The notes below the pieces were generated by a model. It did not search any database, had not been told where the DNA came from, and was given only the letters and a program-made list of their open reading frames with translations. From Actinomycetota bacterium (GTDB taxonomy: Bacteria; Actinomycetota; Geothermincolia; Geothermincolales; RBG-13-55-18), in contig JABLXL010000045.1 in assembly GCA_013178005.1 (NCBI GenBank), positions 4,438-68,437 on the forward strand: a stretch of 64,000 bases of DNA, given 5' to 3'. The translations under genes were made by a program, and so were the position numbers. Below are positions 1-64,000 of this stretch, piece by piece. Numbering within the stretch: position 1 is the first letter of the stretch; each line of letters starts with the position of its first letter.

Positions 1-977
1 AGCGCTTCAGGGAAGGCGCCCACCCGGAAGGTCTCCACTTCGCTCCCGCGCGCTGAAGCCATCACCACCGGGTGCCCGGCATGGACGGCGTAATGAGCAA
101 TGCTCGCGGCGACGCGAGCGCTGGAGTCGAGGACCTCGATGTCGCGCTCTCGATCGCCGCCCGCGCGGTTGTCCAACAGCAACACCAGGGGGGCTCCAAC
201 CTCGCGCTCGAACTCCCTCACCGCCAGCTCGCCGCGGCGCGCCGTGGTCCTCCAGTGCACGTGGCGCAGGGGGTCGCCGGCGCGATATTCGCGCACCCCG
301 TAAAACTCGGCTCCGTCGCCCTTGCTGGAGACCTCCTGGAGGGTCCGGTGGGGATGGAGGAAGGAGTCCACGAAGGGCAGGCTGCCCAGTTCCACGTAAC
401 GGGGCACCACGGTAAGGCTGGACGGGACACGCGCCTTTCCCGCGTGTCGCGCCAGGCCGATGATGCCCTCGGAGTAGAAGTACGCAGGCCAGTCACGGTA
501 GGCTCCGCGCCGCAGCCCCCCCCGCTGGTAGGTGATGGTCGCCGTCTCCCCGCTTCCGATGCGCGGGACGAGGAAGGCCGCCCTTCCTCCGCGCTCGAAC
601 GGGGAGTCGCCGCTTGGGGGGGAAGGGTCGCGGAGGTATTCCGTCAGGGTCTTGCGTGGCGCGCGCAGCCTCGGGGCCCTGGCGCTTTCCGGCGTTCGCG
701 GATCCTCGTCGATCACCTCCAGGAGGTGGCGCGATAAACGACCGTTGTTGCTAACCCTCAGGGTAACGCGCAGGACATCCCCCTCCGACGCTTCCGGAGC
801 GTGCGCTCGCTCCAGGGTCAATTTTCTCACCTGGAGCGCGGACGCCACCCAGGAGACGAGGAGGGAGGCCAGGAGCAAGCCTGCCAGCCAGAACATCCAG
901 CCCGACTGGGAATTCACCCCGATAAGCACCATGGAAAGAGAGAGGGCGGCCACCAGCAGGGAACGGGAAAACAGCAA
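1..977 (-). CDS. DUF58 domain-containing protein (3' end runs off the window start)
   Basis: Manual minus-strand translation from TTG at 977 (GGAGG RBS overlapping the moxR stop) gives an N-terminal hydrophobic segment and the DUF58 motif EFYGVREYRAGDPLRHVHWRTTARRGELAVREFE; lies directly downstream of moxR. Confidence 0.85.
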   Translation of the reverse strand, partial: MLFSRSLLVAALSLSMVLIGVNSQSGWMFWLAGLLLASLLVSWVASALQVRKLTLERAHAPEASEGDVLRVTLRVSNNGRLSRHLLEVIDEDPRTPESARAPRLRAPRKTLTEYLRDPSPPSGDSPFERGGRAAFLVPRIGSGETATITYQRGGLRRGAYRDWPAYFYSEGIIGLARHAGKARVPSSLTVVPRYVELGSLPFVDSFLHPHRTLQEVSSKGDGAEFYGVREYRAGDPLRHVHWRTTARRGELAVREFEREVGAPLVLLLDNRAGGDRERDIEVLDSSARVAASIAHYAVHAGHPVVMASARGSEVETFRVGAFPEA

Positions 978-986
978 GGCGACCTC

Positions 987-1940
987 CTAGACCACGGGAA
1001 CAGGGATGCGTCCCACAAGGCGGAGCACCGCCTCGCGCGCGCCTCCGGCACCCAGGGAACGCGAGGCGGGTATGACGCGGTGCGCGAGCACGGGCGGCGC
1101 CAGCGCCTTGACGTCATCGGGCACGACGAAATCCCTGCCGGCGAGGAAGGCGCGAGCTTGCGCCGCCCGCACCAGGAAAACGGAGCCGCGAGGGCTGGCT
1201 CCGAGCGCCAGCCCGTCATCCTCGCGCGTGGCCCTCACCAGGCTCACGGCGTAGGAGAGGACGTCGGGGTCCACGCGCACCGAGCGCACCGCGCGTTGCA
1301 GGCCGGCAAGCTCGTCCGCTCGCAGCACGGGCCGCAGGTTGGTCACCGGGTGCTCCTTGAGCTGATTGCCCACCACCAAGCGCTCCGTTTCCTCCGAGGG
1401 ATAGTCGAGGGTGATGCTCATGCAGAAGCGGTCGAGTTGGCCCTCGGGGAGTGGATAGGTGCCGTGGTATTCGACGGGGTTTTGGGTGGCGATGACGAAG
1501 AAGGGCCTGGGGAGCGGATAGGTGACCCCATCCACCGTGACCTGTCCCTCGTCCATGGCCTCCAGGAGGCTGGACTGCGCGCGCGGCGTGGCGCGGTTTA
1601 TCTCGTCCGCCAGCACCACGTTGGCGAAGATGGGCCCGGGATGGAACTCGAAATCCGCGGTTTTCTGGTTGTATACCGTGGTCCCGGTGATGTCGGAAGG
1701 CAGGAGGTCGGGCGTGAACTGTATGCGCCGGTAGGTGCCGGAAACACTGAGGGCGAGGGAGCGAGCGAGCATGGTCTTGCCCACTCCGGGGACGTCCTCA
1801 ATCAACAGGTGGCCGCCGCTCAAGAGGGCGATGACCGCCAACTCGACCTGGACGTCCTTTCCCATGATCACCCGACGCACGTTTTCCGCCAGCGCGGCGG
1901 CGCGCGACCCCGGGACTTCTTCCTCCGCGATGAGCGACAT
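987..1940 (-). CDS. moxR: MoxR-family AAA+ ATPase
   Basis: Walker [51 protein letters not shown]; ATG at 1940 follows GGAGG. Confidence 0.93.
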
Positions 1941-2271
1941 CCGTCCTCCATGTCGATTCGGCAAGGGACCACAAATCTATATATCGAGCATATGGCGCCG
2001 CATGTTAACAGGCAACGACGTAGATCAAACCACATCTAAGGGCGGCTGAGACCCCTCCTTTCCGGCCAGAGGCCCCGAGGCGCCGGCATGGGGTAAAATC
2101 GGAACAAGGGGAGTCAGGGTCTCGGAGGGCGTGCCGCGGGCTCGGGAGCGACAAGGGACGGCCGCGAAAGACGCGCGGAGAGGGCGGCGCGTTCGGGGCT
2201 GCCCGGCATGGGAAGACGAGGTGTTTCCCTGGAATTCGGGTCCAGGCGCCCGCGTGCCAGGAAGGAAGATA

Positions 2272-3072
2272 ATGGAAGATTATGGATTAGGGCTGTATTT
2301 CCAGCGAGAAAGGCTGAATCCTACGCGCGTGGAGCCGCCGTTGGGTCCTGAGGACGCGCTGGTGGAGATAGCCGGCCGGGACAGCGTTGCCGCGGCGGTC
2401 GCGCTTGCGCGGGAGGGGCGCCTGCGCAGGGCGCTGCCGGTGATCTCCTATACCGGCACGGAATTCGGCGACATGACCTTGCTCCGGCGGGCAGCGGAAC
2501 GGCTGCGCGAGGCGCTGGAGCCATATGTCGTCGAGGTGATGGAGGCCGCGGTGACGGGATCGCCCCTGTGGTGGAGGGCTACCGTGGGTCGCCCCAACGC
2601 GGTGTTGTCCCGGCGGTATGGTCCCTGGCACATATGCGTGGGCTGCCATATGTACCTGCACGCATGCCGCGCTCCTTTCGCCTGGAGCGCGGGGGCGTCG
2701 CGCCTGGTGGCGGGGGAGAGGTTAAGGCATGGGGGCAAGGTGAAGGTCAACCAGACCGTGGAGGCGGTGGGAGCATACCGCCGCGTCCTGGAAGCGTTCG
2801 GAATAAGGCTGGAGATGCCGTTGCTGGACCTGGACAATGAAGAGGAGATAACTTCGCTGGCGGGATCCTGGCGAGAGGGGGAGGAACAGCCGGAGTGCGT
2901 GCTGGCCGGGAATTACCGCCTGATGGATGGAAGCGCGGACTACGACGCCGTTGCCCTAGAGGCCTATATCGAGGATTACCTGGTGCCTGTCACCACGCGC
3001 ATCCTCTGCGACTTAAGGGACGGGGTAGCGGTGGACTATGAATTGGCGGTGAGGGAGGCGCTCTCAGGTTGA
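2272..3072 (+). CDS. Adenine-nucleotide alpha-hydrolase (PP-loop) superfamily protein, ThiI/TtcA-like catalytic domain
   Basis: Degenerate PP-loop EIAGRDS, CVGC motif, LVAGERL...NQT segment resembling ThiI VTGESLGQ..SQT; ATG at 2272 after GGAAG. Confidence 0.5.
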   Translation: MEDYGLGLYFQRERLNPTRVEPPLGPEDALVEIAGRDSVAAAVALAREGRLRRALPVISYTGTEFGDMTLLRRAAERLREALEPYVVEVMEAAVTGSPLWWRATVGRPNAVLSRRYGPWHICVGCHMYLHACRAPFAWSAGASRLVAGERLRHGGKVKVNQTVEAVGAYRRVLEAFGIRLEMPLLDLDNEEEITSLAGSWREGEEQPECVLAGNYRLMDGSADYDAVALEAYIEDYLVPVTTRILCDLRDGVAVDYELAVREALSG

Positions 3073-3301
3073 GGATTAAGGGGCATCGGGCGAGCGGTAT
3101 AGTAAAACGCGGTTGCGGCGAGGGGGAGCGACGAGCGCAGCGGTCGCGATCGGGAGAGCGGAGAAAGGCCTCCAAATCGCTGACGGGAGCGCCGCCCTCG
3201 GCGCGCGGCGGGCTGGGACGAATCGCTGAACCTTGGGGCGGTACGCTCCGGAATGCGCCGGCCCTGCCCGAGCTCGCGGGATGTGGACGGCGGGGGATAA
3301 C

Positions 3302-4519
3302 ATGAAAGCGCTGTTCCTGGTGTTGGACGGGCTGGCGGACGTCTCTCATCCGGGGCTGGGGTGGAAGACCCCCCTGCAGGCCGCCCACACCCCCTGCCTG
3401 GACCGGTTGGCGAGCGAAGGCTGCTGCGCCCTGGTGTACCCCCTGCGGCCGGGCATCTGCCCTTCCAGCGAGGTCGCGCACTGGGCGATGTTCGGATACG
3501 CGCCGGAGGAATTTCCCGGGCGGGCGTACTTCCACGCCGTGGCGGAAGGCGTCCCCCTCGACGCCGGCGATGCCCTCTACATGTTCAACCTGGTCAGGGT
3601 GGAAAGGCGCGGCGGCGGAACCTACGTGCTGGACGGAGACGAGGCTTCCCTGGCGGAGATCTGCGGCTCCTTGGCGGATGAACTGCGCGGCGCCGCTCCC
3701 CCGGGCGTCGAGCTATATTACATGGGAGGCATAGAGTTCATAGCGGTGGTGAGGGGAGGGTCTCCACACGTCGCGCCCACCGATCCCTTCATCCACACCT
3801 TTGCGGTGGAGGAGCTCCGGGCCGCCTCCGGCTGGGAGGAGGACGCGAAAACGGCGAGGACCCTGTCGCTGCTCCGGGAGTTCATGGAAGAGGCGGAGGC
3901 GCGTGTGCGGTTATGTGGGGAAGGGCGCGACGGCGACCTCGGGCTTATCCAGAAATGGCCCTCGCAGGCAAGGGAGGTCGAGCCTTTCGAGTCGCGGCAC
4001 GGCATGAGGGCGGCGGGGGTGGTCTCCACCCCCTGTTTCGCGGGCATGTGCAAGGCGCTATCCATGCGGGTCGCGAGGCTTGGGAAGACCGAAGCGGGAG
4101 AGGACCTCGAGGCCAAGCTCGTGGCGGCGGAGGAGATGCTCCAGGGCGATTCCGAGTTCGTGTTCGTGCACACCAAGCACGCCGACGAGGCGGCTCACCG
4201 GGGCGACCCGTTGGCGAAGGCGGAGGTGATCGAGTCCATGGACAGGGCCCTTGCCTCCGCGGGCCGTCTCTGGGAAGACCCCGGCCTGGTCGCGGTGGTG
4301 ACCGTGGACCACTCCACGCCAACCACGCGCGACGTCAGGGTGATCCATGGCGGGGACCCGGTTCCCGCGCTCTTCCATGGCGCTACGCTCAGGAGGGACG
4401 CGCTGGATCGCTTCGACGAGGTTGCGGCGGCATCGGGGGGAATGGGCCAGCTGAGGGGGGCCGACATCATGCCCATGATCCTCTACCTTTCCCGCAGGGC
4501 GCGGTTCTTCACCGGCTGA
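3302..4519 (+). CDS. apgM: Cofactor-independent phosphoglycerate mutase (ApgM/alkaline phosphatase superfamily)
   Basis: LVLDGLAD, KTPLQAAHTP, PSSEVAH, HTKHADEAAHRGD, VTVDHST, HGGDPVP metal-binding motifs. Confidence 0.8.
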   Translation: MKALFLVLDGLADVSHPGLGWKTPLQAAHTPCLDRLASEGCCALVYPLRPGICPSSEVAHWAMFGYAPEEFPGRAYFHAVAEGVPLDAGDALYMFNLVRVERRGGGTYVLDGDEASLAEICGSLADELRGAAPPGVELYYMGGIEFIAVVRGGSPHVAPTDPFIHTFAVEELRAASGWEEDAKTARTLSLLREFMEEAEARVRLCGEGRDGDLGLIQKWPSQAREVEPFESRHGMRAAGVVSTPCFAGMCKALSMRVARLGKTEAGEDLEAKLVAAEEMLQGDSEFVFVHTKHADEAAHRGDPLAKAEVIESMDRALASAGRLWEDPGLVAVVTVDHSTPTTRDVRVIHGGDPVPALFHGATLRRDALDRFDEVAAASGGMGQLRGADIMPMILYLSRRARFFTG

Positions 4520-4750
4520 GGAGCCACATCTCTGCCGCTGGGCGCATATTGGGCAACGGAAGGGGCCGTAAAAGCGCGGTCCTTCTCCGTCCGGGGACGG
4601 CAACCGCAAGGGAGCTCTTTGTCGAGGGGCGCAGGCAGTCCGTTGGAAATGCGATCCTATACGGCCTGTTATGCTGTGATCGCCAGCTTTCTGCCTACGC
4701 CGTCGCGAATCTTCTCAGAGTTTCCGCCTCCACTCCAGGAAAAAGAACCA

Positions 4751-6628
4751 ATCGACATAGGTAGGCCCTCGCGGGCTGTCCCTGTCACACCACCGTGCGT
4801 ACGGGTCCGTACACGGCGGTTCGGCAAGGTTAAGCGGAGCAGCGGGCCTCCAAGGTGATGAGTCCGAGTTCGGAGAGAAGGCATTCGGGAAGGCGAAGCT
4901 TAACGCGGGGCTGCGGCTGATGCGCCAGGGGCCATGGACGCTGCCGGCGGTCTTGGCCGCAAGGCCCCTGCTGATATCCCTGGCCCTGAGTTCCGCGTAT
5001 CGTCTCTTGCCCCGCTTGAGCTGCTTCCAGATGAAGCACCGCAGTCTGCGCCTGATCCAGGAGTCGAGGTCGCGGAGGACCGACGGGGTCTGGCAGAAGC
5101 CGAAGTAGCCTATCCAGCCCCGCAGGTAGGTATTAAGGTCGGCCACCACCCGCTCCAGGGGTACCCCCCGGGTCCGGCGGGTGATCTCCTTTATCCGCCG
5201 GCGCAGGCGTTTGCGGGCCTTGGGCGATATGCTCCGCTTGGTCTTCTCCCTCCCGACGATGCGGAAGGAGAGAAAGTCCCGCTCGTGCGCCGGGGCCACC
5301 GCGCTCTTATCCCCGTTCACCCGGAGCTTGAGTCTCTTTGCGAGGAAGTGGGTGATTCCCTCCATGACTCTCCTGCCCGCCCGCTCCGATGCCACGTAGA
5401 TGTTGCAGTCATCGGCATAGCGGACGAAGGCGTGTCCCCTCCTCTCCAGCTCGCGGTCCAGGTCATCCAGGTAGATGTTGGAGAGCAGCGGGGAGAGGGG
5501 TCCTCCCTGCGGGGTGCCCATCTCGGGCGGGGATACGAGCCCTCCCTCCATCACCCCGGCCTTGAGGTAGGCCCGGATGAGTTTCAGGAGCACCTTGTCG
5601 TCTATCCTGCGGGCCACCCTGGCCATGAGCGCGTCGTGGCAGACGTTGTCGAAGAAGCGCTCGATGTCCAGGTCCACCACCCAGCTCTTCCCCTCTTCCA
5701 CATAGGACTGGGCCTTGGCTACAGCCTGGTGGGCCGAGCGGTGAGGCCGGAAGCCGTAGCTCCCCTCCGAGAGGTGGGGGTCGAATACGGGGGTTAGGAC
5801 TTGCAGGATGGCCTGCTGGATGAGGCGGTCGGCCACGGTGGGGATGCCTAGGTACCTATGGCCTCCGTCCGGCTTGGGTATGCCTACCCGCCTCACCGGC
5901 TGGGGCCGGTAGGTGCCTGTGAGCAGCTCCTCCCTTATCTCCTGCCAGCTCTGGCTGAGGAAGAGGGGCAGCTCGGCGGTGGTCATCCCATCCACCCCTG
6001 GGGCTCCCGCGTTCTCCATGACCTTCTTCAGTGCCTTCTTCATGTTCTCCGGGCTTACCACCACCTCCATGAGTCCCGTTGCCTTTGCCGGGCGTTCGGG
6101 GCTGCGCTCCGCCGCGGGCGGTTCGTTCCCTTCCAGCGAGGGGTTGCGGGCTTCACCCTCCCCCGTCTCGCCGAAGGCCAGTTGTCCCTGGTCTTTCCGC
6201 CGCTTGCCGTCCCGCGAGTCACGCATCCTACTTGCCACTCCTTGCCGTTCGGCCCTTCGGTGGACGAAAAGTCCTCCTACTATGGCCTCTGCTGACTCCT
6301 GCGCCGCGGTCAGGGTCCCTCACGGTTCCCTCAGTCCCCTTGGGGGGACACGGCGCAGGCCTCCCGGGGTAAGACCGGCCGCCTTCCCCGCACACCCGCC
6401 GGATTTACGCCCGTGGCCCTTGACGGATATGGACTTCGCGATCTCTTGCTCGCTCGTCCGGCCACGCTCGCCTCGTATCCGGTTCCTGTTCGTCGGGTCG
6501 CGGTTTTGCTCCTGCGCTTCCTTCAGACTCAACCTCGCGATTGAGCCCTTGCGCTTCGCTAGTCCTTCACCTCCGTCAGGTTGGACAGGGGACTTTCACC
6601 CCCGAGCTGCCGGCCATGCCCGGCACAC
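4751..6628 (-). mobile_element. Group II intron, class C (IIC)
   Basis: 5' end GTGTG at 6628; domain V GAACCGCCGTGTACGGACCCGTACGCACGGTGG from 4822 with CGC triad; domain VI ending ...TGTCGAT at 4751; internal RT ORF; inserted 8 nt after a terminator stem. Confidence 0.92.
4830..6226 (-). CDS. ltrA: Group II intron reverse transcriptase/maturase, no endonuclease domain; apparent 1-nt deletion near 4876
   Basis: [50 protein letters not shown]; the alternative frame ([13 protein letters not shown]) stops at 4830, just before domain V. Confidence 0.9.
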
Positions 6629-6653
6629 AAAAAGAAGGCACCTCGCGGGTGCC
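6629..6653 (-). terminator. Intrinsic terminator, target of the IIC intron
   Basis: GGCACC-CGCGA-GGTGCC stem-loop followed by TTCTTTTT on the minus strand; the U-rich tract continues (TGGTTCTTTT) after the intron 3' end. Confidence 0.8.
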
Positions 6654-6905
6654 ATCCCTTTTCTCCCGGAACCCGCCGGTATCCGTCCCGGGAGCATCCG
6701 GCCTGTCCCCAATCGCGACCTGGCGCGTTACCCCGGTTGATATTTACCCTCAAGGCGAAACCGTTAAACCTCCCATGTCCCGCAGGAGGCACAACGGCTT
6801 TACCGCCCGGGGGCAATGGCCAACCTGTCCCTCGATAAGCTAATTTTTATTGCAGGATGGCGCGCGAACGCGCACCGCGTCGGGTCCGCGGCCTCGAGTC
6901 GGGAT
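6629..6905 (-). ncRNA. Candidate unannotated structured RNA (strand inferred from the terminator)
   Basis: Nested complementary segments centred near 6779 (CCTCC/GGAGG, CCGTT/AACGG, GGCG/CGCC, GGTTG/CAACC, CCTG/CAGG); ends in a terminator with no credible upstream CDS. Confidence 0.3.
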
Positions 6906-6923
6906 TGCGAAGGGGGTGAGAGG

Positions 6924-7697
6924 ATGCGTGAAAGGGCCCTTCTGCTCGATGTGGAGGGGATAACTCTCAGGGGAACGGTGGCCATGCCGGACAGCGACGG
7001 CGTCTGGCCGCTGGTGATACTCTGCCACGGCATACCCAGCGGGGAGCCCGTGCCGGGAGACCCGGGTTATCCCGCCCTGGCGGAGAGGTTCGTGGCGGCC
7101 GGATGCGCGGCGGCTTATTTCAACTTCCGTGGAACCGGCCTTTCCGGGGGCAATTTCTCCCTCGGCGGCTGGGCGTCGGACCTGGAGGCGCTGCTCGACG
7201 AGGCGGGCGCGTCTCGAGGGCCCTTTCGGGATTGCGATGCGGGGCGCATCGCCCTTGTGGGATTCAGCGGCGGAGGCGCGGTATGCATCTTCTGCGCCGC
7301 GCGCCGCGCCGGGATCGCGGGGCTGGCAGCCATCTCCTCGCCCGCCGACTTCTCCCGACTTCTCCCTCGTGAGGGAATGGCGGATTTTATCGCCCACGCG
7401 CGGGAGATAGGCATCATACGAGATCCCGGTTTCCCAGAGAGCGAGGAGGCCTACTACCGGGAGATGCTGGCCCACAACCCCGGCGAGGTGGTGGGAGAAG
7501 TGTCGCCGACCCCGCTGCTGATAGTGCATGGAGACGCCGACGATACGGTTCCGGTCGAGGAGGTATACCGGCTTTTCGAGGCCGCGAAAGAGCCCAAGGA
7601 GCTGTTCATAGTGGAGGGCGGGGGACACAAGCTGAGGCTCAACCAGGCGGCCATGGACAAGGCGGTGTCCTGGGTCCTGGAGCGCCTCTCGCGCTGA
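6924..7697 (+). CDS. Alpha/beta hydrolase
   Basis: LCHG oxyanion segment, nucleophile elbow GFSGGG, VHGDADDTV, GGGH. Confidence 0.85.
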   Translation: MRERALLLDVEGITLRGTVAMPDSDGVWPLVILCHGIPSGEPVPGDPGYPALAERFVAAGCAAAYFNFRGTGLSGGNFSLGGWASDLEALLDEAGASRGPFRDCDAGRIALVGFSGGGAVCIFCAARRAGIAGLAAISSPADFSRLLPREGMADFIAHAREIGIIRDPGFPESEEAYYREMLAHNPGEVVGEVSPTPLLIVHGDADDTVPVEEVYRLFEAAKEPKELFIVEGGGHKLRLNQAAMDKAVSWVLERLSR

Positions 7698-7699
7698 GG

Positions 7700-9385
7700 T
7701 CACATCCTCTCGGGGGCCGACACGCCCAGCAGCGACAGGCCGTTCCTCAGCACCTGCAGCACACAGCGGCTGAGGAACAGACGGGCGGAGGTAAGTTCCG
7801 CGTCGTCGCTGATCACGCGGTGGCGGTTGTAGAAAACATGGAAGGCGGCCGCCAGCTCCTCGAGGTAGCGGGTCAGGCGATGGGGAGCCCGCGCCAGGGC
7901 CGCGTCGCGGACCAATTCCTCGAACTCGAAAAGCTTCATGGCCAGGTCCCACTCCTCCTCCGACTCCAGCAGGCGCAGGGTGTCCAGGGACGGGGCACCC
8001 TCCTTGAGCTCGACGCCGCGGCCCTCGCCGTAACGCAGGATGCTGCAAATGCGTGCGTGGGCGTACTGCACGTAATAGACCGGGTTTTCCATGCTCTGTT
8101 CCACCGCGAGCTGGATGTCGAAGTCCAGGGCGGTATCCTGGCTTCGGGTCAGGAAAAGGTACCGCGCCGCATCCCTGCCAACCTCTTCCAGCAGCTCGTC
8201 GAAGGTCACCATCTCCCCCGTGCGCTTGGACATGCGCACCGGCTCGCCGCCGCGCTTGAGGTTCACGAGCTGGCCGAGGATCACCTCCAGGCGGTCGGGG
8301 TATCCGTTAGCCTCCATGGCGGCCTGCATGCGGCGCACGTACCCGTGGTGGTCGGCTCCCCAGATGTTGATGAGGTGGTCAAAGCCCCTCTCCATCTTGT
8401 TCAAGTGGTAGGCGATGTCCGCGGCGAAGTAGGTCGGCGCCCCATTGCTGCGCAAAAGGACGCGGTCCTTGTCGTCGCCGAATCGCGAGGTGGCCATCCA
8501 AACCGCGCCGTCATGTTCGTAGGCCAACCCCCTCTCGAGGAGGTCGTCTATCACCTTGCGCACCGTGCCGTCGCGCTGCAGTTCCCTCTCGCTGAACCAG
8601 ACGTCGAATCGCACCCCGAAGGCCTCCATGCTTCTCCGGATATGCGAGAGGGCGATGCCGTAAGCCCTCTCGCCCAGCTTCGCGCGGCGGACCTCGGCTG
8701 GCTCGTCGGCGAGGGAGCCCCCGTCCTCGTCCATGATCTCCCTCGCGATGTCCACCACGTAGGATCCCTGGTATCCGTCGGGCGGGAACTCGCAAGGCCG
8801 GCCGGCGAGCTCGAGATATCGCGCCTCCACCGAGGCGGCGAAGACCTCCATCTGGGTGCCGTAGTCGTTGAGGTAGAATTCGCGGCTCACCTCGTAGCCC
8901 ACCGCCTCGAGCAGGTTGCACAGGGCGTCGCCCAGGGCCGCCCACCGGCCGTGCCCCACGTGCAGGGGGCCCACGGGGTTCGCGGACACGAACTCCACGT
9001 TTATGCGCCTGGCCGCCCCGAGGTCCCAGCGGCCGTAAGCTTCCCCCTCGCTCGCAACTCGCGCCAATTCGTGGAACACGCGGTCGCGGTCGAGGGAGAG
9101 GTTGATGAACCCGGGGCCCGCCACCTCCACCTCGCGCAGGACGGACCCGGCGGGCGGGCAGGCTTTTTTCACCAGGTGGCGCGCGAGGATCTCGGCCAGC
9201 TCCCTCGGCTTACGGCCCGTGGTGCCGGAAAGGACCATGGCCGCATTGGTTGCCCAGTCTCCGTGGGCCTTGTGGCGGGGACGCTCCAGGACGAAATCCG
9301 GCGCCCCCGATGTGGGAATCTCGCCGCTCCGTGTTGCCTCCTCGATGGCGTCGGATATCAGCCCGCGCAGCTCCCTGGCGATCAA
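7700..9385 (-). CDS. argS: Arginine--tRNA ligase
   Basis: HGDWATN, EFVSANPVGPLHVGHGR (HIGH), YFAADIAYH, WGADHHGY, MSKRTG, YYVQYAHAR; TTG start after GGGAGG. Confidence 0.97.
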   Translation of the reverse strand: MIARELRGLISDAIEEATRSGEIPTSGAPDFVLERPRHKAHGDWATNAAMVLSGTTGRKPRELAEILARHLVKKACPPAGSVLREVEVAGPGFINLSLDRDRVFHELARVASEGEAYGRWDLGAARRINVEFVSANPVGPLHVGHGRWAALGDALCNLLEAVGYEVSREFYLNDYGTQMEVFAASVEARYLELAGRPCEFPPDGYQGSYVVDIAREIMDEDGGSLADEPAEVRRAKLGERAYGIALSHIRRSMEAFGVRFDVWFSERELQRDGTVRKVIDDLLERGLAYEHDGAVWMATSRFGDDKDRVLLRSNGAPTYFAADIAYHLNKMERGFDHLINIWGADHHGYVRRMQAAMEANGYPDRLEVILGQLVNLKRGGEPVRMSKRTGEMVTFDELLEEVGRDAARYLFLTRSQDTALDFDIQLAVEQSMENPVYYVQYAHARICSILRYGEGRGVELKEGAPSLDTLRLLESEEEWDLAMKLFEFEELVRDAALARAPHRLTRYLEELAAAFHVFYNRHRVISDDAELTSARLFLSRCVLQVLRNGLSLLGVSAPERM

Positions 9386-9577
9386 GAGAGTCCTCCCGTT
9401 TCCCTTGAGCTTGCTCGACGATGACGACGTCGCCGGCGGTCGTCTCCGGCAACCTCCGGGGGTAATTTTACACGAAAGGCAGCCGGAGACCCCAGGGCAG
9501 GGAGGAGAGAGGCCGCCACCGCCCCTTCCCCGCATCGGCGGCAGCCCCGGGGGCTTAAGGGGCGAGGAGGAGAGAGC

Positions 9578-10768
<1,191 letters not shown>

Positions 10769-10785
10769 CTCTGTGCTCTTTCAGG

Positions 10786-11077
10786 AAACGGCTTCACCAT
10801 CTTTAGAGTCTCATTGCTCCCGTTCGAGGCGTTGGGCGTTACCGAAAACCAGTATCTCCCAACCCCGGGAGGTCTCGACTTCGTCCACGGGTTGACATAA
10901 TCCCAATGGTGTCGGCACATTCAAGCCATCGCCCCCACCGAAGAAAGAGGCCTACTTCGTTCATCGCCATTACCCCTGTGCCCTTACAACAAGCGGTTTT
11001 ACCATCTCCAAAGCATCTCCGATGCCCCGCGAAGGGCGGGGCGCGACCGAAAACCAGTGTCGCCCAACCGGGGGAAG
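10786..11077. repeat. Diverged direct repeat, two ~87-bp copies with period 205 (10786-10872 and 10991-11077)
   Basis: Ungapped manual alignment 60/87 identical; shared ACCGAAAACCAGT core and ACCATCT block 45 nt apart in both copies. Confidence 0.8.
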
Positions 11078-11307
11078 GGCGTCAACTCCCGCAACCGGAA
11101 AGGGGCGGCCGGACCTCGCGCCAGGGCACCGGCCCCGTGGCCGGTTCTAGCCTCGCCCCTCCTCGGGCTCACCGGCAACGGGGCCTCGCAGTGAACCCCC
11201 AGGGGCCCTGCCGTGTCTTAAAATGAATTGACGCCGCTTTTGGAGATGTGGTTCCGAGGGAGCAAGGGAAAGCGGTGCGGGCGGAGAAGTCTTGTGGGAT
11301 GGAGGTG

Positions 11308-11871
11308 ATGTCCTTGGAGAAACATTTCGAGAACGAGGAAAGAGAGGAAACAGCCGGCGTAGAGGGAGCGGAAGAAGCTCCCAGGCGCGCGCCACGCCCG
11401 CCGTCCCCCGGCGCGACCAAGGCGCGCCGCAAGGTGAGCCTGGTGGCGGCCATCGTGGTGAACGTGATCACCCTGATCACCCTGGCCATTATCCTCCTCG
11501 CCGTGCTCCTTCCCGGATACCGCAGGTCTTTCACGGTGGCGAGGGCGGTCGAGGGGGCGGAGGAGGTCTTCATAGTGGTGCGCACCAGCGAAGCCATGAT
11601 GAGGGAGAAGAACACCGATTTCCTTCGCGCCCAGGACGGGTTAAGGAACGTGCTGCAGGAGGAGGTGGGGAAGGGCGATACCGTGTGGGCTTACGTGCGC
11701 GACAATTTCCCCGACCAGTCCTGGGTGGAGGAGAACCTGCCCGAGGGCATGCTGAAGTGGCTGAGGGAGCTTTACCCCAAGCCCGAGGCGGCGGAGAACG
11801 CAGGTAAAGCGACTGAGAACGGCGCCGCGAATAATAAGGAGGAAGAAACCACAGCGAAGGAAAACCCTTGA
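11308..11871 (+). CDS. Hypothetical single-pass membrane protein
   Basis: GGAGGTG RBS, acidic N-terminus, hydrophobic segment VSLVAAIVVNVITLITLAIILLAVLL, stop adjacent to the mscS start. Confidence 0.7.
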   Translation: MSLEKHFENEEREETAGVEGAEEAPRRAPRPPSPGATKARRKVSLVAAIVVNVITLITLAIILLAVLLPGYRRSFTVARAVEGAEEVFIVVRTSEAMMREKNTDFLRAQDGLRNVLQEEVGKGDTVWAYVRDNFPDQSWVEENLPEGMLKWLRELYPKPEAAENAGKATENGAANNKEEETTAKENP

Positions 11872-11872
11872 G

Positions 11873-12706
11873 ATGATAACCGCGAACCTGCTCCTCGACG
11901 CCCTGCGCGACCTCTGGGAGGGCTTCATCACCAGGCTCCCCTCCCTGCTCACGGGACTCGTCGTGTTCATCGCCTTCTATTTCCTTGCGCGAGGGGTCCG
12001 TTTCGTGATCGCCCGCTCCCTGAAGCGCGTGAAGGCATCGGAGCACGCGGCGAGACTGGTATCCCGGCTGGGGTTCATCGCGACCATGGTCGTGGGCGGA
12101 CTGGTGGGGTTGGGGGTGATGGGCGTGAACGCAGGCGCCCTGGTGGCTTCGCTTGGATTGGTGAGCGTGGGCATCGGCTTCGCCCTCAAGGACGTGGTGG
12201 AGAACTTCCTAGCTGGCATCATCCTCATCCTGCAGAGGCCCTTCGTGGTCGGGGACGTGGTACGCTTCGGCGATGTGGAAGGCACCGTCGAGGATGTCAG
12301 GGTCAGGGACACCGTTATCCGCACCTACGATGGACGCCAGGTGTTCGTCCCCAACGCGAACATCTTCCGCACCGCCTTGATCAACAACAACCGCAACCGC
12401 AGGAGGCGGCTTGATTTCGGGGTGAGCATAGCCTACCCGGAGGATATAGCCGCCGCGCTGTCCACGGCCGCCGCCGCCCTGGCCGGAGTGGAGGGAATCC
12501 TCGCCGATCCCGCGCCGCTGGTGGTGGTGGAGTCGCTGGCCGAGAGCTCCGTTTCCCTCCGGGCTTATTTCTGGGTGGACCCGGAGTGCGTGAGCATCCT
12601 GGAGGTGAAGTCCCAGGCGATCGCCGCCGCCAAGCGCGCCCTGGAGGAGGCCGGGATCGAGATACCCTACCCGGTTCTTACCGTAAGGAGCGGCAAGCCC
12701 TCGTGA
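11873..12706 (+). CDS. mscS: Small-conductance mechanosensitive channel (MscS family)
   Basis: Three TM segments, GIGFALKDVVENFLAG, RPFVVGD, EGTVEDVRVRDT, DGRQVFVPN. Confidence 0.92.
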   Translation: MITANLLLDALRDLWEGFITRLPSLLTGLVVFIAFYFLARGVRFVIARSLKRVKASEHAARLVSRLGFIATMVVGGLVGLGVMGVNAGALVASLGLVSVGIGFALKDVVENFLAGIILILQRPFVVGDVVRFGDVEGTVEDVRVRDTVIRTYDGRQVFVPNANIFRTALINNNRNRRRRLDFGVSIAYPEDIAAALSTAAAALAGVEGILADPAPLVVVESLAESSVSLRAYFWVDPECVSILEVKSQAIAAAKRALEEAGIEIPYPVLTVRSGKPS

Positions 12707-12749
12707 AGGCCGACCACGGCCGGCTTATTGTGCCCTTCATCAGCGCGAT

Positions 12750-13769
12750 TTAGCAGAGGGCGATGTCCAGACGTCGCGCCAGCTCCACGGCCGCGAGCCT
12801 CTCCTCCCCCGTAAGCCTGCGATCCAGCTCGGGATATAAGGCGGCGCGATACTCCGGGCGGTACTGGAACATGAGGTTGAAATAGACACCGGGGATGTTC
12901 TCGGCCACCCATGCCATAATCATTGCCGTGCAGCAATCCAGGTGATCGGGGATCAGGAGCTGCCGGAGCATGACTTCCCCCTGGCGGTGGGCGGTTCGAA
13001 AGTTGCGGCTCACCACCTTGAAATAATCCTCGACGTCGGACAAGCGCTTCGCGCAGGCGTCGTTTCCGTAACGGAAATCACCAAGGTAGACGTCCATGAC
13101 CCCTTCGAGGAGACGCATGGCCTCCAGGGAGGTGTACATGTTCGAGTTCCAGACCATGGGCAGGTGCCTGCCGTCGTCCCCCAGCAGGATTATGGTGTCC
13201 AGGATGGTATGGAGATTGGGGTCGGGGTTGCCTCCCACGAAGTTGGCGTTGCGCGACCCCTGGCGGAGGCCTTCGCGCAGGCCTCGGGCGAGGAGATCGG
13301 GGTCGGCAGGGCTTCCGGAGCGCGCGTCCATGGCAATGTCCCAGTTCTGGCAATATACGCAGTGAAAGGTGCAGCCGGAGAAGAAGACGGTGTGCGAGGG
13401 GACGAGCTCGGGCTCCTCCCCGAAATGGAGGAACATGGAGGCGACACGCGACTCGTCTCCAACCCCGCAATAGCCGCGCTCGCCCGCGGTGCGGTCCACC
13501 CCGCAACGCCGCTCGCACATGTGGCACGAGGAGAGCATGCGGCGGGCAAGGGCGGCCTTGAGGTCCAGGAGGGTGGGGCCGTCGACCGGGCCGGGCTCTT
13601 CGCCCCCCGAGAGCAGGCGGCGGAAGGTCTCCATGGCGGAATGGTGGCACGACCACAGTTCTTCCTCTGGCATGCCCTCGATGTCACCCGGGCCCGCCGC
13701 CACTCGTGAGGCCAGCCAGTGGCGCGCCGGCCGCCTACCCTCCAGGATGGAGAAATAGTATTCCAGCAT
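12750..13769 (-). CDS. Radical SAM protein, PflX/PFL-activating-enzyme-like
   Basis: CHMCERRCGVDR, FFSGCTFHCVYCQNWDI (CxxxCxxC), NFVGGNP, WNSNMY. Confidence 0.85.
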   Translation of the reverse strand: MLEYYFSILEGRRPARHWLASRVAAGPGDIEGMPEEELWSCHHSAMETFRRLLSGGEEPGPVDGPTLLDLKAALARRMLSSCHMCERRCGVDRTAGERGYCGVGDESRVASMFLHFGEEPELVPSHTVFFSGCTFHCVYCQNWDIAMDARSGSPADPDLLARGLREGLRQGSRNANFVGGNPDPNLHTILDTIILLGDDGRHLPMVWNSNMYTSLEAMRLLEGVMDVYLGDFRYGNDACAKRLSDVEDYFKVVSRNFRTAHRQGEVMLRQLLIPDHLDCCTAMIMAWVAENIPGVYFNLMFQYRPEYRAALYPELDRRLTGEERLAAVELARRLDIALC

Positions 13770-13995
13770 GTGGGATCACCAGGTAAACAGTACGACAGTC
13801 GGCATGAAACGGCAACGTGACCCGGCGAGGCAGGCCCGGGATGGCGCGGTTTCGTTTACCGGGCGGTCGCGTTTGCGTCGCGAGGACGCCTTGCCCGATA
13901 ATTGATTTGCTCCCCCTCCAGTAAGAGCACAAGGGACGCGCGCAGACCAGAAGGCGGAGGCGGCTTCCTCCAGTCCTTGGAGGGAGCCACGGAAG

Positions 13996-14221
13996 TTTCC
14001 TGAAAGGGCCCGCGATCAAGGAGCCGGGAGACGGACGGGATGATGGCTTGGGTGATGGTCCTGGGGTTGATGTCCCTGGTCAACGTGACCATGGTTGGGG
14101 CCACGGCCTTTCCTGAAAGGGCCCGCGATCAAGGAGCCGGGAGACGGACGGGATGATGGCTTGGGTGATGGTCCTGGGGTTGATGTCCCTGGTCAACGTG
14201 ACCATGGTTGGGGCCACGGCC
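13996..14221 (+). repeat. Perfect 113-bp tandem duplication (13996-14108, 14109-14221)
   Basis: Two identical copies of TTTCCTGAAAGG...GGGGCCACGGCC, covering the RBS and first 23 codons of the 14153 gene. Confidence 0.95.
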
Positions 14222-14596
14222 TCCCTCGCCGGCAGTATACCAGACAGCTCTTTCCTGGTGATCCTCTCGCGTTACCTGAAGAAAAAGGCAGAACCATCAC
14301 TCGCCCTCCTTTACCCGGTGGAGGCGGCGTCGAGGCTGGAGCGCCTGCGCAGGGCGATTTCTTTGGCCTCGGGAGGGCTCGCTGCGGCCGCGGCGGCGGC
14401 GTCGATCTGGGCGTTTGCCCAGGGGTGGGGTCTGGTGGGGGCCGCGGCGGTGACCCTGTGGGTGCTGGCGGCCAACCTGGCCTTCCTCGCCGTGCCGGTC
14501 GGGATCTGGAGGAGGAGGGTCGCCAGGATGCCGGACGGGGTGCTTGATGAGGCCGCGCGTAAGTTGTATCCCCACGCGGAAAACGACCAACGATGA
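14153..14596 (+). CDS. Hypothetical membrane protein
   Basis: AGGAG upstream; three hydrophobic segments; no recognised motif. Confidence 0.6.
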   Translation: MMAWVMVLGLMSLVNVTMVGATASLAGSIPDSSFLVILSRYLKKKAEPSLALLYPVEAASRLERLRRAISLASGGLAAAAAAASIWAFAQGWGLVGAAAVTLWVLAANLAFLAVPVGIWRRRVARMPDGVLDEAARKLYPHAENDQR

Positions 14597-14856
14597 ACAA
14601 GGGCGGCCACAGGGCTTTGCGCTCAGGCGCCGTCGTCCCAATAGCTTCCCAAAAGAAAGCCCAGGATCCCGAACAAGCGCTTGCGGTTCAGGGTGGCCTC
14701 TCCGGCAAGCCGGAAAACGTAAAGCCATCCCACCATGCGTGAGGCCGCGAAGGCCATGATGGGGCGGAGGGCGAGGACGGGAAGCTCGAAGCAGGTTATA
14801 ACGCTTGCGAGAGGGAGGCAAGCGGGCATGGGCCAACCGGGTGGGTTATTATCTAG

Positions 14857-15651
14857 GTGCGGACCCTAGCGAGGACGGAGAGAGAAGGAAAGGCGGAGCG
14901 AAGGTTGTTGGAGGGAGAGTACCTGGAAGCCCAGAGGCTCTCGCTGCGCATAGCCTCGGAGCTGGGTCCACCCATTTTCTACGCGGAGAAACGCGAGGAG
15001 GTGGAAAGGTCCCGTAGGGGCTTCGAGGAGGACCCCATGGTCGGACATGCCCTCTCCATCGTGGAGGAAAGGGGCGAACTGATGGGGCACGGGCTTTCCC
15101 ACGTGCGCAAGGTCGCCGTCGACGCTGGGGCGCTGGTGCTTGTGGACATGGACAGGAAGGCGGGGGAAGAAGCGAGGAACAGGGTCGTGCGACTCGCCCA
15201 CCTGGCGGGGGTTCTGCACGACATCAAGAGGGAGCAGCCCGAGCACGCCCTGCGGGGAGCGGAGGAGGCGGAAAGGATCCTGGGCGGGTTCGACCTCTCG
15301 GCGGGAGAACGACTCGCCATCGTGCAGGCCATCCGCAACCACGAGGCCTTCAAGCCCGCGACGCCGCTGGAGGACGCCTCCCTGCAGATCCTGTCTGACG
15401 CCCTGTACGACGCGGACAAGTTCAGGTGGGGCCCGGACAATTTCACCGAGACGGTATGGATGATGGTGGCGCCCCACGGAATACCGTTGGCCCTGCTCCT
15501 GGACAACTTCAGGACCAGCATGCGGGGGATCGCCAGGATAAGCGAGACCTTCCGCACTCCCACGGGACGCCTTTACGGCCCGGATTTCATCGACCGGGGC
15601 CTGCGCATCGGGGAGAGGCTGTACGGAGAACTCACCGGAAGGCCGATATAA
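14857..15651 (+). CDS. HD-domain metal-dependent phosphohydrolase
   Basis: HGLSH, GVLHDI, HALRGA, NHE, DADK. Confidence 0.8.
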   Translation: MRTLARTEREGKAERRLLEGEYLEAQRLSLRIASELGPPIFYAEKREEVERSRRGFEEDPMVGHALSIVEERGELMGHGLSHVRKVAVDAGALVLVDMDRKAGEEARNRVVRLAHLAGVLHDIKREQPEHALRGAEEAERILGGFDLSAGERLAIVQAIRNHEAFKPATPLEDASLQILSDALYDADKFRWGPDNFTETVWMMVAPHGIPLALLLDNFRTSMRGIARISETFRTPTGRLYGPDFIDRGLRIGERLYGELTGRPI

Positions 15652-15724
15652 ACGTATGTGGTGATGCGGAAACGATGCCGCCCGGCGCGACCACGCGGTG
15701 CGCGGGGCGGGGGAAGGACATGAG

Positions 15725-16639
15725 ATGTTCACGGCGGTGGAGGAAGTAAGGACGAAGCTGGCGGAGCAGAAGTACATCTGCAGCAAGGAGATCGCCACCG
15801 CGGTCTTTCTGGCGGAAAAGCTGGGGAAGCCCATCTTGGTGGAGGGCCCGGCCGGCGTGGGCAAGACCGATCTCGGCAAGGTCACCGCCGCGGCCCTGGG
15901 TCGCGAGTTCATCCGCCTGCAGTGTTACGAGGGGCTGGACGAGGCGAAATCCCTTTACGAGTGGGAATACTCCAAGCAACTCCTCTATACCCAGATCCTC
16001 AAGGACGTGCTGGCGGAGGAGCTGGCGGGGGCCAGGAGCCTCGCGGAGGCGGTGGAGCGCGTGGCGCGCCAGGACGAGGTCTTCTTCTCCCGCAAGTTCA
16101 TCGTGGCCAGGCCCCTGTTGCGGGCCATCACCTCCGAGAAGCCGGCGCTCCTGCTCATCGACGAGGTGGACAAGTCGGACCCGGAGTTCGAGGCCTTCCT
16201 GCTGGAGATACTGTCCGATTTCCAGGTGAGCGTCCCCGAGCTGGGAACCATCGCCGCAAGACATATCCCCATGGTCGTCCTCACCAGCAACAACGCGCGT
16301 GAGCTCAGCGACGCCCTCAAGCGCCGCTGCCTCCACCTGTATATAGACTTCCCCGACCGCGAGCAGGAGCTGGAGATCGTGCGCCTGAAAGTCCCGGGGA
16401 TAAGCGAGCGCCTTGCTTCACAGGTGGTGGAGGTGGTGCACCGCCTGCGCAAGCTGGACATCAGGAAAACCCCCGGCATCAGCGAGACCCTGGACTGGGC
16501 GCGCGCCCTGGTGGTGCTCAACGCTGATTCCCTGGAGCAGGACCTCATCCGGGACACCCTCAACATCGTCCTCAAGTACGAGAAGGACATCCAGAAGGCG
16601 AAGGAGAACCTGCGCCAGCTTGCGAGCGGGGCGGCGTGA
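15725..16639 (+). CDS. MoxR-like AAA+ ATPase, CoxD type
   Basis: EGPAGVGKT, RLQCYEGLDEAKSLYEWEYSKQLL, LLIDEVDK, LTSNNARELSDALKRRC. Confidence 0.9.
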   Translation: MFTAVEEVRTKLAEQKYICSKEIATAVFLAEKLGKPILVEGPAGVGKTDLGKVTAAALGREFIRLQCYEGLDEAKSLYEWEYSKQLLYTQILKDVLAEELAGARSLAEAVERVARQDEVFFSRKFIVARPLLRAITSEKPALLLIDEVDKSDPEFEAFLLEILSDFQVSVPELGTIAARHIPMVVLTSNNARELSDALKRRCLHLYIDFPDREQELEIVRLKVPGISERLASQVVEVVHRLRKLDIRKTPGISETLDWARALVVLNADSLEQDLIRDTLNIVLKYEKDIQKAKENLRQLASGAA

Positions 16640-16880
16640 GCGTACGCCGGTCGCGGACGGATTCCTTGTCGCGCCGGCGAGGGCTTCGCGGAGAAGGCCT
16701 CAGCCGCCCCTGCCCCGGCGGTCAGAGAGCAACGGAGTGATGGCGTCGGCATGAATGTTTTCGTGAAACCGCCACATACGCGCCCGGCTCGACGTCACGC
16801 GCGCCTGGAAGGGGCGGGCCTGGATGCGCGAGACCGCCCGCCCCGGCGCCGGCAGCATTGAAGCGACGACGGAGGCTGAA

Positions 16881-18260
16881 TTGGAGGTCAGGGTCATCGA
16901 GTTCGTGAACGCGTTGCGGGGGCGCGGGGTTTCCGTTTCCACCGCCGAAAGCATAGACGCCATGGGGGCGATGGCGGCCGTGGGGCTGGAAGACCCCGAG
17001 ACCTTCAAGGCGGCGCTGAAGGCGGCCACGATCAAGCGACAGCGGGACGTCCCCGTTTTCGACGAGCTTTTCCCCCTGTATTTCTACGGCCTGGGGAGCT
17101 CCGGAGACGCCGATATACTGGAGCAGGACCTGCAGGCGCGCCTGGAGGAAGCCATGCTCTCCTTCGGTCAAGGGCGCGACTTGAATCCCATGCTGGAGCT
17201 GGTGCTGATGGGAAGGGGGGGCGAGTGGGAATCCTTCATCCGCATGGCCGCGGGTGAGGTAGGGATGTCACAGCTCGCCACGCGTATGCAGGTGGGCATG
17301 TACACGCGCCGCATCTTCGAGGCCTTCGACTGGGAACAGATGGAAGAGCAGCTGGGGGAACTGCTGGAGCTGTTGCGTGGGGAGGGGTGGACGGAGGAGG
17401 AGCTGGCGCGGCTGGAGGAGGCCTTCCGCGCCAACCGCGATGCCCTCAGGAAACAGGTGCGGCGCTACGTGGAGAGGGAGCAGGCACGCAACGCCGAGCG
17501 CGTCCCCAGCGCGGAGCGCATGGAGCGGCTCATGGGGCGCCCCCTGGCGGGCTTGGACGAGTACGAACTGCAGCAGATGCGCAAGGCGGTTGACGTCCTG
17601 GCGCGCAAGCTCCGCAACCGCATCAACCTGCGCGAGAGGCGCATGAAACGGGGAAAGGTGGACATCAAGGCCACCCTAAGGCGCAACATGCAGCACGGCG
17701 GGGTTCCCTTCGAGCTGCGCCTCAAGCGCAAGCGCATGGAGAAGGCGGAGCTCATGGTGCTCTGCGACATCTCCTCCTCGGTGGCCAGGGTGAGCCAGTT
17801 CATGCTGCAATTCGTGTACACCATCCAGGACTGCCTGGCCAAGGTGCGCAGTTTCGTCTTCGTGGACGACCTGGGAGAGGTGACGGATTTCTTCCGCGAT
17901 GAGGACATCCTGAAAGGGGTGCGCCGAGCCCTTACCGAGGCGGGCATCGCCTACAACGCCCGCAGCGACTTCGGCGAAGTGTTCCGGCTCTTCTGCGAGC
18001 GCCACCTGCAGGACGTGGGCTACCGCACCTACATACTGGTTATCGGGGACGCCCGCAACAACTATAACGACCCCGGCCTCCGCTACCTGGAAAGCATAAG
18101 GGACCGGGCCAAGGGGATCATCTGGCTCAATCCCGAGACGCGCCCCTTCTGGGACACGGGGGACAGCGTGATGGGCGAGTACCTCCCGTACTGCAAGGAG
18201 GCCCGGGTGTGCCGCACCCTGAAAGACCTCGAGGACGCCATCGGCTCTCTTCTGCTCTGA
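16881..18260 (+). CDS. VWA-domain CoxE-like protein
   Basis: FVNALRGRGVSVS, LCDISSS (MIDAS), VRSFVF, IGDARNN, WLNPE...WDTGDS; follows the CoxD-like ATPase; TTG start after GGAGG. Confidence 0.88.
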   Translation: MEVRVIEFVNALRGRGVSVSTAESIDAMGAMAAVGLEDPETFKAALKAATIKRQRDVPVFDELFPLYFYGLGSSGDADILEQDLQARLEEAMLSFGQGRDLNPMLELVLMGRGGEWESFIRMAAGEVGMSQLATRMQVGMYTRRIFEAFDWEQMEEQLGELLELLRGEGWTEEELARLEEAFRANRDALRKQVRRYVEREQARNAERVPSAERMERLMGRPLAGLDEYELQQMRKAVDVLARKLRNRINLRERRMKRGKVDIKATLRRNMQHGGVPFELRLKRKRMEKAELMVLCDISSSVARVSQFMLQFVYTIQDCLAKVRSFVFVDDLGEVTDFFRDEDILKGVRRALTEAGIAYNARSDFGEVFRLFCERHLQDVGYRTYILVIGDARNNYNDPGLRYLESIRDRAKGIIWLNPETRPFWDTGDSVMGEYLPYCKEARVCRTLKDLEDAIGSLLL

Positions 18261-18715
18261 GCGCGAAAGGGCGGAAAGAGAAGCTGGATCCTTGTCTCTG
18301 CCAATAATTACCATAACATGGGCAAGCTGCCTCGAGGTCGCTCTTTCTTGTCGAGCCCTGGAAATAACCACGGAGAGTCATGCAAACATGGCGAGCGGTT
18401 CACGGTAACGCAGATGGGCCATGGGTGGAGAAAGCAAGAATGCTGGCGACGCGAGTTGTCGCGGAAGAAGCTCGGTTACCGTTCCGCTGGCCGGGACGCG
18501 GTTGCGACAGCGCTTCCGCCCGCCTGCGCCTAGCCTTGGAATCCGCGCTATAATCGGGGAGTCGGCGCCATGACGGTGTTGGCAACGCCCGGTGGCGGGG
18601 GATCGCCCCACGCGGGGGCGGGGAGAGGCGATCTGAACACGGCACGGCGTCCAGCGGCGATCGGTGGGGGACCGAGGCCGCATGTCGCGTGACACGTGGG
18701 GAGATGGAGGTGGAG

Positions 18716-19660
18716 ATGGCCGAGAAAGCGGTCGACGTCGTGGTGGCGGGAGGGGGCCCGGCGGGCCTTACGGCGGGGCTTTACCTGGCGCGAGCCCGCA
18801 TGGACGTGTTGCTGGTGGAGAAACAGGCGCCGGGCGGGGCGCCCGCGCTCACCGAGAAGATAGAGAATTACCCCGGCTTCCCCGAGGGAATATCCGGCTT
18901 CGAGCTCGTCGACCGCATGCGGCGCCAAGCGGAAGGGTTCGGGCTGCGCATCAGCTCCTTCAACCCCCTGGAGGGGCTGGAAGACGGCGGCGATCTGAAG
19001 AAGGTGCGTACCGCCGAGGCGGAGATCGCGGCACGGGCGGTGGTGCTGGCCATGGGTATGCGGCCGGCCAAGCTGGGGGTGCCGGGCGAGGAGGAGTTCC
19101 ACGGCCGGGGAGTCTCCTACTGCGCCACCTGCGACGCCGCCTTTTTCAAGGACGGGGTGGTGGCGGTGGTAGGAGGAGGCAACTCGGCGGTGGAGGAGGC
19201 TCTGTTCCTGTCCCGCTTCGCCCGCAAGGTGATCATCGTGCACCGGCGCGACCGCCTGCGCGCCGGGGGAGTGCTGGAGGAGCGCGCTCTCTCCAATCCG
19301 AAGATGGACTTCGCATGGAAGAAGACGGTCAAGGAGATCAGGGGAGAGGATCGCGTCACGGGCTTGGTGCTGGCGGACGTGGAAGGGGGTCCGGACGTGG
19401 AGATAGAGGTCGACGGCGTGTTCCTCTACGTGGGCAACATCCCCAACACCGAGGAAGTGAGGGGAACGGTGGAGCTGGACGAGAGGGGCTTCATAAAGAC
19501 CGACGCAGACCTGCGCACCAGCGTGCCGGGCGTCTTCGCCGCGGGCGACGTGCGCTCCGGCGCCGTCTGGCAGGTGGCGGCGGCGGTGGGGGACGGCGTG
19601 CGGGCGGCGCTGCGCGCGCAGTTCCACGTGGAGAACCAGAAGGGAACGGCCTATATATAG
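18716..19660 (+). CDS. trxB: Thioredoxin-disulfide reductase
   Basis: GGGPAGLTAG, ENYPGF, GVSYCATCD, GGGNSAVEEA, GVFAAGDV. Confidence 0.96.
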   Translation: MAEKAVDVVVAGGGPAGLTAGLYLARARMDVLLVEKQAPGGAPALTEKIENYPGFPEGISGFELVDRMRRQAEGFGLRISSFNPLEGLEDGGDLKKVRTAEAEIAARAVVLAMGMRPAKLGVPGEEEFHGRGVSYCATCDAAFFKDGVVAVVGGGNSAVEEALFLSRFARKVIIVHRRDRLRAGGVLEERALSNPKMDFAWKKTVKEIRGEDRVTGLVLADVEGGPDVEIEVDGVFLYVGNIPNTEEVRGTVELDERGFIKTDADLRTSVPGVFAAGDVRSGAVWQVAAAVGDGVRAALRAQFHVENQKGTAYI

Positions 19661-19813
19661 CCGCTCCGGCGGGCCCGTCGGCAGGGCGAGGGCGGGCGTC
19701 GGAGCGATGCTTCTCGTATGATCCAGCTCGGCCCCCAGCCGGGCCCATCGTGTAAAATGGGAGCATGGCGGCGGCGGGCGGGATAAAGACATCAGGAACA
19801 GGAGGTGAGAGCG

Positions 19814-20140
19814 GTGGCCGGCAAAGTGGTCGAGCTGAACGACGGCAACTTCGAGCAGGAGGTCATAAAGAGCGACCTTCCCACCCTGGTGGATTTCTGG
19901 GCGCCATGGTGCGGACCCTGCCAGATGATGGGTCCAGTTATCGAGGAAGCTGCGGCGGAATGGGAAGGCAAGGTCAAGGTCTGCAAGCTGAACGTGGACG
20001 AGTCCATGGAGGTGGCGCGGAAGTACCAGATACAGTCCATCCCCACCATCATACTCTTCGACAAGGGTGAGCCCGCGAAGAAGATCGTCGGCGCCAGGCC
20101 CAAGAAGGCCTTCGAGGAGGAATTCCAGGCCTGGCTCTGA
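19814..20140 (+). CDS. trxA: Thioredoxin
   Basis: VDFWAPWCGPC, KLNVDE, IQSIPT. Confidence 0.97.
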   Translation: MAGKVVELNDGNFEQEVIKSDLPTLVDFWAPWCGPCQMMGPVIEEAAAEWEGKVKVCKLNVDESMEVARKYQIQSIPTIILFDKGEPAKKIVGARPKKAFEEEFQAWL

Positions 20141-20172
20141 GCCGCGCGGGCGGGAAAGAAGGAGACGCGCGC

Positions 20173-20604
20173 ATGAAGATAGCCGTGGTGGATGGCATGG
20201 GCGGCTCCATAGGGCACCAGATCATACTGGGCTTGAGGAAAAATCTCCCGGAGGAAACGGAGATCATCGCCCTGGGAGCGAACGCCATAGCTACGGGAAA
20301 TATGATGAAAGCAAGGGCTAACCGCGGCGCCACGGGCGAGAACGCGGTACGCGTATGCATCAACGAAGCGGACGTGATCATGGGAAGCCTTTCCATCATC
20401 ATGCCCAACGCCATGATGGGGGAACTAACCCCGGGGATGGCCACCGCCATCTCTTCGGCGCCGGGGCGCAAGATACTGCTTCCTCTCACCAACCCACGCA
20501 TAGAGGTCATGGGCACGAGCGAAACGCCCCTGCCCAAGCTAATCGAGGAGGCGGTGGAGATGGTAAGGGAGATGTGCGCGAAGGGAGGAGGCGGCGATGT
20601 GTGA
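20173..20604 (+). CDS. DUF3842 family protein
   Basis: IAVVDGMGGSIG, ALGANAIAT..MMKA.ANRGATGENA, GELTPGMATAI. Confidence 0.8.
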   Translation: MKIAVVDGMGGSIGHQIILGLRKNLPEETEIIALGANAIATGNMMKARANRGATGENAVRVCINEADVIMGSLSIIMPNAMMGELTPGMATAISSAPGRKILLPLTNPRIEVMGTSETPLPKLIEEAVEMVREMCAKGGGGDV

Positions 20605-20791
20605 GGCCGCGGTCTTCCTTGACCGGGAAGGCAAGCTGGAGAAGGTCATGGACGACGTGGTGGAGATGAGGCCCGAGGAAGGCAAGCTCCTGCTGGTGGA
20701 CGTCTTCGGGGAGCAGAAACTGGTCTCGGCCAGGATCAGCCGGGTCGACCTCATGGACCACCAGGTCATCCTGCGCGAGGTGGAGGCCTGA
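20597..20791 (+). CDS. cooT: CooT-family nickel-binding protein
   Basis: 64 aa starting MCEA, LVDVFGEQK, terminal DLMDHQVIL; overlaps the DUF3842 stop. Confidence 0.8.
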   Translation: MCEAAVFLDREGKLEKVMDDVVEMRPEEGKLLLVDVFGEQKLVSARISRVDLMDHQVILREVEA

Positions 20792-20985
20792 GCGGCCGGA
20801 CAGGGCGTCCGGCTGTATCGCAGGCGCGGGCACAGGCGGGTTAAACAGAGGGCACGGGGATAGCCGCACCCGGGCCGGCGTCCGTAAACGCGTTTAAGCG
20901 AGCACCTCATCTCGGCACCTCATCTCGGCACGAAGGCGCGCTAGAGAGCCGCATCCCGGCGCATCGGATGCAAGGCGAGAAAGAT

Positions 20986-21969
20986 TCATCCCACGGCGGT
21001 GCCGGCGGTACGGGCGCCGGGAAGGTCCAGCTCCCATTTCCCGCAGCGCCCGCCCCAACGGGCAAGCACGTCGCCCTCCACCATGATCTTCACTATCTCG
21101 CAGTTGTTGGAGCACCCCTTGCAGTTGAAGCTGGAGGTACGGTAGTCGATCTCCGTGACCCTGAACCCCTTGAAGTTCGTGGTCGGGGGATTGAGGTCGC
21201 GGGCCAGGAGCGCGGCGCCGATGGCGCCCATGACTGCGAAATGCTCCGGCACCACCACCTCCATGCCCAAGGCCTCCTCGAAGGCCCGCTTCATCCCCAC
21301 GTTGGCCGCAACTCCGCCCTGGAAGACAACCGGCGCCTCCACGCTCTTGCCCTTGGCGAGGTTATTGAGGAAGTTCCGCACCAGGGCCTCGCAAAGCCCG
21401 AGGATGATGCTGTCCACCGGGTGGCCCACCTGCTGCTTATGGATCATGTCGGATTCCGCGAAAACCGAGCAGCGCCCCGCTATCTGCACCCCGGCCTGCG
21501 CCCGCAAGGCGTAGGTTCCGAACTCCTCGATGGGGATGTTGAGGCGCGCCGCCTGGTGGTCGAGAAAGGATCCGGTCCCCGCCGCGCACACCGTGTTCAT
21601 GGCGAAGTCCACCACGATGCCGTCCTGAAGGATGATGATCTTCGAGTCCTGCCCCCCGATCTCCAACACCGTGCGCACGTCCGGTACCACGTGCAGGGCG
21701 GCCACGGCATGGGCGGTGATCTCGTTCTTCACGATGTCCGCGCCCACGATCACCCCGCTCAGGTGTCGGGCGCTTCCCGTGGTGCCCGCGCCGAGCACCT
21801 CCACGCCGGCTGGAAGCTGGGCGCCCAGCTGCCGCAGGCCCTCCTGCACCGCGCTTATGGGTTGCCCCTTGGTGCGCAGGTAAACGGAGGCGGCGACCTC
21901 CCCGCTCTCCTCCAGCAGGACCAGGTTGGTGCTCACCGAGCCCACGTCAACACCGAGATATCCCCTCAA
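20986..21969 (-). CDS. Acyl-CoA dehydratase activase (BadF/BcrAD/HgdC ATPase)
   Basis: GVDVGSVST, TTGSAR, NEITAHA, EIGGQDSK, MNTVCAAGTGSFL, RCSVFAESD, FQGGVA; C-terminal CKGCSNNC...RCG. Confidence 0.92.
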   Translation of the reverse strand: MRGYLGVDVGSVSTNLVLLEESGEVAASVYLRTKGQPISAVQEGLRQLGAQLPAGVEVLGAGTTGSARHLSGVIVGADIVKNEITAHAVAALHVVPDVRTVLEIGGQDSKIIILQDGIVVDFAMNTVCAAGTGSFLDHQAARLNIPIEEFGTYALRAQAGVQIAGRCSVFAESDMIHKQQVGHPVDSIILGLCEALVRNFLNNLAKGKSVEAPVVFQGGVAANVGMKRAFEEALGMEVVVPEHFAVMGAIGAALLARDLNPPTTNFKGFRVTEIDYRTSSFNCKGCSNNCEIVKIMVEGDVLARWGGRCGKWELDLPGARTAGTAVG

Positions 21970-22010
21970 GCCGTCCTCCAGTCGTCGAAAGCCTTCTCGC
22001 AGTCCCTAAC

Positions 22011-22039
22011 ATTTTATTGCCCGGCGGGCGGGCAGGCAA
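22011..22039 (-). promoter_or_regulatory. Sigma70-type promoter for the activase gene
   Basis: TTGCCT-N17-TAAAAT on the minus strand. Confidence 0.55.
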
Positions 22040-22114
22040 ACGGGAGCAGCGCCGACTGGAGATACTGTAGTAACACAGCGTGACTGCAAGATCGAAGGCT
22101 TGCCTCAGCCCGAC

Positions 22115-22666
22115 CTATATTTCGCGTTCCTCCCAAACGATGGGTTGCAGGTCAAACCTCATGCTAACCGTCTCGCCCCGTGGGTCGATCTCGTTCTCGT
22201 GATGATTGAAAAGGAACCCAAGCTTCTTGTAGAAGCCTTCGCTAGCCCTGTAGGCGTCAACAGAGAGGAAACGCAAGCCCATCCATTCTTGAAGGTCCAA
22301 CGCAAGCCCGATGACATCGTAAACCATCGCCCGGCCTATTCCCTTGCCTTGGAACCCCTTGCATACCGCAAGTCGGCAGATCTTGAGAGCAGGGAATTCA
22401 GAATATGGTATTCGGTATTCTTTTCTAATACGTCCCTTTTCGTTCGAATCAAGGCTTATGCAGTCCGTCGCCAGGCTATAGAACGCTACGACCTCTGATC
22501 TGTATCTGACCAGGGTTGTCATTGCCACGTTGGCATCCTGATGTACGAGGGCGTCATTGATGATGAAGTCATCAAGGTCTTTGTCGCCACAGTTAAAGTC
22601 AAGGGGGACATTTTCCTTGGAAAGTGGCTCAAAGCTTAAGTCTTGAATGGAGAAACCTTCAGTCAT
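22115..22666 (-). CDS. GNAT acetyltransferase, toxin-like (AtaT/TacT-like)
   Basis: FNCGDKDLDDF, VAFYSL, PALKICRLAV, QGKGIG, RFLSVDA, FYKKLGF; visibly more AT-rich than the flanks. Confidence 0.82.
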   Translation of the reverse strand: MTEGFSIQDLSFEPLSKENVPLDFNCGDKDLDDFIINDALVHQDANVAMTTLVRYRSEVVAFYSLATDCISLDSNEKGRIRKEYRIPYSEFPALKICRLAVCKGFQGKGIGRAMVYDVIGLALDLQEWMGLRFLSVDAYRASEGFYKKLGFLFNHHENEIDPRGETVSMRFDLQPIVWEEREI

Positions 22667-22847
22667 CCCGTGACTTCAAGACGGATGGAAATGCTTTGCG
22701 ATGCTTGCTTAGCTCCTTGTGGATCTCGCGCGCCTCTTTCAATAACCGGTCTTTTTGAGGGCTGTATTCGGCTTGCGTTATGCTCATGCAGAACAAGTCA
22801 ACGCTCTTTCCCTTCAGCGTTGGAGTAGGCTCAATCGGTCGTGCCAT
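22659..22847 (-). CDS. 62-aa protein, putative antitoxin of the GNAT
   Basis: GGAGG RBS, MARPIEPTPTLKG...; stop overlaps the GNAT start (ATGACTGA). Confidence 0.6.
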   Translation of the reverse strand: MARPIEPTPTLKGKSVDLFCMSITQAEYSPQKDRLLKEAREIHKELSKHRKAFPSVLKSRDD

Positions 22848-23338
22848 AAAAACCTCCACCGGATAACTGCGAGAAGCCCTCACAGAGCAAATTCTTCCGC
22901 TCCCCGGCCTCTTTCCTTATCTCTCTGTTTGTTATCGTACCCTTTGAGGCTTTATTTTAATCTATTTTGTCAATCCCATTCCATGAGCGAGGGAAGATCG
23001 TGCCCGGGGACATCGAACCACCGGGCTCCGGAGGGGGCTTTCCTGCTCGCAGCAGGCCGGAGCCGGGAGCTCGCTCCGCCCTGTTAGCGCCGCCGGGAGG
23101 CAAAAATGGAGCAATTGAGTGCCTTGCAGATTTTTACCATCCTTTTAGCGCCGCCGGGAGGGGAGCCCGTCGGGCGATCCTTGGCCTCTCTGACGCTACG
23201 GCTGACGCCGGCGCCCAGCAGGCAATCCGGCCGAGGCGCCGCTCTGCCGCCGCCCCGCGGGCGATGGCGCTCGCGGCGTGTTTCGTGAGGCGGGAGCGAC
23301 CGGAGCGGCAGGCGCCCGTCAGGAGATTGTTGGCCCGA

Positions 23339-24235
23339 TCATCGTCGGAGAAGAGCCAGCTCGTCGATGTCTAAGGGGATCCCTTTCCTCTCGTCACGCG
23401 TCAGGCTGGGAACGCCCCACTCGCACCTCTCCGCGCATAGCCCACATCCCATGCAGAGGTCGAAGGAGACCAGCGCTTTTTCCTCCCCGTCGAGGGAAAG
23501 CGCCCCGAAGGGGCAGGCTTCGACGCAGGCGCCGCACCCGGCGCACGCGGCGCGGTCGATGACCGCAAGGTAGCCCGAAGGAGCGGCGATCACGGGCGGC
23601 GACTCCACACGTAACGCGCGGGCAAGGCGGGCGCTCTCCAGGGCGTCACAGTAACTTGGAGGGCAGTTGCAGATGGCGAAGAAGCGGTCGCCGGCCGCGT
23701 CCTTGAACCAGGCGGTGGGCACGCTGCCGCGCTCGCGTTCGCGGTGCAGGATCTCCAGGGCCTCCGTTGCGCTGACCCTGCGGGCGTGAAGCCTCTCCGC
23801 CCCGTGCTCCAGCCAGAAGCTCGCCACCGGTTCGCCCACCGCCAGGCAGACGTTGAGGGCTTCGGGGTCGGCGACGCCTTTTTCGATGCGGCAGGCGCAG
23901 TCCATGGCCACGATGTGCTGCGGCTGGTCCAGGATGATGCGGTGGGCGTGGGGGAAAGGCACCACTCGGGCGCTCAGTTCGGGATCCATGATCACGTCAT
24001 GGTCCAGGGTGAGGATCTTTGCCGCCTGCTCCTCCGTCAGCACCTTGCAGTGGTAGCGGTTGAAGAAAAAGTCGAAGATGAAACGCCCGCGGGGGAAAAG
24101 GCGGACGTATCTCCTGGCGATGGCCATGAGCGTTTTAATGTAACGGTCGATCCATCGGTAATAGACGTAGCCGTGGAGAGCCCGGTCGATCCTCCAGCCG
24201 TGGAGTCGGAACAACCTCCGGGTGGATTCTCTCAC
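23339..24235 (-). CDS. 4Fe-4S dicluster (polyferredoxin-like) protein
   Basis: CAGCGACVEAC and CMGCGLCAERC, plus MDCAC, VCLAVG and CNCPPSYC. Confidence 0.85.
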   Translation of the reverse strand: MRESTRRLFRLHGWRIDRALHGYVYYRWIDRYIKTLMAIARRYVRLFPRGRFIFDFFFNRYHCKVLTEEQAAKILTLDHDVIMDPELSARVVPFPHAHRIILDQPQHIVAMDCACRIEKGVADPEALNVCLAVGEPVASFWLEHGAERLHARRVSATEALEILHRERERGSVPTAWFKDAAGDRFFAICNCPPSYCDALESARLARALRVESPPVIAAPSGYLAVIDRAACAGCGACVEACPFGALSLDGEEKALVSFDLCMGCGLCAERCEWGVPSLTRDERKGIPLDIDELALLRR

Positions 24236-24304
24236 TCACACCCCCCTTACGCTCGCGGTTTTCCGGCCTCCGTGCCGGGCGTCATGCCCGGCGGGCTGGT
24301 CCGC

Positions 24305-25750
24305 TCATCCCCGCTCCGGCGCCGAGGCCCCGGGCGCCGGGGCCTTCCTGCGCCTGGACTGGGCCCTCTTCCTCGCCACCACCTGCTCCACGAAGGTCTT
24401 CACCTCTTCCTGGAACATCTCCATGGGCGTGTGCCTCTTGTCGAAGACGTCCCCGTAGATCATCAACGTGGGAAGCCCGAGCCGCTTCATCATCTCCCGG
24501 CGGAAGAAGGCCGCCGTGCCCAGGGTGTGCTTGCAGGCATGGACGCCGCCGAATATGCAGGCGTCGGCGCCCAGGTCCTGGGCCGCGTAGGCGATGTCGT
24601 CCAGCCAGCGCAGGGAGATGGACTCAGCCCCCATCTGCCGGGTCATGGGATAATCGAAGGCGATGTCGGCGAGGGCGCGCAGCATGCTCTCGCGCGAGGA
24701 GGGGTCCTTCTCTGGAAAATAATGTATGGCAAGTATATCCCCGAGGATAGAGATCCCCTCCTTCTCCATCCAGGTGAAATAACCGGCGAAGTCGAAGAGC
24801 CAGTAGATGTAGGTGATATAAACCCTGGCCAGCTCCTCCGGCGCGGTGTACTCGCCCCTGCGCAGCCTCTCCTTTGATATGTCCACCATCCTCTGCATCA
24901 CGTCCACCGCCTCCTGCCTGCCCCAGCACTGGCTGCGCAACACCAGCAGGGTCATGCTGAAGATGTTGGGCACCGGGCAGGGCCTGGCCTTCTTCAGCTC
25001 CCAGTACTCGTGGTAGAGGTCGACGGCCTGGTAGGATCTCTCCATCACCTCGCGCAATCGCTCCTCCCTGAGCTCCGATCCGGACCATTCTTCCAGTTCC
25101 TGGATGAAGCGCTTCAGGTAGTTGTAATACAGCTCACGCCCTCGCCTGGACTCGTCCACCGGCTTTTCCAGGATGAACTGGGGGATGCCGAGGTAATCGG
25201 AGGCGAAGGCGTGTATCTTGGCGTTTGGGTTGCAGCTGCCCGCGGAGTTGTAGACGATGGCATCCGGCCTAATTCCCGGGCCCATGAACAGGGGCATGGT
25301 GCCGATGGTGTTGGCCGAGCAGAGCGAGTCGGGCAGCCCCAGGCCCATGGCGAAGTCCCAGAAGCGCTCCCCCTGGCCGTAACAGATGTTGGTGATAAGG
25401 CCGCCGACGATTTCGGTGCACAAGGGGAAGATGTTGTCGAAGGCGTAGAAGATCTCGGGCGGGAAGGTGAAGGGGATGAAGACAAGCTTCTTGCCTTCGG
25501 CCTGGGCGTTGCGGGCTTCCCTGAAGATATTCATGAGGAGGCGGAAGAAGAAGAGCTCGAGCTCGCGGTCCGCCGGCAGCTCCAGCAAGCCGATAACGGT
25601 GTTCTGGAGCTCCGGGTAGACGAAGTTCCGCGCCGCCTCCACGTCCTCTTCGCTGAGGTTGTCGGGGAGCTTGTAGATCATCTCCAGGATGGCCAGGGCG
25701 CGCTCGAAGCCGTTCTCTCCCTCGCGCATGACGAAGCCTTTTTCCATCAT
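24305..25750 (-). CDS. 2-hydroxyacyl-CoA dehydratase subunit (HgdAB/HadBC/FldBC family)
   Basis: PPEIF, GLPDSLCS, AGSCNPNAK, NEVMERS-like helix, GGVHACKH, GLPTLMIYGD. Confidence 0.85.
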   Translation of the reverse strand: MMEKGFVMREGENGFERALAILEMIYKLPDNLSEEDVEAARNFVYPELQNTVIGLLELPADRELELFFFRLLMNIFREARNAQAEGKKLVFIPFTFPPEIFYAFDNIFPLCTEIVGGLITNICYGQGERFWDFAMGLGLPDSLCSANTIGTMPLFMGPGIRPDAIVYNSAGSCNPNAKIHAFASDYLGIPQFILEKPVDESRRGRELYYNYLKRFIQELEEWSGSELREERLREVMERSYQAVDLYHEYWELKKARPCPVPNIFSMTLLVLRSQCWGRQEAVDVMQRMVDISKERLRRGEYTAPEELARVYITYIYWLFDFAGYFTWMEKEGISILGDILAIHYFPEKDPSSRESMLRALADIAFDYPMTRQMGAESISLRWLDDIAYAAQDLGADACIFGGVHACKHTLGTAAFFRREMMKRLGLPTLMIYGDVFDKRHTPMEMFQEEVKTFVEQVVARKRAQSRRRKAPAPGASAPERG

Positions 25751-26871
25751 GCCCCACCTCCTATCCTCTCCATGAAAGCCTGCACGCGGGTTTTCACCCT
25801 CCCGAGGTCCGCCCTGGCGCTGTACTCCTTCTCCAGGACCAGCACCGGTATGCCGGCGCTCTCCAGGTCGCGGCGCACCAATACGGAGTCCACGCCGTGC
25901 AGGTCGCAGAACTTGTTGTAAAGGTAAATCGCCCCGTTTACGCGAGCCCGGCGCGCCGTCTCCAGGATGAATTCCCGGCGTTTGGGGTATTCCAGGTACA
26001 TGCGGGGGCAGAAGATGCTGGACAGGTAACCCTCGGCAAGGCGCCGTAAGGGTGGGCCATCCTTGGGCATGGCCTGGGCGAAAGCACGTGACCCGAAGCA
26101 CAGGGCATCGGCCACCACCACCGCCCCCAGGCGTTCTATCTCCTCGAGCCATTCCACTTCGTCGGTTGCGGGCCCGCACAACATGAGCCGCGCCGTGGGC
26201 CTGACCCCCACCGAGCCCGCCTTTTCATCCATGTACCGCGCGAGAAGGGCGGCGAAATCCTCGCTTCGCATCGACGAACCCGTGACCTCCAGCGAAAGTG
26301 CTTCGCTGCCGGTGACCTTGGGCTCGTCCAGCTCGCGCAGGGCGGATAGCCTCCGCCACCCTTCCCTCACCTCCTCCCAGCCGCGTATCGCCTCCTCAAG
26401 GGCATCATCGGTCACCTCCACGGAGAATTTGTTCTCCAGCAGTTCCTTCAGCAGGGAGAGGTTTTCCTCGAAGTAGGCCAGGGAGTCGTCGCGGAAGAAA
26501 TGCGGTACCTTGAGGTAGAAGAAGCAGTCGAATCGCCTCTGGTGCTGCCAGTTCTCGAACATGGCCCGCAGGTGATCGCAGCCGTTGGTCTCGATGAGGC
26601 CGTCGAGAAAATCATAGGTGCCGTCCAGGCCCAGCTGAAGGCAGGCGCGGCAGAAGGAGCAGTTGAAGAGGGACATCTCTCCATCGGCGAGCTCCGTCTC
26701 CGCGTTGCCGAGGGCCTTGATGCGGTAGGGGAGCAGGCCCGCCGCCTCGATGAGCTCCACGGGGGTCGCCACGCACGAATATCCCACGACCTTGCCCCCC
26801 GCCTCCTTCCATTCCCTTACGCGTTGGTTGAATATCTCCGTTTCCCTTTCCAGGGCCCTGGTCGCCTCCAT
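25747..26871 (-). CDS. 2-hydroxyacyl-CoA dehydratase subunit (D-component family)
   Basis: VGYSCVATPVELIEAAG, CSFCRAC, NGCDHL, FCDLH, GIPVLVLEKEY, RVKTRVQAFME. Confidence 0.9.
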   Translation of the reverse strand: MEATRALERETEIFNQRVREWKEAGGKVVGYSCVATPVELIEAAGLLPYRIKALGNAETELADGEMSLFNCSFCRACLQLGLDGTYDFLDGLIETNGCDHLRAMFENWQHQRRFDCFFYLKVPHFFRDDSLAYFEENLSLLKELLENKFSVEVTDDALEEAIRGWEEVREGWRRLSALRELDEPKVTGSEALSLEVTGSSMRSEDFAALLARYMDEKAGSVGVRPTARLMLCGPATDEVEWLEEIERLGAVVVADALCFGSRAFAQAMPKDGPPLRRLAEGYLSSIFCPRMYLEYPKRREFILETARRARVNGAIYLYNKFCDLHGVDSVLVRRDLESAGIPVLVLEKEYSARADLGRVKTRVQAFMERIGGGA

Positions 26872-26874
26872 CTC

Positions 26875-28302
26875 TCACACCCCCCGCGTTCTTCTGCGCG
26901 TCCATATCCCCTTGACGTACCCCCTGATGCCGCCGACAAGTACGGATATCGCGGCCTTCAGGAGGGGCTTCAGCGCCGACGGGTTGCGCCGGAGCGCCGC
27001 CGCCACCTGGTCCCCCGTGGCCTTGGCGGCCCGCTCCAACTCCTGCGCGTCGATGCCCGCGAGGAAAGCGCTCGTCCTGTCCGCGAGCGCCTCGGGATTC
27101 CCGCTCAACCACTGGTTGTAGGACTCGATCGCCCGATTGACCCCCCTAGCCGCCGCCTCGGGACCCGCCTCGAGCCCGAGGGCGGACAGGGTTTGCCGTG
27201 AAAGCCCGGCCACGAGGCCCGGGTTCTCCGCGACCATCCTGCGCCCCAGAGAGGCCAGCGAGGCGATCGCCCTGCCCAGCTCCCCGACCTCCAGCCCGTC
27301 GGACATGGATGTGGCCATCTTGCCCAAGGCCTCGCGCGAAAGAGAATTCGCTTTTTCCAGGAACGAGGACGCGAAGAGGAAGAATGAATTTGCCAGAGAG
27401 ACCGTGGCCTCGAACAGCCGCACCGCAAGCTCCTCGTTTTCAAGGACCCTGTTTGCCAGCGCGCTCGCAAGCGCCTCGGCCTCCTCGCCCACGGCCGCGA
27501 TGGCCTCCGCGAGCACTTGCCCGTCTATGGCTCCGATCAGGTCCGAACTGATCCGTTGCAGGGGCTCCCTGGAATAGAGGCTGCCGTCGCCCAGGATGAG
27601 GCTGCCGCGGTGCACGTTGACGATGAACGCGGAAGCCCCGTTGATGACCGCGGCGACGTCGTTCCAGTCGAGGTCTTGCAGGATCTTGAAAAGCGCATAG
27701 GTGACCGCCTCCGCTGGAAGGGCGAGGATGTCGAAAAGCGCCCTCAAGACCTTCAACGCGTCGTTGATGACGGGCGCCACCACGCTGAACATGTTGATCA
27801 AGGCCATGGGGCTGTCCCCCAGCAACTCCACCTCCCTGCGGGCGAGGTCCAGCCTCTCCCCCACCCTGTAGGTGACCGCTTTGCGCAGCTTGCCGAAGTC
27901 GATGGCCTGAACCGCCTCGGCGAACAGCCCTGACTGGAAGGAAGCGAAAAGCTCAGGGTTTTCCTCGTGCAGCCGGATCACCAGGCGCGAGAGCGCGTTG
28001 AGCGCCTCGCCGATCTCCTCTCCTTTAACTTGAGCGTAAGACCTGGCGACCAGTTCCGCCGCCTCCTGCGCGGGCATGCCCTCCATGGATTCCGCGAAGG
28101 CCTTCACGGCGTGCGCCGCCGCGCTCACCAGGCGCGGCAGGGACTCCACCAGCGCGGAGGTGAAATCCCCGTCATCTCGGAAAAGAGTGCCCGCGAGTTG
28201 CGCGGGGTCGCTTTCCCGCAACCCTTCCAGCAGGCGAACAGCCGCCTCCCTCATCTCCTCCGCTTTCGGGGGTACGCCCCCTTCTCTCACCGCCATCCTC
28301 AT
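26875..28302 (-). CDS. Hypothetical all-alpha repeat protein (in-frame alternative starts at 28419 and 28536 due to triplication)
   Basis: GAGGTG RBS; amphipathic helical repeats; basic C-terminal tail; stop 4 nt before the dehydratase start. Confidence 0.75.
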   Translation of the reverse strand: MRMAVREGGVPPKAEEMREAAVRLLEGLRESDPAQLAGTLFRDDGDFTSALVESLPRLVSAAAHAVKAFAESMEGMPAQEAAELVARSYAQVKGEEIGEALNALSRLVIRLHEENPELFASFQSGLFAEAVQAIDFGKLRKAVTYRVGERLDLARREVELLGDSPMALINMFSVVAPVINDALKVLRALFDILALPAEAVTYALFKILQDLDWNDVAAVINGASAFIVNVHRGSLILGDGSLYSREPLQRISSDLIGAIDGQVLAEAIAAVGEEAEALASALANRVLENEELAVRLFEATVSLANSFFLFASSFLEKANSLSREALGKMATSMSDGLEVGELGRAIASLASLGRRMVAENPGLVAGLSRQTLSALGLEAGPEAAARGVNRAIESYNQWLSGNPEALADRTSAFLAGIDAQELERAAKATGDQVAAALRRNPSALKPLLKAAISVLVGGIRGYVKGIWTRRRTRGV

Positions 28303-28584
28303 CACCTCACCGTGGAAAGACCGCCCGGCGGCGCCAGCGTACCCTCGCCGGGCGAACACCGCCTCCCTCATCTCCTCCGCTTTCGGGGGTACGCCCCCTT
28401 CTCTCACCGCCATCCTCATCACCTCACCGTGGAAAGACCGCCCGGCGGCGCCAGCGTACCTCGCCGGGCGAACAGCCGCCTCCCTCATCTCCTCCGCTTT
28501 CGGGGGTACGCCCCCTTCTCTCACCGCCATCCTCATCACCTCACCGTGGAAAGACCGCCCGGCGGCGCCAGCGTACCCTCGCCG
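28233..28584 (-). repeat. Tandem triplication of a 118-bp segment with effective period 117 bp
   Basis: CGCTTTCGGG occurs at 28261, 28378 and 28495; each junction lacks one base at a different position. Confidence 0.95.
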
Positions 28585-29096
28585 GCCCCACTCTCCCGGT
28601 CTCCCCAGAGCCCGCATCCCCCTATCCCGATATCCCGACAGCGGGCTCAGCTGTTTTCGCTCCGGAGCCTGTTTCCCACGGCCTGCATCATTTCGCCGCC
28701 GTCGACAAGCGGCGTTCTCCGGGTAAACGGATCGCGGAGTAGTGCGGATGTACGACGATGCGGTATCGAGACCGTATTACGATTCCCAGTTGCGTGTTCC
28801 GCCGATGATCCCGGCGCCGCCTCGCGGCGCTAACGATCGGCTCCCTCTTTTCGACTTCATCGAGGCGGCAAGCGCAAGATCACCGCCGCCCGTGATCCCT
28901 TGCCGCCGCCATCCACTCGCCTGCCCGTATCTTCAAACCCCCTCGGGGGCGCGTGGTCGAGATGCCTGTGCCGGCGACTTCCCCCTGCCCCGCGAGGAGA
29001 AGCACGGGGTCGATATCAAGCCATGACAACCCGCCGCCTCTTTACACCAGCCGTGGGCGAGCCGCGCCCACAGCCGCCTTTCGTACGCCGCTTTCC

Positions 29097-29516
29097 TCAC
29101 CCCTCGACCTTTTTCCAGGGAATGGCGCGCGCCAGCAACGCGATGTAGAGCATGAAAAACCAGAGGATGAAATGCACTCCCCACGACGAGGGCTCCTTGC
29201 GGCGCAGCCTGTTGGCGATGAGCAGGCAGGTCATGGTCTTGTACATGATCTGGGTGTAGAGGACGGGAAGGTATCTCTCGAAATTGCCCTCATCGCGAAG
29301 GGCCGCCGCCGAAAGCGCGCCCACGGAGGTTACGATGGAGCCGTAGATGCCCATCATCACCGGGTCGTCGTAAGGCCATTTGAGGAGCTTGCGGGCGAAG
29401 CCCGGCGCCAGCGCCATGGGGGGGCCGGCGCTGAAGCACATCACGACGTTATAGCCGTACATGAACTTCTGCAGGCGCTTCTTTTTCTCCAGGTAGGTTT
29501 CTTCCGCTGCCATCAT
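29097..29516 (-). CDS. Hypothetical membrane protein (about 4 TM)
   Basis: Several hydrophobic helices; WPYDDPVMMGIYGS; located within the operon. Confidence 0.7.
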   Translation of the reverse strand: MMAAEETYLEKKKRLQKFMYGYNVVMCFSAGPPMALAPGFARKLLKWPYDDPVMMGIYGSIVTSVGALSAAALRDEGNFERYLPVLYTQIMYKTMTCLLIANRLRRKEPSSWGVHFILWFFMLYIALLARAIPWKKVEG

Positions 29517-29580
29517 CCATCTCCCTTCCCAGGCACCCCTTGCGATGAGCTGCGGCGCGACGCCTCGGTGGGGTCGTCGC

Positions 29581-30258
29581 TCACCCACGCGCTCTCTTCA
29601 CGGCGGCACGCAGGACGATGAGGGCGGCGACCGCGCCTGCCAGCGGGAGGAGCTTGCGGCCCCCGCCGCGGCGCTTCTCTCCGCCGCCCGCCCTGGCCGC
29701 GGCGGCCGCGATCGAGCCCAGGCGCCTCAGCGACCGCGCCAGCGCCTCCCTATCCAGTTCTTTCCATATAGCGGCAAGGCTCTTCCCCATCTCCTCGCGC
29801 CTGGCATCGAGTTCGGCGGTCACCTCGTCCAGGCGACCGATGGCCGCGTTCGCCGCCTTCACCGCCGCCGACCGCACATCCTCGGGGGCGGCCTCGTCGC
29901 CGAAGAGCAGGCGCCGGGCGAGCTGCCCGAACACCTCCGGAAGTTGCCTCAGCCTCTCTTCGTCGATGCCCCCTCCCACCTGTCCCAGGATGTCCTTAAG
30001 GAGAGGCTCCGGCAGGCCGTTAAGCTGCCTGCCCAATTCAAGCAAAAGCTCCAGGAGCCAGTTCACAGCGTCGGGAAGGGCGCCGAATATGCTCATGGAG
30101 ATGCCGGGGTCCCCCCACAGCAGCGTCTTGACCAGCCCCGGGGCGGTATCGGCCTTTATGTCCTTCATCTGCAGGAGGATAATCTCCTTGAGGGCGGGGG
30201 TGGCGATTATCTCGCGGAGCACGCGCTCCCCCAGGCCCATGGGTGTTTGTTCCCGCAT
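29581..30258 (-). CDS. Hypothetical helical protein with C-terminal hydrophobic anchor; paralog of 30275-30973
   Basis: GGAGGTG RBS; VLREIIATP..KE, LLWGDPG, LPEPLLKD, GID; ends LLPLAGAVAALIVLRAAVKRARG. Confidence 0.75.
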   Translation of the reverse strand: MREQTPMGLGERVLREIIATPALKEIILLQMKDIKADTAPGLVKTLLWGDPGISMSIFGALPDAVNWLLELLLELGRQLNGLPEPLLKDILGQVGGGIDEERLRQLPEVFGQLARRLLFGDEAAPEDVRSAAVKAANAAIGRLDEVTAELDARREEMGKSLAAIWKELDREALARSLRRLGSIAAAAARAGGGEKRRGGGRKLLPLAGAVAALIVLRAAVKRARG

Positions 30259-30274
30259 CCGGTTCACCTCCCCG

Positions 30275-30973
30275 TTATCCCTCATCGCGGGCCGGCTTTT
30301 TCGTCCCGGCCGACGTCCTCTGGGCTCCCGATGTCCCCATAACCGGCTCGAGGATGGGCTTGAGCACATGCTCCACGAAGGCGGGATTCTCCCTCACCGC
30401 CCTTGTCGCCGCCTGGACGAAGCCGTGGACGGCCGATTCCGGATCCTGGGCGCGCTCCGCGGCCCCCGCCATCCACGCCCCCAGGCGCTCATCGAGTCTC
30501 GCGCCGGAGGCCGCGTCGGAGTATGCCCGGCTGAAATCCTCCGCCATGGCCGACAGCCCGCGCCTGAGAACGCTCTCTTTGTTCGATATTCCCAGGGAAA
30601 GGACCATGGAAACCAGCCCGCCGGCGGCCTCTCCCGCCGCCGCACCGTCGATTCCCGCCACCACCTGGTTGAGGAAATCCTGCAGCAGGGGAGGGGGCAT
30701 GGTGTTCATCTGGTTGGCCACCTCCGCCAGGGCTTCGCTGATCACGTTGATGAGGGAGGGGAGGCTGCCCATGAGGGAGAGCAGGAGGCCGGGGTCCTGC
30801 CAGAAAAGGGTGCGCACCAGCCTCCTGGCCGAGGGTGGATCGATGGAATTGAGCAGTATGACCAGGGTCTCCTTGAACTTGGGGGTGCGGATCAGCTCGC
30901 GCAGGATGCGATCCGCGGCGTCAATCAACCCCCTGGTATCCACGACGGCAGCGGCTTCGGTATCGTCTTTCAT
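30275..30973 (-). CDS. Hypothetical helical protein; paralog of 29581-30258
   Basis: GAGGTG RBS; ILRELIRTPKFKE, LFWQDPG, MPPPLLQD, GID. Confidence 0.75.
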   Translation of the reverse strand: MKDDTEAAAVVDTRGLIDAADRILRELIRTPKFKETLVILLNSIDPPSARRLVRTLFWQDPGLLLSLMGSLPSLINVISEALAEVANQMNTMPPPLLQDFLNQVVAGIDGAAAGEAAGGLVSMVLSLGISNKESVLRRGLSAMAEDFSRAYSDAASGARLDERLGAWMAGAAERAQDPESAVHGFVQAATRAVRENPAFVEHVLKPILEPVMGTSGAQRTSAGTKKPARDEG

Positions 30974-31370
30974 TTTTCTCACCTCACAGCTTCTCGCGTT
31001 GGCGGAAGCGGTTTGCCGCCTCCGCGTACCCTGGCTACCCCATGCCCACCGTGTGCGCCCGTACTCGTGGGCCACCCCTTATATCGACGCTCCCTCTGCC
31101 TCGCCAGGCCGGCCGGCGAAGGACACCCCCTGCGGACGACGCAGCCAAAGAGCTGAAATAACCAGGCCGCGTTTTCGGTGGCGCCTGATTCCCGGTCGGG
31201 ACGCCTCCCATTCCCGCGGGAAAGGAGGCGGCTCCTCGGGGCGCCTCGCCCCGTCCATCCGTTCCGCCCGCCATCTACGGCCGTCTCCTCCGAAACTCTC
31301 GAAGCCGACGGATCACAACCCCTACCGGCGCCCCCTTTCCCCGAGCTTTAGCCCTCGGGTCCTCCGTCCG

Positions 31371-32603
31371 TTATAGGGTCACGGTATCGTAGAACCAGCG
31401 CGCGAAGTCGTGCTTGGCCAGCTCATAAGCGCCGAGGTGGCATTGCATCGCCTTCACGTCGCGCCAGTAACGCTCCAGTTGCCATTCCTTGGCATAGCCC
31501 GCGGAGGCCATGAGCTCCATGGTGCGGTTGATGGCATGCTCCGCCGAGGCGCATGCCTGGTGGGCGAGCATGAGGGCCATGGTGTAAAGGGCCTGCGAGC
31601 CGTCTCCGCCGTATTCTCCCGCTTCGGAGAGCATCCCGGCCAGCTCGTAGGCGAGCAGCCGCACCACGCTGGTATCCTTGGCGACCTCCCCCATGACGGC
31701 CGCGGTAAGTGGGTTGTCCTTGAAGATGTGGTCCTTGCCCTTGATCACGCGGTTGTCCCCCCACTCCCTGATGATCTCGTAGTTCGCTAGGAGCGCCCCG
31801 GAGGCTGTCGCCGCCACCCCCAGGTAATACCAGGAAAGCAGGCGGAAGGTCCCTTCGTTCCCGCGCCAAGCGCAGTTCGCGTCGGGCACCGTGGCTTCCA
31901 GGCGCTCCAGGTCCGCGTTGCGGCTGGCCGCGAGCCCGGTTTTCTTGAGCTCTGTGCCGCGTGCGATGCCCGGCGTGTCTCCCGGCACGAGAATGAAGGC
32001 GGGATCCCCGTCCGCCACCGCGCACCACGCGCCGAATAGGTCCGCGTCCAGGCCGCAGCAGGTGGGCCGGACCATTCTCCCGCTCACCTTCCACGCGTTG
32101 CCTGATGGCGCCGCTACAACCTGGAAGCCCTTTCCCCTCCACTCCGGCGCGCCCTCCTCTTCGGTGAGCGCGGGAAGGATGAAGGAGACCCGAACCGGCC
32201 TGTCGCCCGAGCAGAACAGGGAGGCGAATGCGGCGCAGGTTTCCTCACGGCGCGCGCCCTCCTGGGCCAGGGCGGCCTGCAGGGCGAGGCTGTGGGCGGC
32301 CAGGAAGGCCAGCCCCGTATCCGCCCTGCCGATCTGCTCCAGGGCGGCGACCACCGTGTACGCCGCGTCCGGGCCGTTATGGCCTTCGCCCCCGTGCTCC
32401 TCCGGCCAGAACATCTTCTGCAGCCCGATCTCCGACATGATCCTGGCGAAGGAAGGCGCCAGGAGCTGCTCGTAGTCCTCCTTCAGTTCGAGGCGCTTGT
32501 CCATGATCTCCTTCTCGACCAGGGCCTGGAGGGTCGCGGCCAGGTCCAGGTCGGCCTTGTCGAGCCTCTTCCTCGGAAAGGGAATGATCTCCATAGCGTT
32601 CAT
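31371..32603 (-). CDS. Acyl-CoA dehydrogenase family protein, degenerate subunit
   Basis: EQIGRADTG, WKVSG, KTGLAASRNAD, ASAGYAKEWQLERYWRDVK; no obvious catalytic Glu. Confidence 0.85.
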   Translation of the reverse strand: MNAMEIIPFPRKRLDKADLDLAATLQALVEKEIMDKRLELKEDYEQLLAPSFARIMSEIGLQKMFWPEEHGGEGHNGPDAAYTVVAALEQIGRADTGLAFLAAHSLALQAALAQEGARREETCAAFASLFCSGDRPVRVSFILPALTEEEGAPEWRGKGFQVVAAPSGNAWKVSGRMVRPTCCGLDADLFGAWCAVADGDPAFILVPGDTPGIARGTELKKTGLAASRNADLERLEATVPDANCAWRGNEGTFRLLSWYYLGVAATASGALLANYEIIREWGDNRVIKGKDHIFKDNPLTAAVMGEVAKDTSVVRLLAYELAGMLSEAGEYGGDGSQALYTMALMLAHQACASAEHAINRTMELMASAGYAKEWQLERYWRDVKAMQCHLGAYELAKHDFARWFYDTVTL

Positions 32604-32652
32604 CGCCTACCCCCGCTGTCTTTCATGGTGGCTTCCTCTCCCATGGCGCGGC

Positions 32653-33927
32653 TCAAAGGGTTTCGCACTCGTAGAACCAGCGGGCCACTTCGATCTGGCA
32701 AAGCTGTTTCGAGCCCTCCACGAGCTGCAATATCTTGAGGTCTCTCCAGTGCTTCTCCACGTCCCAGTCGCGATCCGTCCCGTAGGCCTCCATGAGGTTC
32801 ATCACCCTGCCGGTGACGTCGATAAAGCGATCCATGGCCAGGTAACGCTGGGCGCGCATCTTGGCGACGAGGCGCGGGTGCCATAATGGGCCGTAGAGGT
32901 CATGGCGGTCACACATGCGCGCGCACTGGTAGCCCACTATGCGGATGTTCTCGATGTTGGCCGCGAAATCGGCCAGCAGGCCCGCCACGCCGTCGTCCTC
33001 CTTGAGGGGCTTGCCGCGGTAGCGCTTGCGGCTGGTGTATTCCGACAGGCGTTCGTAGATGTTCATCATTGCTCCGGATATCCAGGCGATGATGCCCATG
33101 TTGCCCGTGGCCATAACCTCCCCGAAGTACTTGGCGTCGTCGCCGGGGCCGATGGCGCGGTACCAGAGGGGAACCCGCACGTTCTCGAACCAGATGTCCG
33201 AGTTCATGTCCGCGGCCATGCCCGCCTTTTCGTAGGGCGGCCCCTGGGTGACCCCGGGCATGTCGTCCTTGACGAAGATGACGGCGATGTCGCGCGGGTC
33301 GTCGGAACCGGGGTTGGTGGTGCACACCACCGCCATGAGCTTGGCCAGGCCGCCGGTGTTGGAGGGCCAGAGTTTGTGGCCGTTGATCACCCACTCGTCG
33401 CCGTCCTTCACCGCCGTGGTCTGTATGGTGGTGCCCTTGACGATCTCAACGTTCTCGATGTCCGATCCTCCCTGGGGCTCGGTCATGCAAAGGGCCGCGA
33501 AAACCGGCTCGGTGGTCTCGCAGAACATGGGCGCGAATTCCTCCAGCAGCCTGCGGTTCTCGTGGGGCTCCAGGGCGATGAAGAGGAAGGGCCAGAAAAG
33601 GGCGCCGAAGGCCAGGGCCATACCGGAGTCGGCGCGCGCTATCTCCTCGAACATGCGGAAGGCGGCCACGCACATGTAGTTCGACCTCCCCATCCCCCAA
33701 CCCCCGAGGTCCTCGGGGAAGATCATGCGCTGCAGGCCGTACTCTCCCAGGAGCTTCTTGAAGGGTGGGTGGATGAGGTGGTGCTCACGGTAGTCCTCGT
33801 CGAACTGCCTGCGGTAGGGGATGACCTCCTTTTCCACCCACTCGCGGAATATGGAACCCAACAGGCCGTCCATGGGCGAGATATATTCCAGGGGTCGCGT
33901 AAAGTCGTCGATGCTCCTCATCCACAT
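32653..33927 (-). CDS. Acyl-CoA dehydrogenase
   Basis: EEIARADSG, CMTEPQGGSD, WVINGHKLW, FENVRVP, VEKHWRDLKILQLVEG. Confidence 0.92.
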   Translation of the reverse strand: MWMRSIDDFTRPLEYISPMDGLLGSIFREWVEKEVIPYRRQFDEDYREHHLIHPPFKKLLGEYGLQRMIFPEDLGGWGMGRSNYMCVAAFRMFEEIARADSGMALAFGALFWPFLFIALEPHENRRLLEEFAPMFCETTEPVFAALCMTEPQGGSDIENVEIVKGTTIQTTAVKDGDEWVINGHKLWPSNTGGLAKLMAVVCTTNPGSDDPRDIAVIFVKDDMPGVTQGPPYEKAGMAADMNSDIWFENVRVPLWYRAIGPGDDAKYFGEVMATGNMGIIAWISGAMMNIYERLSEYTSRKRYRGKPLKEDDGVAGLLADFAANIENIRIVGYQCARMCDRHDLYGPLWHPRLVAKMRAQRYLAMDRFIDVTGRVMNLMEAYGTDRDWDVEKHWRDLKILQLVEGSKQLCQIEVARWFYECETL

Positions 33928-34108
33928 CTCCCTCCAGCCGGCGGCTTACGGTACGGATAGGCGGCTTGTTTCCGGGGGAGACCACGGCTTGCGAAGCCGA
34001 GATGTAAGAACCCCTCCCTGTCCAGAAAGGCTCCGCAGCCGCTTGGCGTATGGCAACGTAAGCCGAGAGCATTCACGCCGGCTGTCGGAGCGAGACCGCC
34101 ATGGGCAA

Positions 34109-34137
34109 ATATTATGACCGGGGTCAGTTTTTGTCAA
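34109..34137 (-). promoter_or_regulatory. Sigma70-type promoter of the acyl-CoA cluster with palindromic operator TGACCGGGGTCA (34115-34126) in the spacer
   Basis: TTGACA (34137-34132), N17, TAATAT; the palindrome sits between the two boxes. Confidence 0.7.
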
Positions 34138-34546
34138 TACGCTTCCCGTGCCCGGATGATAGGTTGGCCCCCCGTTTTTTCAGCCTGGAAAGCGCCTGAC
34201 CGAGACGATACAGCATCCCTGTGCCTGGCAGAGGTTTTTCAGCGCTTCTCGCCCGATTATAAAAAAGTATGCGAGAAGCCTCGAAACCGGGCATTATCCT
34301 GCAGGTCGGCCCATACCATGCCCCATGCTGTGGAGCTGGAAGGGCGCTTTAGCCGGCAATGTTTTCGGGGGCCGTGGAAGCGCTCGAGGAAAAGAGGGGA
34401 ATTGTTGCGAAAAATATGAACAGTATGGTTTACGCAAAGGCGGAGTCATTGCCATTAAGGCATGGTCCAGGGCGAACGCGATGGATGGACCTTTCCTGGT
34501 GTGATTTATGCCGTTCCATGCCCATGAACCACACGAGCCGTTTTCG

Positions 34547-35635
34547 TCAAGACGGCTTAATGGAGAGGGCGAGCGTCCCTCCATCGATGGAATAATCGAA
34601 GGTCGAATCCAGGCCGGAATCGTACTCCCACATTGCCACCAGGCGTCCCGCGAGCAAGGGCGCGATGAAGGCGTTTTTCACCACGATCTCCGTGGTGCCC
34701 CCCTCTCTTCGTAAGGACTCGAGGTATCCAAGGCCGCGAAGAGCCAAGTGACTCCTCAGCTCGGATTCCTGTAATGGATCAGACATTGAGTCCTGCCCCT
34801 TCTGCGCCCTGGCCAGCTTTCTTTTATACAAGCGGCGCTCGGCCTCCAGGAAGACCTCGGCCGTGGTCCCTCCCAGCTCGAGGTCGAATTCCCTTATCAA
34901 GGAATGCAGGAGATATAGGCCGGGGAAAACCATCCGCTCCCCCCCGGCTTTTTCCACCAGCAAGCCGTCTTCCAGCTTCCACGCAAACGAATCTCCCAGT
35001 GCGCTGGGCGCTCCGCAGCGCCCGCAGGTCGGAAGGATTTCTCCCTCGAGCTTGTCTGGTACGAGCCTGGAGGGGGCCAGGCGCTCATAAGCCTCCTCCT
35101 CGACGGCACCTTGAGCCTGTCGCGCCTCCATCGAGTAGGCGCCGTCCTCTTCCCCAAGGTCGTAGAGAACGGGCAGGTTGTATATCGCCCTCATGGCGCC
35201 GACCACCATGGCCGAAACGAGGAAGACATTGAAGGGGTTCTCTATGCGCACCCTGACCCTGCGCTTCCCCTGGCCGCCTTTCTGCCCGAGCAAGGTTATA
35301 TTCCCTGCCCCGACCGCCCTCGCCAGTTTCGCGCTGGCTTCGTAGGCGAGACGGTGCAAGGGCCACCTCTTGAGCAACCTGAACAACGCCGGGTGCGCGT
35401 TGATGGCGTCCCCGACCACGCCTTCCGCCGCGTTTGCCGCGGCCTTGAAAACCAGGTCGTCGACGCTGATGCCCAGGAGGGAGCCGACCTCGTCGATCAG
35501 GGAATTCATCGACGCCGCCTCGTAGAGGAATAAATTGGCATTGCCGCTGGCCCTGTCCACGATGCAGCCCTCTTCCCAGGCATGTGACTTGGTAAGAGCC
35601 TTGGGAACCCCGCAAGCGTTGCATGACTCATTCAT
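34547..35635 (-). CDS. Hypothetical protein with two internal CxxCG-initiated domains (possibly V4R-like)
   Basis: SCNACGVP..L...HAW and TCGRCGAP..L...FAW halves; GGAGG RBS. Confidence 0.65.
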   Translation of the reverse strand: MNESCNACGVPKALTKSHAWEEGCIVDRASGNANLFLYEAASMNSLIDEVGSLLGISVDDLVFKAAANAAEGVVGDAINAHPALFRLLKRWPLHRLAYEASAKLARAVGAGNITLLGQKGGQGKRRVRVRIENPFNVFLVSAMVVGAMRAIYNLPVLYDLGEEDGAYSMEARQAQGAVEEEAYERLAPSRLVPDKLEGEILPTCGRCGAPSALGDSFAWKLEDGLLVEKAGGERMVFPGLYLLHSLIREFDLELGGTTAEVFLEAERRLYKRKLARAQKGQDSMSDPLQESELRSHLALRGLGYLESLRREGGTTEIVVKNAFIAPLLAGRLVAMWEYDSGLDSTFDYSIDGGTLALSIKPS

Positions 35636-35825
35636 CGCACATCCCCTCCCTGCTGAGACCTCCCTGCTGCTATCGAATATCGTCTGGCGCGCAAAAGGGC
35701 TTGAGTCCATGAAGTCGCCAAGTTCCGGTGGCTGGAAGGAAATGGGATTTGGAGAGCCCTTCTCCTGTTACTGGCTCCGGTGTGGCCGTCGAAACGTCTG
35801 GATGGTAGAAATCACCGGGCAAGGC

Positions 35826-36524
35826 CTACCGCCGGCCCTTGCTTCGCTCGCCCCCGTTCTTTCCCTTGGGGCTCGAGGAAGCGCCGTTCTTTGCTCCCTG
35901 GATCAGGAGGTCGATTGAGGAGGAGAAGACATGGTCCATGCCGGAAGGATCGATGACCACCAGGTCGTCCAGGAGGGCGAGCTCGACCAGGCTGGTGGCC
36001 AGCCTCCAGCACATGAGGCTGAAGGCATAGGGGTCGAGTTGTGGGGAGAAGGCCCCGCGCTCCATTCCCTCCCGCACCATACCGGCGCCGTTTTCCAGCC
36101 ATCCCTTGATGTATCGTTCGATCCTCTCTATGGTGGTCTGCGAGAGGTTGTGGCGCACTTGCTCGATGAACGTGTCACGCAACACGCGGAAAAGCGCCGG
36201 TTCCTCCAGCGCGTACTCGATGTAGGCGAGATAGACGGCTCGAATCCTCTCCTCGAAATCGGCGGCCTCGTCGTACGCCCTGGTGAGCCTTTCCCCGTAG
36301 CCGGCGAGGCCCATCAGGCACACGGAAAGGTAGAGCTCCTCCTTGCTCTTGAAATACAGGTAAACGCCGCCCTTGGAGAGCCCCGCCTTTTCCGCCACCT
36401 CCTGGATGGTGGTGTTGCGGTAACCCTTCTCCGAGAACAGCTCCTCCGCGGCCGCGAGCACCGCGCTCCTGCGCTCCTGCTTCTTCGCTTCCCGGCGCGG
36501 AATTTCCTTGGTTGGCATGGTCAT
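35826..36524 (-). CDS. TetR/AcrR-family transcriptional regulator
   Basis: AAEELFSEKGYRNTTIQEVAEKAGLSKGGVYLYFKSKEEL. Confidence 0.95.
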   Translation of the reverse strand: MTMPTKEIPRREAKKQERRSAVLAAAEELFSEKGYRNTTIQEVAEKAGLSKGGVYLYFKSKEELYLSVCLMGLAGYGERLTRAYDEAADFEERIRAVYLAYIEYALEEPALFRVLRDTFIEQVRHNLSQTTIERIERYIKGWLENGAGMVREGMERGAFSPQLDPYAFSLMCWRLATSLVELALLDDLVVIDPSGMDHVFSSSIDLLIQGAKNGASSSPKGKNGGERSKGRR

Positions 36525-36620
36525 CGTCCCCCTTCCGCCGCTGTTCCCGTCCGCCGACCAGGCCTGAGACCGTCGCTCAAGAGCTTGCCGACGGGGCCGA
36601 GAAGGGCCCGTCGAAAAAAT

Positions 36621-36632
36621 TGACTACGGTCA
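36621..36632. promoter_or_regulatory. Palindromic putative TetR operator TGACTACGGTCA
   Basis: TGAC-N4-GTCA between divergent tetR and the ferredoxin gene; same pattern as 34115-34126. Confidence 0.5.
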
Positions 36633-36785
36633 TAAATTATGCCACAGTCTGCTATTATTCAAGGGGCGGACGGCGGTCGAAGAGCGAAGGGGGCGGTGCG
36701 GCCCAGGGGCTCGCGCGCCGGACCCGTCCACGTGAAGCATAAAATCCGGCATGAGGCGCAGGAGAGCCAGAACGGGAGGGGTGAG

Positions 36786-37685
36786 ATGGTAAAGGAATCC
36801 ACCAAAAAGGTCTTTCGCCTCCACGGGTGGAGGGTGGACCGGGCGATCCACTATTACATCTACTTTCTTTTTTACGACATCTACGTCAGGGTTGCGCTGT
36901 ACGCCACCAAGGCCATCGTGGCGTTGTTCTCGCGCCTGGAGGCCACCAAGTACGTTCCCAAGTTCATCTTCGACCGCTACCATGCCAAGGTGCTCTCGCG
37001 TTCCGACGTTACCAAGATCCTGGACCTCGAGGAGACGGTCATGCTGGGACCTGACACCACGGGAAGGATCGTGCCCTTCAAGTACGCCAACAAGATCGTG
37101 CTGCGAGAGCCCACGCACCTGGCGGTCATGGACTGCCCCTGCAAGAAAGAGCTGAAGGACCCCTGCCAGCCCCTGGCTTCCTGCATAGCGGTGGGCAGGC
37201 CGGTGGTGGACTTCTGGATGGAGCACTGCCAGAGGCACCACGTGAGGCGCATCACCAAGGAGGAGGCCCTGGAGATCATAGACCAGCACCGCCGCAGCGG
37301 CCATATCAACCAGGCCTTCTTCAAGGTGGCGACGGGGGGCAGTATGGGAGTGATATGCAATTGCTGCCCCAAGTGCTGCGTCTCCATGCGCGCCACCGAG
37401 CTGGCTCAACGCATCAAGGGCGCGGAGGGGATTTCCATGTACGCCCCCTCCGGGTACACCACCCGGCATGACGCCGGGAAATGCGAGCTGTGCGGCGAAT
37501 GCGTCAAGGCCTGCAATTTCGGGGCGATCGAGATAGTGGACGGCGTCCGCGTGTATCACGCCGAGAGGTGCTACGGCTGCGAGCTGTGCGTGGAGAACTG
37601 CCCCAACGGGGCGCTGGAGCTGGTGCTGGAGGAAGGCGGGCTTATTCCCCTGGACATTGATTTGGTGAAACAGAAACTGGGCTGA
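36786..37685 (+). CDS. 4Fe-4S dicluster protein, paralog of 23339-24235
   Basis: FRLHGWRVDRA, MDCPC, CNCCPKCC, CELCGECVKAC, CYGCELCVENC. Confidence 0.88.
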   Translation: MVKESTKKVFRLHGWRVDRAIHYYIYFLFYDIYVRVALYATKAIVALFSRLEATKYVPKFIFDRYHAKVLSRSDVTKILDLEETVMLGPDTTGRIVPFKYANKIVLREPTHLAVMDCPCKKELKDPCQPLASCIAVGRPVVDFWMEHCQRHHVRRITKEEALEIIDQHRRSGHINQAFFKVATGGSMGVICNCCPKCCVSMRATELAQRIKGAEGISMYAPSGYTTRHDAGKCELCGECVKACNFGAIEIVDGVRVYHAERCYGCELCVENCPNGALELVLEEGGLIPLDIDLVKQKLG

Positions 37686-38339
37686 TACCGCGCCCTATGG
37701 CGCGCTCGGCGCTTAAAGGTTGCCGCGGGCCTCAGCAATGCATACAATTATAACAGAATAACTAGATGGCAGTAGCCCTGGGATAGCGCGGGAGCGCGAA
37801 GAATGCGCTCCTGAAGATTCGCCCGGCGGGGCGCCTTCGCCGGGATGGAAGCGTCGATATCGTAAGCCATAGACATACGACCCTCGCAGGGTCTGGTCCG
37901 CGAGAAGCGGGATGGATCTTGGAGGGTCTTTTAATTTGCCGTTTCGATTTGTCCCTATGTTCGGCAGGGTTCCAGCGGAAAAGAGGCGAGGGCCATGCCT
38001 TCGCTTATCGATTCCGCCGTTTCGCAATGCGGATACGCGCCCTCTATGGGAACGGAAAGGCGAAGACAGGACCCCGATCCCGCGGGGTTCTTGGGGAAGA
38101 GGCGACAGCTTCATCTTACCAGGCGCTTGGGGCGCAAGCCGACGAAGCGCGCCGGAGAGCCACATTTCCGACCATGCGGCACCTGGATTACTTACATTCC
38201 CTGGGCGAGGCTTGCGCTGCATGCGTGACGGAAAGCCGTGGCATGTTTCGCCGCCTGATCACCTCACGGGAAACGTTAGGGCTCCCGGCAGGAGAGGCGA
38301 TCTCGGCGCTGCGATCCTTCCGTGGAGAGAGGTGACGGG

Positions 38340-39278
38340 ATGACCATATACCATGTGCTGAAACGCTTGTTTCATCTGGTCCCCGTGCTGCTCGTGGTAT
38401 CGGCCGTCACCTTCGGTTTGATATACCTGGCGCCTGGCGACCCGGCGGTTATGGCCCTGCGTGCCGCAGGAATGGAGCCGGATGCGGAGGCCGTGGAACA
38501 GATAAGGCATGACCTCGGCCTTGATGACCCGGTCTTGGTGCAATACTTCAGGTGGCTATGGCGCACGTTGCATGGGGATCTGGGCAGGTCGATACGGACG
38601 GGAAAGGAGGTATCCGGCGAACTGCTGGGACGTTTTCCCGCCACCATGGCGCTGGCGCTTGCAGCCCTGGCCATCGCGATGCTCCTGTCGTTTCCGCTGG
38701 GGGTCCTCGCGGCGGTGAGGAAGGGGTCCGTTATGGATCACGCGAGCCGAGTGATGTCTCTGGCAGGCGCGTCCATCCCCGGTTTTTTCCTTGGAATACT
38801 TCTCATACAGATTTTTGCGGTGAAGTTGAAGGTGCTGCCGGTCATGGGTTACGGCGGTTGGCGGCATCTCGTCTTGCCGGCCATTACCCTGGGATTGGGC
38901 ATGGCGGCTGTCTATACCCGTATGCTCCGAGCGGGCGTACTTGAGATACTGGGGGAAGATTTCATACGCGTCGCGCGCGCCAAGGGATTGAGCGAGGCGA
39001 GGGTGGTGGGCAAGCATACCATCAGGAACGCCATCCTGCCCACCATGACGCTGGTGGGCACCGGGTTCGGCTATCTGCTGGGCGGCGCGGTGATCGTGGA
39101 AACCATCTTCGTGTGGCCTGGCGTCGGGAAACTCGCCGTTGATGCCATATTCAACCGTGATTACCCCGTGGTGCAGGGGTATGCGCTGCTCATGACCCTG
39201 GTGTTCGTTCTGGTGAACATGGCGGTCGATATCGCCTACACGGTTGTGGACCCGCGCGTACGCGTGGCGGCGGAATGA
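38340..39278 (+). CDS. Peptide/nickel ABC transporter permease (DppB/NikB-like)
   Basis: APGDPA, GDLGRS, EDFIRVARAKGLSE (EAA), IVETIFVWPGVG, RDYPVVQG. Confidence 0.93.
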   Translation: MTIYHVLKRLFHLVPVLLVVSAVTFGLIYLAPGDPAVMALRAAGMEPDAEAVEQIRHDLGLDDPVLVQYFRWLWRTLHGDLGRSIRTGKEVSGELLGRFPATMALALAALAIAMLLSFPLGVLAAVRKGSVMDHASRVMSLAGASIPGFFLGILLIQIFAVKLKVLPVMGYGGWRHLVLPAITLGLGMAAVYTRMLRAGVLEILGEDFIRVARAKGLSEARVVGKHTIRNAILPTMTLVGTGFGYLLGGAVIVETIFVWPGVGKLAVDAIFNRDYPVVQGYALLMTLVFVLVNMAVDIAYTVVDPRVRVAAE

Positions 39279-39284
39279 AGGAAA

Positions 39285-40220
39285 ATGCATCCCAAGTGCC
39301 TGATGGTGACTGAACGAGAAATATCGCGTCCGGTGGGAGGCGAGCCACCCGGCTGGCATTCGACCGGACAACTCAAGAGGGCATCGGTAAGCCTGGCGCG
39401 AGACAAGGCTGCTTGTGCGGGCCTGGTGATCGTGCTGATCTCCGTGATCGCGGCCGTATTCGCGCCCTACCTGGCGACCAACGACCCCCTGGCGGTGGAC
39501 CTTGACAACAAATTGTCTCCACCCAGCAAGCGATACCCACTGGGCACGGACCATCTGGGCAGGTGCGTCTTGTCGCGGCTTCTTTACGGCGGTCGCGTGA
39601 CCATCCCCGTGGCCGCTGCCACCCTGGCCGTAATCCTCCTGATAGGGCTGCCTCTGGGAGCATTGTCGGGGTACTACGGGGGTTGGCTGGACTCGGTGAT
39701 CATGCGGGTGGTGGATGCCATGCTCGCCTTCCCGGCATTGGTGCTCGCCCTCGTTATCGCGGGCATGCTCGGGCCTGGCCTGGTGAACGTCGCCCTTGCG
39801 ATGGTGGCCGTTTGGTGGGTGGAATACGCGCGTTTAGTGCGGGGGATGGTCCTGTCGGTCAAGGAAAGGGGTTTCGTGCAGGCGGCGGTGTCTTGTGGCG
39901 CTTCCGACGCCAGAGTGATCTGCAGGCACATCCTCCCAGAGGTCTTTCCTACGGTGGCGGTGATGGCCACGCTGGACATGGGCAAGTTGCTGCTTGCCAT
40001 ATCCGGCCTTTCCTTCCTTGGCCTGGGAGCCCAACCTCCGACGCCGGAGTGGGGAGCGATGCTCAACGAAGGGAGGATGTACCTGCAGAGCACCTGGAGG
40101 ACGGTGCTGGCCCCTGGAGCGGCGATCATGCTGGTCGCCCTGGGCTTCAACCTGCTTGGGGACGGGATTCGGGACGCAATGGACCCGAGGGAAAAGACGA
40201 GGTTCACTTCCATGGGGTGA
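39285..40220 (+). CDS. Peptide/nickel ABC transporter permease (DppC/NikC-like)
   Basis: PLGTDHLGRCVLSR, QAAVSCGASD, RHILP, LSFLGLGAQPPTPEWGAML. Confidence 0.93.
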   Translation: MHPKCLMVTEREISRPVGGEPPGWHSTGQLKRASVSLARDKAACAGLVIVLISVIAAVFAPYLATNDPLAVDLDNKLSPPSKRYPLGTDHLGRCVLSRLLYGGRVTIPVAAATLAVILLIGLPLGALSGYYGGWLDSVIMRVVDAMLAFPALVLALVIAGMLGPGLVNVALAMVAVWWVEYARLVRGMVLSVKERGFVQAAVSCGASDARVICRHILPEVFPTVAVMATLDMGKLLLAISGLSFLGLGAQPPTPEWGAMLNEGRMYLQSTWRTVLAPGAAIMLVALGFNLLGDGIRDAMDPREKTRFTSMG

Positions 40221-40585
40221 AGCAGCGGTGGCCGGTTACTGCCACGCATGGCCAGAGGCCATCTTTCGAGAGCGCTTGGAATGGAGACGTGCCAAAGGCC
40301 GTGTAGTACGGCAACTCAGATGCCCGACTCACTGGCTGTGTGCAATGGCGGTGAATGCGCCATGGCATGGAAGCAGTCGCGATGCAGGCGCAAGGTTGGA
40401 CGCGCGGGGCAAAACCGTCGCCTGGTTGTGTTCACTGGAAAGGAGGTGGGGCTTTCAGCGAACAGGCGGCGAACTGCACCGCGTTGTCATCCCGTCTCCT
40501 TTGGGAGAGCCAAGAAAGAGGGCACATATCGAAGTGGCCGAGCCGCATGAGTGAAGCCTATGGTTAACGAGGAAGGAGTGATGCG

Positions 40586-42160
40586 TTGATGGCAAGGAAA
40601 AAAACATGGTTAGTACTGCTCACAGCGACGCTCTCTTTGCTTGTCGCCTTGTCGAATGCGGGTTGCGGCAAGGGCGGAGGGGCAGAGCAACCAAAGGTCA
40701 CGGAGCTAGTGGTGGGAATGGGGGAGGACGCGAACAGTCCGGATTTCGCGGAGATCGGGGTGCTCTCGCCCAACGCCAACATCTACGAAAGCCTGGTGAG
40801 GCTGACTCCGGAATTCACCGTTGCCCCCATGCTGGCGGAGAGCTGGGAATACGTGGGAGACAATACCTGGCGGTTCCACCTGCGCAAGGGAGTCAAGTTC
40901 CATAACGGAGACGAGCTCACCTCCGAGGCGGTCAAGTTCACCTATGACGGGAAGATGCGTCCCAGCGGGAAGTCCCTCCTCCACCTCAAGGAGGTGAAGG
41001 TAGTGGACGAATACACCATCGACATAGTGACCGAGGAACCCAACATGGTGGTCCCCGAGATCATAACCCACCCCCTTTACGGCATACGTTGTCCTGGCAC
41101 CGATCCCGGGGTAAGCCCGGTAGGGACCGGTCCCTTCAGGTTCGTATCCTACGAGAAAGAGAAGGAACTCGTGGTGGAGAAAAACCCCGACTACTGGGGA
41201 GAGCCAGCGCGGCTCGAGAAGTTGGTGTTCAAGTACATACCCGATGCCAACACCAGGCTCATGGCCTTGCAGGCGGGAGAGGTGGATGTCATCAAGGACA
41301 TCCCCAGGGAGATGATAGCGGATATAGAGTCCGATGAGAGCCTCTACACCTACGCGTCCCAGCCCGGCGGCCCATACGTCGTGTTCGAGGTGAGGACGGA
41401 AGGCCCCGTGGCCCGGGAGATCATGGCCGATGTCCGCCTGCGCAAGGCCGTGGCCGTGGCCATCGACAAGAGCGAGATCGTGGAGAAGGTATGGAGCAAC
41501 AATGCGGTGGTCGATTACACCTGGCTCCCCGAGGGGATGTTCGGGGCATACAGGGATCTCATCCAGGGATACGATTACGACCCCGATGAGGCGGCCAAGT
41601 TGCTGGAGGAGGCCGGCTGGAAGGAGGGCGCGGACGGAATACGGGAAAAGGCTGGCAAGAGGTTGGAGATAACTCTCGTATCCGGATACCCGACTGCCGC
41701 GGTTCTGAAGCCGATCCCCGAGGTGATCCAGCAGCAACTCAAGGCGGTTGGCATAGACGCCAAGATCGTCGAGGTTTCCGATGAGGGCGTTTACGAGGAG
41801 ATGCTCAAGCAGGGCGAGGGGGACCTGTGGCTCACGCGCGGAACGCAGAACAACGCGGACCCCACCTTCGGCCCGCAATTGCTCCACCACAGCAAGGGAT
41901 ACTATGGAGAGTTCTGCGGCAATCCCTGGTGGGGCGGAGAGGAATTCGACGCCCTCGTGGACAAGGCCCGTGCCACGGAGGACCCGGACGAACGGGCGGA
42001 GCTGGTGGCGGAGGCCATGCACATACTCATTGATGAGCACGCCGCGCTCATACCCATCGCCTCGCTTTTCAACGTATATGCGGCAAGGCTTCCCCTGGAA
42101 GGGCTCGTACCGCATCCCTCCGACGTCAGCACGCGGTGGGAAAACACGAAAGCGAAGTAA
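40586..42160 (+). CDS. ABC transporter substrate-binding lipoprotein, family 5
   Basis: Lipobox NAGC, YESLV, PMLAESW, FHLRKGVKFHNG, PVGTGPF, NPDYWG. Confidence 0.93.
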   Translation: MMARKKTWLVLLTATLSLLVALSNAGCGKGGGAEQPKVTELVVGMGEDANSPDFAEIGVLSPNANIYESLVRLTPEFTVAPMLAESWEYVGDNTWRFHLRKGVKFHNGDELTSEAVKFTYDGKMRPSGKSLLHLKEVKVVDEYTIDIVTEEPNMVVPEIITHPLYGIRCPGTDPGVSPVGTGPFRFVSYEKEKELVVEKNPDYWGEPARLEKLVFKYIPDANTRLMALQAGEVDVIKDIPREMIADIESDESLYTYASQPGGPYVVFEVRTEGPVAREIMADVRLRKAVAVAIDKSEIVEKVWSNNAVVDYTWLPEGMFGAYRDLIQGYDYDPDEAAKLLEEAGWKEGADGIREKAGKRLEITLVSGYPTAAVLKPIPEVIQQQLKAVGIDAKIVEVSDEGVYEEMLKQGEGDLWLTRGTQNNADPTFGPQLLHHSKGYYGEFCGNPWWGGEEFDALVDKARATEDPDERAELVAEAMHILIDEHAALIPIASLFNVYAARLPLEGLVPHPSDVSTRWENTKAK

Positions 42161-42179
42161 AAAGACTGCGGAGCGGAAC

Positions 42180-43157
42180 TTGATCCAATACGAGCTGGGG
42201 ATCGAGGTCGACGGGGCCAGGGTCGCGGGCTCCCTTCTCCTGCCCTCGGGCGGAGGGCGTTTCCCCTGCGTGATAATCGCGGGCGGAACGATGTCCCATG
42301 ACCGCGACGGGGCCCTTATCGGCCACCCCCTGCCGGTCCCGCAGCGCGATGCCTTGAGGAGAATGGCGATCAAGCTGGGAGAAGCCGGCTATGCGGTGAT
42401 TCGCTGGGATAAGCGCGGGTACGGTCGGTCCGGGCCGTGCCCGCCCACCTCCTCATATACATACGAGGTGGAGGACCTGGTGGCTTTCCTTGATTTCGCG
42501 AGAAGGCACCCTGCGATATCTCGGGTTGTGATAGCGGGGGAAAGCGCCGGTGCCTACGTGGCATGTCTCGCGGCCCGCCGAGGCCACAGCGCGGATGCCT
42601 ACGTTTTCCTGGGGGCCCTTTATGCCGATGTGGAAGGCCTGCTGCGGTACAACTACGTGCGCCTCGCCGAGTATACGGAGAGAAGCACCGCGAACAGACG
42701 CTGGGCGGAGGAAAACGCCCCCCTGTCCCTTGCCATAGGAGAAAATTTCGATGGCATAATCGATGCCGCTGGACAAGGCAGGGAATATTACCCCCTCAAG
42801 GTTAATGGCAGGGAGTGGCGCTTCCAACTCGGGAAACTGCGGGAGGAAATGGAGTTCCCCCCGCATCAAGCGTTCCACTTCATTGCAGGGCCGTCTCTGG
42901 TGCTGCAGGGGGACGCGGACATGAACGTATGCCCTGCGGACGCGATGCGTATCGAGGCGGCACTCAAGGGAGCCGGCAACAACGAGGTCGAGAGGGTGAT
43001 GATACCCGGCGCCGATCACAGCTTTCAGGTTGCCCCAGAGGACGAGGACACGAGGATAAGGGAACGACACAGCCTCGCGAGTTTCCTGCGGCCTTACAAG
43101 GATGAATTCTATGAGGCGATGTTGGAATGGCTGGAAAAGACGATGACTCGCGTGTGA
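42180..43157 (+). CDS. Alpha/beta hydrolase
   Basis: WDKRGYG, IAGESAG nucleophile elbow, LQGDADMNV, GADHSF; TTG start after GGAG. Confidence 0.8.
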   Translation: MIQYELGIEVDGARVAGSLLLPSGGGRFPCVIIAGGTMSHDRDGALIGHPLPVPQRDALRRMAIKLGEAGYAVIRWDKRGYGRSGPCPPTSSYTYEVEDLVAFLDFARRHPAISRVVIAGESAGAYVACLAARRGHSADAYVFLGALYADVEGLLRYNYVRLAEYTERSTANRRWAEENAPLSLAIGENFDGIIDAAGQGREYYPLKVNGREWRFQLGKLREEMEFPPHQAFHFIAGPSLVLQGDADMNVCPADAMRIEAALKGAGNNEVERVMIPGADHSFQVAPEDEDTRIRERHSLASFLRPYKDEFYEAMLEWLEKTMTRV

Positions 43158-43272
43158 TAGCGTGCTGGCGAGGTCGAGTCGGTTGCGGATTCCAGGCCAG
43201 GAGAACGCTGACATGGATACCCGCCCATGACGGTCACGGGCGGCGCCCATTTGAATCTTAGGAGGTGCTGGA

Positions 43273-43761
43273 ATGAAGGAAAATATTGAGATTTGCCCCT
43301 CCGTTGAAGATGCGATCAAGGGTTGTGGGGTGGATACCCTGGAGGGTCGCATCGGACCGTTGCTCAAAGGCGAGGAATGCAGCGCTCATTACATACTCAT
43401 GCCGCCGGGCTTGTATTGCGGAGAACATTCTCACGACAGCGAGAGCATCATCTACACCGCCAGCGGAAGCTGGGTGTTGGCCAACCGCGGCAGGAGGACG
43501 CTGATGCGCGAAGGCTCACTGTTTCGTTTCGCGAGGGGCGAGCCCACGGGATACGAGGTGCCGTTCGATGAGCCAGCGCTCATCCTGATCTTCAAAGGTG
43601 CCGGAATGCCGCGAAAGGACGAATTCCTTTCCTATCTTGAGGAGCTTGCGCATCGCCTGGAGGCGGCGAGGGAGGATGGAGAAGCCTTTCGCCTCGAGGA
43701 CCTTCCACCGGAACACCCCGCGAGGGTTTTTGCCCGGCAACTTGAAGAACAAAAGAGATAA
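43273..43761 (+). CDS. Cupin-domain protein
   Basis: AGGAGG RBS; MPPGLYCGEHSHDSESIIYTASGS cupin motif. Confidence 0.7.
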   Translation: MKENIEICPSVEDAIKGCGVDTLEGRIGPLLKGEECSAHYILMPPGLYCGEHSHDSESIIYTASGSWVLANRGRRTLMREGSLFRFARGEPTGYEVPFDEPALILIFKGAGMPRKDEFLSYLEELAHRLEAAREDGEAFRLEDLPPEHPARVFARQLEEQKR

Positions 43762-43770
43762 TTCCGCTAT

Positions 43771-44112
43771 TCATGGCGAGAAAGCTTCTTTGAGGATTCG
43801 CTCGCCTATTGTCGGTTTCAATGCATCCTTCATCGCCAGGTCCACCTTGATTCCCAGGAGATCGGAGAGGTGGTTCTCGAGTGCGATGAAACCAAGCAAA
43901 GAAGGCGTTTTTTCAAACTCAACCAACAGATCGAGGTCGTTTGCCGACTCCCTCCCGTTCCGTAGAAAGGATCCGAAAACCTGGATATTGCCTACGTGAT
44001 AATCGCGTTTCAAATGGGGCAAGTTCTGGCGCAGCACATCTATTATCGCCTGGGCATCTCCAGCAAGATCCCGATAGCTATATGGTCCCTTATCCTTGGA
44101 ATCCGCTGTCAT
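43771..44112 (-). CDS. Minimal nucleotidyltransferase (MNT antitoxin family); true start may lie further downstream
   Basis: IQVFGSFLR...NDLDLLVEF, LSDLLGIKVDL, ALKPTIGERILKEA. Confidence 0.8.
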   Translation of the reverse strand: MTADSKDKGPYSYRDLAGDAQAIIDVLRQNLPHLKRDYHVGNIQVFGSFLRNGRESANDLDLLVEFEKTPSLLGFIALENHLSDLLGIKVDLAMKDALKPTIGERILKEAFSP

Positions 44113-44417
44113 ACCCTTTCCATCAACTCAAGTCTGCCGGTCGTTTATATTTTTCGATGCTAAGACGACATTGACACCGTAAGGGCTTTGTGGGCAGCTA
44201 AACGGAACAGCCCACGCCGGTTGATGAAGGGCTTCCCGGAGCGGGGCCGCAACTACTACGTCAAAGCCGTGGTTTGCATCGGGCCCTCCCCTTTCCGTTT
44301 AAGGAATGAAGCTTCCATCGTGGGCTCGTGCCTCGATGCATAAGCACTCTGAATAGCCGATTTAATAGGATTTATCCGACGCCGGTGGCGCCGCGCGAAG
44401 ATCGACCGGGCGCTTTA

Positions 44418-45773
44418 TCACCGGTCGGGTTCGCGGCGGCTGATGTCCTTGAAGAGGGCGTACTGGGAGATGAAGGCGAGCTCGAATGAGCCGGTGGGCC
44501 CGTTGCGGTGCTTGGCGAGGTTGATGCTCGCCCTCCCCTTGAGCTCGTCGTTGTCCCGGTCGTACTGGTCCTGGCGGTGGATGAAGATGATGAGATCGGC
44601 GTCCTGCTCGATGGCCCCCGATTCGCGCAGGTCGGACAGTATGGGGGGCCGGTTGTGCTTCTCCGGTTCGCGGGAAAGCTGGGAGACCGCGATCACCGGG
44701 ATGTTGAAGTCGCGCCCCAGGATCTTCAGCCCGCGCGAGATGGAGGCGATCTCCTGCACGCGGTTCTCGTGGCGGCGGTCGGAGCCCATGAGCTGGATGT
44801 AGTCCACAACCACCAGTCCGATGTCGTGCTGGGCCTTGAGCCGCCTCACCTTGGACCGCAGCTCCAGGATGCCGATGTCCGCGTTATCGTCTATGAAGAT
44901 GGAGGCGGAGGTCAGCTCGCCCGCCGCCTCGGACAGGCGCTGCCAGACGTCGTCCTCCTTGAAACTGGACTTTAGCTTCTGGCTGTTGACCCTGGCGCGG
45001 GAACAGAGCATCCTCTTGGTGACCTCCTTGGCGCTCATCTCCAGGCTGAAGATGGCCACCGGCACCCTTTGCTTCACCGCCACGTGGTCCACGATGTTTA
45101 AGGCCAGGGAGGTCTTACCCATGGAGGGGCGGGCCGCGATGATCACCAGGTCGGAGGGGTGGAACCCCTGGGTCAGCTCGTCGAGCTTTGAAAAACCGGT
45201 GAGGATCCCCGTGGGCACCCGGCCGTCGGCTATCTCCTCGAACTCCTCCCAGGTCTCCTCCATGAGCTCCTTCATCGGCTTGACGCTTTCCCTGCGCTCC
45301 CGCATGCCCACGCTGAAGATGGCGTCCTCGGCCTCGTCGAGCGCTTCCGCCAGCTCCTCGGGGGCGCGGTAGCCCACCGCGGCAACGCGCCCCGCCGCCG
45401 TGATAAGGCGGCGGTAGGTGGCGAGCCTCGACACCACCTCGGCGTAGTAGCGGGCGTTGGCGGGCGTGGGCACCGAGGAGACGAGGTTGAGCAGGTAGGA
45501 GCGGTCGCCCACCTTCTCCAGGTTCCCCTGGGCGCGCAGCGATTCCGCCACCGTCACCGGGTCAACCGGCTCCCCCGAGGCGAAGAGGGAGAGGGCGGCC
45601 TGGAAGATGAGCCCGTGGGATTCCTTGTAGAAATCCTCGGGGTTCAGCACCTCCGAAACCTCGGCCACGGCGTCGTGGGAAAGGAGCATGGAGCCGAGCA
45701 CCGATTGCTCCGCCTCCAGGCTGTGCGGAGGGAGGTTATCGTGACGGTCAAAGGCCTGGATGACGTTGCTCAT
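44418..45773 (-). CDS. dnaB: Replicative DNA helicase
   Basis: PPHSLEAEQSVLG, AARPSMGKT, FSLEMS, VVVDYIQL, VSQLSR, SDLRESGAIEQDAD, KHRNGPTG. Confidence 0.98.
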   Translation of the reverse strand: MSNVIQAFDRHDNLPPHSLEAEQSVLGSMLLSHDAVAEVSEVLNPEDFYKESHGLIFQAALSLFASGEPVDPVTVAESLRAQGNLEKVGDRSYLLNLVSSVPTPANARYYAEVVSRLATYRRLITAAGRVAAVGYRAPEELAEALDEAEDAIFSVGMRERRESVKPMKELMEETWEEFEEIADGRVPTGILTGFSKLDELTQGFHPSDLVIIAARPSMGKTSLALNIVDHVAVKQRVPVAIFSLEMSAKEVTKRMLCSRARVNSQKLKSSFKEDDVWQRLSEAAGELTSASIFIDDNADIGILELRSKVRRLKAQHDIGLVVVDYIQLMGSDRRHENRVQEIASISRGLKILGRDFNIPVIAVSQLSREPEKHNRPPILSDLRESGAIEQDADLIIFIHRQDQYDRDNDELKGRASINLAKHRNGPTGSFELAFISQYALFKDISRREPDR

Positions 45774-45853
45774 ATCCCTCAACCCCTGTTAACGCGCCGG
45801 GCGTCTTTATCCTGGTGCCGCAGCACTGGAAAACTGGTTGGACCGGAAACGGA

Positions 45854-46300
45854 TCACCCCGGTATGACCTTGATGTGCACTATGGCCTCGACCTGGGGGT
45901 GGAGTTTGATGCGAGCCTCGTGGAACCCCGCTGTTTTTATATGCTCCTCCATGTGGATCTTCTTGCGGTCCACCTCTATGTTGAGCTCCTCCTCCAGGAG
46001 GGTGGCGATATCTTTGGAGGTGATGGTCCCGAAGAGCTTCCCCTCCTCCCCCACCTTGGCGGTGATCTCGAAGGTGCGCCCGGAGATGAGCTGCGCGGCG
46101 TCCTCCGCGCGCTTCAGCTCGCGGTCGGCCTTGGCCATCTTCTCCCTGGCGACCTGCTCGGCCTCCTTGGCCTTGCCCTTGGTGGAGCGCACGGCGAGCC
46201 CCTTGGGGATGAGGTAGTTGTTGGCGTAGCCGTCTTTCACCTCGACCGTCTCGCCGCGGGCGCCCAATCCCTCGACGTTGGTTACCAGGATAACCTTCAA
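45854..46300 (-). CDS. rplI: 50S ribosomal protein L9
   Basis: MKVIL...VKDGYANNYLIP, KLFGTIT. Confidence 0.97.
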   Translation of the reverse strand: MKVILVTNVEGLGARGETVEVKDGYANNYLIPKGLAVRSTKGKAKEAEQVAREKMAKADRELKRAEDAAQLISGRTFEITAKVGEEGKLFGTITSKDIATLLEEELNIEVDRKKIHMEEHIKTAGFHEARIKLHPQVEAIVHIKVIPG

Positions 46301-46384
46301 AGCGTTCTCCTTGTCGTCTCCATAAGGGCCCCTCCCAGTATAACAGAAGGCGAGGGGCCTGCCGTGTCTTCGCCGTCGCTGCCT

Positions 46385-46675
46385 TTACTTGATCTCGCCC
46401 TGCCTCGAGGTGTAGGGGATCAATGCCATTTCCCGCGCGCTCTTGATGGCCAGGGCCAATCTCACCTGGTGCTGGGCGCAGTTCCCGGTCACGCGCCGCG
46501 GCCGGATCTTGCCCTTCTCGGAGAGATACTTCTTGAGCAGCGAGACGTCCTTGTAATCGATGTGGTCGATTTTCTCAGAACAGAAGTAGCAGACCTTCTT
46601 GCGGGGCTTGCGGGCGTACCCTTCGCGCGAGCGCTTGTCCTTGCCCCCGGATTTCTTGCTCTGATTCGGGCTCAT
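46385..46675 (-). CDS. rpsR: 30S ribosomal protein S18 (zinc-binding C+ type)
   Basis: [39 protein letters not shown]. Confidence 0.97.
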
Positions 46676-46725
46676 CTCTCCTCCGCTCTACTCGCCTTAT
46701 CCTCCGGGGGCTCCCGCGCCCCCGT

Positions 46726-47154
46726 CTAGAAAACCACTTCGTCCTCGACGCGCGGCTCCAGGTCGCTGGACAGGTCGTCGTCGACCAGGTTCACCTCGAC
46801 CAGGTCGTCGATCTCATCCTCCCGGCGGTCGCGGCGTCCCAGGAATACCACGCGGTCCGCAACGATCTCCACCGTGGACCTCTTCTGGCCGTCGTTCCCC
46901 TCCCAGCTCCGGCTCTGCAGCCGGCCGGTCACCGCCACCTGGCGGCCCTTGCTGAGGTATTCCGCGCACTTCTCCGCCTGGTTGCGCCACACGATGACGT
47001 TGAAGTAATCGGTCTCCACGACGCCCTGCTGGTTGGCGAAGCCGCGGTTCACGGCCAGGCGCAAGGTGGCCACCGGCAGGCCGCTGGGGGTGTACCTCAG
47101 CTCGGGGTCACGCGTAAGGTTTCCTATCAGGACCACACTGTTCAGACCAGCCAT
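46726..47154 (-). CDS. ssb: Single-stranded DNA-binding protein
   Basis: LNSVVLIGNLTRDPELRYTPSG, KGRQVAVTGRLQSRSWE; located between rpsF and rpsR. Confidence 0.97.
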   Translation of the reverse strand: MAGLNSVVLIGNLTRDPELRYTPSGLPVATLRLAVNRGFANQQGVVETDYFNVIVWRNQAEKCAEYLSKGRQVAVTGRLQSRSWEGNDGQKRSTVEIVADRVVFLGRRDRREDEIDDLVEVNLVDDDLSSDLEPRVEDEVVF

Positions 47155-47249
47155 GATATCCTCCTCCTGGCTCTTCCCGACGAAATCCACCATCGCCCTC
47201 ATTCTAGGATGAGGCGGTGACAAGATCCGATCCGCGGGAAAGCCGGGAG

Positions 47250-47543
47250 TCACTTCCTCCCGTCGATGCGGAAGATCTTGAACCGCAGGATCTCGTCCGT
47301 GATGGAGAGAACGCGGTCCAGCTCCTGCACGAGCTCGTTGCCCCCCTTGAAGGTGAGCACTACGTAGTACCCCTCGGTCTCGTGCTTGATGGGATAGCCC
47401 AGCTTCCGTTTGCCCCATACGTCGAGGCCGGTCATCTCCCCGCCGTCGCGCGAGACGAGGCCGCCGATCCTCTCCTGCAGGGCCTCGTACTGCTCCGGCT
47501 CCAGGCTGGGCCGTGCGATGTACATCAGCTCGTATTCGCGCAT
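47250..47543 (-). CDS. rpsF: 30S ribosomal protein S6
   Basis: MREYELMYI, WGKRKLGYPIK, EGYY. Confidence 0.97.
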   Translation of the reverse strand: MREYELMYIARPSLEPEQYEALQERIGGLVSRDGGEMTGLDVWGKRKLGYPIKHETEGYYVVLTFKGGNELVQELDRVLSITDEILRFKIFRIDGRK

Positions 47544-47545
47544 CT

Positions 47546-47593
47546 TCACCTCCTCCGGTCTCGCGGCCCCCGGTCTGCTCCGGGAGCAGGAGT
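47546..47593 (-). promoter_or_regulatory. Putative S6:S18 autoregulatory leader upstream of rpsF
   Basis: CTCCTGCTC...GGGGCCGCGAGACCGGAGGAGGTG; CTCCT can pair with the SD, resembling known rpsF leader motifs. Confidence 0.55.
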
Positions 47594-47879
47594 CGCGTCG
47601 AGCACAAGTGCATATTATAGCATCAAGGGCGGGAGCTGGCGACAGCATCCCGCTGCTATTTCATGCAAAATCTAAAACTGGATGGTTTAGGCTTGAAAAC
47701 CGGGCACTAAGATATGCCCACTTGACGGCCTCAGCCCCCAGCCGGAAGGTCTCCTGCGCCTCCGCCAGTGTCGTATGGGGAAAAGAACCCGAGGTCGCGC
47801 CCGGTGGGCTCCCGCCCCTATGGCCGGGGGCCCGGATAGGGTAGAATAGAGCTGCCGCGGGTGGAGAGGAGGTGCCGAA

Positions 47880-48155
47880 TTGCTGCTGAGAAACTACATG
47901 GAAGAGGCCGTCGACGGGACCATCGAGGAGATACTCGCTCGACGCGACGACATATGCAAATGCGAGCGCTGCAAGCTGGACATCAAGGCCCTCGCCCTCA
48001 ACCACCTGCCCCCTAAGTACGTGGTGACGGACATGGGGTACGTCTACACGAAGGTGAACGAGCTTGAGAACCAGTTCAAGGCGGACATCACCGTGGCTGT
48101 CACCAACGCCATCAAGGTGATCCGCGCGAATCCCCGCCACGGGGAGGGGTGCTGA
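47880..48155 (+). CDS. ComFB-family protein
   Basis: NYMEEAV, CKCERCKLDIKALALNHLPPKYV, C-terminal NPRH. Confidence 0.85.
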   Translation: MLLRNYMEEAVDGTIEEILARRDDICKCERCKLDIKALALNHLPPKYVVTDMGYVYTKVNELENQFKADITVAVTNAIKVIRANPRHGEGC

Positions 48156-48365
48156 GGGGGCGGGCCCGGGACGCCCCTGCGCTACCCTCGCTACCGGGAA
48201 AGGCTCGAATGGCGCTCCGCGCCGGGGGCGGCAGGAGGGGAAGCCGACGCGAGGACCAAACGGCTCGCGCACAGCCCTTTTCACCCCGCGCTTACGGCCG
48301 TCGTCCGATGAAACGGCGACGCGGCGCGTCAAAGTGCCGGTGCCCATCGCCTCAAGGGGGAAGGG

Positions 48366-49064
48366 ATGCTTTTTCCGCGCCGCCACGCCTTCGATGTGAG
48401 CGTGGCCGAGGCCAGGGAGATCCAGGAGCGGATGCGCCGCGAGGTCAGCGAGGGCCCTCCCCTCGACCTCTCAGGTGTGAGGCGCGTCGCGGGAACGGAC
48501 ATCTCCTACCTGCGCGAAAGCAGACTGGCCCTGGGCGTGGCGGTGCTTATGAGTTTTCCGGAGCTGGAGCCGCTCGAGACCGCCACCGCCGTGCTGGAGG
48601 TGCCGTTCCCCTATGTCCCCGGGCTGCTTTCCTTTCGGGAGCTTCCTGCCTTGCTCCCGGCCCTGGAAGCCCTTTCCACGCTTCCCGACCTGATCCTCGC
48701 CGACGGGCAGGGCGTGGCCCACCCAAGGGGGTTCGGCCTTGCTTCACATCTGGGGGTGCTCACCTCCATACCCACTATCGGATGCGCCAAATCCCGTTTG
48801 CTGGGAGAGGCCGAGGAGCCGGGAACGGAGAAGGGGGACTGGACTCCATTGCGATACGCCGGGCGGACGGTGGGCGCGGCGCTGCGCACGCGGCGGGGGG
48901 TGAAACCTCTTTATATCTCCGTGGGCCACCTCATCGACCTTCCCTCTTGTTTAAGGGCGGTTCTTTCCTGCACCCGCGGGTTCCGGCTCCCGGAGCCACA
49001 GCGCAGGGCACACCTCGAGGCGGAAAAACTCAAACGTGAGGCAAGGGCCCGCGGGGATGCCTGA
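48366..49064 (+). CDS. nfi: Endonuclease V
   Basis: AGTDISY, FPYVPGLLSFRE, DGQGVAHPRGFGLASHLG, GCAKSRL, PLYISVGH, FRLPEP. Confidence 0.95.
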   Translation: MLFPRRHAFDVSVAEAREIQERMRREVSEGPPLDLSGVRRVAGTDISYLRESRLALGVAVLMSFPELEPLETATAVLEVPFPYVPGLLSFRELPALLPALEALSTLPDLILADGQGVAHPRGFGLASHLGVLTSIPTIGCAKSRLLGEAEEPGTEKGDWTPLRYAGRTVGAALRTRRGVKPLYISVGHLIDLPSCLRAVLSCTRGFRLPEPQRRAHLEAEKLKREARARGDA

Positions 49065-49072
49065 CCCTAGAG

Positions 49073-49279
49073 GCTTTGTTCCGCAGGCCGTAACGACATG
49101 CCGGGATATCGGCGCCGGCACCCTGGCACGCGGGTTGCGCGGCCGAAGCCCGATCGCGCGGCGGCAAGGGCGGCATAAGCCGAGAAGTTGCACCTGGCCC
49201 GCGACGCTTTCTCGCGCAGGTCGTGGCGATATGCCCGGAGATTGGCGCCGGCGCCCTGGCATGCGGGTTGCGCGGCCGA
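49073..49279. repeat. Imperfect 74-bp direct repeat with period 133 (49073-49146, 49206-49279)
   Basis: Ungapped manual alignment 62/74 identical. Confidence 0.85.
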
Positions 49280-49298
49280 GGAAAACGCAATCTTGACG

Positions 49299-49352
49299 CC
49301 TTGACGTCCCGAGGTGTCCAGAATAATTTATACTAAATAGATAGATTTAATA
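49299..49352 (+). promoter_or_regulatory. AT-rich promoter/operator region upstream of cysK (possible Rrf2 site)
   Basis: TTGACG followed by an AT-rich block containing CTA-N6-TAG (49333-49344). Confidence 0.35.
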
Positions 49353-49442
49353 TGGAAAATTACTCCCGCGGGGATTTCAGGAGGCTAGGCGCCCGCGATC
49401 CATGTATATCCTGGTTGCGGAACCGGAGAGGAGGATAGGTCG

Positions 49443-50396
49443 TTGAAGTTGTTCATGGACATAACCAGGGCGGTGGGGAACACGCCTCTCGTGAGGCTTA
49501 ACCGGGTAACCGACGGGTGCGTGGCGGGAGTCTACGCGAAGCTCGAGTTCTTCAACCCCCTTTCGAGCGTGAAAGACCGTATAGGCGTGAGCATGATCGA
49601 GGACGCGGAAAGGAAGGGGCTTATCGGGGAAGGCAGCGTGATCATCGAGCCCACCAGCGGGAACACCGGCATAGCCCTGGCCTTCGTGTGCGCGGCCAAG
49701 GGTTACCGCCTCGTTCTCACCATGCCCGACACCATGAGCGTGGAGCGCAGGAAGCTTCTAACGGTGCTCGGCGCGGAGCTGGTGCTCACCCCGGGCGCCG
49801 AGGGGATGAAGGGCGCCATCGCCCGGGCCGAGGACATACTCGAGCGCACCCCCGGCGGATATATGCCCCAGCAGTTCCGGAACCCCGCGAACCCCGCCGT
49901 GCACCGGGAGACCACGGCGCGGGAGATCTGGGAGGACACCGGGGGACGGGTGGACATCCTGGTGGCCGGAGTGGGAACCGGCGGCACCATCACCGGGGTG
50001 GCGGAGGTTATCAAGGACAGGAAGCCCTCCTTTCGCGCGGTGGCGGTGGAGCCCGCCGCTTCCCCTGTCCTCTCCGGGGGCAAGCCTGGCCCCCATCGCA
50101 TACAGGGCATCGGGGCGGGGTTCGTCCCCGAGGTGCTGCGCGTGGACCTGATCGACGAGGTGATAACGGTCACGGAGGAGGACGCCGGGGAGATGGCCCG
50201 GCGGCTGGCGAGGGAGGAGGGCATCCTTGCGGGCATCTCCTCGGGGGCGGCCACCTGGGCGGCCATTCGGGTGGCCTCGCGGGAGGAGAACGAGGGCAAG
50301 CTCGTCGTCGTGGTTATCCCTTCGTGCGGCGAGCGCTACCTCTCCACCTGGCTTTTCGATTCGTTGTTGAGAGAGGCAGCGGGCGAGGGAGAGTGA
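49443..50396 (+). CDS. cysK: Cysteine synthase A
   Basis: [59 protein letters not shown]. Confidence 0.96.
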
Positions 50397-50462
50397 GGGT
50401 TGGCCGCCTCGTGTTGAAGGGTTATGCGGAATATCGAAGCGGAGTGGTAACGGGAGGGCGGC

Positions 50463-50945
50463 ATGAGGATTCCGACCAAGGCCAGATACGGGATGCGCGC
50501 CATGCTGGATCTGGCCCTGAACGGCGGGGAGAAAGAGCCGGTGCTGATGCGGGACATAGCGGCCAGGCAATCCCTGCCGGAGAAGTACCTGGAGCAGGTG
50601 CTCATTCCCCTGCGCAACGCGGGCCTGGTGCGGGGCGTGCGCGGGGCGCGGGGCGGATACCGGCTGGCGCGGAGCCCGAGGGAGATAAGCCTGCTGGAGA
50701 TACTGGAGGCGTGCATGGGGGACTTGGCCATGGTCGACTGCACGGAGGACCCCGGCTACTGTCTGCGAGCTGACGCGTGCGCCACGCAGGTGGTCTGGAG
50801 GGAATTGACGGAAATGATAAGGGATACCCTGCGGAAAAAGACCCTGGCGGATTTGATGGAAGATGATATCAGGCTCAGGCGCAAGCGGGCTCGCGCCGGT
50901 GGCGCCAAGGACGAAAAGCGAAGCCGGGCGGCGGGAGGCACATAG
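50463..50945 (+). CDS. Rrf2-family transcriptional regulator with Cys triad
   Basis: KARYGMRAM, YLEQVL, RGARGGYRLA, C-X6-C-X5-C. Confidence 0.92.
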   Translation: MRIPTKARYGMRAMLDLALNGGEKEPVLMRDIAARQSLPEKYLEQVLIPLRNAGLVRGVRGARGGYRLARSPREISLLEILEACMGDLAMVDCTEDPGYCLRADACATQVVWRELTEMIRDTLRKKTLADLMEDDIRLRRKRARAGGAKDEKRSRAAGGT

Positions 50946-50997
50946 CGTGGCTGGCAAACACTGGGAACCAGAGGGGACAGCAACGGAAACGCAATAG

Positions 50998-51984
50998 ATG
51001 AAACCCTGGAGGCATGAGGTGGAGAAACTGGGACGGCGGCTTTATGCGGAAAGCCGCGAGGAGATACTCGCCGACGAGCGCGAGATCGTGGAGCGCATCC
51101 TGGAGCTGAAACACGAGCGCAACGCGATCATCCTGGCCCACAATTACCAGCGGCCGGAGGTGCAGGACATAGGCGATTTCGTGGGCGACTCGCTGGGGCT
51201 GGCGCGGAAGGCGGCGGAAACGGACGCGGAGGTGATAGTGTTTTGTGGCGTGCACTTCATGGCCGAGACCGCCTCCATCCTCTGCCCGAGCAAGACGGTG
51301 CTCCTGCCGGATCCGCATGCCGGGTGCCCCATGGCGGACATGGCCACCGCCAGGGAGGTCAAGCGCATGAGGGAAGCGCATCCGCGCGCGGCCGTGGTGT
51401 CCTACGTCAACACCACGGCCATGGTGAAGGCGGTCAGCGACTATTGTTGCACCTCTTCCAATGCCGTCGAGGTGGTGCGGAACGTCGACGCCGATGAGGT
51501 AATCTTCGTGCCCGACCGCAATCTCGCCGCGTACGTGGCGGAGCGGGTGGAGGGCAAGAGAATCATCCCCTGGAACGGGTACTGCCACGTCCACCAGGGG
51601 ATCACAGCGGAGGACGTGCTCGCGGCCATGCGGGAGCACCCGGGAGCGGAGGTCATCGCCCATCCCGAGTGCACGCGGGAGGTGTTGGAGCTGGCCCATC
51701 ACATCAGGAGCACCTCGGGCATGCTCCAGGCCGCCGCGGCCTCCCCGTCGGAGGAATTCATCCTCGCCACCGAGGCGGGCATGATCCATCCCCTGTCCAA
51801 GGCGGCTCCGGGAAAACGTTTCCATCCGCCCGCGCGGGAACCGCTCTGCCCCAACATGAAACTGACCACGCTCTCCAAGGTCCTGCGCTCCCTAGAGACC
51901 CTCTCGCCTCGGGTTACGGTTCCCGAAGGCATTCGGACCCGGGCATTGCTCGCGGTGGAGAGGATGCTCGCGGTGGCGGTATAG
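50998..51984 (+). CDS. nadA: Quinolinate synthase
   Basis: ILAHNYQRPEVQD, FCGVHFMAE, AGCPMAD, YVNT, CCTSSNA, CHVH, AHPEC, CPNMKL. Confidence 0.96.
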   Translation: MKPWRHEVEKLGRRLYAESREEILADEREIVERILELKHERNAIILAHNYQRPEVQDIGDFVGDSLGLARKAAETDAEVIVFCGVHFMAETASILCPSKTVLLPDPHAGCPMADMATAREVKRMREAHPRAAVVSYVNTTAMVKAVSDYCCTSSNAVEVVRNVDADEVIFVPDRNLAAYVAERVEGKRIIPWNGYCHVHQGITAEDVLAAMREHPGAEVIAHPECTREVLELAHHIRSTSGMLQAAAASPSEEFILATEAGMIHPLSKAAPGKRFHPPAREPLCPNMKLTTLSKVLRSLETLSPRVTVPEGIRTRALLAVERMLAVAV

Positions 51985-51989
51985 GCCGT

Positions 51990-52345
51990 CCGGCACGTCC
52001 TTTGCACAAAGCGCACCCAGGGGATGGGGCGCGGAGTTGTTGAAGCACTTCGATTCCTCCACGAAGAAGGAGCTCACCACCCATTACTTCAGCCACCCCC
52101 ACTGCCCCAAGGAAAACGCCTTCGTGGAAAGGAAGATCCAGAACGACAAGTACGAGCTGTGGGCCTTCGAGGAGGGATATGCGGTGGGGGAGCTCAATCT
52201 TTTCCTTAAAGAGTGGAGTTGCGCCTACAATTACCTGATGCCCCACTAGGGCATGTGGTGCCTTGCCTCCATGGAGTTCTTGAGCCAGTGGATGGAGGAG
52301 GGCGATATTTTGGGGTTTGTGTCCACCATGTAGTGAACCAGCACA
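51990..52345 (+). pseudogene. IS481-like transposase C-terminal remnant with putative right end
   Basis: Degraded (D)NGSEF-like GWGAELLKHF, PHCPKENAFVERK, YNYLMPH then premature TAG; ends GTCCACCATGTAGTGAACCAGCACA. The 5' boundary is approximate. Confidence 0.6.
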
Positions 52346-52623
52346 ACAGCTTGACAAGCGGGAGGCGGGAAAAGGATAATTTACTGGCGCCGCCTCGCTT
52401 GGGCGCTGTGATCACGAGAGGGAATGTGTGATGGAGAGAATCGCTGGACGAGGAATGGGAGGTTTTCCCTGGTGGTGGCGGACCCGCCGTGGCGGTGTTT
52501 GCCCACCCCGCGTCTGGTAAACAAGGGCAGGCATCAAGAGGCCACGGAGAAGCGGGCTCCGTGGCCGATTTTCTTTCAGGAAAAGGCATGTGGACGCAGG
52601 CCAGTGAACCAGGAGGAGAGGAA

Positions 52624-53931
52624 ATGAGCGAGAAACCGAAGGTGGTAAAGCTTTCCGAAGAGCATATCCCGGAGGCGTGGTACAACGTACTGCCGGATCT
52701 CCCAAAGCCCCTTGAGCCGCCCCTTCACCCGGCGACCAGGCAGCCAGTGGGGCCGGACGACCTGGCTCCCCTCTTCCCCATGGGCCTCATCGAGCAGGAG
52801 GTGAGCGGGGAACGATACATCGAGATACCGGCGGAGGTGCGGGAGATTTACAAGATCTGGAGGCCGACCTCCCTGGTGAGGGCGACGAGGCTGGAGGAGT
52901 ACCTCCAGACCCCCGCGCGCATCTATTTCAAGAACGAGGGGGAGAGCCCGGCGGGAAGCCACAAGCCCAACACCGCCGTGGCACAGGCCTACTACAACAA
53001 GAAGGAGGGCGTGCGCAAGCTCACCACGGAAACGGGAGCGGGCCAGTGGGGGAGCGCCCTTTCCATGGGATGCAATTTCTTCGGGTTGGAGCTCCAGGTG
53101 TTCATGGTGCGCTCCAGCTTCCAGCAGAAGCCGTACCGGCGCGTGCTCATGGAGACCTGGGGAGCGAAGGTGCAGCCCAGCCCCAGCGAGATGACCGAAA
53201 CCGGAAGGAAGATACTGGAAAAATATCCCGACACCCCTGGCAGTCTCGGCATCGCCATCTCCGAGGCCATAGAGCTGGCGGTGCAGGGAGACGACGTTAA
53301 GTACAGCCTGGGGAGCGTGCTAAACCACGTGCTGCTGCACCAGACGGTGATCGGCCTGGAGGCGAAGAAAGCCTTCGAGGTCATCGACGACTACCCGGAC
53401 ATGGTCATAGGGTGCGTGGGAGGAGGCTCCAATTTCGGCGGCACCGCCCTGCCTTTCGTCAAGGAGAAGGTGGACGGCAGCGACATCCGGATCATCGCCG
53501 TCGAGCCCACCTCCTGTCCCACCCTGACCGGCGGGCGCTTCGAGTACGATTTCGGCGACATAGCGGAGATGACGCCGCTGCTCCTCATGTACACCCTGGG
53601 CCACGATTTCGTGCCGCCCGCGTCCCATGCCGGAGGGCTCAGGTACCACGGCGACTCTCCCATCGTGAGCCTGCTGGTGAAGGAGGGCATCATAGAGGCG
53701 AGGGCTTACCACCAGGTGGAGGTGTTCGAGGCTGCGGTGACCTTCGCGCGCACCGAGGGCTTTATCCCCGCTCCCGAGACCTCCCATGCCGTGAAGGCGG
53801 CCATCGACGAGGCGGTCAAGTGCAGGGAAAGTGGGGAGTCCAAGTGCATCTTCTTCAACTTCTCCGGCCACGGCTACCTCGACCTCTCAGCCTACGACGA
53901 CTACCTCGCGGGCAAGCTCAACGACGTGTAG
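52624..53931 (+). CDS. trpB2: TrpB2 (tryptophan synthase beta-like PLP enzyme)
   Basis: [64 protein letters not shown]. Confidence 0.93.
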
Positions 53932-53966
53932 TGAAACGCCCGCAGTGGCGGGCGCAAGCGCGAGGA

Positions 53967-53993
53967 AACGGGGGCGGCACCGCCGCCCCCGTT
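53967..53993. terminator. Perfect 12-bp hairpin between convergent trpB2 and the regulator
   Basis: AACGGGGGCGGC-ACC-GCCGCCCCCGTT. Confidence 0.65.
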
Positions 53994-54315
53994 GCGTCTT
54001 TCCGCATGCCCCGAGATCGCGTCCGGGACCGAGGGATTGCGGTTGCCTGACCTTGAGCGCAGCGGGAATGGCCGGGCATCTTACGGACAAGCTCGCCGGC
54101 ATGGGCACCCCGGCGATTCCCCCCGGATGCGTGATGAAATATCACATGGTGCTGGGATGGAGTTGAGGCGCGGAGAAAAAAAGCCAAGGCGATGCGCTCA
54201 GGGAATGCACCTTCCCGGGCTGGCATTAAACGCTAGCGAAGTGCCCGAGGCCTCCGGGATGGATGCCCGTCGACGGAGCCTTTGAGGCGCCCGAACGGCA
54301 AGAACCGCTACGTCC

Positions 54316-55140
54316 TCAATGGACCCTGGAGAAGATATCGTCCAAGGTATCCAGCAGGTCGTCTATGGAATAACCCTTGTCAAGCAGCAGCGGCGCGGTC
54401 TCCAGCCAGCCCACCAGCATGTAGCTGGCGACCTCCGAGTTGATGGGGGGGATGAGCCCCTCCTTCACCGCCTTGTTGATGTCCCGTTGCACCGTCTTGG
54501 CCACGGAGGCATATATCTCCCGCCGCTTGGCCTCGAGGCGGGGATCGTCCTCCATGCTCCCATGCAGCACGTGCAGTATGTCCAGGAACTCGGGATGGTA
54601 TCTCAGCACCGCCTCGCCCCTCATCCTCAACCGCTTGAGGGGGTTCTGTTCGTGCTTTATTTCCTCCCATACCCCGCTGAACATGGCCTGGAAGACTTGG
54701 TCCACGCATTCGAGGAACATGGCTTTCTTGGATGGGAAATAAAGGTAGAAAGTGCTGTGGCCCAGGCCGACCGCCCTGGTGATGTCGCTGATGCGCGTCC
54801 TGTGGTACCCCTTGCGGGCGAACACCTCCACCGCCTTCTCCATGATATGGGCTTTCTTGTCGGCGGAAGGGGAGGCCTCTTCCGCTCCGGCTTTTTCCCA
54901 TCCCCTCGGGTTCTCCTTCATCTCCCTGATCAGGGCAAGGGGATAACCTTCCTCCTGCAGCACGCGTATGCGCCTCAACTCCTCGATGTGCTCCACATCG
55001 TAATATGCCATGGTTTTTCCGGTGCGGCGGGGAGGGGAGAGCAGCCCCTCTCGCAGGTAGTAATGGATGGTGCTGCGGCCGATGCCGGAGATCTTTTCAA
55101 GATCGGATATCCTGAGCGGACGGCCCTCTTCTCGATCCAT
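54316..55140 (-). CDS. MerR-HTH / TetR fusion transcriptional regulator
   Basis: LRISDLEKISGIGRSTIHYYLREGLL (MerR HTH) followed by KAVEVFARKGYHRTRISDITRAVGLGHSTFYLYF (TetR HTH). Confidence 0.9.
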   Translation of the reverse strand: MDREEGRPLRISDLEKISGIGRSTIHYYLREGLLSPPRRTGKTMAYYDVEHIEELRRIRVLQEEGYPLALIREMKENPRGWEKAGAEEASPSADKKAHIMEKAVEVFARKGYHRTRISDITRAVGLGHSTFYLYFPSKKAMFLECVDQVFQAMFSGVWEEIKHEQNPLKRLRMRGEAVLRYHPEFLDILHVLHGSMEDDPRLEAKRREIYASVAKTVQRDINKAVKEGLIPPINSEVASYMLVGWLETAPLLLDKGYSIDDLLDTLDDIFSRVH

Positions 55141-55176
55141 GACGAACCTCCCTAACTATTGAGTAATTATGTAGTT

Positions 55177-55205
55177 ATATTAAAGGAAGCTCTGCAAATT
55201 GTCAA
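55177..55205 (-). promoter_or_regulatory. Sigma70-type promoter for the MerR-TetR gene
   Basis: TTGACA-N17-TAATAT on the minus strand. Confidence 0.55.
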
Positions 55206-55226
55206 TAGAAAAATAACAGATCGCAC

Positions 55227-55256
55227 TTGCATTTACCCCGTTCGTATGGCTATAAT
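55227..55256 (+). promoter_or_regulatory. Sigma70-type promoter for the thiolase operon
   Basis: TTGCAT-N18-TATAAT. Confidence 0.55.
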
Positions 55257-55403
55257 TGCGGCATCGCGGCTGTAAATCATGGACTTGGCATAGCGGCAGG
55301 TTGTCAATATAAGACTGACTCGTCATTCCCGAAAGGGCGAAAGAGCAGCAGAAAACGGAGGTTTTTCCGTCGGGAAAGACACCCAGCGAGAAAGGAGTCG
55401 GCT

Positions 55404-56606
55404 ATGACCAGCGGCGAGTTCGCCATCATCGGCACCGGCGAGGTGCCCTGCGGCAACTACCCCGAGCGCTCGGAGTTCGAGATCGCCTACACCGTGGCAC
55501 GGGAGGCCATCCGCGACGCGGGCATCGACGTCAAGGAGGTCGGGGCGGTGCTCTGCGCCCAGCACATCATGTCCAACCCGGAAAACGACTACAACACGGA
55601 GATGGTCTTCGGGAGGCTGCCCGAGGCCATCGGGGCCCGGGGGTGCAAGATCACCTGCATGACCTCCTCGGGAGGGGCCTCGAGCTTTTCCCTGCGCAAG
55701 ACCGCGGAGGGCATCCTGCATTCGGGAGAGACGGACACCGTGCTGGTGGTGCACGCCCAGCGCTTCTCCACCTTCACCCCCAACCAGCAGGCGAAGTATT
55801 TCTCCATCGCCGGCTCGGACGTGGAGTGGGAAGTCCCCTACGGCATGACCTACAACGCCCTGGCGGCCATGGTCACCCAGGCCTACATGGCCTACACCGG
55901 CACCACCATCGAGCAGGTGGCCTCGGTGTGCGTGGCCAACCGCCGCTGGGCCATGCTGCAGCCCAACGCCATGTTCAACCAGAAGGAGATCACGGTGGAG
56001 AAGGTGGTCAACGCGCGCATGGTCTCCTACCCCCTCACCACCCTCATGTGCAACGTGCTCGCCGACGGGGGCAGCGCCTTCGTCATGACCACGGCGGAGA
56101 AGGCGAAAAAGGTCACAGGCAAGCCCGTCTACATCCTGGGCGAGGCCTCCGACTACTCCCACCGCACCATCACCCGGGCCGGGATGCGGGATTTCGCCAC
56201 CATGGCCGAGTACCTCTCCCCCATCGCCAGGCTGGCCTTCGAGCGCGCCGGCCTGGGGCCGGAGGACATGGACATCTACCAGATCTACGGCTCCTATCCC
56301 TGCATCCAGCTCATCGTCATGGACGCCCTGGGCATGTGGGAGCCGGGCACCACGGGCGCCCTGGTGGAATCCGGGGAGACCAGCCCCGGGGGCAAGTACC
56401 CGGTGACCACCAACGGGGAGGCCCTCTCCTTCGGGCACACCGGCACCGGGGTGGGCATCGCCCTGCTGGTGGAATCGGTGCGCCAGCTGCAGGGCAAGGC
56501 GGGAAAGGCCCAGGTGGAAGGGGCGCGCTTCCTCATCGAGAACACCGGCGGAGGCGCCTTCATGGACTGCCATTTCACCGTCATGGGCAACGAGATACCG
56601 GGCTAG
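55404..56606 (+). CDS. Thiolase-superfamily protein (SCP-x/Ltp2-like)
   Basis: AIIGTGE, ADGGSAFV, PVYILG, AGLGPEDMD, PVTTNGEALSFGH, VRQLQG..G..QV; followed by DUF35. Confidence 0.85.
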   Translation: MTSGEFAIIGTGEVPCGNYPERSEFEIAYTVAREAIRDAGIDVKEVGAVLCAQHIMSNPENDYNTEMVFGRLPEAIGARGCKITCMTSSGGASSFSLRKTAEGILHSGETDTVLVVHAQRFSTFTPNQQAKYFSIAGSDVEWEVPYGMTYNALAAMVTQAYMAYTGTTIEQVASVCVANRRWAMLQPNAMFNQKEITVEKVVNARMVSYPLTTLMCNVLADGGSAFVMTTAEKAKKVTGKPVYILGEASDYSHRTITRAGMRDFATMAEYLSPIARLAFERAGLGPEDMDIYQIYGSYPCIQLIVMDALGMWEPGTTGALVESGETSPGGKYPVTTNGEALSFGHTGTGVGIALLVESVRQLQGKAGKAQVEGARFLIENTGGGAFMDCHFTVMGNEIPG

Positions 56607-56625
56607 GGGAGAGAGGAGGTCGAGC

Positions 56626-57095
56626 ATGAGCAAGCACGAGCCCATCAGCATAGAGGCCATCAAGGCGATGATGAACCTCACCGACGAGGACCTGAAGAAG
56701 CCGCTGCCCGTACCGACGAAATGGTCCCGCCCCTTCTGGGAGGCGGCGAAAGAGCACCGCCTGGTGCTCAGGAAGTGCTCCAGGTGCGGCAACATCGACC
56801 ACCCTCCCTACCTCTACTGCACCGCCTGCCAGGCCGACGAGCACGAGTGGATCGAGGCCTCCGGCAAGGGGACCCTCTTCGCCTACGCCGTCAACCACTT
56901 CGGCGTGCCCTTCCCCTTCTGGGCCGACCTGCCCTACGTGCGGGCATGGTCGACCTCGCCGAGGGGGTGCGCATGATCTCCAACATCGTGGAGTGCGACT
57001 TCGAGGAGCTCCGCAACGGCATGGAGCTGGAGGTGGTCTTCGATGACGTCTCCGACGAGATCACCCTTCCCAAGTGGCGCCCGGTGAAGAAGTGA
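56626..57095 (+). pseudogene. DUF35 (Zn-ribbon + OB-fold) protein split by a 1-nt frameshift near 56940 (possible sequencing error)
   Basis: Frame 1: SRPFWEAA, CSRC, YCTAC, ASGKGTL, LPYV; frame 2 continues MVDLAEGVRMISNIV...GMELEVVF...LPKWRP. Confidence 0.85.
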
Positions 57096-57114
57096 CGGCT
57101 GGAAAAGGAGGTCG

Positions 57115-58428
57115 ATGTTCATGGCGGAGAAGAAGGCGGCCGGGAAGACGGGGAAGAAAGAGGACTTCAAGCACCTGCTCTCGCCCATCGAGATCAAGGG
57201 GGTGGAGATACGCAACCGCATCGCCCTCGCCCCCATGAACACCCTCTTTTCCCTCGATAACCGCGGCTACGTCAACGAGCAGATCCTGGCCTACTACGCC
57301 GCCCGCGCCAAGGGGGGCTGCGGGCTCATCATCACCGAGTGCGTGCTGGGCACCCGCCTAGCCTCGCGTTTCCCCTACACCACCAACCTGCACTGCTTCA
57401 ACGCCTCGCACCTGCCGGGGTTGTACGAGGTGGCGGAGACGGTGCATTCCTTCGGCTCGGCGTGTTTCGTGCAGATGTCCATCGGTTTCGGCAGGCAGGG
57501 GCATTCGCACGCCGGCGAGCATCCTCCTGCCCCTTCCGTGGTGCCCATGATGATCAAGCCCGAGCTCATGCCCCGCGGCTTCGGCAAGGCCATAGAGACG
57601 CATCCCCAGATGATCGAGCGGGCCATGGGCGAGATGCCCTACGAGATGACGGTGGAGGAGATCCGGCGCGAGCAGGACGAGTTCGCCAACTCCTGCCGCT
57701 TCGCCATGGCCGCCCAGTTCGACGGCATCGAGCTGCACGCCCCCCACGGCTACCTGGAACACCAGTTCCTCTCCCCCATCTCCAACCGGCGCACCGACCT
57801 CTACGGCGGCAGCCTGGAGAACCGCATGCGCTTCATGGTGGAGGTCTACCTCAAGGTGCGGGAGTCGGTGGGGCACGACTACATCCTCGGCGTGCGCATG
57901 TCCGCCGACGAGCACCTTCCGGGCGGCATCACCCACGAGGAGGCGCTGGAGGTGGCCCGCACCCTGACCGCCCTGGGAGCGGATTACGTGCACCTCTCCG
58001 ACGGCTCCTACGAGGCCTTGAAGTACTTCTTCCCCGACGAGGACGGCGCCATGCTGGAGGAGGCGGCGAACTTCAAGCAGGCGGTGGGGGTGCCCGTGAT
58101 CTGCCCCTCCGTGCACGACCCGCACCTGGCCGAAGCGGCCATCGCCGGCGGAAAATGCGACCTCGTCTCCCTGGGGCGGCAGATGTTCACCGACCCCGAA
58201 TGGGGCAACAAGGTGGCGGAGGGGAGGGTGGACGACATCACCCGCTGCCTGCGTTGCAACGAGTGCCTGATGCGCACCGCCGCCGGGCTGCCGGTGCGCT
58301 GCGCGCGCAACCCCCACACCGGGCGGGAAAGGTACATGCCGGAGTACTGGCGCCGGCCCCAGAAACTGCCGCCGGTGACCAAGATGCGCGTGCCGCCCCG
58401 GCTCCCCGAGTTGAAAACGGATTTCTAG
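57115..58428 (+). CDS. NADH:flavin oxidoreductase (Old Yellow Enzyme family) with Fe-S motif
   Basis: IRNRIALAPM, YYAARAKGG, DGIELHAPHGYL, SNRRTDLYGGSLENRMRF, CLRCNEC. Confidence 0.92.
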   Translation: MFMAEKKAAGKTGKKEDFKHLLSPIEIKGVEIRNRIALAPMNTLFSLDNRGYVNEQILAYYAARAKGGCGLIITECVLGTRLASRFPYTTNLHCFNASHLPGLYEVAETVHSFGSACFVQMSIGFGRQGHSHAGEHPPAPSVVPMMIKPELMPRGFGKAIETHPQMIERAMGEMPYEMTVEEIRREQDEFANSCRFAMAAQFDGIELHAPHGYLEHQFLSPISNRRTDLYGGSLENRMRFMVEVYLKVRESVGHDYILGVRMSADEHLPGGITHEEALEVARTLTALGADYVHLSDGSYEALKYFFPDEDGAMLEEAANFKQAVGVPVICPSVHDPHLAEAAIAGGKCDLVSLGRQMFTDPEWGNKVAEGRVDDITRCLRCNECLMRTAAGLPVRCARNPHTGRERYMPEYWRRPQKLPPVTKMRVPPRLPELKTDF

Positions 58429-58447
58429 ATGCGTGCGACAGTATGCA

Positions 58448-58641
58448 TCGCGAAAGCGACAGCGACGCCCGCAGGGCGGCGCGACGGTGTCCAGCGCCTG
58501 GACGGAGCGCAGCGAGGTCCAGGCCTGGCACGCGTACATCCGGATACGCGTACATCCGGATACAGAATGCATGCGGCAGCATGCATAGCAGAAGCGACTG
58601 TGCCGCCTTCGGCACAGCGGTGCCAGGTTTTGACCTGGCAC
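58448..58641. repeat. Array of short inverted repeats plus a 16-bp tandem duplication
   Basis: Six perfect hairpins, and CGCGTACATCCGGATA x2 (58531-58562). Confidence 0.8.
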
Positions 58642-58673
58642 GCATACGTAGCAGGGCATAAAAGGAGGTCACT

Positions 58674-59483
58674 ATGCCTAACTACAACTCCATCCTCTAC
58701 GAGATAGGCGGCCCGGACGGCACCGTGTGCACCATCTCCATGAACCGCCCCGAGCAGCGTAACGCCATCAACGTGGAGATGGCGGAAGAGCTGCTGGACG
58801 CCTTCACCCGCGTGCGCGACGAGAAGGCGGTGAAGGTGGTGGTGCTCACCGGGGCCGGGAAGTCGTTCTGCGCCGGGGGCGACCTCTCCGTCCTTCCCAC
58901 CTTCGACCACTACACGGTGGTGGACTGGATGGGCCGCACCGGCCAGGGCATCGTGCGGGCCATCGCCGAGAACGAGAAGGTGGTGGTGGCCAAGGTCAAG
59001 GGGCATTGCATCGCCGGGGGCCTGGAGCTTGCCCTGGCCTGCGACCTCATCTACGCCAGCGAGAAGACGAAGTTCGGGGTGACCGAGATCACCATGGGCA
59101 TCCTCCCCGGCTGGGGAGGGACGGTGCGACTGGCGCGGAGCCTTCCCATCTTCCGCGGGCGGGAGATACTGCTCTCCGGGCGCAAAGACTACACGGCGCG
59201 CGAGTTCTACGACATGGGGTTGCTCACGCGCGTGTACCCCGAGGACGAGTTCGACGCCAAGGTGGACGAGATGGTGGCGACGCTCTGCGCCAACCCCGCC
59301 GATTCCCTGCGCATGGGCAAGGCGGTGATGAACTACTCCTTCCAGGGCCTGCCCTGGGACGCGGCCATGGCCATCGAGCGCCAGGCCGTCGCCTGGCTCT
59401 TCCACTCGGAGTTCACCGCCAACATGCGCGCCATCGCCCTGCAGGCCCTGGAGGCGATGCAGAAGAAAGGAGACGAGGCTTAG
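58674..59483 (+). CDS. Enoyl-CoA hydratase/isomerase
   Basis: MNRPEQRNA, SFCAGGDL, GHCIAGGLELALACD, FGVTEITMGILPGWGG. Confidence 0.93.
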   Translation: MPNYNSILYEIGGPDGTVCTISMNRPEQRNAINVEMAEELLDAFTRVRDEKAVKVVVLTGAGKSFCAGGDLSVLPTFDHYTVVDWMGRTGQGIVRAIAENEKVVVAKVKGHCIAGGLELALACDLIYASEKTKFGVTEITMGILPGWGGTVRLARSLPIFRGREILLSGRKDYTAREFYDMGLLTRVYPEDEFDAKVDEMVATLCANPADSLRMGKAVMNYSFQGLPWDAAMAIERQAVAWLFHSEFTANMRAIALQALEAMQKKGDEA

Positions 59484-60647
<1,164 letters not shown>

Positions 60648-60667
60648 AGGGAAGGAGGAGGAAAGCC

Positions 60668-62212
60668 ATGAACACCCTGGGCGACATACCGAGAAAGCAC
60701 GCCCGCCTGGACCCCGAGAAGGAATGCATGGTCTGCGGCGAGGTCAGGCTGACCTGGAGGGAGCTCAACCGGCGCGTCAACCGGCTGGCCAACGCCCTGG
60801 CCGGATTGGGGGTGGAAAAAGGCGCCAAGGTGGCCACCCTGGCGCTCAACTGCCACCGCCTCATCGAGATTTATTACGCCACCTCGAAGATAGGGGCGGT
60901 GACCGTGCCCCTGAACTTCCGGCTGGCGCCGGACGAGCTGGTCTACGTGATCAACCACTCCGACGCCGAGGTGCTCATTGCGGACCACAACACCATCGAG
61001 ATGGCCAAGTCGATTCTCCCGCGGCTCGAGAGCGTCCGCGAGCGCGTCGCCTTCGTGGCGCAAGCCGAGGGGTGGCGGGACTACGAGGCGCTGCTCGAGG
61101 AGGCCCCGGATACCGAGCCCGACGTGGAGGTGGACGAGGACGACCTCTGCCACATCCAGTACACCGGCGGAACCACCGGGCTGCCCAAGGGGGTGATGAT
61201 CACCCACCGCAACTATCTGACCACCGCCATAGGCATGGGCCTGGCGCTGGAGTTCCAGCCCCATTACTCCACCCTGCAGGTCCTCCCCATCTTCCACACC
61301 GCGTGGTGGCCGGTGCTCGTGCACCACCTCGCCGGATGCCGGGCGGTCATCGCCCCGCGCTTCGACTTCCAGGAGATACTGGCCACCGCCGAGAGGGAGA
61401 GGGTCACCCATATAAACATGGTGCCGGTGCTCTTCTCCTGGCTGCTCGATTTCCCCGACGCGGACAAGTACGACCTCTCCAGCATCAGGTATTTCTCCTA
61501 CGCCGGCGCCCCCATGCCCGAGGAGGTGCTCAGGCGCTGCATCGCCAGGTTCGGCCCCATCTTCCAGCAGGGCTACGGCCTCACCGAGGCCTCTCCCCTG
61601 GGCACCATGCTCTTGCAGGAGGACCAGTGCCGCCTGGAGGGGCCGCCCGAGCTGGTCCGGCGCATCAACTCCTGCGGGCGCGAGAGCCTGGTCACCGAGG
61701 TCCGGGTGGTGGACGAGGAGGACAACGACGTGCCCGTGGGGGAGATCGGCGAGATCGTCATCCGCGGCAAGAACGTGATGAAGGGATACTGGAAGGATCC
61801 GGAACTCACGGCCAGGACCCTGCGCGGCGGGTGGCTGCACACCGGCGACCTGGCCACCGTGGACGAACACGGGTTCATCTACATCGTGGACCGCAAGCAC
61901 GACATGATCATCACCGGGGGGGAGAACGTCTACCCCTTCGAGGTCGAGCAGGTGATCTACGAGCACCCCGCGGTGCTGACCGTGGCGGTGGTGGGGGTCA
62001 AAAGCGAGAAGTGGGGCGAGGAAGTGACGGCGGCGGTGGCCCTGAAGCAGGGGATGCAGGCCACGGAGGAGGAGATCATCGCCCTCTGCCGGAGCAGGAT
62101 CGCCGGCTACAAGTGCCCCAAGCGCGTGGTTTTCGTGGAGAGCATCCCCACCTCGGCCATCGGCAAGGTGCTGCGCCGCCAGGTGAGAGAGCAGCTCGAG
62201 TTGGAGAAATGA
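60668..62212 (+). CDS. Acyl-CoA synthetase (long-chain fatty acid--CoA ligase family)
   Basis: YTGGTTGLPKG, QGYGLTE, WLHTGD, DRKHDMIITGGENVYP, SAIGKVLRR. Confidence 0.95.
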   Translation: MNTLGDIPRKHARLDPEKECMVCGEVRLTWRELNRRVNRLANALAGLGVEKGAKVATLALNCHRLIEIYYATSKIGAVTVPLNFRLAPDELVYVINHSDAEVLIADHNTIEMAKSILPRLESVRERVAFVAQAEGWRDYEALLEEAPDTEPDVEVDEDDLCHIQYTGGTTGLPKGVMITHRNYLTTAIGMGLALEFQPHYSTLQVLPIFHTAWWPVLVHHLAGCRAVIAPRFDFQEILATAERERVTHINMVPVLFSWLLDFPDADKYDLSSIRYFSYAGAPMPEEVLRRCIARFGPIFQQGYGLTEASPLGTMLLQEDQCRLEGPPELVRRINSCGRESLVTEVRVVDEEDNDVPVGEIGEIVIRGKNVMKGYWKDPELTARTLRGGWLHTGDLATVDEHGFIYIVDRKHDMIITGGENVYPFEVEQVIYEHPAVLTVAVVGVKSEKWGEEVTAAVALKQGMQATEEEIIALCRSRIAGYKCPKRVVFVESIPTSAIGKVLRRQVREQLELEK

Positions 62213-62293
62213 CGCCCGGGGCGAGGCGGCGGTGAGGGCCGATGCCCCGGTATGGCGGTGCGCCGGAGGGCCATTGAGCTGAGGGGGGAGCCG

Positions 62294-64000
62294 ATGCGGA
62301 AAAGAGTGGTAAGGACGGCCTGCCGCATGTGCCACGGCGTGTGCCAGGTGCTGGTGCACCTGGAGGGGGACCGCGTGGTCAAGGTGACCGGCGACCCGGA
62401 AAGCGTCACCAGCCGCGGCTATATCTGCGCCAAGGGCAGGGCCGCGCCCGAGCTCCTGTACCATCCCGACCGCGTGCTGTATCCCCTGCGGCGGGCGGGA
62501 AGAAGGGGAGAGAACAGGTGGGAGCGCATCTCCTGGGACGAAGCCCTGGACGAGCTCGCGGCCAGGCTGGCCGCCGTGAGGGACGAGAGCGGGCCGGAGT
62601 ACGTGGGCCTGGTACAGGGGACCGGACGTCCCTACGAGAACCTCTTCAACCGCTTCGCCAATGCTTTCGGGACGCCCAACTACACCGCTCCCGCCCACCT
62701 CTGCTACCTGCCGCGCATCATGGTCAACTTCTTCAGCATGGGCTTCCCCCTCCTGCCCATATGCGACGTCTACGGGCTCGGCGGGGAGATGCCGGCGTGC
62801 GTGGTGGTGTGGGGCTGCAACATCACCGAAACCGGCGCTGCAGACGGCATGTGCGGGCACATGCTGCGGCGCGCCATCGAGGGGGCGAAGAGGGTCATCG
62901 TGGTGGATCCGAGAAGGACGGGGCCCGCCGGCAAGGCCGACCACTGGCTGCAGATCAGGCCCGGGACGGACGGGGCCCTCGCCCTGGCCATGCTCAACGT
63001 GATCGTCGCCGAGGATCTCATCGACCATTCCTTCGTGAGGGACTACACCACCGGATTCGACGAACTCGCCGAACACGTGCGGGGATTCACGCCCGAGTGG
63101 GCGGAGGGGATAACGCGCGTGGCAGCGGAGGAGATAAGGGCGGCGGCGCGCGCCTACGCCACCATAAAACCGGCGTGCATCCAGTGGGGAAACGCCGTCG
63201 ACCAGAGCATGTGCAATTTCCAGACCTCGCGGGCGCTCCTCATCCTGCGCGCCGTCACCGGGAACCTGGACCGCCCGGGGGCCGACTTCTTCCCCCCGCA
63301 GGTGCCGGGCGCTCGCCACAAGACCCCCTTCGTGGACATCGCTTTCTCCGGCATGCAGTTCCTGCCCCCGGAGAAGCGCGCCGTCAAGGTCGGCGGTTTC
63401 GACTACCCGATCATGGTGACCGTACAGTCGCCCGCCTTCTGGCGCTCCATCGCCACCGGAGAGCCGTACCGCATGCGCGCGGTATGGATCATGGGGTCCA
63501 ACCCGCTGGTCACCTCCACCCATTCCCTGGAGATCGAGGAGGCGCTGCGCAAGCTGGAGTTCGTCGCGGTCTCGGACATGTTCCTCACCCCCACCGCCCA
63601 GTACGCGGACCTCTTCCTCCCCGCCTCCACCTGGCTGGAGTACGACGAGATACACACCAGCGGCGGCCACACCTTCAGCCTCCTGGCGCGCCGCAAGGTG
63701 GCGCGGGTGGGCGACACCCTGGACGACCAGGAGGTGATCATCCGGGTGGCCAACCGGCTGGGCCTGAAGGAGGCGTTTCCCTGGAGGAGCCACCGCGAGT
63801 TGAGCGAATGGGTGCTGGAGGGCACGGGCATGAGCTTCGAGGAGTTCCTGGAGAGGGGCATCCTGGTCGGCGAACCGCGTTATCGCAAGTACGAGGACCC
63901 GGGCTTCTTCCTCACCCCTTCCGGCAAGTTCGAGATATACTGCAAGACCCTGGAAGGGATGGGAGTTAGTCCCCTTCCCGTTTACCGGGAGCCGCCCTTA
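62294..64000 (+). CDS. Molybdopterin-dependent oxidoreductase (DMSO reductase family), partial at the window end
   Basis: Manual translation: CRMCHGVC...CAKG, HPDRVLYP, RISWDEAL, VVWGCN, VVDPR, RPGTDGALA, DMFLTPTA, TPSGKFE; frame is continuous to 64000. Confidence 0.92.
   Translation, partial: MRKRVVRTACRMCHGVCQVLVHLEGDRVVKVTGDPESVTSRGYICAKGRAAPELLYHPDRVLYPLRRAGRRGENRWERISWDEALDELAARLAAVRDESGPEYVGLVQGTGRPYENLFNRFANAFGTPNYTAPAHLCYLPRIMVNFFSMGFPLLPICDVYGLGGEMPACVVVWGCNITETGAADGMCGHMLRRAIEGAKRVIVVDPRRTGPAGKADHWLQIRPGTDGALALAMLNVIVAEDLIDHSFVRDYTTGFDELAEHVRGFTPEWAEGITRVAAEEIRAAARAYATIKPACIQWGNAVDQSMCNFQTSRALLILRAVTGNLDRPGADFFPPQVPGARHKTPFVDIAFSGMQFLPPEKRAVKVGGFDYPIMVTVQSPAFWRSIATGEPYRMRAVWIMGSNPLVTSTHSLEIEEALRKLEFVAVSDMFLTPTAQYADLFLPASTWLEYDEIHTSGGHTFSLLARRKVARVGDTLDDQEVIIRVANRLGLKEAFPWRSHRELSEWVLEGTGMSFEEFLERGILVGEPRYRKYEDPGFFLTPSGKFEIYCKTLEGMGVSPLPVYREPPL

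Follow-up and report, generated by a model that had tools for sequence, protein, structure and literature searches.

The window (the whole stretch of 64,000 nucleotides analysed here) carries a gene cluster that is conserved in many uncultured anaerobes and described in none of the papers searched; as the earlier note on this DNA had proposed, we found no published pathway that matches it. We see about an even chance that this cluster, consisting of one TetR-controlled operon and a displaced activase gene, encodes an undescribed BzdNO-like member of the radical-enzyme superfamily of class I benzoyl-CoA reductases, 2-hydroxyacyl-CoA dehydratases and double-cubane proteins (BCR-I/HAD/DCCP), acting by the mechanism proposed below. 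Domain identities, cofactor-ligand sets and gene linkage across phyla are established at the level of sequence.

Table 1. Features of the cluster and its surroundings, in window coordinates
Feature	Position	Strand	Remarks
Activase, HgdC/BcrAD-type ASKHA ATPase	20986..21969	-	BcrAD_BadFG E=2e-46
Insert: GNAT acetyltransferase (22115-22666) and overlapping 74-aa ORF (22659-22883)	22115..22883	-	GNAT Pfam match
FeS, ferredoxin-domain protein	23339..24235	-	one 2x[4Fe-4S] domain, Cys-rich N-terminal domain
Alpha, catalytic HGD-D subunit	24305..25750	-	Pfam E=3e-44
Beta, BzdN-like HGD-D subunit	25747..26871	-	Pfam E=8e-82
bigHel, large orphan protein	26875..28302	-	predicted all-helical
117-bp x3 tandem repeat	28233..28585	.	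TRF score 692
Small hydrophobic protein, 139 aa	29097..29516	-	no family match
helB, orphan helical protein	29581..30258	-	no family match; hydrophobic C-terminal segment, residues 202-221
helA, orphan helical protein	30275..30973	-	no family match; helB paralogue
ACAD2, degenerate ACAD-fold partner	31371..32603	-	N- and C-terminal ACAD domains only
ACAD1, FAD-type acyl-CoA dehydrogenase-fold subunit	32653..33927	-	all three ACAD Pfam domains
Promoter-like site TTGACA-17-TAATAT	34109..34137	-	10/12 consensus match only; ~180 nt upstream of ACAD1
387-aa protein, two CxxC pairs	34547..35710	-	between TetR and ACAD1
TetR-family regulator	35826..36524	-	TetR_N E=2e-19
FeS2, FeS paralogue	36639..37685	+	C-terminal 2x[4Fe-4S] domain

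Every gene that had been listed from ACAD to activase is present on the minus strand where it had been placed (Table 1), and the cluster extends past the flagged region (20986-33927) up to 37685, to include the genes of TetR and of a second Fe-S protein, which are syntenic cluster members in the closest relatives. The 387-aa protein has no Pfam or NCBIfam match and no homologue in any of 85 related loci, and by this comparison is a lineage-specific insertion. The absence of etfAB, CoA-transferase and hydroxyacid dehydrogenase genes was borne out for the approximately 57 window ORFs scanned, where no ETF, CoA-transferase or 2-hydroxyacid dehydrogenase was found; the latter two are also missing among the frequent neighbours in 41 loci. 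The window holds a second acyl-CoA operon, with OYE, ECH, a thiolase-like protein and a ligase. Evidence of expression consists of one metatranscriptome contig of 159 nt.

The genes of the two HGD-D subunits overlap at an ATGA start/stop. The best solved match of beta is BzdN (E=6e-48), with HadC and DCCP behind, and all six cysteine ligands of the BzdN [8Fe-9S] double cubane (PMC11971306) align to beta cysteines that are invariant in 27 homologues, giving C33, C71, C98, C258, C288 and C322 as the predicted ligands. HadC is devoid of two of these six, the distal-cubane pair, whereas beta has both. Beta also conserves R50, R262 and H325, which correspond to BzdN R53, R267 and H330. In alpha, the invariant C144, C173 and C406 align to BzdO C95, C128 and C380 and are predicted [4Fe-4S] ligands, the invariant E113 aligns to HadB Glu55, and the position of BzdO His131 is occupied by Asn. 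Alpha is about equally distant from BzdO, HadB and DCCP (E=1e-8 to 1e-15 even by profile); DCCP is its best profile match, and its profile alignment with HadB runs end to end, including the Glu55 equivalent. None of the HadB/HadC, Bzd or DCCP family cut-offs is reached by the two subunits (37 and 140 bits for HadB and HadC versus 750 and 700, and 172 for DCCP, NF040772, versus 350), and in the beta tree the family as a whole sits on a long stem, a deep clade of its own separate from BzdN. The genes previously read as two 2-hydroxyacyl-CoA dehydratase subunits are thus two HGD-D genes, but with a cofactor signature of the BzdNO type (six-Cys beta, three-Cys alpha), and judging from these alignments the catalytic core looks closer to the benzoyl-CoA reductase module BzdNO than to a 2-hydroxyacyl-CoA dehydratase.

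The activase, which scores 189 bits for TIGR00241 (cut-off 125) and matches MbdQ, HadI and HgdC with E=1e-34 to 1e-39, has both cluster cysteines, Cys128 and Cys167, and at its C-terminus a conserved CxxCxxxC...C tail. It is flanked by a terminator-like site (20871-20850) and by a promoter-like site (22039-22011); the assignment as activase is confirmed, but the promoter credited to it is a 9/12 consensus match only. In relatives without inserts (loci L007, L009, L013 and L015) the activase gene comes next after alpha, at a distance of 98-280 nt, and this adjacency supports its membership of the cluster; the GNAT region is therefore an insert. This region has a lower GC content and is absent from orthologous loci, which places it, on locus comparison, outside the system. 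It had been called TA-like: the GNAT gene and the status as insert hold, but the 74-aa partner has no family match.

The protein described as a polyferredoxin, FeS, has one 2x[4Fe-4S] domain, and the name is overstated, since the rest is an N-terminal domain with six invariant cysteines and no family or fold match. FeS is presumed to be the electron donor. FeS2 is 40% identical to it and has the same six extra invariant cysteines; its gene is divergent from TetR, with the same synteny in L001, L006-L009 and L015, and its true start is likely near 36780 (M-VKESTKK). Dedicated Fe-S proteins recur near the enzyme family in Geothermincolia-type MAGs. The TetR gene heads the cluster in many related loci, and its best NCBIfam matches are to fatty-acid regulators, weak and all far below cut-off.

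The pairing of an ACAD with a degenerate ACAD also stands, as ACAD2 has a degenerate FAD motif and neither the middle ACAD domain nor the catalytic Glu. Wherever the contig of a cluster-bearing locus extends far enough, ACAD2 adjoins ACAD1. ACAD1 contains a TEPQGGSD motif, and its Glu404 lies where the catalytic base is canonically found, in alignment with the catalytic Glu. Its identity to the orthologues is 59-98%; in the PDB it best matches ordinary ACADs (E=2.5e-33), and its best NCBIfam match is cyclohexane-1-carbonyl-CoA dehydrogenase, at 121 bits versus a cut-off of 650. Glu never occupies the catalytic position of ACAD2 across the family. The window copy of ACAD1 has it, but 33 of 38 orthologues have Met or Leu there, and a conventional dehydrogenase step is therefore doubtful family-wide.

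The accessory proteins were rightly called uncharacterised, as helA, helB and bigHel have no detectable family or fold match. helA and helB are the paralogues they were claimed to be (44% identity over 90 aa, E=1e-22), and the N-terminal domain of bigHel is common to both (E=1e-6). The AF2 model of bigHel is all-helical (pLDDT 81.7), with no Foldseek match in the PDB. Related loci contain 45 helA-like ORFs, the bigHel profile matched 642 representative clusters, and in cluster-bearing loci bigHel is immediately upstream of beta. The bigHel ORF stays open to 28617 through the tandem repeat, which triplicates its ribosome-binding site, start codon and first codons; the unitig depth of the repeat is about three times that of its flanks in two metagenomes. 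The small hydrophobic protein, with orthologues in 10 loci, occurs in the window's clade only. It had been described as a 4-TM protein, which is plausible at most, given one strong and three weak hydrophobic segments by hydropathy.

ACAD1, bigHel, beta and alpha occur together in 46 of the 85 related loci (Actinomycetota, Bacillota and Myxococcota), where the ACAD pair, the orphan helical proteins, the two HGD-D subunits and one or more ATPases form one operon; the objection that these genes might not co-occur in other genomes therefore fails. As in BCRs, two separate ATPase genes are present in most relatives, whereas the window's clade has a single one, as dehydratases do. Relatives have several alpha paralogues per beta and carry CdhC-like and CooC-like genes, and the ACAD-linked loci are basal branches of the beta tree. 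In related MAGs (L033), the genes directly upstream of a paralogous cluster code for a PaaK-like CoA ligase and for EtfAB, and this makes a link of the cluster to acyl-CoA chemistry plausible.

From these features we infer an electron path, a CoA-ester substrate, a net reduction and a role for the helical proteins. FeS and FeS2 would hand low-potential electrons to a [4Fe-4S] cluster bridging the ATPase ('archerase') dimer, and ATP hydrolysis would push them onto the [8Fe-9S] double cubane of beta, from where they would pass to the three-Cys [4Fe-4S] cluster of alpha. This cluster would reduce the thioester carbonyl of the bound acyl-CoA to a ketyl radical. Most likely, a conjugated or aromatic acyl-CoA would in this way undergo a net two-electron reduction coupled to ATP; a redox-neutral radical elimination is the less likely outcome. 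The ACAD1/ACAD2 heteromer, with one FAD-binding and one degenerate subunit, may act on the same CoA ester in a neighbouring redox step and exchange electrons with an ETF encoded elsewhere, while helA, helB, bigHel and the small hydrophobic protein may belong to a larger complex, as subunits with a structural or tethering role.

The earlier note read the core as a radical 2-hydroxyacyl-CoA dehydratase with an activase and an ACAD. Spelled out, the activase would prime the dehydratase catalytically for a radical syn-elimination that is redox-neutral, after which the ACAD would reduce the enoyl-CoA as in HadI-HadBC-AcdB/EtfAB or FldI-FldBC-AcdA/EtfAB. The HGD-D family genes, the single activase gene of the window's clade, the ACAD in the same operon and the end-to-end alignment of alpha with HadB, Glu55 equivalent included, are consistent with this, and the EtfAB and CoA ligase of the paralogous cluster resemble the fld cluster. 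Linkage of this superfamily to an ACAD (with ETF and ligase) classically marks dehydratase pathways (had and fld operons) and not BCRs, which counts against our preferred reading, as do the similar distance of alpha from BzdO, HadB and DCCP, the Asn in place of BzdO His131, the missing catalytic Glu of most ACAD1 orthologues, the single ATPase gene of the window's clade and the small amount of expression evidence. We nevertheless judge a dehydratase unlikely: beta keeps the full double-cubane set lost in HadC, its best match is BzdN while the HadB and HadC scores fall far short, the operon contains two ATPase genes in most relatives, and neither a CoA-transferase nor a 2-hydroxyacid dehydrogenase was detected among the window ORFs scanned or the frequent neighbours in the 41 loci. 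It seems distinctly improbable that the enzyme is a genuine dearomatising aryl-CoA reductase, a BCR isoenzyme whose substrate is benzoyl-CoA or one of its substituted or polycyclic analogues, with the ACAD pair acting on the dienoyl- or cyclohexenoyl-CoA product. The long stem away from BzdN, the Asn in place of BzdO His131, the scores below the bzdN/bzdO cut-offs and the lack of linked dienoyl-CoA hydratase or ring-cleavage genes among the frequent neighbours in the 41 loci argue against it, and the cyclohexane-1-carbonyl-CoA dehydrogenase match of ACAD1 that would favour it is far below cut-off; the BzdNO-like cofactor architecture, the multiple alpha paralogues and the second acyl-CoA operon point in its direction.

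Still less probable is a DCCP-like ATP-driven reductase of a substrate other than a CoA ester, in which the ACAD-fold proteins would be flavin electron relays and not dehydrogenases. Such a role would suit the loss of the catalytic Glu from most ACAD1 orthologues and from ACAD2, and alpha has DCCP as its best profile match, with the CdhC-like and CooC-like genes hinting at a different chemistry; but the Glu is retained in the window's own ACAD1, the core is heterodimeric and includes a three-Cys alpha where DCCP is homodimeric, and a CoA ligase is linked in L033. Very improbable, in our view, is an enzyme that modifies membrane lipids in analogy to the plasmalogen synthase PlsA/PlsR, with the helical and hydrophobic proteins serving to bind lipid. 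The hydrophobic tail of helB, the small hydrophobic protein and the amphipathic-looking helical proteins suggest it, but the hydrophobic protein is restricted to the window's clade, the sequence gives no evidence of a PlsA-type fusion architecture, and no linked lipid-metabolism genes were found among the frequent neighbours in the 41 loci.

Heteromeric ACADs are known from the steroid ChsE/FadE pairs of Mycobacterium tuberculosis and from PimC/PimD (NCBIfam TIGR03203/TIGR03204). The present pair shares with them two adjacent ACAD genes, one without FAD motif and catalytic Glu, but even the FAD-binding subunit of this family mostly lacks the Glu; the PimC/PimD matches score 41 and 25 bits, with no close sequence relation, and no ChsE chain is among the PDB matches of ACAD1. 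The lipophilic or steroid-like substrate suggested earlier finds no support; the resemblance to ChsE pairs is one of architecture, not of sequence. DCCP/DCCP-R (PDB 6eno, 7yyl) shares the six-Cys double-cubane motif, here in beta, and an ATP-driven reductase partner, but DCCP is homodimeric, with a single type of subunit, in contrast to beta plus a three-Cys alpha. With the 2-hydroxyacyl-CoA dehydratases (HadI-HadBC-AcdB-EtfBA, FldI-FldBC, HgdC-HgdAB; PDB 3o3m, 4eht, 1hux), of the same superfamily, the window shares the single-gene activator, an ACAD in the operon and the Glu at the HadB Glu55 position; it differs in the two distal-cubane cysteines of beta, a heteromeric ACAD, scores far below the HadB/HadC cut-offs, and no CoA-transferase or 2-hydroxyacid dehydrogenase. 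With the Bzd/Mbd class I benzoyl-CoA reductases (BzdNOPQ, MbdONQP; PDB 8s02, 9g87/9gai; PMC11971306) it has in common the heterodimeric HGD-D core with six [8Fe-9S] cysteine ligands in beta and three [4Fe-4S] ligands in alpha, the ASKHA ATPase partner, the dedicated ferredoxin-type donor and, in most relatives, two ATPase genes. In contrast to these enzymes, the family forms a separate deep clade, with an alpha barely alignable to BzdO and scores below the family cut-offs, and the window's cluster has one ATPase gene, with a Cys4 tail, and is linked to a heteromeric ACAD and to orphan helical proteins.

The genes listed in the earlier note are all present, on the minus strand between positions 20986 and 33927, and its statement that the window has no electron-transfer flavoprotein (ETF), CoA-transferase or 2-hydroxyacid dehydrogenase was borne out by the ~57 ORFs scanned, none of which encodes one. 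The helical proteins helA, helB and bigHel and the small hydrophobic protein gave no Pfam or NCBIfam match. The functional unit is the region from 20986 to 37685, and the window has a G+C content of ~65%. Promoter-like sites lie upstream of the acyl-CoA dehydrogenase (ACAD) gene ACAD1 (10/12 match) and of the activase (9/12), and a terminator-like site lies 3' of the activase, all three being consensus matches only; an Rfam search over 20500-38000 returned one sub-threshold match only. A 117-bp unit with the RBS, the start codon and the first codons of bigHel is present three times in frame, and this triplication is probably real and not an assembly artefact, because the repeat unitig has about three times the depth of its flanks in two independent metagenomes (73 vs 21 and 35 vs 13). 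A junction variant of the repeat, with a C insertion after 28458, is also present. Four metatranscriptome runs yielded one 159-nt contig on the beta subunit gene, which is too little to show operon expression.

Features of the acyl-CoA cluster and its surroundings in the window
Feature	Position	Strand	Remarks
Group II intron reverse transcriptase/maturase	4715-6238		RVT_1 and GIIM domains
Activase/ATPase	20986-21969	-	
GNAT acetyltransferase and overlapping 74-aa ORF	22115-22883		74-aa ORF without known family; lower GC; missing from orthologous loci
FeS	23339-24235	-	
alpha	24305-25750	-	Pfam HGD-D, E=3e-44; gene overlaps beta by ATGA
beta	25747-26871	-	Pfam HGD-D, E=8e-82
bigHel	26875-28302	-	
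117-bp repeat	28233-28585		three units
Small hydrophobic protein	29097-29516	-	
helB	29581-30258	-	
helA	30275-30973	-	
ACAD2	31371-32603	-	
ACAD1	32653-33927	-	all three ACAD Pfam domains matched
387-aa protein	34547-35710		two CxxC pairs; between TetR and the operon promoter region
TetR	35826-36524	-	
FeS2	36639-37685	+	paralogue of FeS
Second acyl-CoA operon	54316-64000		

The region between the Fe-S gene and the activase, with its GNAT gene and 74-aa ORF, looks like a toxin-antitoxin-type insert. The interval between alpha and the activase holds differing cargo in the window and in the related loci L001 and L006, the cargo of the window being the GNAT gene and its small partner ORF, and in L007, L009, L013 and L015 the activase starts only 98-280 nt after alpha. 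Because the ATPase trails alpha so closely in these four loci, we regard the activase as part of the system and the GNAT pair, which was rejected as a component for its absence from orthologous loci, as an insert. For the 387-aa protein, Pfam and NCBIfam gave no match and the 85 related loci no homologue, and since no locus has a counterpart it is also considered an insert. TrxR, Trx, DUF3842 and the ORF at the CooT position are syntenic but convergent, and were rejected as parts of the system.

The earlier note had treated the genes as one cluster, and they do co-occur in other genomes. We collected 80 loci from species-representative genomes with a profile of beta homologues, and six further loci by exact protein look-up; a search of all window proteins against the first 85 of these found 46 with ACAD1, bigHel, beta and alpha together on one strand. 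The usual order is TetR, ACAD2, ACAD1, helA-like, bigHel, beta, one to three alpha, two different ATPases, CdhC-like and CooC-like. The loci are from many metagenome-assembled genomes (MAGs) of Actinomycetota (Candidatus Solincola, Geothermincola, Anoxymicrobiaceae and bins labelled Acidimicrobiales); others are from Bacillota (Syntrophomonadaceae, Dethiobacteria and a biogas-fermenter genome) and Myxococcota/'Deltaproteobacteria'. Genomes often carry three or four paralogous copies, and the SURF_21 MAG is an example (L012, L021, L033 and L073). Maximum-likelihood analysis of beta groups all 83 family members in a single clade (support 96/91), which a long stem separates from BzdN, HadC and the double-cubane cluster proteins (DCCP). 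ACAD-linked loci are found among its basal branches, so that the ACAD linkage is probably ancestral. The ACAD partner alone is represented by more than 650 clusters at 90% identity.

The loci nearest to the window are L001, L006-L009, L011 and L013-L017, with a beta identity of 68-82%, and its ACAD1 and that of Ca. Solincola daggyaiensis share 98% identity. MAGs are the source of all close homologues, and the organism is present in subsurface, hot-spring and rock metagenomes. The gene order of this clade is a divergent FeS2, TetR, ACAD1, ACAD2, helA, helB, the hydrophobic protein, bigHel, beta, alpha, an optional FeS and a single ATPase. In most relatives (L004, L020, L036, L064, L075 and L086) the ATPases are directly followed by genes for a ~240-aa CdhC-like protein, derived from acetyl-CoA synthase, and for a CooC/MinD-type ATPase; tblastn found neither in the window. 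L020, L036, L041, L046, L053 and other loci have two or three alpha paralogues for one beta, which suggests that several catalytic subunits share one electron-storage subunit.

The best solved relative of beta is BzdN, from a class I benzoyl-CoA reductase of the Bzd type (E=6e-48), followed by HadC (1e-34) and DCCP (2e-23). The [8Fe-9S] double cubane is bound by Cys36, 73, 100, 263, 293 and 327 of BzdN and the catalytic [4Fe-4S] cluster by Cys95, 128 and 380 of BzdO (PMC11971306); the double cubane is kept in benzoyl-CoA reductases (BCR) and DCCP but lost from 2-hydroxyacyl-CoA dehydratases (HAD) (PMC11971306). At the sequence level, C33, C71, C98, C258, C288 and C322 of beta align to all six BzdN ligands and do not vary among 27 homologues; HadC has Pro at the position of C33 and Ala at that of C258. 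Of the four basic residues that surround the distal cubane in BzdN, three are conserved as well. Alpha has diverged far, its best match in a single-sequence search having an E-value of 3e-8, and in a profile of 34 sequences its invariant C144, C173 and C406 align to BzdO C95, C128 and C380 and to the HadB ligands. Its invariant E113 aligns to Glu55 of HadB, and an invariant Asn176 occupies the position of BzdO His131. His131 is one of the benzoyl-binding residues in the BzdO active site, and E113 and F94 are possible counterparts of two others, Glu65 and Trp46; the N-terminal part of alpha is not alignable to BzdO and gave no phmmer hit against PDB sequences. Since the six-Cys double-cubane set is kept, as in BCR and DCCP and unlike in HADs, the core is, judged from its sequence, of BzdNO-type architecture and would act in the manner of BzdNO, yet it falls outside every named family as a separate clade.

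The ATPase (327 aa) matches MbdQ, HadI and HgdC at E=1e-34 to 1e-39, carries the Pfam domain BcrAD_BadFG and scores 189.5 with TIGR00241, the model of archerase/HgdC-type activases (cut-off 125.4). Cys128 and Cys167, the two per monomer predicted to hold the bridging [4Fe-4S] cluster, lie in DKCAAGTG-like and CxVFAES motifs, and a conserved C-terminal tail of 70 aa has a CxxCxxxC...C motif. The window has one such gene, and most relatives have two.

ACAD1 and ACAD2 share 29% identity. ACAD1 has the TEPQGGSD motif and a Glu aligned to the catalytic Glu of solved ACADs, and ACAD2 lacks both; by predicted architecture the two are a heteromeric ACAD, with no sequence relation to the ChsE or PimCD pairs. 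Across ACAD1 orthologues the FAD motif does not vary and 145 of 424 positions hardly do, but 33 of 38 have Met or Leu in place of the catalytic Glu (LQLW[ML]GGKQ; 37 loci, e.g. L075 6079-7365), so the flavoprotein of the family may not be a conventional dehydrogenase. The Glu occurs only in the window, L001, L006, L007 and L008, with both a Glu-type and a Leu-type copy in L001 and L006, and the ACAD1 of the window could be a conventional dehydrogenase. The strongest evidence that the family acts on CoA esters, and that its ACAD pair exchanges electrons with ETF, comes from a paralogous cluster of related Actinomycetota MAGs (L031, 5-1800; L033, 2458-5736): immediately upstream of ACAD2-ACAD1-bigHel-beta-alpha it has genes for a PaaK-like CoA ligase and for EtfA and EtfB. 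Elsewhere in the window, a second acyl-CoA operon, preceded by a MerR-TetR fusion regulator, encodes thiolase-like, ChsH2-type zinc-ribbon, OYE flavoprotein, enoyl-CoA hydratase, standard ACAD, AMP-forming CoA ligase and molybdopterin oxidoreductase proteins.

The helA and helB proteins are paralogous (44% identity over 90 aa, E=1e-22), and their domain recurs at the N-terminus of bigHel (E=1e-6). The bigHel model has a confident all-helical fold (pLDDT 82), for which Foldseek returned no hits in the PDB; its profile retrieves 642 representative clusters among 1.84 billion proteins. The C-terminal end of helB is a hydrophobic segment; of four such segments in the small hydrophobic protein, one is strong and three are weak. 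Several orthologues of the latter (L001, L006, L007 and L009) bear Cys-rich tails, e.g. GACCGEEG and CCAESGEGCCR, and the window copy has none. FeS and FeS2 each combine one 2x[4Fe-4S] domain, C-terminal in FeS, with an N-terminal domain of six further invariant Cys, and are likely electron donors. The N-terminal domain has no fold match, the FeS model being matched via its ferredoxin domain only.

Our leading interpretation, to which we give about an even chance, is that the core performs an ATP-driven acyl-CoA reduction. Electrons would pass from FeS through the ATPase to the [8Fe-9S] and then the [4Fe-4S] cluster, forming a thioester ketyl radical. The same CoA ester would also be acted on by the ACAD heteromer, with the helical proteins as a scaffold or tether. 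A bolder and doubtful extension is a new class of radical-enzyme supercomplex, in which orphan helical proteins would dock an ACAD-fold heteromer, without a known catalytic base in most members, onto an ATP-driven double-cubane reductase, and a single bound CoA ester would be the target of both flavin and low-potential Fe-S chemistry; the clade of the window would represent a form tethered to the membrane and equipped with Cys-rich electron donors of its own. If so, a one-electron/two-electron switch could, for example, drive a reduction or rearrangement outside the known BCR, HAD and ACAD repertoire. Class I BCR, HAD and DCCP enzymes perform some of the hardest anaerobic reductions, and very few of their functions have been worked out. 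The present family is widespread in anaerobes of the subsurface, hot springs, sediments and biogas reactors, and we found no published function for it. It offers testable handles in a double-cubane enzyme whose partner proteins form a fixed set, a flavoprotein of ACAD fold that lacks the usual catalytic base, and three helical proteins with a fold unseen in the PDB, as judged by Foldseek on the bigHel model. Knowing the substrate might uncover a new way in which uncultured Actinomycetota and Bacillota degrade carbon anaerobically.

The earlier note had proposed a dehydratase working with an enoyl-CoA reductase, which we consider unlikely. Linkage to ACAD, ETF and ligase, which had and fld operons typically show, speaks for it, as does the single ATPase gene of the window. 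The core differs from the dehydratases HadBC, HgdAB and FldBC in that beta, with C33 and C258 kept, is not reduced to a single-cubane ([4Fe-5S]-type) site, the scores are far below those of the curated models (37.4 vs 750 for HadB, NF052455; 139.7 vs 700 for HadC, NF052456), and neither a CoA-transferase nor a 2-hydroxyacid dehydrogenase occurs among the ~57 window ORFs or the frequent neighbours of 41 loci. A genuine dearomatising aryl-CoA reductase is less probable still: the six N-type Cys of beta and the three O-type Cys of alpha resemble the Bzd-type class I BCR, but the scores stay below the cut-offs of TIGR03190 (bzdN, 159.8 vs 453.8) and TIGR03191 (bzdO, 28.5 vs 448.6), and one ATPase gene stands in the window against the two different subunits BzdP and BzdQ. 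Somewhat more improbable is a DCCP-like reductase of a non-CoA substrate with the ACAD as flavin relay, the two different subunits contrasting with the homodimer of DCCP and DCCP-R and the NF040772 score being 172.3 against a cut-off of 350. A lipid-modifying enzyme seems very improbable, and none of the results gives support to a lipid or steroid as substrate. ATP-driven acyl-CoA reduction remains the reading that we favour.

None of the core subunits reaches the cut-off of the curated models for BzdN/O, BcrC, HadB/C or DCCP, and the thn operon and the fld/had operons were rejected as matches on gene content. We found no description of the cluster in the literature on BCR and double-cubane enzymes, the thn naphthalene operon, Geothermincolia/Solincola, or HAD with ACAD in Actinomycetota. 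The adjacent ACAD genes, one encoding a subunit without FAD motif and catalytic base, resemble the heteromeric (alpha2beta2-type) ACADs. Swol_0412 of Syntrophomonas wolfei, annotated as a HAD/BCR-type [4Fe-4S] subunit, is abundant in butyrate-grown cells (PMC3582634), and would, if it belongs to the family, be an entry point in a cultured organism.

Follow-up and report, generated by a model that had tools for sequence, protein, structure and literature searches.

Anaerobic metabolism of amino acids and aromatic compounds depends centrally on operons in which an ACAD is combined with a radical enzyme of the HGD-D/BCR type. The closest known systems are the reductive 2-hydroxyacyl-CoA operons of Clostridia that ferment amino acids, for example hadI-hadBC-acdB-etfBA and the pairing of lactoyl-CoA dehydratase with acryloyl-CoA reductase, and, to our knowledge, all characterised HGD-D/ACAD operons encode catalytic subunits, activase and ETF only. 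The related class I benzoyl-CoA reductase (BCR), BzdNOPQ (PDB 8s02), consists of four subunits, with neither an ACAD partner nor a helical accessory subunit (PMC11971306).

The window analyzed here, a stretch of 64,000 nucleotides from an Actinomycetota genome, resembles the Clostridia operons in that an HGD-D pair, a BcrAD/HgdC-type activase and ACAD genes share one operon:

31371..33927, minus strand: two adjacent ACAD genes (Pfam), 424 aa (complete) and 410 aa (no middle-domain match), directly upstream of the module genes described below
24305..26871, minus strand: HGD-D pair, a BzdN-like protein of 374 aa and a second of 481 aa (Pfam HGD-D, 7.7e-82 and 1.2e-44)
20986..21969, minus strand: BcrAD/HgdC-type activase ATPase (Pfam BcrAD_BadFG, 2e-46)

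Unlike its Clostridia counterparts, however, the window has a conserved pair of ACAD genes, whose products are probably heteromeric, and its cluster contains no etf genes. Its beta subunit is nearest to BzdN rather than HadC (best PDB match of the 374-aa protein, BzdN 8s02_B, 6e-48; next, HAD beta, 1e-34), and one to four helical-repeat genes lie between the enzymes in operons of this kind, together with a membrane protein in Actinomycetota. We regard the operon as a new version of an already known HGD-D/ACAD operon type, in which the family of helical modules is itself new. A gene for a ferredoxin-domain protein is also present near the cluster. The genes between the ACAD and HGD-D pairs, with their module copies and tails, are the following:

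30275..30973, minus strand: protein A, 232 aa, one full module and a helical C-terminal half, no Cys
30569..30922, minus strand: module copy of A, aa 18-135 (joint alignment; family-profile hhalign 3.9e-27 to B over 95 columns and 2.9e-10 to D aa 12-117)
29581..30258, minus strand: protein B, 225 aa, full module, degenerate second copy at aa 132-191, hydrophobic C-terminal tail anchor
29884..30237, minus strand: module copy of B, aa 8-125 (BLASTP 1e-22 to A; hhalign 3.9e-27)
29599..29655, minus strand: hydrophobic C-terminal tail of B, aa 202-220, KLLPLAGAVAALIVLRAAV followed by KRARG (Kyte-Doolittle 19-mer, 1.92)
29097..29516, minus strand: protein C, 139 aa, a small and hydrophobic membrane protein that lacks the module
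26875..28302, minus strand: protein D, 475 aa, three module copies and a partial fourth, basic C-terminal tail, no Cys
27946..28269, minus strand: D copy 1 (D1), aa 12-119, LPRLVSAAAHAVKAFAESMEGMPAQEAAELVARSYAQVK (A-D1 2.9e-10; D1-D3 1.2e-8)
27568..27816, minus strand: D copy 2 (D2), aa 163-245, VAPVIND...LPAE...LD (D1-D2 1.5e-5; D2-D3 1.3e-4; A to D aa 163-258 only 0.005)
27196..27441, minus strand: D copy 3 (D3), aa 288-369, TVSLANS...SLSREA...GLE (A aa 59-209 to D aa 288-453, 3.1e-7; D1-D3 1.2e-8)
26938..27096, minus strand: partial D copy 4, aa 403-455, NPEALADRTSAFLAGIDAQELERAA...RRNPSAL (to D aa 323-375, hhalign 2.3e-5)
26878..26970, minus strand: basic amphipathic C-terminal tail of D, …LKAAISVLVGGIRGYVKGIWTRRRTRGV (charge count in the D family)

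All D-copy comparisons were made by family-profile hhalign. The start of A is preceded by a GAGGTGAG Shine-Dalgarno sequence, and the start assigned to D at 28302 is supported because D orthologues are 473-475 aa long. The HGD-D pair begins (HgdB start) 3 nt past the end of D, with a 4-nt overlap between its own two genes.

Together, A, B and D make up part of a single all-alpha protein family that had no name before. A and B are paralogous over a stretch of ~95 aa (BLASTP, 44% identity over 90 aa, E 1e-22), and A also matches the N-terminus of D (BLASTP, E 3e-6). The preliminary description had proposed, from a hand-drawn alignment, that three unannotated proteins share an amphipathic helical repeat of ~55 aa with two further copies in D (VAPVIND... 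and TVSLANS...), and profile alignment bears this out, with significant similarity in hhalign down to 3.9e-27. Every comparison followed the order LPxL-helix, (M/L)P, helix, (G)(I/L)D/E, helix, and a joint alignment placed A, B and D1-D3 in one common register. As this is the register drawn by hand, we conclude that the three D copies are real, the middle copy being the most weakly supported of the three; the C-terminal half of B adds a degenerate second copy (B aa 132-191 to D aa 175-234, hhalign 1e-4). The proposed length holds for a three-helix core of ~55-60 aa, to which the LPSLINVIS...AGID segment of A (aa 70-109) belongs, but not for the whole conserved N-terminal module, which spans ~95-115 aa. 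The core helices are amphipathic, as had been suggested, with hydrophobic moments of 0.37-0.57 that were reached by at most 1-5% of shuffles; such amphipathicity is generic for packed helices.

To delimit the family, membership was defined by at least one copy of a 118-column module with an LP-helix, a nearly invariant Pro turn and a (G)(I/L)D/E helix, and A, B and D have both this sequence signature and the family's gene position, with an ACAD pair on one side and an HGD-D pair on the other. Among 1.84 billion representative proteins, the module profile matched 564 clusters at E<=1e-3 and 403 at E<=1e-10, with domain E-values of relatives down to 1e-46 (hmmsearch). Longer proteins contain more copies, between 1 and 4 over a range of roughly 230-575 aa (medians for 1, 2, 3 and 4 matches: 232, 360, 496 and 574 aa). 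The view that the repeat family was unrecognised also proved correct. In Pfam-A and NCBIfam, matches of A, B, C and D were at best E 0.0016 and fell well short of the curated cut-offs, a set of 92 diverse relatives gave no Pfam match at E<=1e-3, and all 92 relatives of A are labelled 'hypothetical'. Helix-turn-helix(-helix) units in tandem, present in varying numbers, and a non-catalytic composition recall HEAT/ARM alpha-solenoids, which we take as a working resemblance only: the unit is longer (55-115 aa), neither the window proteins nor the 92 relatives matched Pfam HEAT, ARM or TPR models, PDB profile matches to HEAT proteins were noise (E 0.28-0.78), and Foldseek searches of the PDB, a method weak on all-helical folds that could miss a distant relationship, returned nothing for A at E<=10 and one noise match for D. 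A Bcl-2/BID-like bundle was not supported either, as the best PDB profile match of D, to BID, was not significant (E 0.09-0.26) and had no Foldseek counterpart. Nor did A, B and D show homology to BzdN/O/P/Q or HadB/C/I; HGD-D and BcrAD matches were confined to their neighbours.

We then compared the gene context across 12 distinct loci, including metagenome-assembled genomes labelled Actinomycetota and Ca. Lernaella. Module genes directly follow an ACAD pair in 12/12 loci and precede two HGD-D genes and one or two BcrAD ATPases wherever the contig continues along the operon, which is the case in all loci but L009. The description of the setting as a lipid/acyl-CoA operon thus stands for its acyl-CoA part, whereas the 'lipid' label is not supported, as no lipid-specific gene was present. 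Locus L009 carries an AB fusion after the ACAD pair without D, and L012 has a TetR gene between ACAD-ACAD-AB and D-HGD-HGD. Such AB fusions (360-386 aa, in other lineages) match the A model best in their N-terminal half and the B model best, or over the greatest length, in their C-terminal half, and end in a B-like basic/hydrophobic tail. Overlaps between the small, large and HGD-D genes of L013 and L014 suggest stoichiometric production of the module proteins, and each operon encodes 700-930 aa of module protein. Two BcrAD ATPases, as in BzdPQ, occur in the other-phylum loci L011-L014, and genes for a CooC/ParA-type ATPase and a CdhC-like protein are further components of operons in other phyla. 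Protein C, with a strong predicted transmembrane segment at aa 114-132 and no Pfam or NCBIfam match, belongs to the four-gene insert of the Actinomycetota version; its counterparts in L001 and L003 occupy the same position and are 59-72% identical, and no homologue was found in the loci checked outside this phylum.

The composition of the module proteins has a non-catalytic character. A, B and D contain no Cys and almost no His (family averages, 0.07-0.5% Cys), and most of the positions that never vary hold Pro, Gly, Asn, Asp or Glu where helices end. AF2 predicted 11 helices of 9-27 aa for A (pLDDT 86, pTM 0.62) and an all-alpha fold of 21 helices for D (pLDDT 76), the helices being short overall (9-29 aa) with conserved Pro/Gly turns between them; D additionally has two conserved loop motifs, DFGKLRK and HRGSLILGDGSLY, the latter an invariant loop right after copy 2. 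Hydrophobic or basic tails had been noted on two of the proteins and recur across their families: a hydrophobic segment lies within the last 45 aa in 78% of 91 B-family members, and the last 25 aa carry a net charge of at least +4 in 50/50 D-family members (median, +7). Outside Actinomycetota, hydrophobic tail anchors are rare (8-16%).

Based on gene order, gene fusion and composition, we favor an interpretation in which A, B and D would be helical subunits without catalytic function that form a bridge from one enzyme to the other and, in Actinomycetota, anchor both at the membrane, and we assign it a probability of roughly 45%. They would then have a structural role in a conserved machine for anaerobic acyl-CoA conversion, made up of the two-gene ACAD and an ATP-dependent iron-sulfur enzyme of the BzdNO/2-hydroxyacyl-CoA-dehydratase type. 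A would pair with B, both staying on the side of the ACAD pair, while D would stay on that of the HGD-D pair; packing of the homologous A/B and D modules could bring the two enzymes close enough for a reactive enoyl- or dienoyl-CoA intermediate to pass directly between them, and the basic/hydrophobic C-terminal tails, with C in Actinomycetota, may keep the complex membrane-bound. That the proteins associate physically, bridge the enzymes, channel substrate and tether the complex is what we infer from the paralogy and repeats of A, B and D, the size and modularity of their family, the invariant gene order, the coupled gene starts, the points at which the operon is split, the Rosetta-stone AB fusions, the non-catalytic character of the proteins, the compact AF2 models and the tails. 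A partial analogy is provided by VLCAD and ACAD9, which have a C-terminal helical membrane-binding domain, fused to the enzyme in VLCAD. There, too, an extra all-helical part places an ACAD at the membrane, although A and B are separate proteins and no sequence relationship was detected. Several observations argue against the scaffold interpretation. The solved BzdNO and HAD structures lack such subunits and class I BCR is described as a four-subunit enzyme (PMC11971306), which leaves a scaffold without an evident purpose. The D loops could form a ligand-binding site instead of an interface, the partners of the basic tails could be nucleotides, CoA or acidic patches on proteins instead of membranes, and tethering is further opposed by the absence of C and the scarcity of tail anchors in the other phyla. 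The bolder proposal that the module proteins form the core of an undescribed supercomplex, in which an ATP-driven BzdNO-type low-potential reductase/dehydratase would be coupled directly to the heteromeric ACAD in place of ETF-based partners, with a reactive enoyl-/dienoyl-CoA channelled from one active site to the other and the whole membrane-tethered in Actinomycetota, is more tentative, and we consider it doubtful at present.

An alternative is that the helices bind hydrophobic ligands or lipids, either solubilizing and delivering hydrophobic acyl-CoA or coating a lipid inclusion or membrane, which would fit their significant amphipathicity, the basic or hydrophobic tails and the presence of membrane protein C in the same block. 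Two-gene ACAD pairs are also known for bulky steroid-CoA substrates. Apolipoproteins and phasins, the specific analogues put forward in the preliminary description, share with A, B and D amphipathic helices and an Ala/Leu/Glu-rich composition; however, theirs are long continuous helices, whereas those of the module proteins are short, separated by conserved Pro/Gly turns and confidently packed into a compact predicted fold, unlike lipid-free apolipoproteins. Together with the lack of any phasin, apolipoprotein or perilipin Pfam match at E<=0.1, an operon context that is enzymatic and not one of storage lipid, with no lipid-specific enzyme in any operon checked, and the generic nature of amphipathicity in helical bundles, this leaves the apolipoprotein/phasin comparison unsupported, and we regard binding of lipids or hydrophobic ligands as improbable.

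We hold an equally low opinion of a role as assembly or maturation factors, that is, chaperones for the ACAD heteromer or for Fe-S loading of the BzdN-like subunit that are absent from the mature complex. BzdN does hold an [8Fe-9S] cluster (PMC11971306), and the CooC/ParA-type ATPase and CdhC-like protein of the other-phylum operons resemble metallocluster maturation genes, but the module proteins offer no Cys or His ligands, their total length per operon is large for a chaperone, and the overlapping genes suggest stoichiometric production. Far less probable still is a role in membrane electron transfer, with the proteins taking the place of ETF and passing ACAD/reductase electrons to the quinone pool: while the cluster lacks etf genes, B is tail-anchored, C is membrane-integral and a ferredoxin-domain protein is encoded nearby, A, B and D have no cofactor motif in addition to their dearth of Cys and His, and C and the transmembrane anchors are absent from the other-phylum versions. 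Finally, chance or compositional similarity among Ala-, Leu- and Glu-rich helical proteins, for which the weak match of the middle D copy to A might be cited, is already refuted by the compositionally adjusted A-B BLASTP result, profile E-values down to 1e-27, a register that is the same throughout and the 403 clusters whose copy number follows length.

A protein family of several hundred sequence clusters, without a name, a Pfam model or a structural relative, thus accompanies enzymes of this kind, and the module definition makes it possible to search for operons of this type as a whole and gives a motive for reconstituting the system. It also yields a concrete hypothesis for the scaffold interpretation, in which A/B would sit next to the ACAD, D next to the reductase, and homotypic contacts would bridge the two. 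The supercomplex, if it exists, would represent a new organizing principle of anaerobic acyl-CoA/aromatic metabolism common to several deep-subsurface phyla. Family members carry the taxon labels Actinomycetota, Ca. Lernaella, Bacillota and Anaerolineae, and the genomes that encode them come from subsurface, hot spring and sediment samples.

By sequence comparison, a helical repeat module is common to A, B and D, three proteins encoded on the minus strand of the window (G+C ~65%). Their genes lie in a minus-strand cluster that occupies 36.5 kb to 21 kb of the window, together with acyl-CoA dehydrogenases (ACADs), BzdN/HAD-type dehydratase-family subunits (HGD-D) and C, a conserved small membrane protein without the module:

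36524-35826, minus: TetR
35635-34547, minus: 362-aa Cys-rich protein, no Pfam or NCBIfam match
33927-32653, minus: ACAD, 424 aa
32603-31371, minus: ACAD, 410 aa, no middle-domain match
30973-30275, minus: A, 232 aa
30258-29581, minus: B, 225 aa
29516-29097, minus: C, 139 aa
28302-26875, minus: D, 475 aa, start set by orthologues (473-475 aa)
26871-25747, minus: HGD-D, 374 aa
25750-24305, minus: HGD-D, 481 aa
24235-23339, minus: ferredoxin-domain protein, 298 aa
Between the ferredoxin-domain gene and the activase, minus: GNAT gene
21969-20986, minus: BcrAD/HgdC-type activase

The gap between D and the first HGD-D gene is 3 nt, and there is a 4-nt overlap between this gene and the second HGD-D gene. 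Of the two ACADs, the complete one is of an ordinary, short/medium-chain-like kind. The nearest match to the 374-aa HGD-D subunit is BzdN from class I benzoyl-CoA reductase (8s02, 6e-48), followed by 2-hydroxyisocaproyl-CoA dehydratase beta (1e-34).

BLASTP aligned A with B at E = 1e-22 (44% identity across 90 aa) and A with the N-terminus of D at 3e-6. Profile-profile comparison of the family alignments for A, B and D (91, 91 and 50 relatives, respectively) yielded 3.9e-27 for A-B, 2.9e-10 for A versus D 12-117, 3.1e-7 for A 59-209 versus D 288-453, 0.005 for A versus D 163-258, and ~1e-6 for B versus each half of D. When the D alignment was split in thirds, the resulting copies D1, D2 and D3 also matched one another (D1-D3, 1.2e-8; D1-D2, 1.5e-5; D2-D3, 1.3e-4), and with MAFFT 57 segments of A, B, D1 and D3 share a single 118-column alignment with one nearly invariant proline at the turn in '(M/L)P'. 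The shared repeat that the preliminary description had proposed is borne out by these significant E-values, and since every profile alignment also agrees with its hand-drawn register, chance similarity of the modules is excluded. Its ~55-aa unit corresponds to a three-helix core (helices 71-89, 94-107 and 110-126 in the AF2 model of A), but conservation in the N-terminal copies extends over about 95-115 aa.

Two additional copies were detected, a partial fourth one in D (403-455 aligned to 323-375, 2.3e-5) and a degenerate one in the C-terminal half of B (1e-4 against D2); for D2 and these extra copies, the support consists of E-values between 1e-4 and 1e-5. For the C-terminal half of A, a second internal copy lacked support on its own (E 0.0028-0.058). 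The module helices are amphipathic beyond shuffled sequences, as expected in any helical bundle.

A search of 1.84 billion representative proteins with the module profile retrieved 564 at E ≤ 1e-3, of which 403 scored ≤ 1e-10 and 49 ≤ 1e-30. Local domain counting in the best 160 of the 564 gave median lengths of 232, 360, 496 and 574 aa for proteins with one, two, three and four copies, respectively; that copy number tracks protein length indicates a true modular repeat. Labels of members include Actinomycetota, Ca. Solincola, Anaerolineae, Bacillota/Firmicutes and Ca. Lernaella stagnicola, and wherever the source gives a name it is only 'hypothetical protein'. Neither Pfam nor NCBIfam had a match for A, B, C or D, and no Pfam family matched 92 diverse distant relatives. 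When the PDB was searched by sequence and by profile, for D, the module and A, the matches were to BID (0.09), PTS enzyme I (0.005, 46 aa) and a Ca-binding protein (0.004), all of which we rejected as noise. Foldseek gave no meaningful match (TM-scores ≤ 0.17) for the AF2 models of A (pLDDT 86, pTM 0.62) and D (pLDDT 76, pTM 0.52) against the PDB, or of A against BFVD; because Foldseek is insensitive for all-helical folds, our claim is 'no detectable relative' rather than 'new fold'. The earlier judgment that the family is unrecognised therefore stands across Pfam, NCBIfam, PDB and Foldseek, and we class the module as a new protein family. In the literature on ACADs, benzoyl-CoA reductase gene clusters and BzdNOPQ, we found no account of the operon or the family; a paper on the thn operon had no bearing on it.

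Related loci were sought in GTDB genomes (at least three loci), and the comparison set comprised twelve distinct loci besides the window. In 12/12 of them the module genes lie directly 3' of two ACAD genes, one complete and one degenerate. In the eleven loci whose contig extends further along the operon (all but L009), a pair of HGD-D genes comes directly after the module genes, and one or two BcrAD ATPases come next; in L009, the gene after a fusion of A and B (AB) is unrelated and has the opposite orientation. The Actinomycetota gene order is A-B-C-D, and in other phyla the module genes encode either two proteins, of 205-254 and 572-601 aa, or an AB fusion together with a D-like protein; there is mutual overlap among the small, large and HGD-D genes of L013 and L014. 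The supposed lipid/acyl-CoA setting thus holds for acyl-CoA, given the ACADs and HGD-D, but we found nothing lipid-specific in the operons of the window and the twelve loci. All runs matched in a sequencing-run search were DNA metagenomes.

Operons combining a radical HGD-D enzyme, an activase and an ACAD are known from clostridial reductive pathways, and this operon type resembles BzdNOPQ. Helical subunits like A, B and D are absent from the solved BzdNO and HAD structures, and the module family marks ACAD and HGD-D operons that differ from described ones by such subunits. Class I benzoyl-CoA reductase has been described as having four subunits (PMC11971306).

The AB fusions (360-386 aa) combine an A-like N-terminal half with a B-like C-terminal half and a B-like tail, matching the A-to-B gene order, which by a Rosetta-stone argument suggests that A and B act together. 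Further, L012 carries a TetR gene between ACAD-ACAD-AB and D-HGD-HGD-ATPases, and in L009 the AB fusion comes after the ACADs, and neither D nor HGD-D adjoins it; these split points indicate that A/B go with the ACADs and that D goes with the reductase-like enzyme. A, B and D lack cysteine altogether and have hardly any histidine (family averages of 0.07-0.5% Cys). Invariant positions are mostly helix caps and turns, except for two strongly conserved non-helical loops in D, DFGKLRK (aa 135-141) and HRGSLILGDGSLY (aa 231-243). These loops (window 27568-27900, D aa 135-245) lie outside the repeat consensus and are the prime candidates for an interface or a functional site. The most economical reading, to which we assign a probability of roughly 0.45, is that A, B and D are non-catalytic helical subunits bridging the two enzymes. 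A/B would be placed with the ACADs and D with the reductase-like enzyme, and their homologous modules would pack mutually, joining the two enzymes; we infer association, bridging and channelling as well as the membrane steps. In Actinomycetota, the tails and C would provide membrane attachment. Of the B family, 78% have a hydrophobic C-terminal segment and 91% basic residues at the end, and the net charge over the last 25 residues is at least +4 in all D family members and in 77% of long relatives.

Binding of a hydrophobic substrate or lipid, as envisaged in the preliminary description, appears unlikely, weakened by short, turn-rich helices, by confident, compact AF2 models and by operons devoid of a lipid enzyme. 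We regard a role in assembly or maturation as similarly doubtful. A cofactor-less membrane electron module seems very improbable.

ACAD order differs by lineage, the complete one coming first in the window (31371-33927), L005 and L006, and the degenerate one in L001 and all loci from other phyla (comparison: L001, L009-L014). In other phyla, the two BcrAD ATPases are followed by a ~240-aa protein (132 aa in L011), with a CdhC Pfam match in 2/4 loci (L011-L014), and a CooC/ParA/ArsA-type ATPase, two proteins that may together serve in metallocluster maturation of the BzdN-like subunit:

L011, 10667-11832: 132-aa protein and CooC/ParA/ArsA-type ATPase
L012, 12551-14288: ~240-aa protein and CooC/ParA/ArsA-type ATPase
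L013, 14835-16296: the same pair
L014, 15308-16758: the same pair

The 298-aa protein (23339-24235) has a C-terminal 2x[4Fe-4S] domain after a ~200-aa N-terminal region without assignment; its homologues adjoin the cluster in L001, L003, L005 and L006, and it may supply the system with electrons. The 362-aa protein (34547-35635, minus), located between TetR and the ACADs, carries CxxC pairs close to the start and to the end of its first 230 residues; it is missing at the equivalent site of L001 and L003.

At 28233-28585, a 117-bp unit occurs three times in tandem (98% identity, in frame), repeating the Shine-Dalgarno site, start codon and first codons of D; the D orthologues (473-475 aa) have a single copy. 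Short-read contigs break here in two independent metagenomes, with a 119-bp repeat contig at ~3x the depth of its flanks (73 vs 21, and 35 vs 13), which speaks for a genuine triplication rather than an assembly error. The long G+C-rich spacers at 30974-31370 (397 nt) and 28586-29096 (about 510 nt), whose L001 counterparts measure 10-13 nt, showed no Rfam match and no repeat elsewhere within the window; a 48-nt stretch of them is 83% similar to L005. Outside the cluster, Rfam matches (141 and 51 bits) to group II intron domains D1-D4 lie at 6252-6544 (minus).

Follow-up and report, generated by a model that had tools for sequence, protein, structure and literature searches.

A putative catabolic operon with a cysteine-less thiolase-like protein, a predicted retro-aldolase subunit, in an uncultured anaerobic actinobacterium

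Genes at the locus

The window, i.e., the whole 64-kb stretch of DNA analysed, comes from an uncultured anaerobic actinobacterium and carries a set of acyl-CoA genes that starts with a divergent regulator and runs into a molybdenum/tungsten (Mo/W) enzyme (Table 1). The gene content and order given in a sequence-only reading of this DNA agree with the ORFs and Pfam domains, and all motifs quoted there were found, namely TSSGGASS (residues 87-94), IYGSY (294-298) and ENTGGG (379-384) in the thiolase-like protein and LNPER in the acyl-CoA dehydrogenase. The MerR/TetR regulator, which that reading did not include, belongs to the unit as well; almost every related locus has a regulator of this kind upstream of its thiolase-like gene, and a candidate sigma-70-like site is located by the regulator gene (55205-55177, minus strand). 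On balance, we regard the region from 54316 to the contig end as one regulated operon for the catabolism of a carboxylic acid, with a retro-aldol step included in the route.

Table 1. Features of the putative operon and its surroundings in the window.
Feature	Coordinates	Strand	Basis
MerR_1 + TetR_N fusion regulator, divergent	54316..55140	-	Pfam matches
Cys-less SCP2-thiolase-like protein, 400 aa, predicted retro-aldolase subunit	55404..56606	+	Pfam Thiolase_C_1
Free-standing DUF35 protein (predicted partner) with Cys4 zinc ribbon and OB fold; gene split	56626..57095	+	zf-ChsH2, OB_ChsH2_C
Truncated Fe-S Old Yellow Enzyme (OYE)	57115..58428	+	Pfam Oxidored_FMN
OYE-ECH intergenic spacer, two repeat copies	58429..58673	.	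direct + inverted repeats
Crotonase-family enoyl-CoA hydratase (ECH)	58674..59483	+	Pfam ECH_1, E 7.6e-53
Acyl-CoA dehydrogenase (ACAD), IVD/LCAD type	59484..60647	+	three ACAD Pfam domains
AMP-forming acyl-CoA ligase	60668..62212	+	Pfam AMP-binding + AMP-binding_C
Cytoplasmic bis-MGD Mo/W enzyme, acetylene-hydratase-like	62252..64000, cut by window end	+	best match 2e7z

The OYE consists of the FMN domain and a C-terminal segment rich in Cys, which we interpret as a [4Fe-4S] motif; an FAD/NAD(P)H domain is lacking. Its sequence matches the N-terminal parts of NCR 6qkg (residues 17-415) and 2,4-dienoyl-CoA reductase 1ps9, and its place within the cluster differs among relatives. The 245-nt spacer that follows, not remarked on in the sequence-only reading, is made of two copies of a ~100 nt repeat dispersed in the genome. 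This repeat has 23 matches spread over more than 12 contigs; tandem copies and positions at contig ends are frequent. The Glu residues in GGLE and VTEITMG of ECH are presumably the two catalytic Glu of crotonases. When ACAD was aligned with 4iv6, the canonical C-terminal Glu (GEGT) was found to be replaced by Pro and a Glu to be present in LNPER, i.e., the helix-G catalytic Glu of the IVD/LCAD type, which we take to be the equivalent of IVD Glu254. A helix-G Glu in ACADs goes with bulky or 3-branched substrates. The ligase scored 554.7 bits against NCBIfam PRK06187 (cut-off 476 bits).

The genes for the regulator, thiolase-like protein, DUF35, ECH, ACAD and ligase are syntenic in ~30 loci of Actinomycetota and Desulfobacterota, either with the Mo enzyme (type A) or without it (type B), and a stand-alone DUF35 gene, here directly behind the thiolase-like gene, is conserved in all loci. 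A 3HCDH-type hydroxyacyl-CoA dehydrogenase is absent from the 64-kb window, the genome having five copies, and occurs in only one of 32 related loci, where it lies 5 kb outside the cluster. This nearly constant absence fits an order of dehydrogenation, hydration and retro-aldol cleavage. SDR-type dehydrogenases, found in some relatives (one after the ligase gene in locus L003, two downstream in L040), count against this reading.

The Mo enzyme has 722 aa from the ATG in the window (the full protein is present in locus L031) and 708 aa in the database gene call, with too little sequence before the Fe-S motif for a TAT leader. Its closest solved relative is acetylene hydratase 2e7z (E 8.3e-111, residues 22-715); the metal-ligand Cys (family-alignment position 137) and the C-x2-C-x3-C motif are invariant, and 119 of 120 relatives have His at the position of the catalytic Asp13. 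An ESM Atlas search with the Mo enzyme returned generic 'molybdopterin oxidoreductase' clusters only. The enzyme accompanies this cluster type in nine loci from two phyla (Actinomycetota, a 'Syntrophomonadaceae' MAG, Deltaproteobacteria), and this conserved synteny indicates that the link to the cluster is real. Thus, its earlier assignment to the system was borne out, whereas the proposed hydration or hydroxylation is backed by a hydratase as nearest solved relative and weakened by the lack of the catalytic Asp; the enzyme could equally be of the reductive dehydroxylase type. Papers on anaerobic benzene degradation in which acetylene hydratase and thiolases are mentioned proved irrelevant to the operon, and those mentioning Geothermincolia did not seem pertinent by title and abstract.

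Residues of the thiolase-like protein and competing explanations

The thiolase-like protein belongs to a family of at least 121 members, 66-95% identical, from uncultured subsurface Actinomycetota and Desulfobacterota. In the alignments, the nucleophile Cys of thiolases falls on the second G of TSSGGASS, Gly91: without gaps, Gly91 stands opposite the catalytic Cys of 7yvy and 6esq in the profile alignment, and in a MAFFT alignment of 119 sequences it stands opposite the Cys of the 18 canonical representatives, most of which read xxCASG and have HDCF. A pairwise HMMER alignment pairing the thiolase Cys with Thr87 was rejected, as it needed four gap positions whereas the profile and multiple alignments are gapless at Gly91. 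In SCP2-type thiolases, helix N-alpha3 begins at this Cys (CxS/CASG); here the residue is Gly91, and in the AF2 model a helix starts at residue 90. Gly91 is kept in all 121 family members, none of which has a Cys at the nucleophile position, and CtSal also has Gly there (PMC12329534). The sequence-only reading had called the protein Cys-less provided that the Cys of CMTS does not occupy the nucleophile position; this description holds, since the Cys in question (Cys85) lies six residues upstream of Gly91 and is replaced by Ala or Gly in 46% of the members (Cys 65, Ala 53, Gly 3). Position 381 of the classical CxG motif, Thr here, is likewise variable (Cys 78, Thr 38, Ser 5 of 121), and therefore neither Cys85 nor position 381 can be essential. 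Cys or Thr at position 381 was also tried as a marker of cluster types A and B, which it does not track.

Tyr295, Tyr298, Glu339, His345, Cys216 and the active-site residue Asn337 are invariant in the 121 relatives. Tyr295 aligns with CtSal Tyr302, the mutation of which abolishes activity, and the same is stated for the Ltp2 Tyr (PMC12329534). The loop motif reads Y-G-S-Y, with Ser (99 members) or Ala (22 members) at position 297 in place of both the acid/base Cys of the HDCF loop in SCP2-type thiolases and Sal Cys304, whose C304S and C304A variants are inactive (PMC12329534). Ltp2 Tyr344 (Sal Gln352) corresponds to His345, the GHP-loop His shared with SCP2-type thiolases; these Ltp2 equivalences were taken from the Sal paper (PMC12329534) and not from an Ltp2 alignment. 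The earlier remark that only one Ltp2-like Tyr is apparent was thus correct. Because the shared Tyr295 is kept and both the Sal Cys and the second Ltp2 Tyr are absent, the predicted catalytic set is a third kind beside those of Sal and Ltp2.

Pfam recognized only Thiolase_C_1 in the protein, and all NCBIfam thiolase models scored far under their cut-offs. The AF2 model (pLDDT 94.8) has the SCP2-thiolase fold, and Foldseek gave TM 0.82-0.87 to 6et9 (the top match), 9myr, 6ok1 and 7pxp, a range that covers all the DUF35-partnered structures and does not part aldolases from thiolases. A tree of 114 representatives places the family within a Gly91 / Y-x-[AS]-Y clade, away from the Cys91/HDCF thiolases. 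A PhlABC-type acyltransferase was rejected: such an enzyme depends on a catalytic Cys of PhlC and on PhlA as partner, whereas here the nucleophile position is taken by Gly91 and the cluster lacks another thiolase-fold gene.

Judged from sequence and gene context, the Cys-less protein together with DUF35 is most likely a retro-aldolase acting on a hydroxy-acyl-CoA. The aldol rather than thiolytic cleavage predicted earlier is consistent with the missing nucleophile, the invariant Tyr295, the unconserved CMTS Cys and the 3HCDH-less cluster. Against it stand the loss of the acid residues of both known thiolase-fold aldolases (Sal Cys304, Ltp2 Tyr344), the crotonase hydratase, whereas Ltp2 and Sal pair with the MaoC type, the frameshift of DUF35 in this assembly, and a fold comparison that does not separate aldolases from thiolases. 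The missing acid residues would also suit a pair that is a non-catalytic scaffold or performs other enolate chemistry, e.g., decarboxylation of a malonyl-type CoA: for the trypanosome protein TbSLP, in which the nucleophile Cys is likewise missing, slow malonyl-CoA decarboxylation is the only activity reported (PMC12329534), and DUF35 has a scaffolding role in the archaeal thiolase/HMG-CoA synthase complex, the top structural match. We consider this unlikely, as the invariance of Tyr295, Tyr298, Glu339, His345 and Asn337 at 66-95% identity across two phyla argues for catalysis, the cluster has no second thiolase-fold or HMGCS-like gene to scaffold, and ACAD and the hydratase would yield a 3-hydroxyacyl-CoA, not a malonyl-type substrate. 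A working thiolase that employs Cys85, Cys81, Cys216 or Cys381 as the nucleophile is highly improbable despite the invariance of Cys216, the 97.5% conservation of Cys81 and the Cys at position 381 in most members. Positions 85 and 381 vary as described above; Cys216 is also kept in 14 of the 18 canonical Cys91 representatives and is hence no replacement nucleophile; Cys81 lies just before strand 83-87 of the AF2 model, ten residues upstream of the Gly91 elbow; and a 3-oxoacyl-CoA-forming dehydrogenase is absent from the cluster.

The integrity of the module and its extent have to be weighed as well. DUF35 follows the thiolase-like gene as described earlier, but not as a single ORF: a 1-nt deletion at 56941^56942, the T of a CTG codon present in the orthologous loci L006, L008 and L024, leaves the zinc-ribbon part (zf-ChsH2, 56626-56976) in frame 1 and the OB part (OB_ChsH2_C, to 57095) in frame 2, whereas the gene is intact and in frame in relatives (147-151 aa). 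Programmed frameshifting was rejected, with no slippery run around the missing base and the orthologs in frame. Should the lesion be real, the module would be a recent pseudogene in this genome and the aldolase complex would not be made, for which we see perhaps one chance in a few; the assembly holds no second close copy of DUF35, the others being <=35% identical. However, the 50 codons after the lesion are still 66-90% identical to the orthologs at the protein level, no further lesion was seen, and the frameshift may have arisen in the assembly. Contig C23 ends, beside a different regulator, in a second thiolase-like gene that is 98.6% identical over 217 nt; the assembly thus broke or collapsed exactly at this repeated gene, which makes a consensus error at 56941^56942 plausible. 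Somewhat less probable still is that the Mo enzyme is an unrelated neighbour with no part in the acyl-CoA pathway. It is absent from half of the related clusters (type B), and close homologs occur without the thiolase-like gene, beside unrelated genes in locus L039 and with other ACADs in L037; on the other hand, its gene follows the ligase gene on the same strand at a gap of 39 to 81 nt, and it is kept with the type-A cluster in nine loci.

Proposed route and substrate

Based on the gene content, we propose that a carboxylic acid would be converted to its CoA thioester by the ligase, a 2,3 double bond would be introduced by the IVD-type ACAD, and water would be added by the crotonase to give a 3-hydroxyacyl-CoA. 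The complex of the thiolase-like protein and DUF35 would then cut the C2-C3 bond by a retro-aldol reaction, releasing acetyl-CoA and an aldehyde or ketone without an acyl-enzyme and without a 3-oxo intermediate. Tyr295 (Sal Tyr302, Ltp2 Tyr294) may act as the base on the 3-hydroxyl, and His345 and Asn337, both retained thiolase residues, may polarise the thioester and stabilise the enolate, while the C2 proton would come from a donor other than the Sal Cys or the Ltp2 Tyr. For the truncated Fe-S OYE, the proposed role is to reduce a conjugated double bond, either in the substrate or in the product. The Mo/W enzyme could act on the same substrate before or after the side-chain cleavage, either by hydration or hydroxylation or by reductively removing a hydroxyl group from an aromatic ring.

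The branched or ring acyl-CoA suggested earlier as the substrate is one option only; the corrinoid methyltransferase and Amidohydro_2 genes that often accompany the Mo-enzyme loci of relatives hint rather at methoxylated or hydroxylated aromatic acids. As a speculative extension, the type-A cluster might serve the anaerobic breakdown of phenylpropanoids from plants or lignin, e.g., hydroferulate and hydrocaffeate, by a route so far unrecognised. The ring hydroxyls would be edited by the corrinoid O-demethylase found in relatives and by the Mo enzyme, which is soluble and acetylene-hydratase-like, for instance through reductive catechol dehydroxylation, and the side chain would subsequently be taken off as acetyl-CoA in a CoA-dependent retro-aldol step. 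The catalyst of this step would represent a third mechanistic class of thiolase-fold aldolase that works with Tyr295 and His345 and has neither the Cys of Sal nor the second Tyr of Ltp2.

To our knowledge, thiolase-fold aldolases are known from two steroid-degrading systems only, each with a different catalytic pair. The Cys-less thiolase design itself is known from steroid degraders, and the new element would be this family with its predicted catalytic set. As the family keeps only the shared Tyr, it may represent a third way of performing aldol chemistry in a thiolase site. Databases label all family members 'acetyl-CoA acetyltransferase', which misleads metabolic reconstruction of these anaerobes. 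Moreover, a conserved cluster that includes a His-variant acetylene-hydratase-like Mo/W enzyme offers a defined genomic setting for tracing the role of this large uncharacterised enzyme group.

Comparison with known systems

The Mo enzyme resembles acetylene hydratase from Pelobacter acetylenicus in its size (~720 aa), the lack of a TAT leader, the single N-terminal [4Fe-4S] motif and the conserved Cys ligand to Mo/W, and differs from it by His in place of the catalytic Asp13. Acetylene hydratase is also the closest characterised relative of the catechol dehydroxylases Dadh, Hcdh and Cldh, and the Gordonibacter-type dehydroxylases are small, soluble and without a TAT leader (PMC7028382); the Mo enzyme is likened to them by this published description, not by sequence.

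As for the thiolase-like protein, a combination of an SCP2-type subunit with DUF35 is found in anaerobes in the benzoylsuccinyl-CoA thiolase BbsAB (7pxp) and the archaeal acetoacetyl-CoA thiolase/HMGCS/DUF35 complex (6et9). These are true thiolases working after a 3-hydroxyacyl-CoA dehydrogenase; the nucleophilic Cys is kept in the archaeal 7yvy and 6esq (profile alignment), and BbsB has a Cys in the same segment (pairwise alignment). The best sequence match among solved structures is 4u4e, a putative thiolase of Sphaerobacter thermophilus from structural genomics (E 2.9e-42, profile E 8.8e-133), which likewise has GG where the nucleophile would be, carries a Y-D-S-F motif and retains the GHP His, but is only ~28% identical and keeps the Asp of YDxF. 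The steroid C3 side-chain retro-aldolase TcLtp2-ChsH2(DUF35) (6ok1) has the same fold (TM 0.82), the first catalytic Tyr (Tyr294, here Tyr295) and a DUF35 partner; it differs by Tyr344 in place of His345, YDHF in place of YGSY, and a MaoC hydratase-DUF35 pairing (ChsH1-ChsH2), whereas here the hydratase is a crotonase and DUF35 is free-standing. CtSal-CtShy(DUF35), the bile-acid C5 side-chain retro-aldolase of Comamonas testosteroni (9myr), is described in PMC12329534. Instead of its essential Cys304, the present family has Ser or Ala; YDCY is replaced by YG[SA]Y, and Gln347 and Gln352 by Glu339 and His345. In CtSal-CtShy, DUF35 is fused to a MaoC hydratase, whereas here it is free and the hydratase is a crotonase; the present cluster lies outside any steroid gene context in an anaerobe. 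The likeness to CtSal comprises the SCP2-thiolase fold (TM 0.84), the Gly at the nucleophile position within a GGASS motif, the catalytic Tyr302 matched by Tyr295, the DUF35 zinc-ribbon protein as predicted partner, and a proposed action that follows ACAD and a hydratase without a dehydrogenase step.

Operon layout and a second cluster copy

Seven co-directional genes on the + strand run from 55404 to the window end, and the contig (C40 of the source MAG, which is 3.6 Mb and 97% complete) stops about 250 nt beyond the last of them. Intergenic gaps are 0-39 nt, the OYE-crotonase spacer of 245 nt excepted, and the gap before the Mo gene would reach up to 81 nt should the database gene call be correct. 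The nearest relatives of the thiolase-like gene are found in Candidatus Solincola and Geothermincola MAGs of the Actinomycetota.

Genes of the thiolase-like operon and its regulator (window coordinates)
Feature	Position	Strand	Remarks
MerR+TetR fusion regulator	54316-55140		divergent from the thiolase-like operon
Thiolase-like gene	55404-56606	+	400 aa; start set by homologs of 395-402 aa
DUF35 gene	56626-57095	+	
Truncated Fe-S Old Yellow Enzyme (OYE)	57115-58428	+	
Crotonase (ECH)	58674-59483	+	
Acyl-CoA dehydrogenase (ACAD)	59484-60647	+	
AMP-forming CoA ligase	60668-62212	+	
Bis-MGD molybdenum/tungsten (Mo) enzyme	from 62252	+	cut by the window end; 722 aa on the full contig

The OYE-ECH spacer (58429-58673) is made up of two diverged copies of a unit that measures about 100-110 nt and contains internal hairpins. 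This unit has 23 matches over more than 12 contigs of the source genome, where its copies often form tandem arrays of 2-3 and lie at contig ends, which marks it as a REP/MITE-like dispersed intergenic repeat rather than an RNA element specific to the operon.

The sequence-only reading was right about the gene content and motifs of the region, every motif it quoted being found in the sequence, but it overlooked that the DUF35 gene is not a single ORF and encodes its zinc ribbon and OB fold in different frames. Alignment with three orthologous loci places one missing base at 56941^56942, the T of a CTG codon, and no damage is seen elsewhere in the gene. An error in the consensus is no less probable an explanation than a real pseudogene. 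Another contig (C23:1-1723, locus L042) begins inside a second thiolase-like gene with 98.6% DNA identity over 217 nt to window 55410-55626, while the MerR/TetR regulator upstream of it is only 34.5% identical to that of the window. The source genome therefore carries two paralogous clusters, as do several relatives, and the near-identity of their thiolase-like genes explains why the assembly broke there. No second close DUF35 was found among the assembled contigs. The contrast between gene and regulator identities indicates concerted evolution or gene conversion that acts on the thiolase-like genes of otherwise diverged paralogous clusters.

Nucleophile position and family of the thiolase-like protein

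A pairwise HMMER alignment that set the thiolase Cys opposite Thr87 was rejected, since it needed four gap positions and two better alignments disagree with it. Gly91, the second G of TSSGGASS, occupies the Cys position without gaps both in a profile alignment against the Cys-bearing archaeal thiolases 7yvy and 6esq and in a 119-sequence alignment including 18 canonical Cys-bearing representatives. The AF2 model (pLDDT 94.8) has a strand at 83-87 and then a helix beginning at residue 90, which, as modelled, is the geometry of a nucleophilic elbow. The register agrees with the steroid aldolase CtSal (9myr), in which Gly is likewise found at the thiolase Cys position (PMC12329534). A conserved Cys at the nucleophile position, for instance that of CMTS, would have refuted the sequence-only reading; instead the CMTS residue (Cys85) lies on the strand, six residues upstream of this position, and 56 of 121 family members have Ala or Gly there.

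The family is tight, with 495 matches in a word-indexed search, the best 120 of which have 71-95% identity. An exhaustive search returned one 50%-identity cluster representative for the family (72%), the next full-length relative being at 47%. Invariant in the 121 aligned members are Gly90, Gly91, Ser93, Cys216, Tyr295, Tyr298, Pro299, Asn337, Glu339, His345, Asp388 and His390. Position 297 is either Ser or Ala, and position 381 (Thr in the window protein) is Cys in 78, Thr in 38 and Ser in 5 members, with no relation found between this variation and cluster type. In the phylogeny proposed as a check, built from 114 representatives, the family has a long stem with full support and falls within a Gly91 / Y-x-[AS]-Y clade, separate from the Cys91/HDCF thiolases.

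Conserved neighbourhood and the molybdenum/tungsten enzyme

The window proteins were mapped onto 30 related loci, and Pfam calls were used for four further loci. The conserved core comprises the regulator, thiolase-like gene, DUF35, crotonase, ACAD and ligase, and exists as two paralogous types. Type A, to which the window belongs, has a crotonase of 67-89% identity, one or two OYE genes and the Mo enzyme, while the crotonase of type B is only 38-41% identical and the Mo enzyme is missing. The thiolase-like gene is conserved far beyond its neighbours: in related Actinomycetota MAGs even the type-B copy shares 86-89% identity with the query, a pattern consistent with the two copies evolving in concert. 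In a Deltaproteobacterial cluster, a PapA5-like condensation-domain acyltransferase (L040:1588-2982) precedes the thiolase-like gene, and the Mo enzyme is followed by a protein of 440 aa (L040:12127-13449) that matches no Pfam or NCBIfam model.

The best solved relative of the Mo enzyme is acetylene hydratase (E 8.3e-111, near full length); thiosulfate reductase and formate dehydrogenase H score far lower. The Cys ligand and [4Fe-4S] motif are invariant in the family, while 119 of 120 relatives have His where acetylene hydratase has its catalytic Asp13; the sequence leaves no room for a TAT leader. The enzyme follows the type-A cluster at nine distinct loci, hosted by Actinomycetota, a 'Syntrophomonadaceae' MAG and Deltaproteobacterium RBG_13_61_14. 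A related Actinomycetota MAG has just a remnant of it (L009:10040-10681): about 350 internal codons are missing, and the segment 11-49 passes almost without a break into 402-582. Three other Mo-enzyme paralogs of the source genome (contigs C12, C25 and C6; L032-L034) have one in-frame TGA each and are probably selenocysteine formate-dehydrogenase-type enzymes. On a Dehalococcoidia contig (L037:5667-12130), a FAD_binding_3 and an Amidohydro_2 gene are flanked by two Mo enzymes of the acetylene-hydratase-like kind, which share 46% and 64% identity with that of the window. A TRAP transporter and two ACADs are adjacent, and the thiolase-like gene is absent from this locus.

Proposed reaction and comparison with known aldolases

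Judged by its gene content, the core cluster appears to cover all beta-oxidation steps save 3-hydroxyl oxidation, and its 'thiolase' is predicted to be unable to form an acyl-enzyme; the case for retro-aldol cleavage draws mainly on this pair of features. The 3HCDH-type hydroxyacyl-CoA dehydrogenase has five copies in the source genome, none of them within the 64-kb window, and was found at one of 32 related loci, there 5 kb outside the cluster. SDR genes are present at a few related loci. Thiolase-fold genes gave 17 matches in the source genome, and on contig C30 at least one group of these lies near a 3HCDH gene. The ACAD has Pro in place of the canonical C-terminal Glu and carries a Glu on helix G; this is the IVD/LCAD arrangement, which usually goes with bulky or 3-branched substrates. 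Of the readings of the thiolase-like protein, that of an aldolase has the best support, and we favour it with moderate confidence.

The clusters of relatives contain inserted or appended genes for a MtaA-like URO-D methyltransferase, a corrinoid protein, an Amidohydro_2 protein, and FAD_binding_4 followed by a CCG-domain Fe-S protein. Gordonibacter-type dehydroxylases are described as small, soluble and without a TAT leader (PMC7028382). The accessory genes and the likeness of the Mo enzyme to this published description suggest a substrate such as methoxylated or hydroxylated phenylpropionate, an assignment that is speculative and rather unlikely to be correct.

CtSal uses Tyr302 and Cys304 of its YDCY motif for catalysis, and TcLtp2 uses Tyr294 of YDHF together with Tyr344, the last of which matches Gln352 of Sal (PMC12329534). 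In the alignment to 9myr, CtSal Tyr302, Asp303, Cys304, Tyr305, Gln347 and Gln352 correspond to Tyr295, Gly296, Ser297, Tyr298, Glu339 and His345 of the thiolase-like protein. All three proteins thus share the base Tyr, but ours has neither known acid, with Ser297 in place of CtSal Cys304 and His345 in place of TcLtp2 Tyr344, in line with the earlier remark that only one Ltp2-like Tyr is apparent. Strict membership failed for Sal, Ltp2 and thiolases alike, which leaves a candidate third residue set within the same scaffold. The closest solved relative, the structural-genomics protein 4u4e (GG, YDSF, GHP), has no assigned function. That a Cys-less thiolase fold acts with DUF35 as an aldolase is an established concept; new are the residue-level definition of this family, the absence of a 3HCDH-type dehydrogenase across loci, the two-paralog cluster structure, and the conserved link between the cluster and a His-variant acetylene-hydratase-like enzyme.
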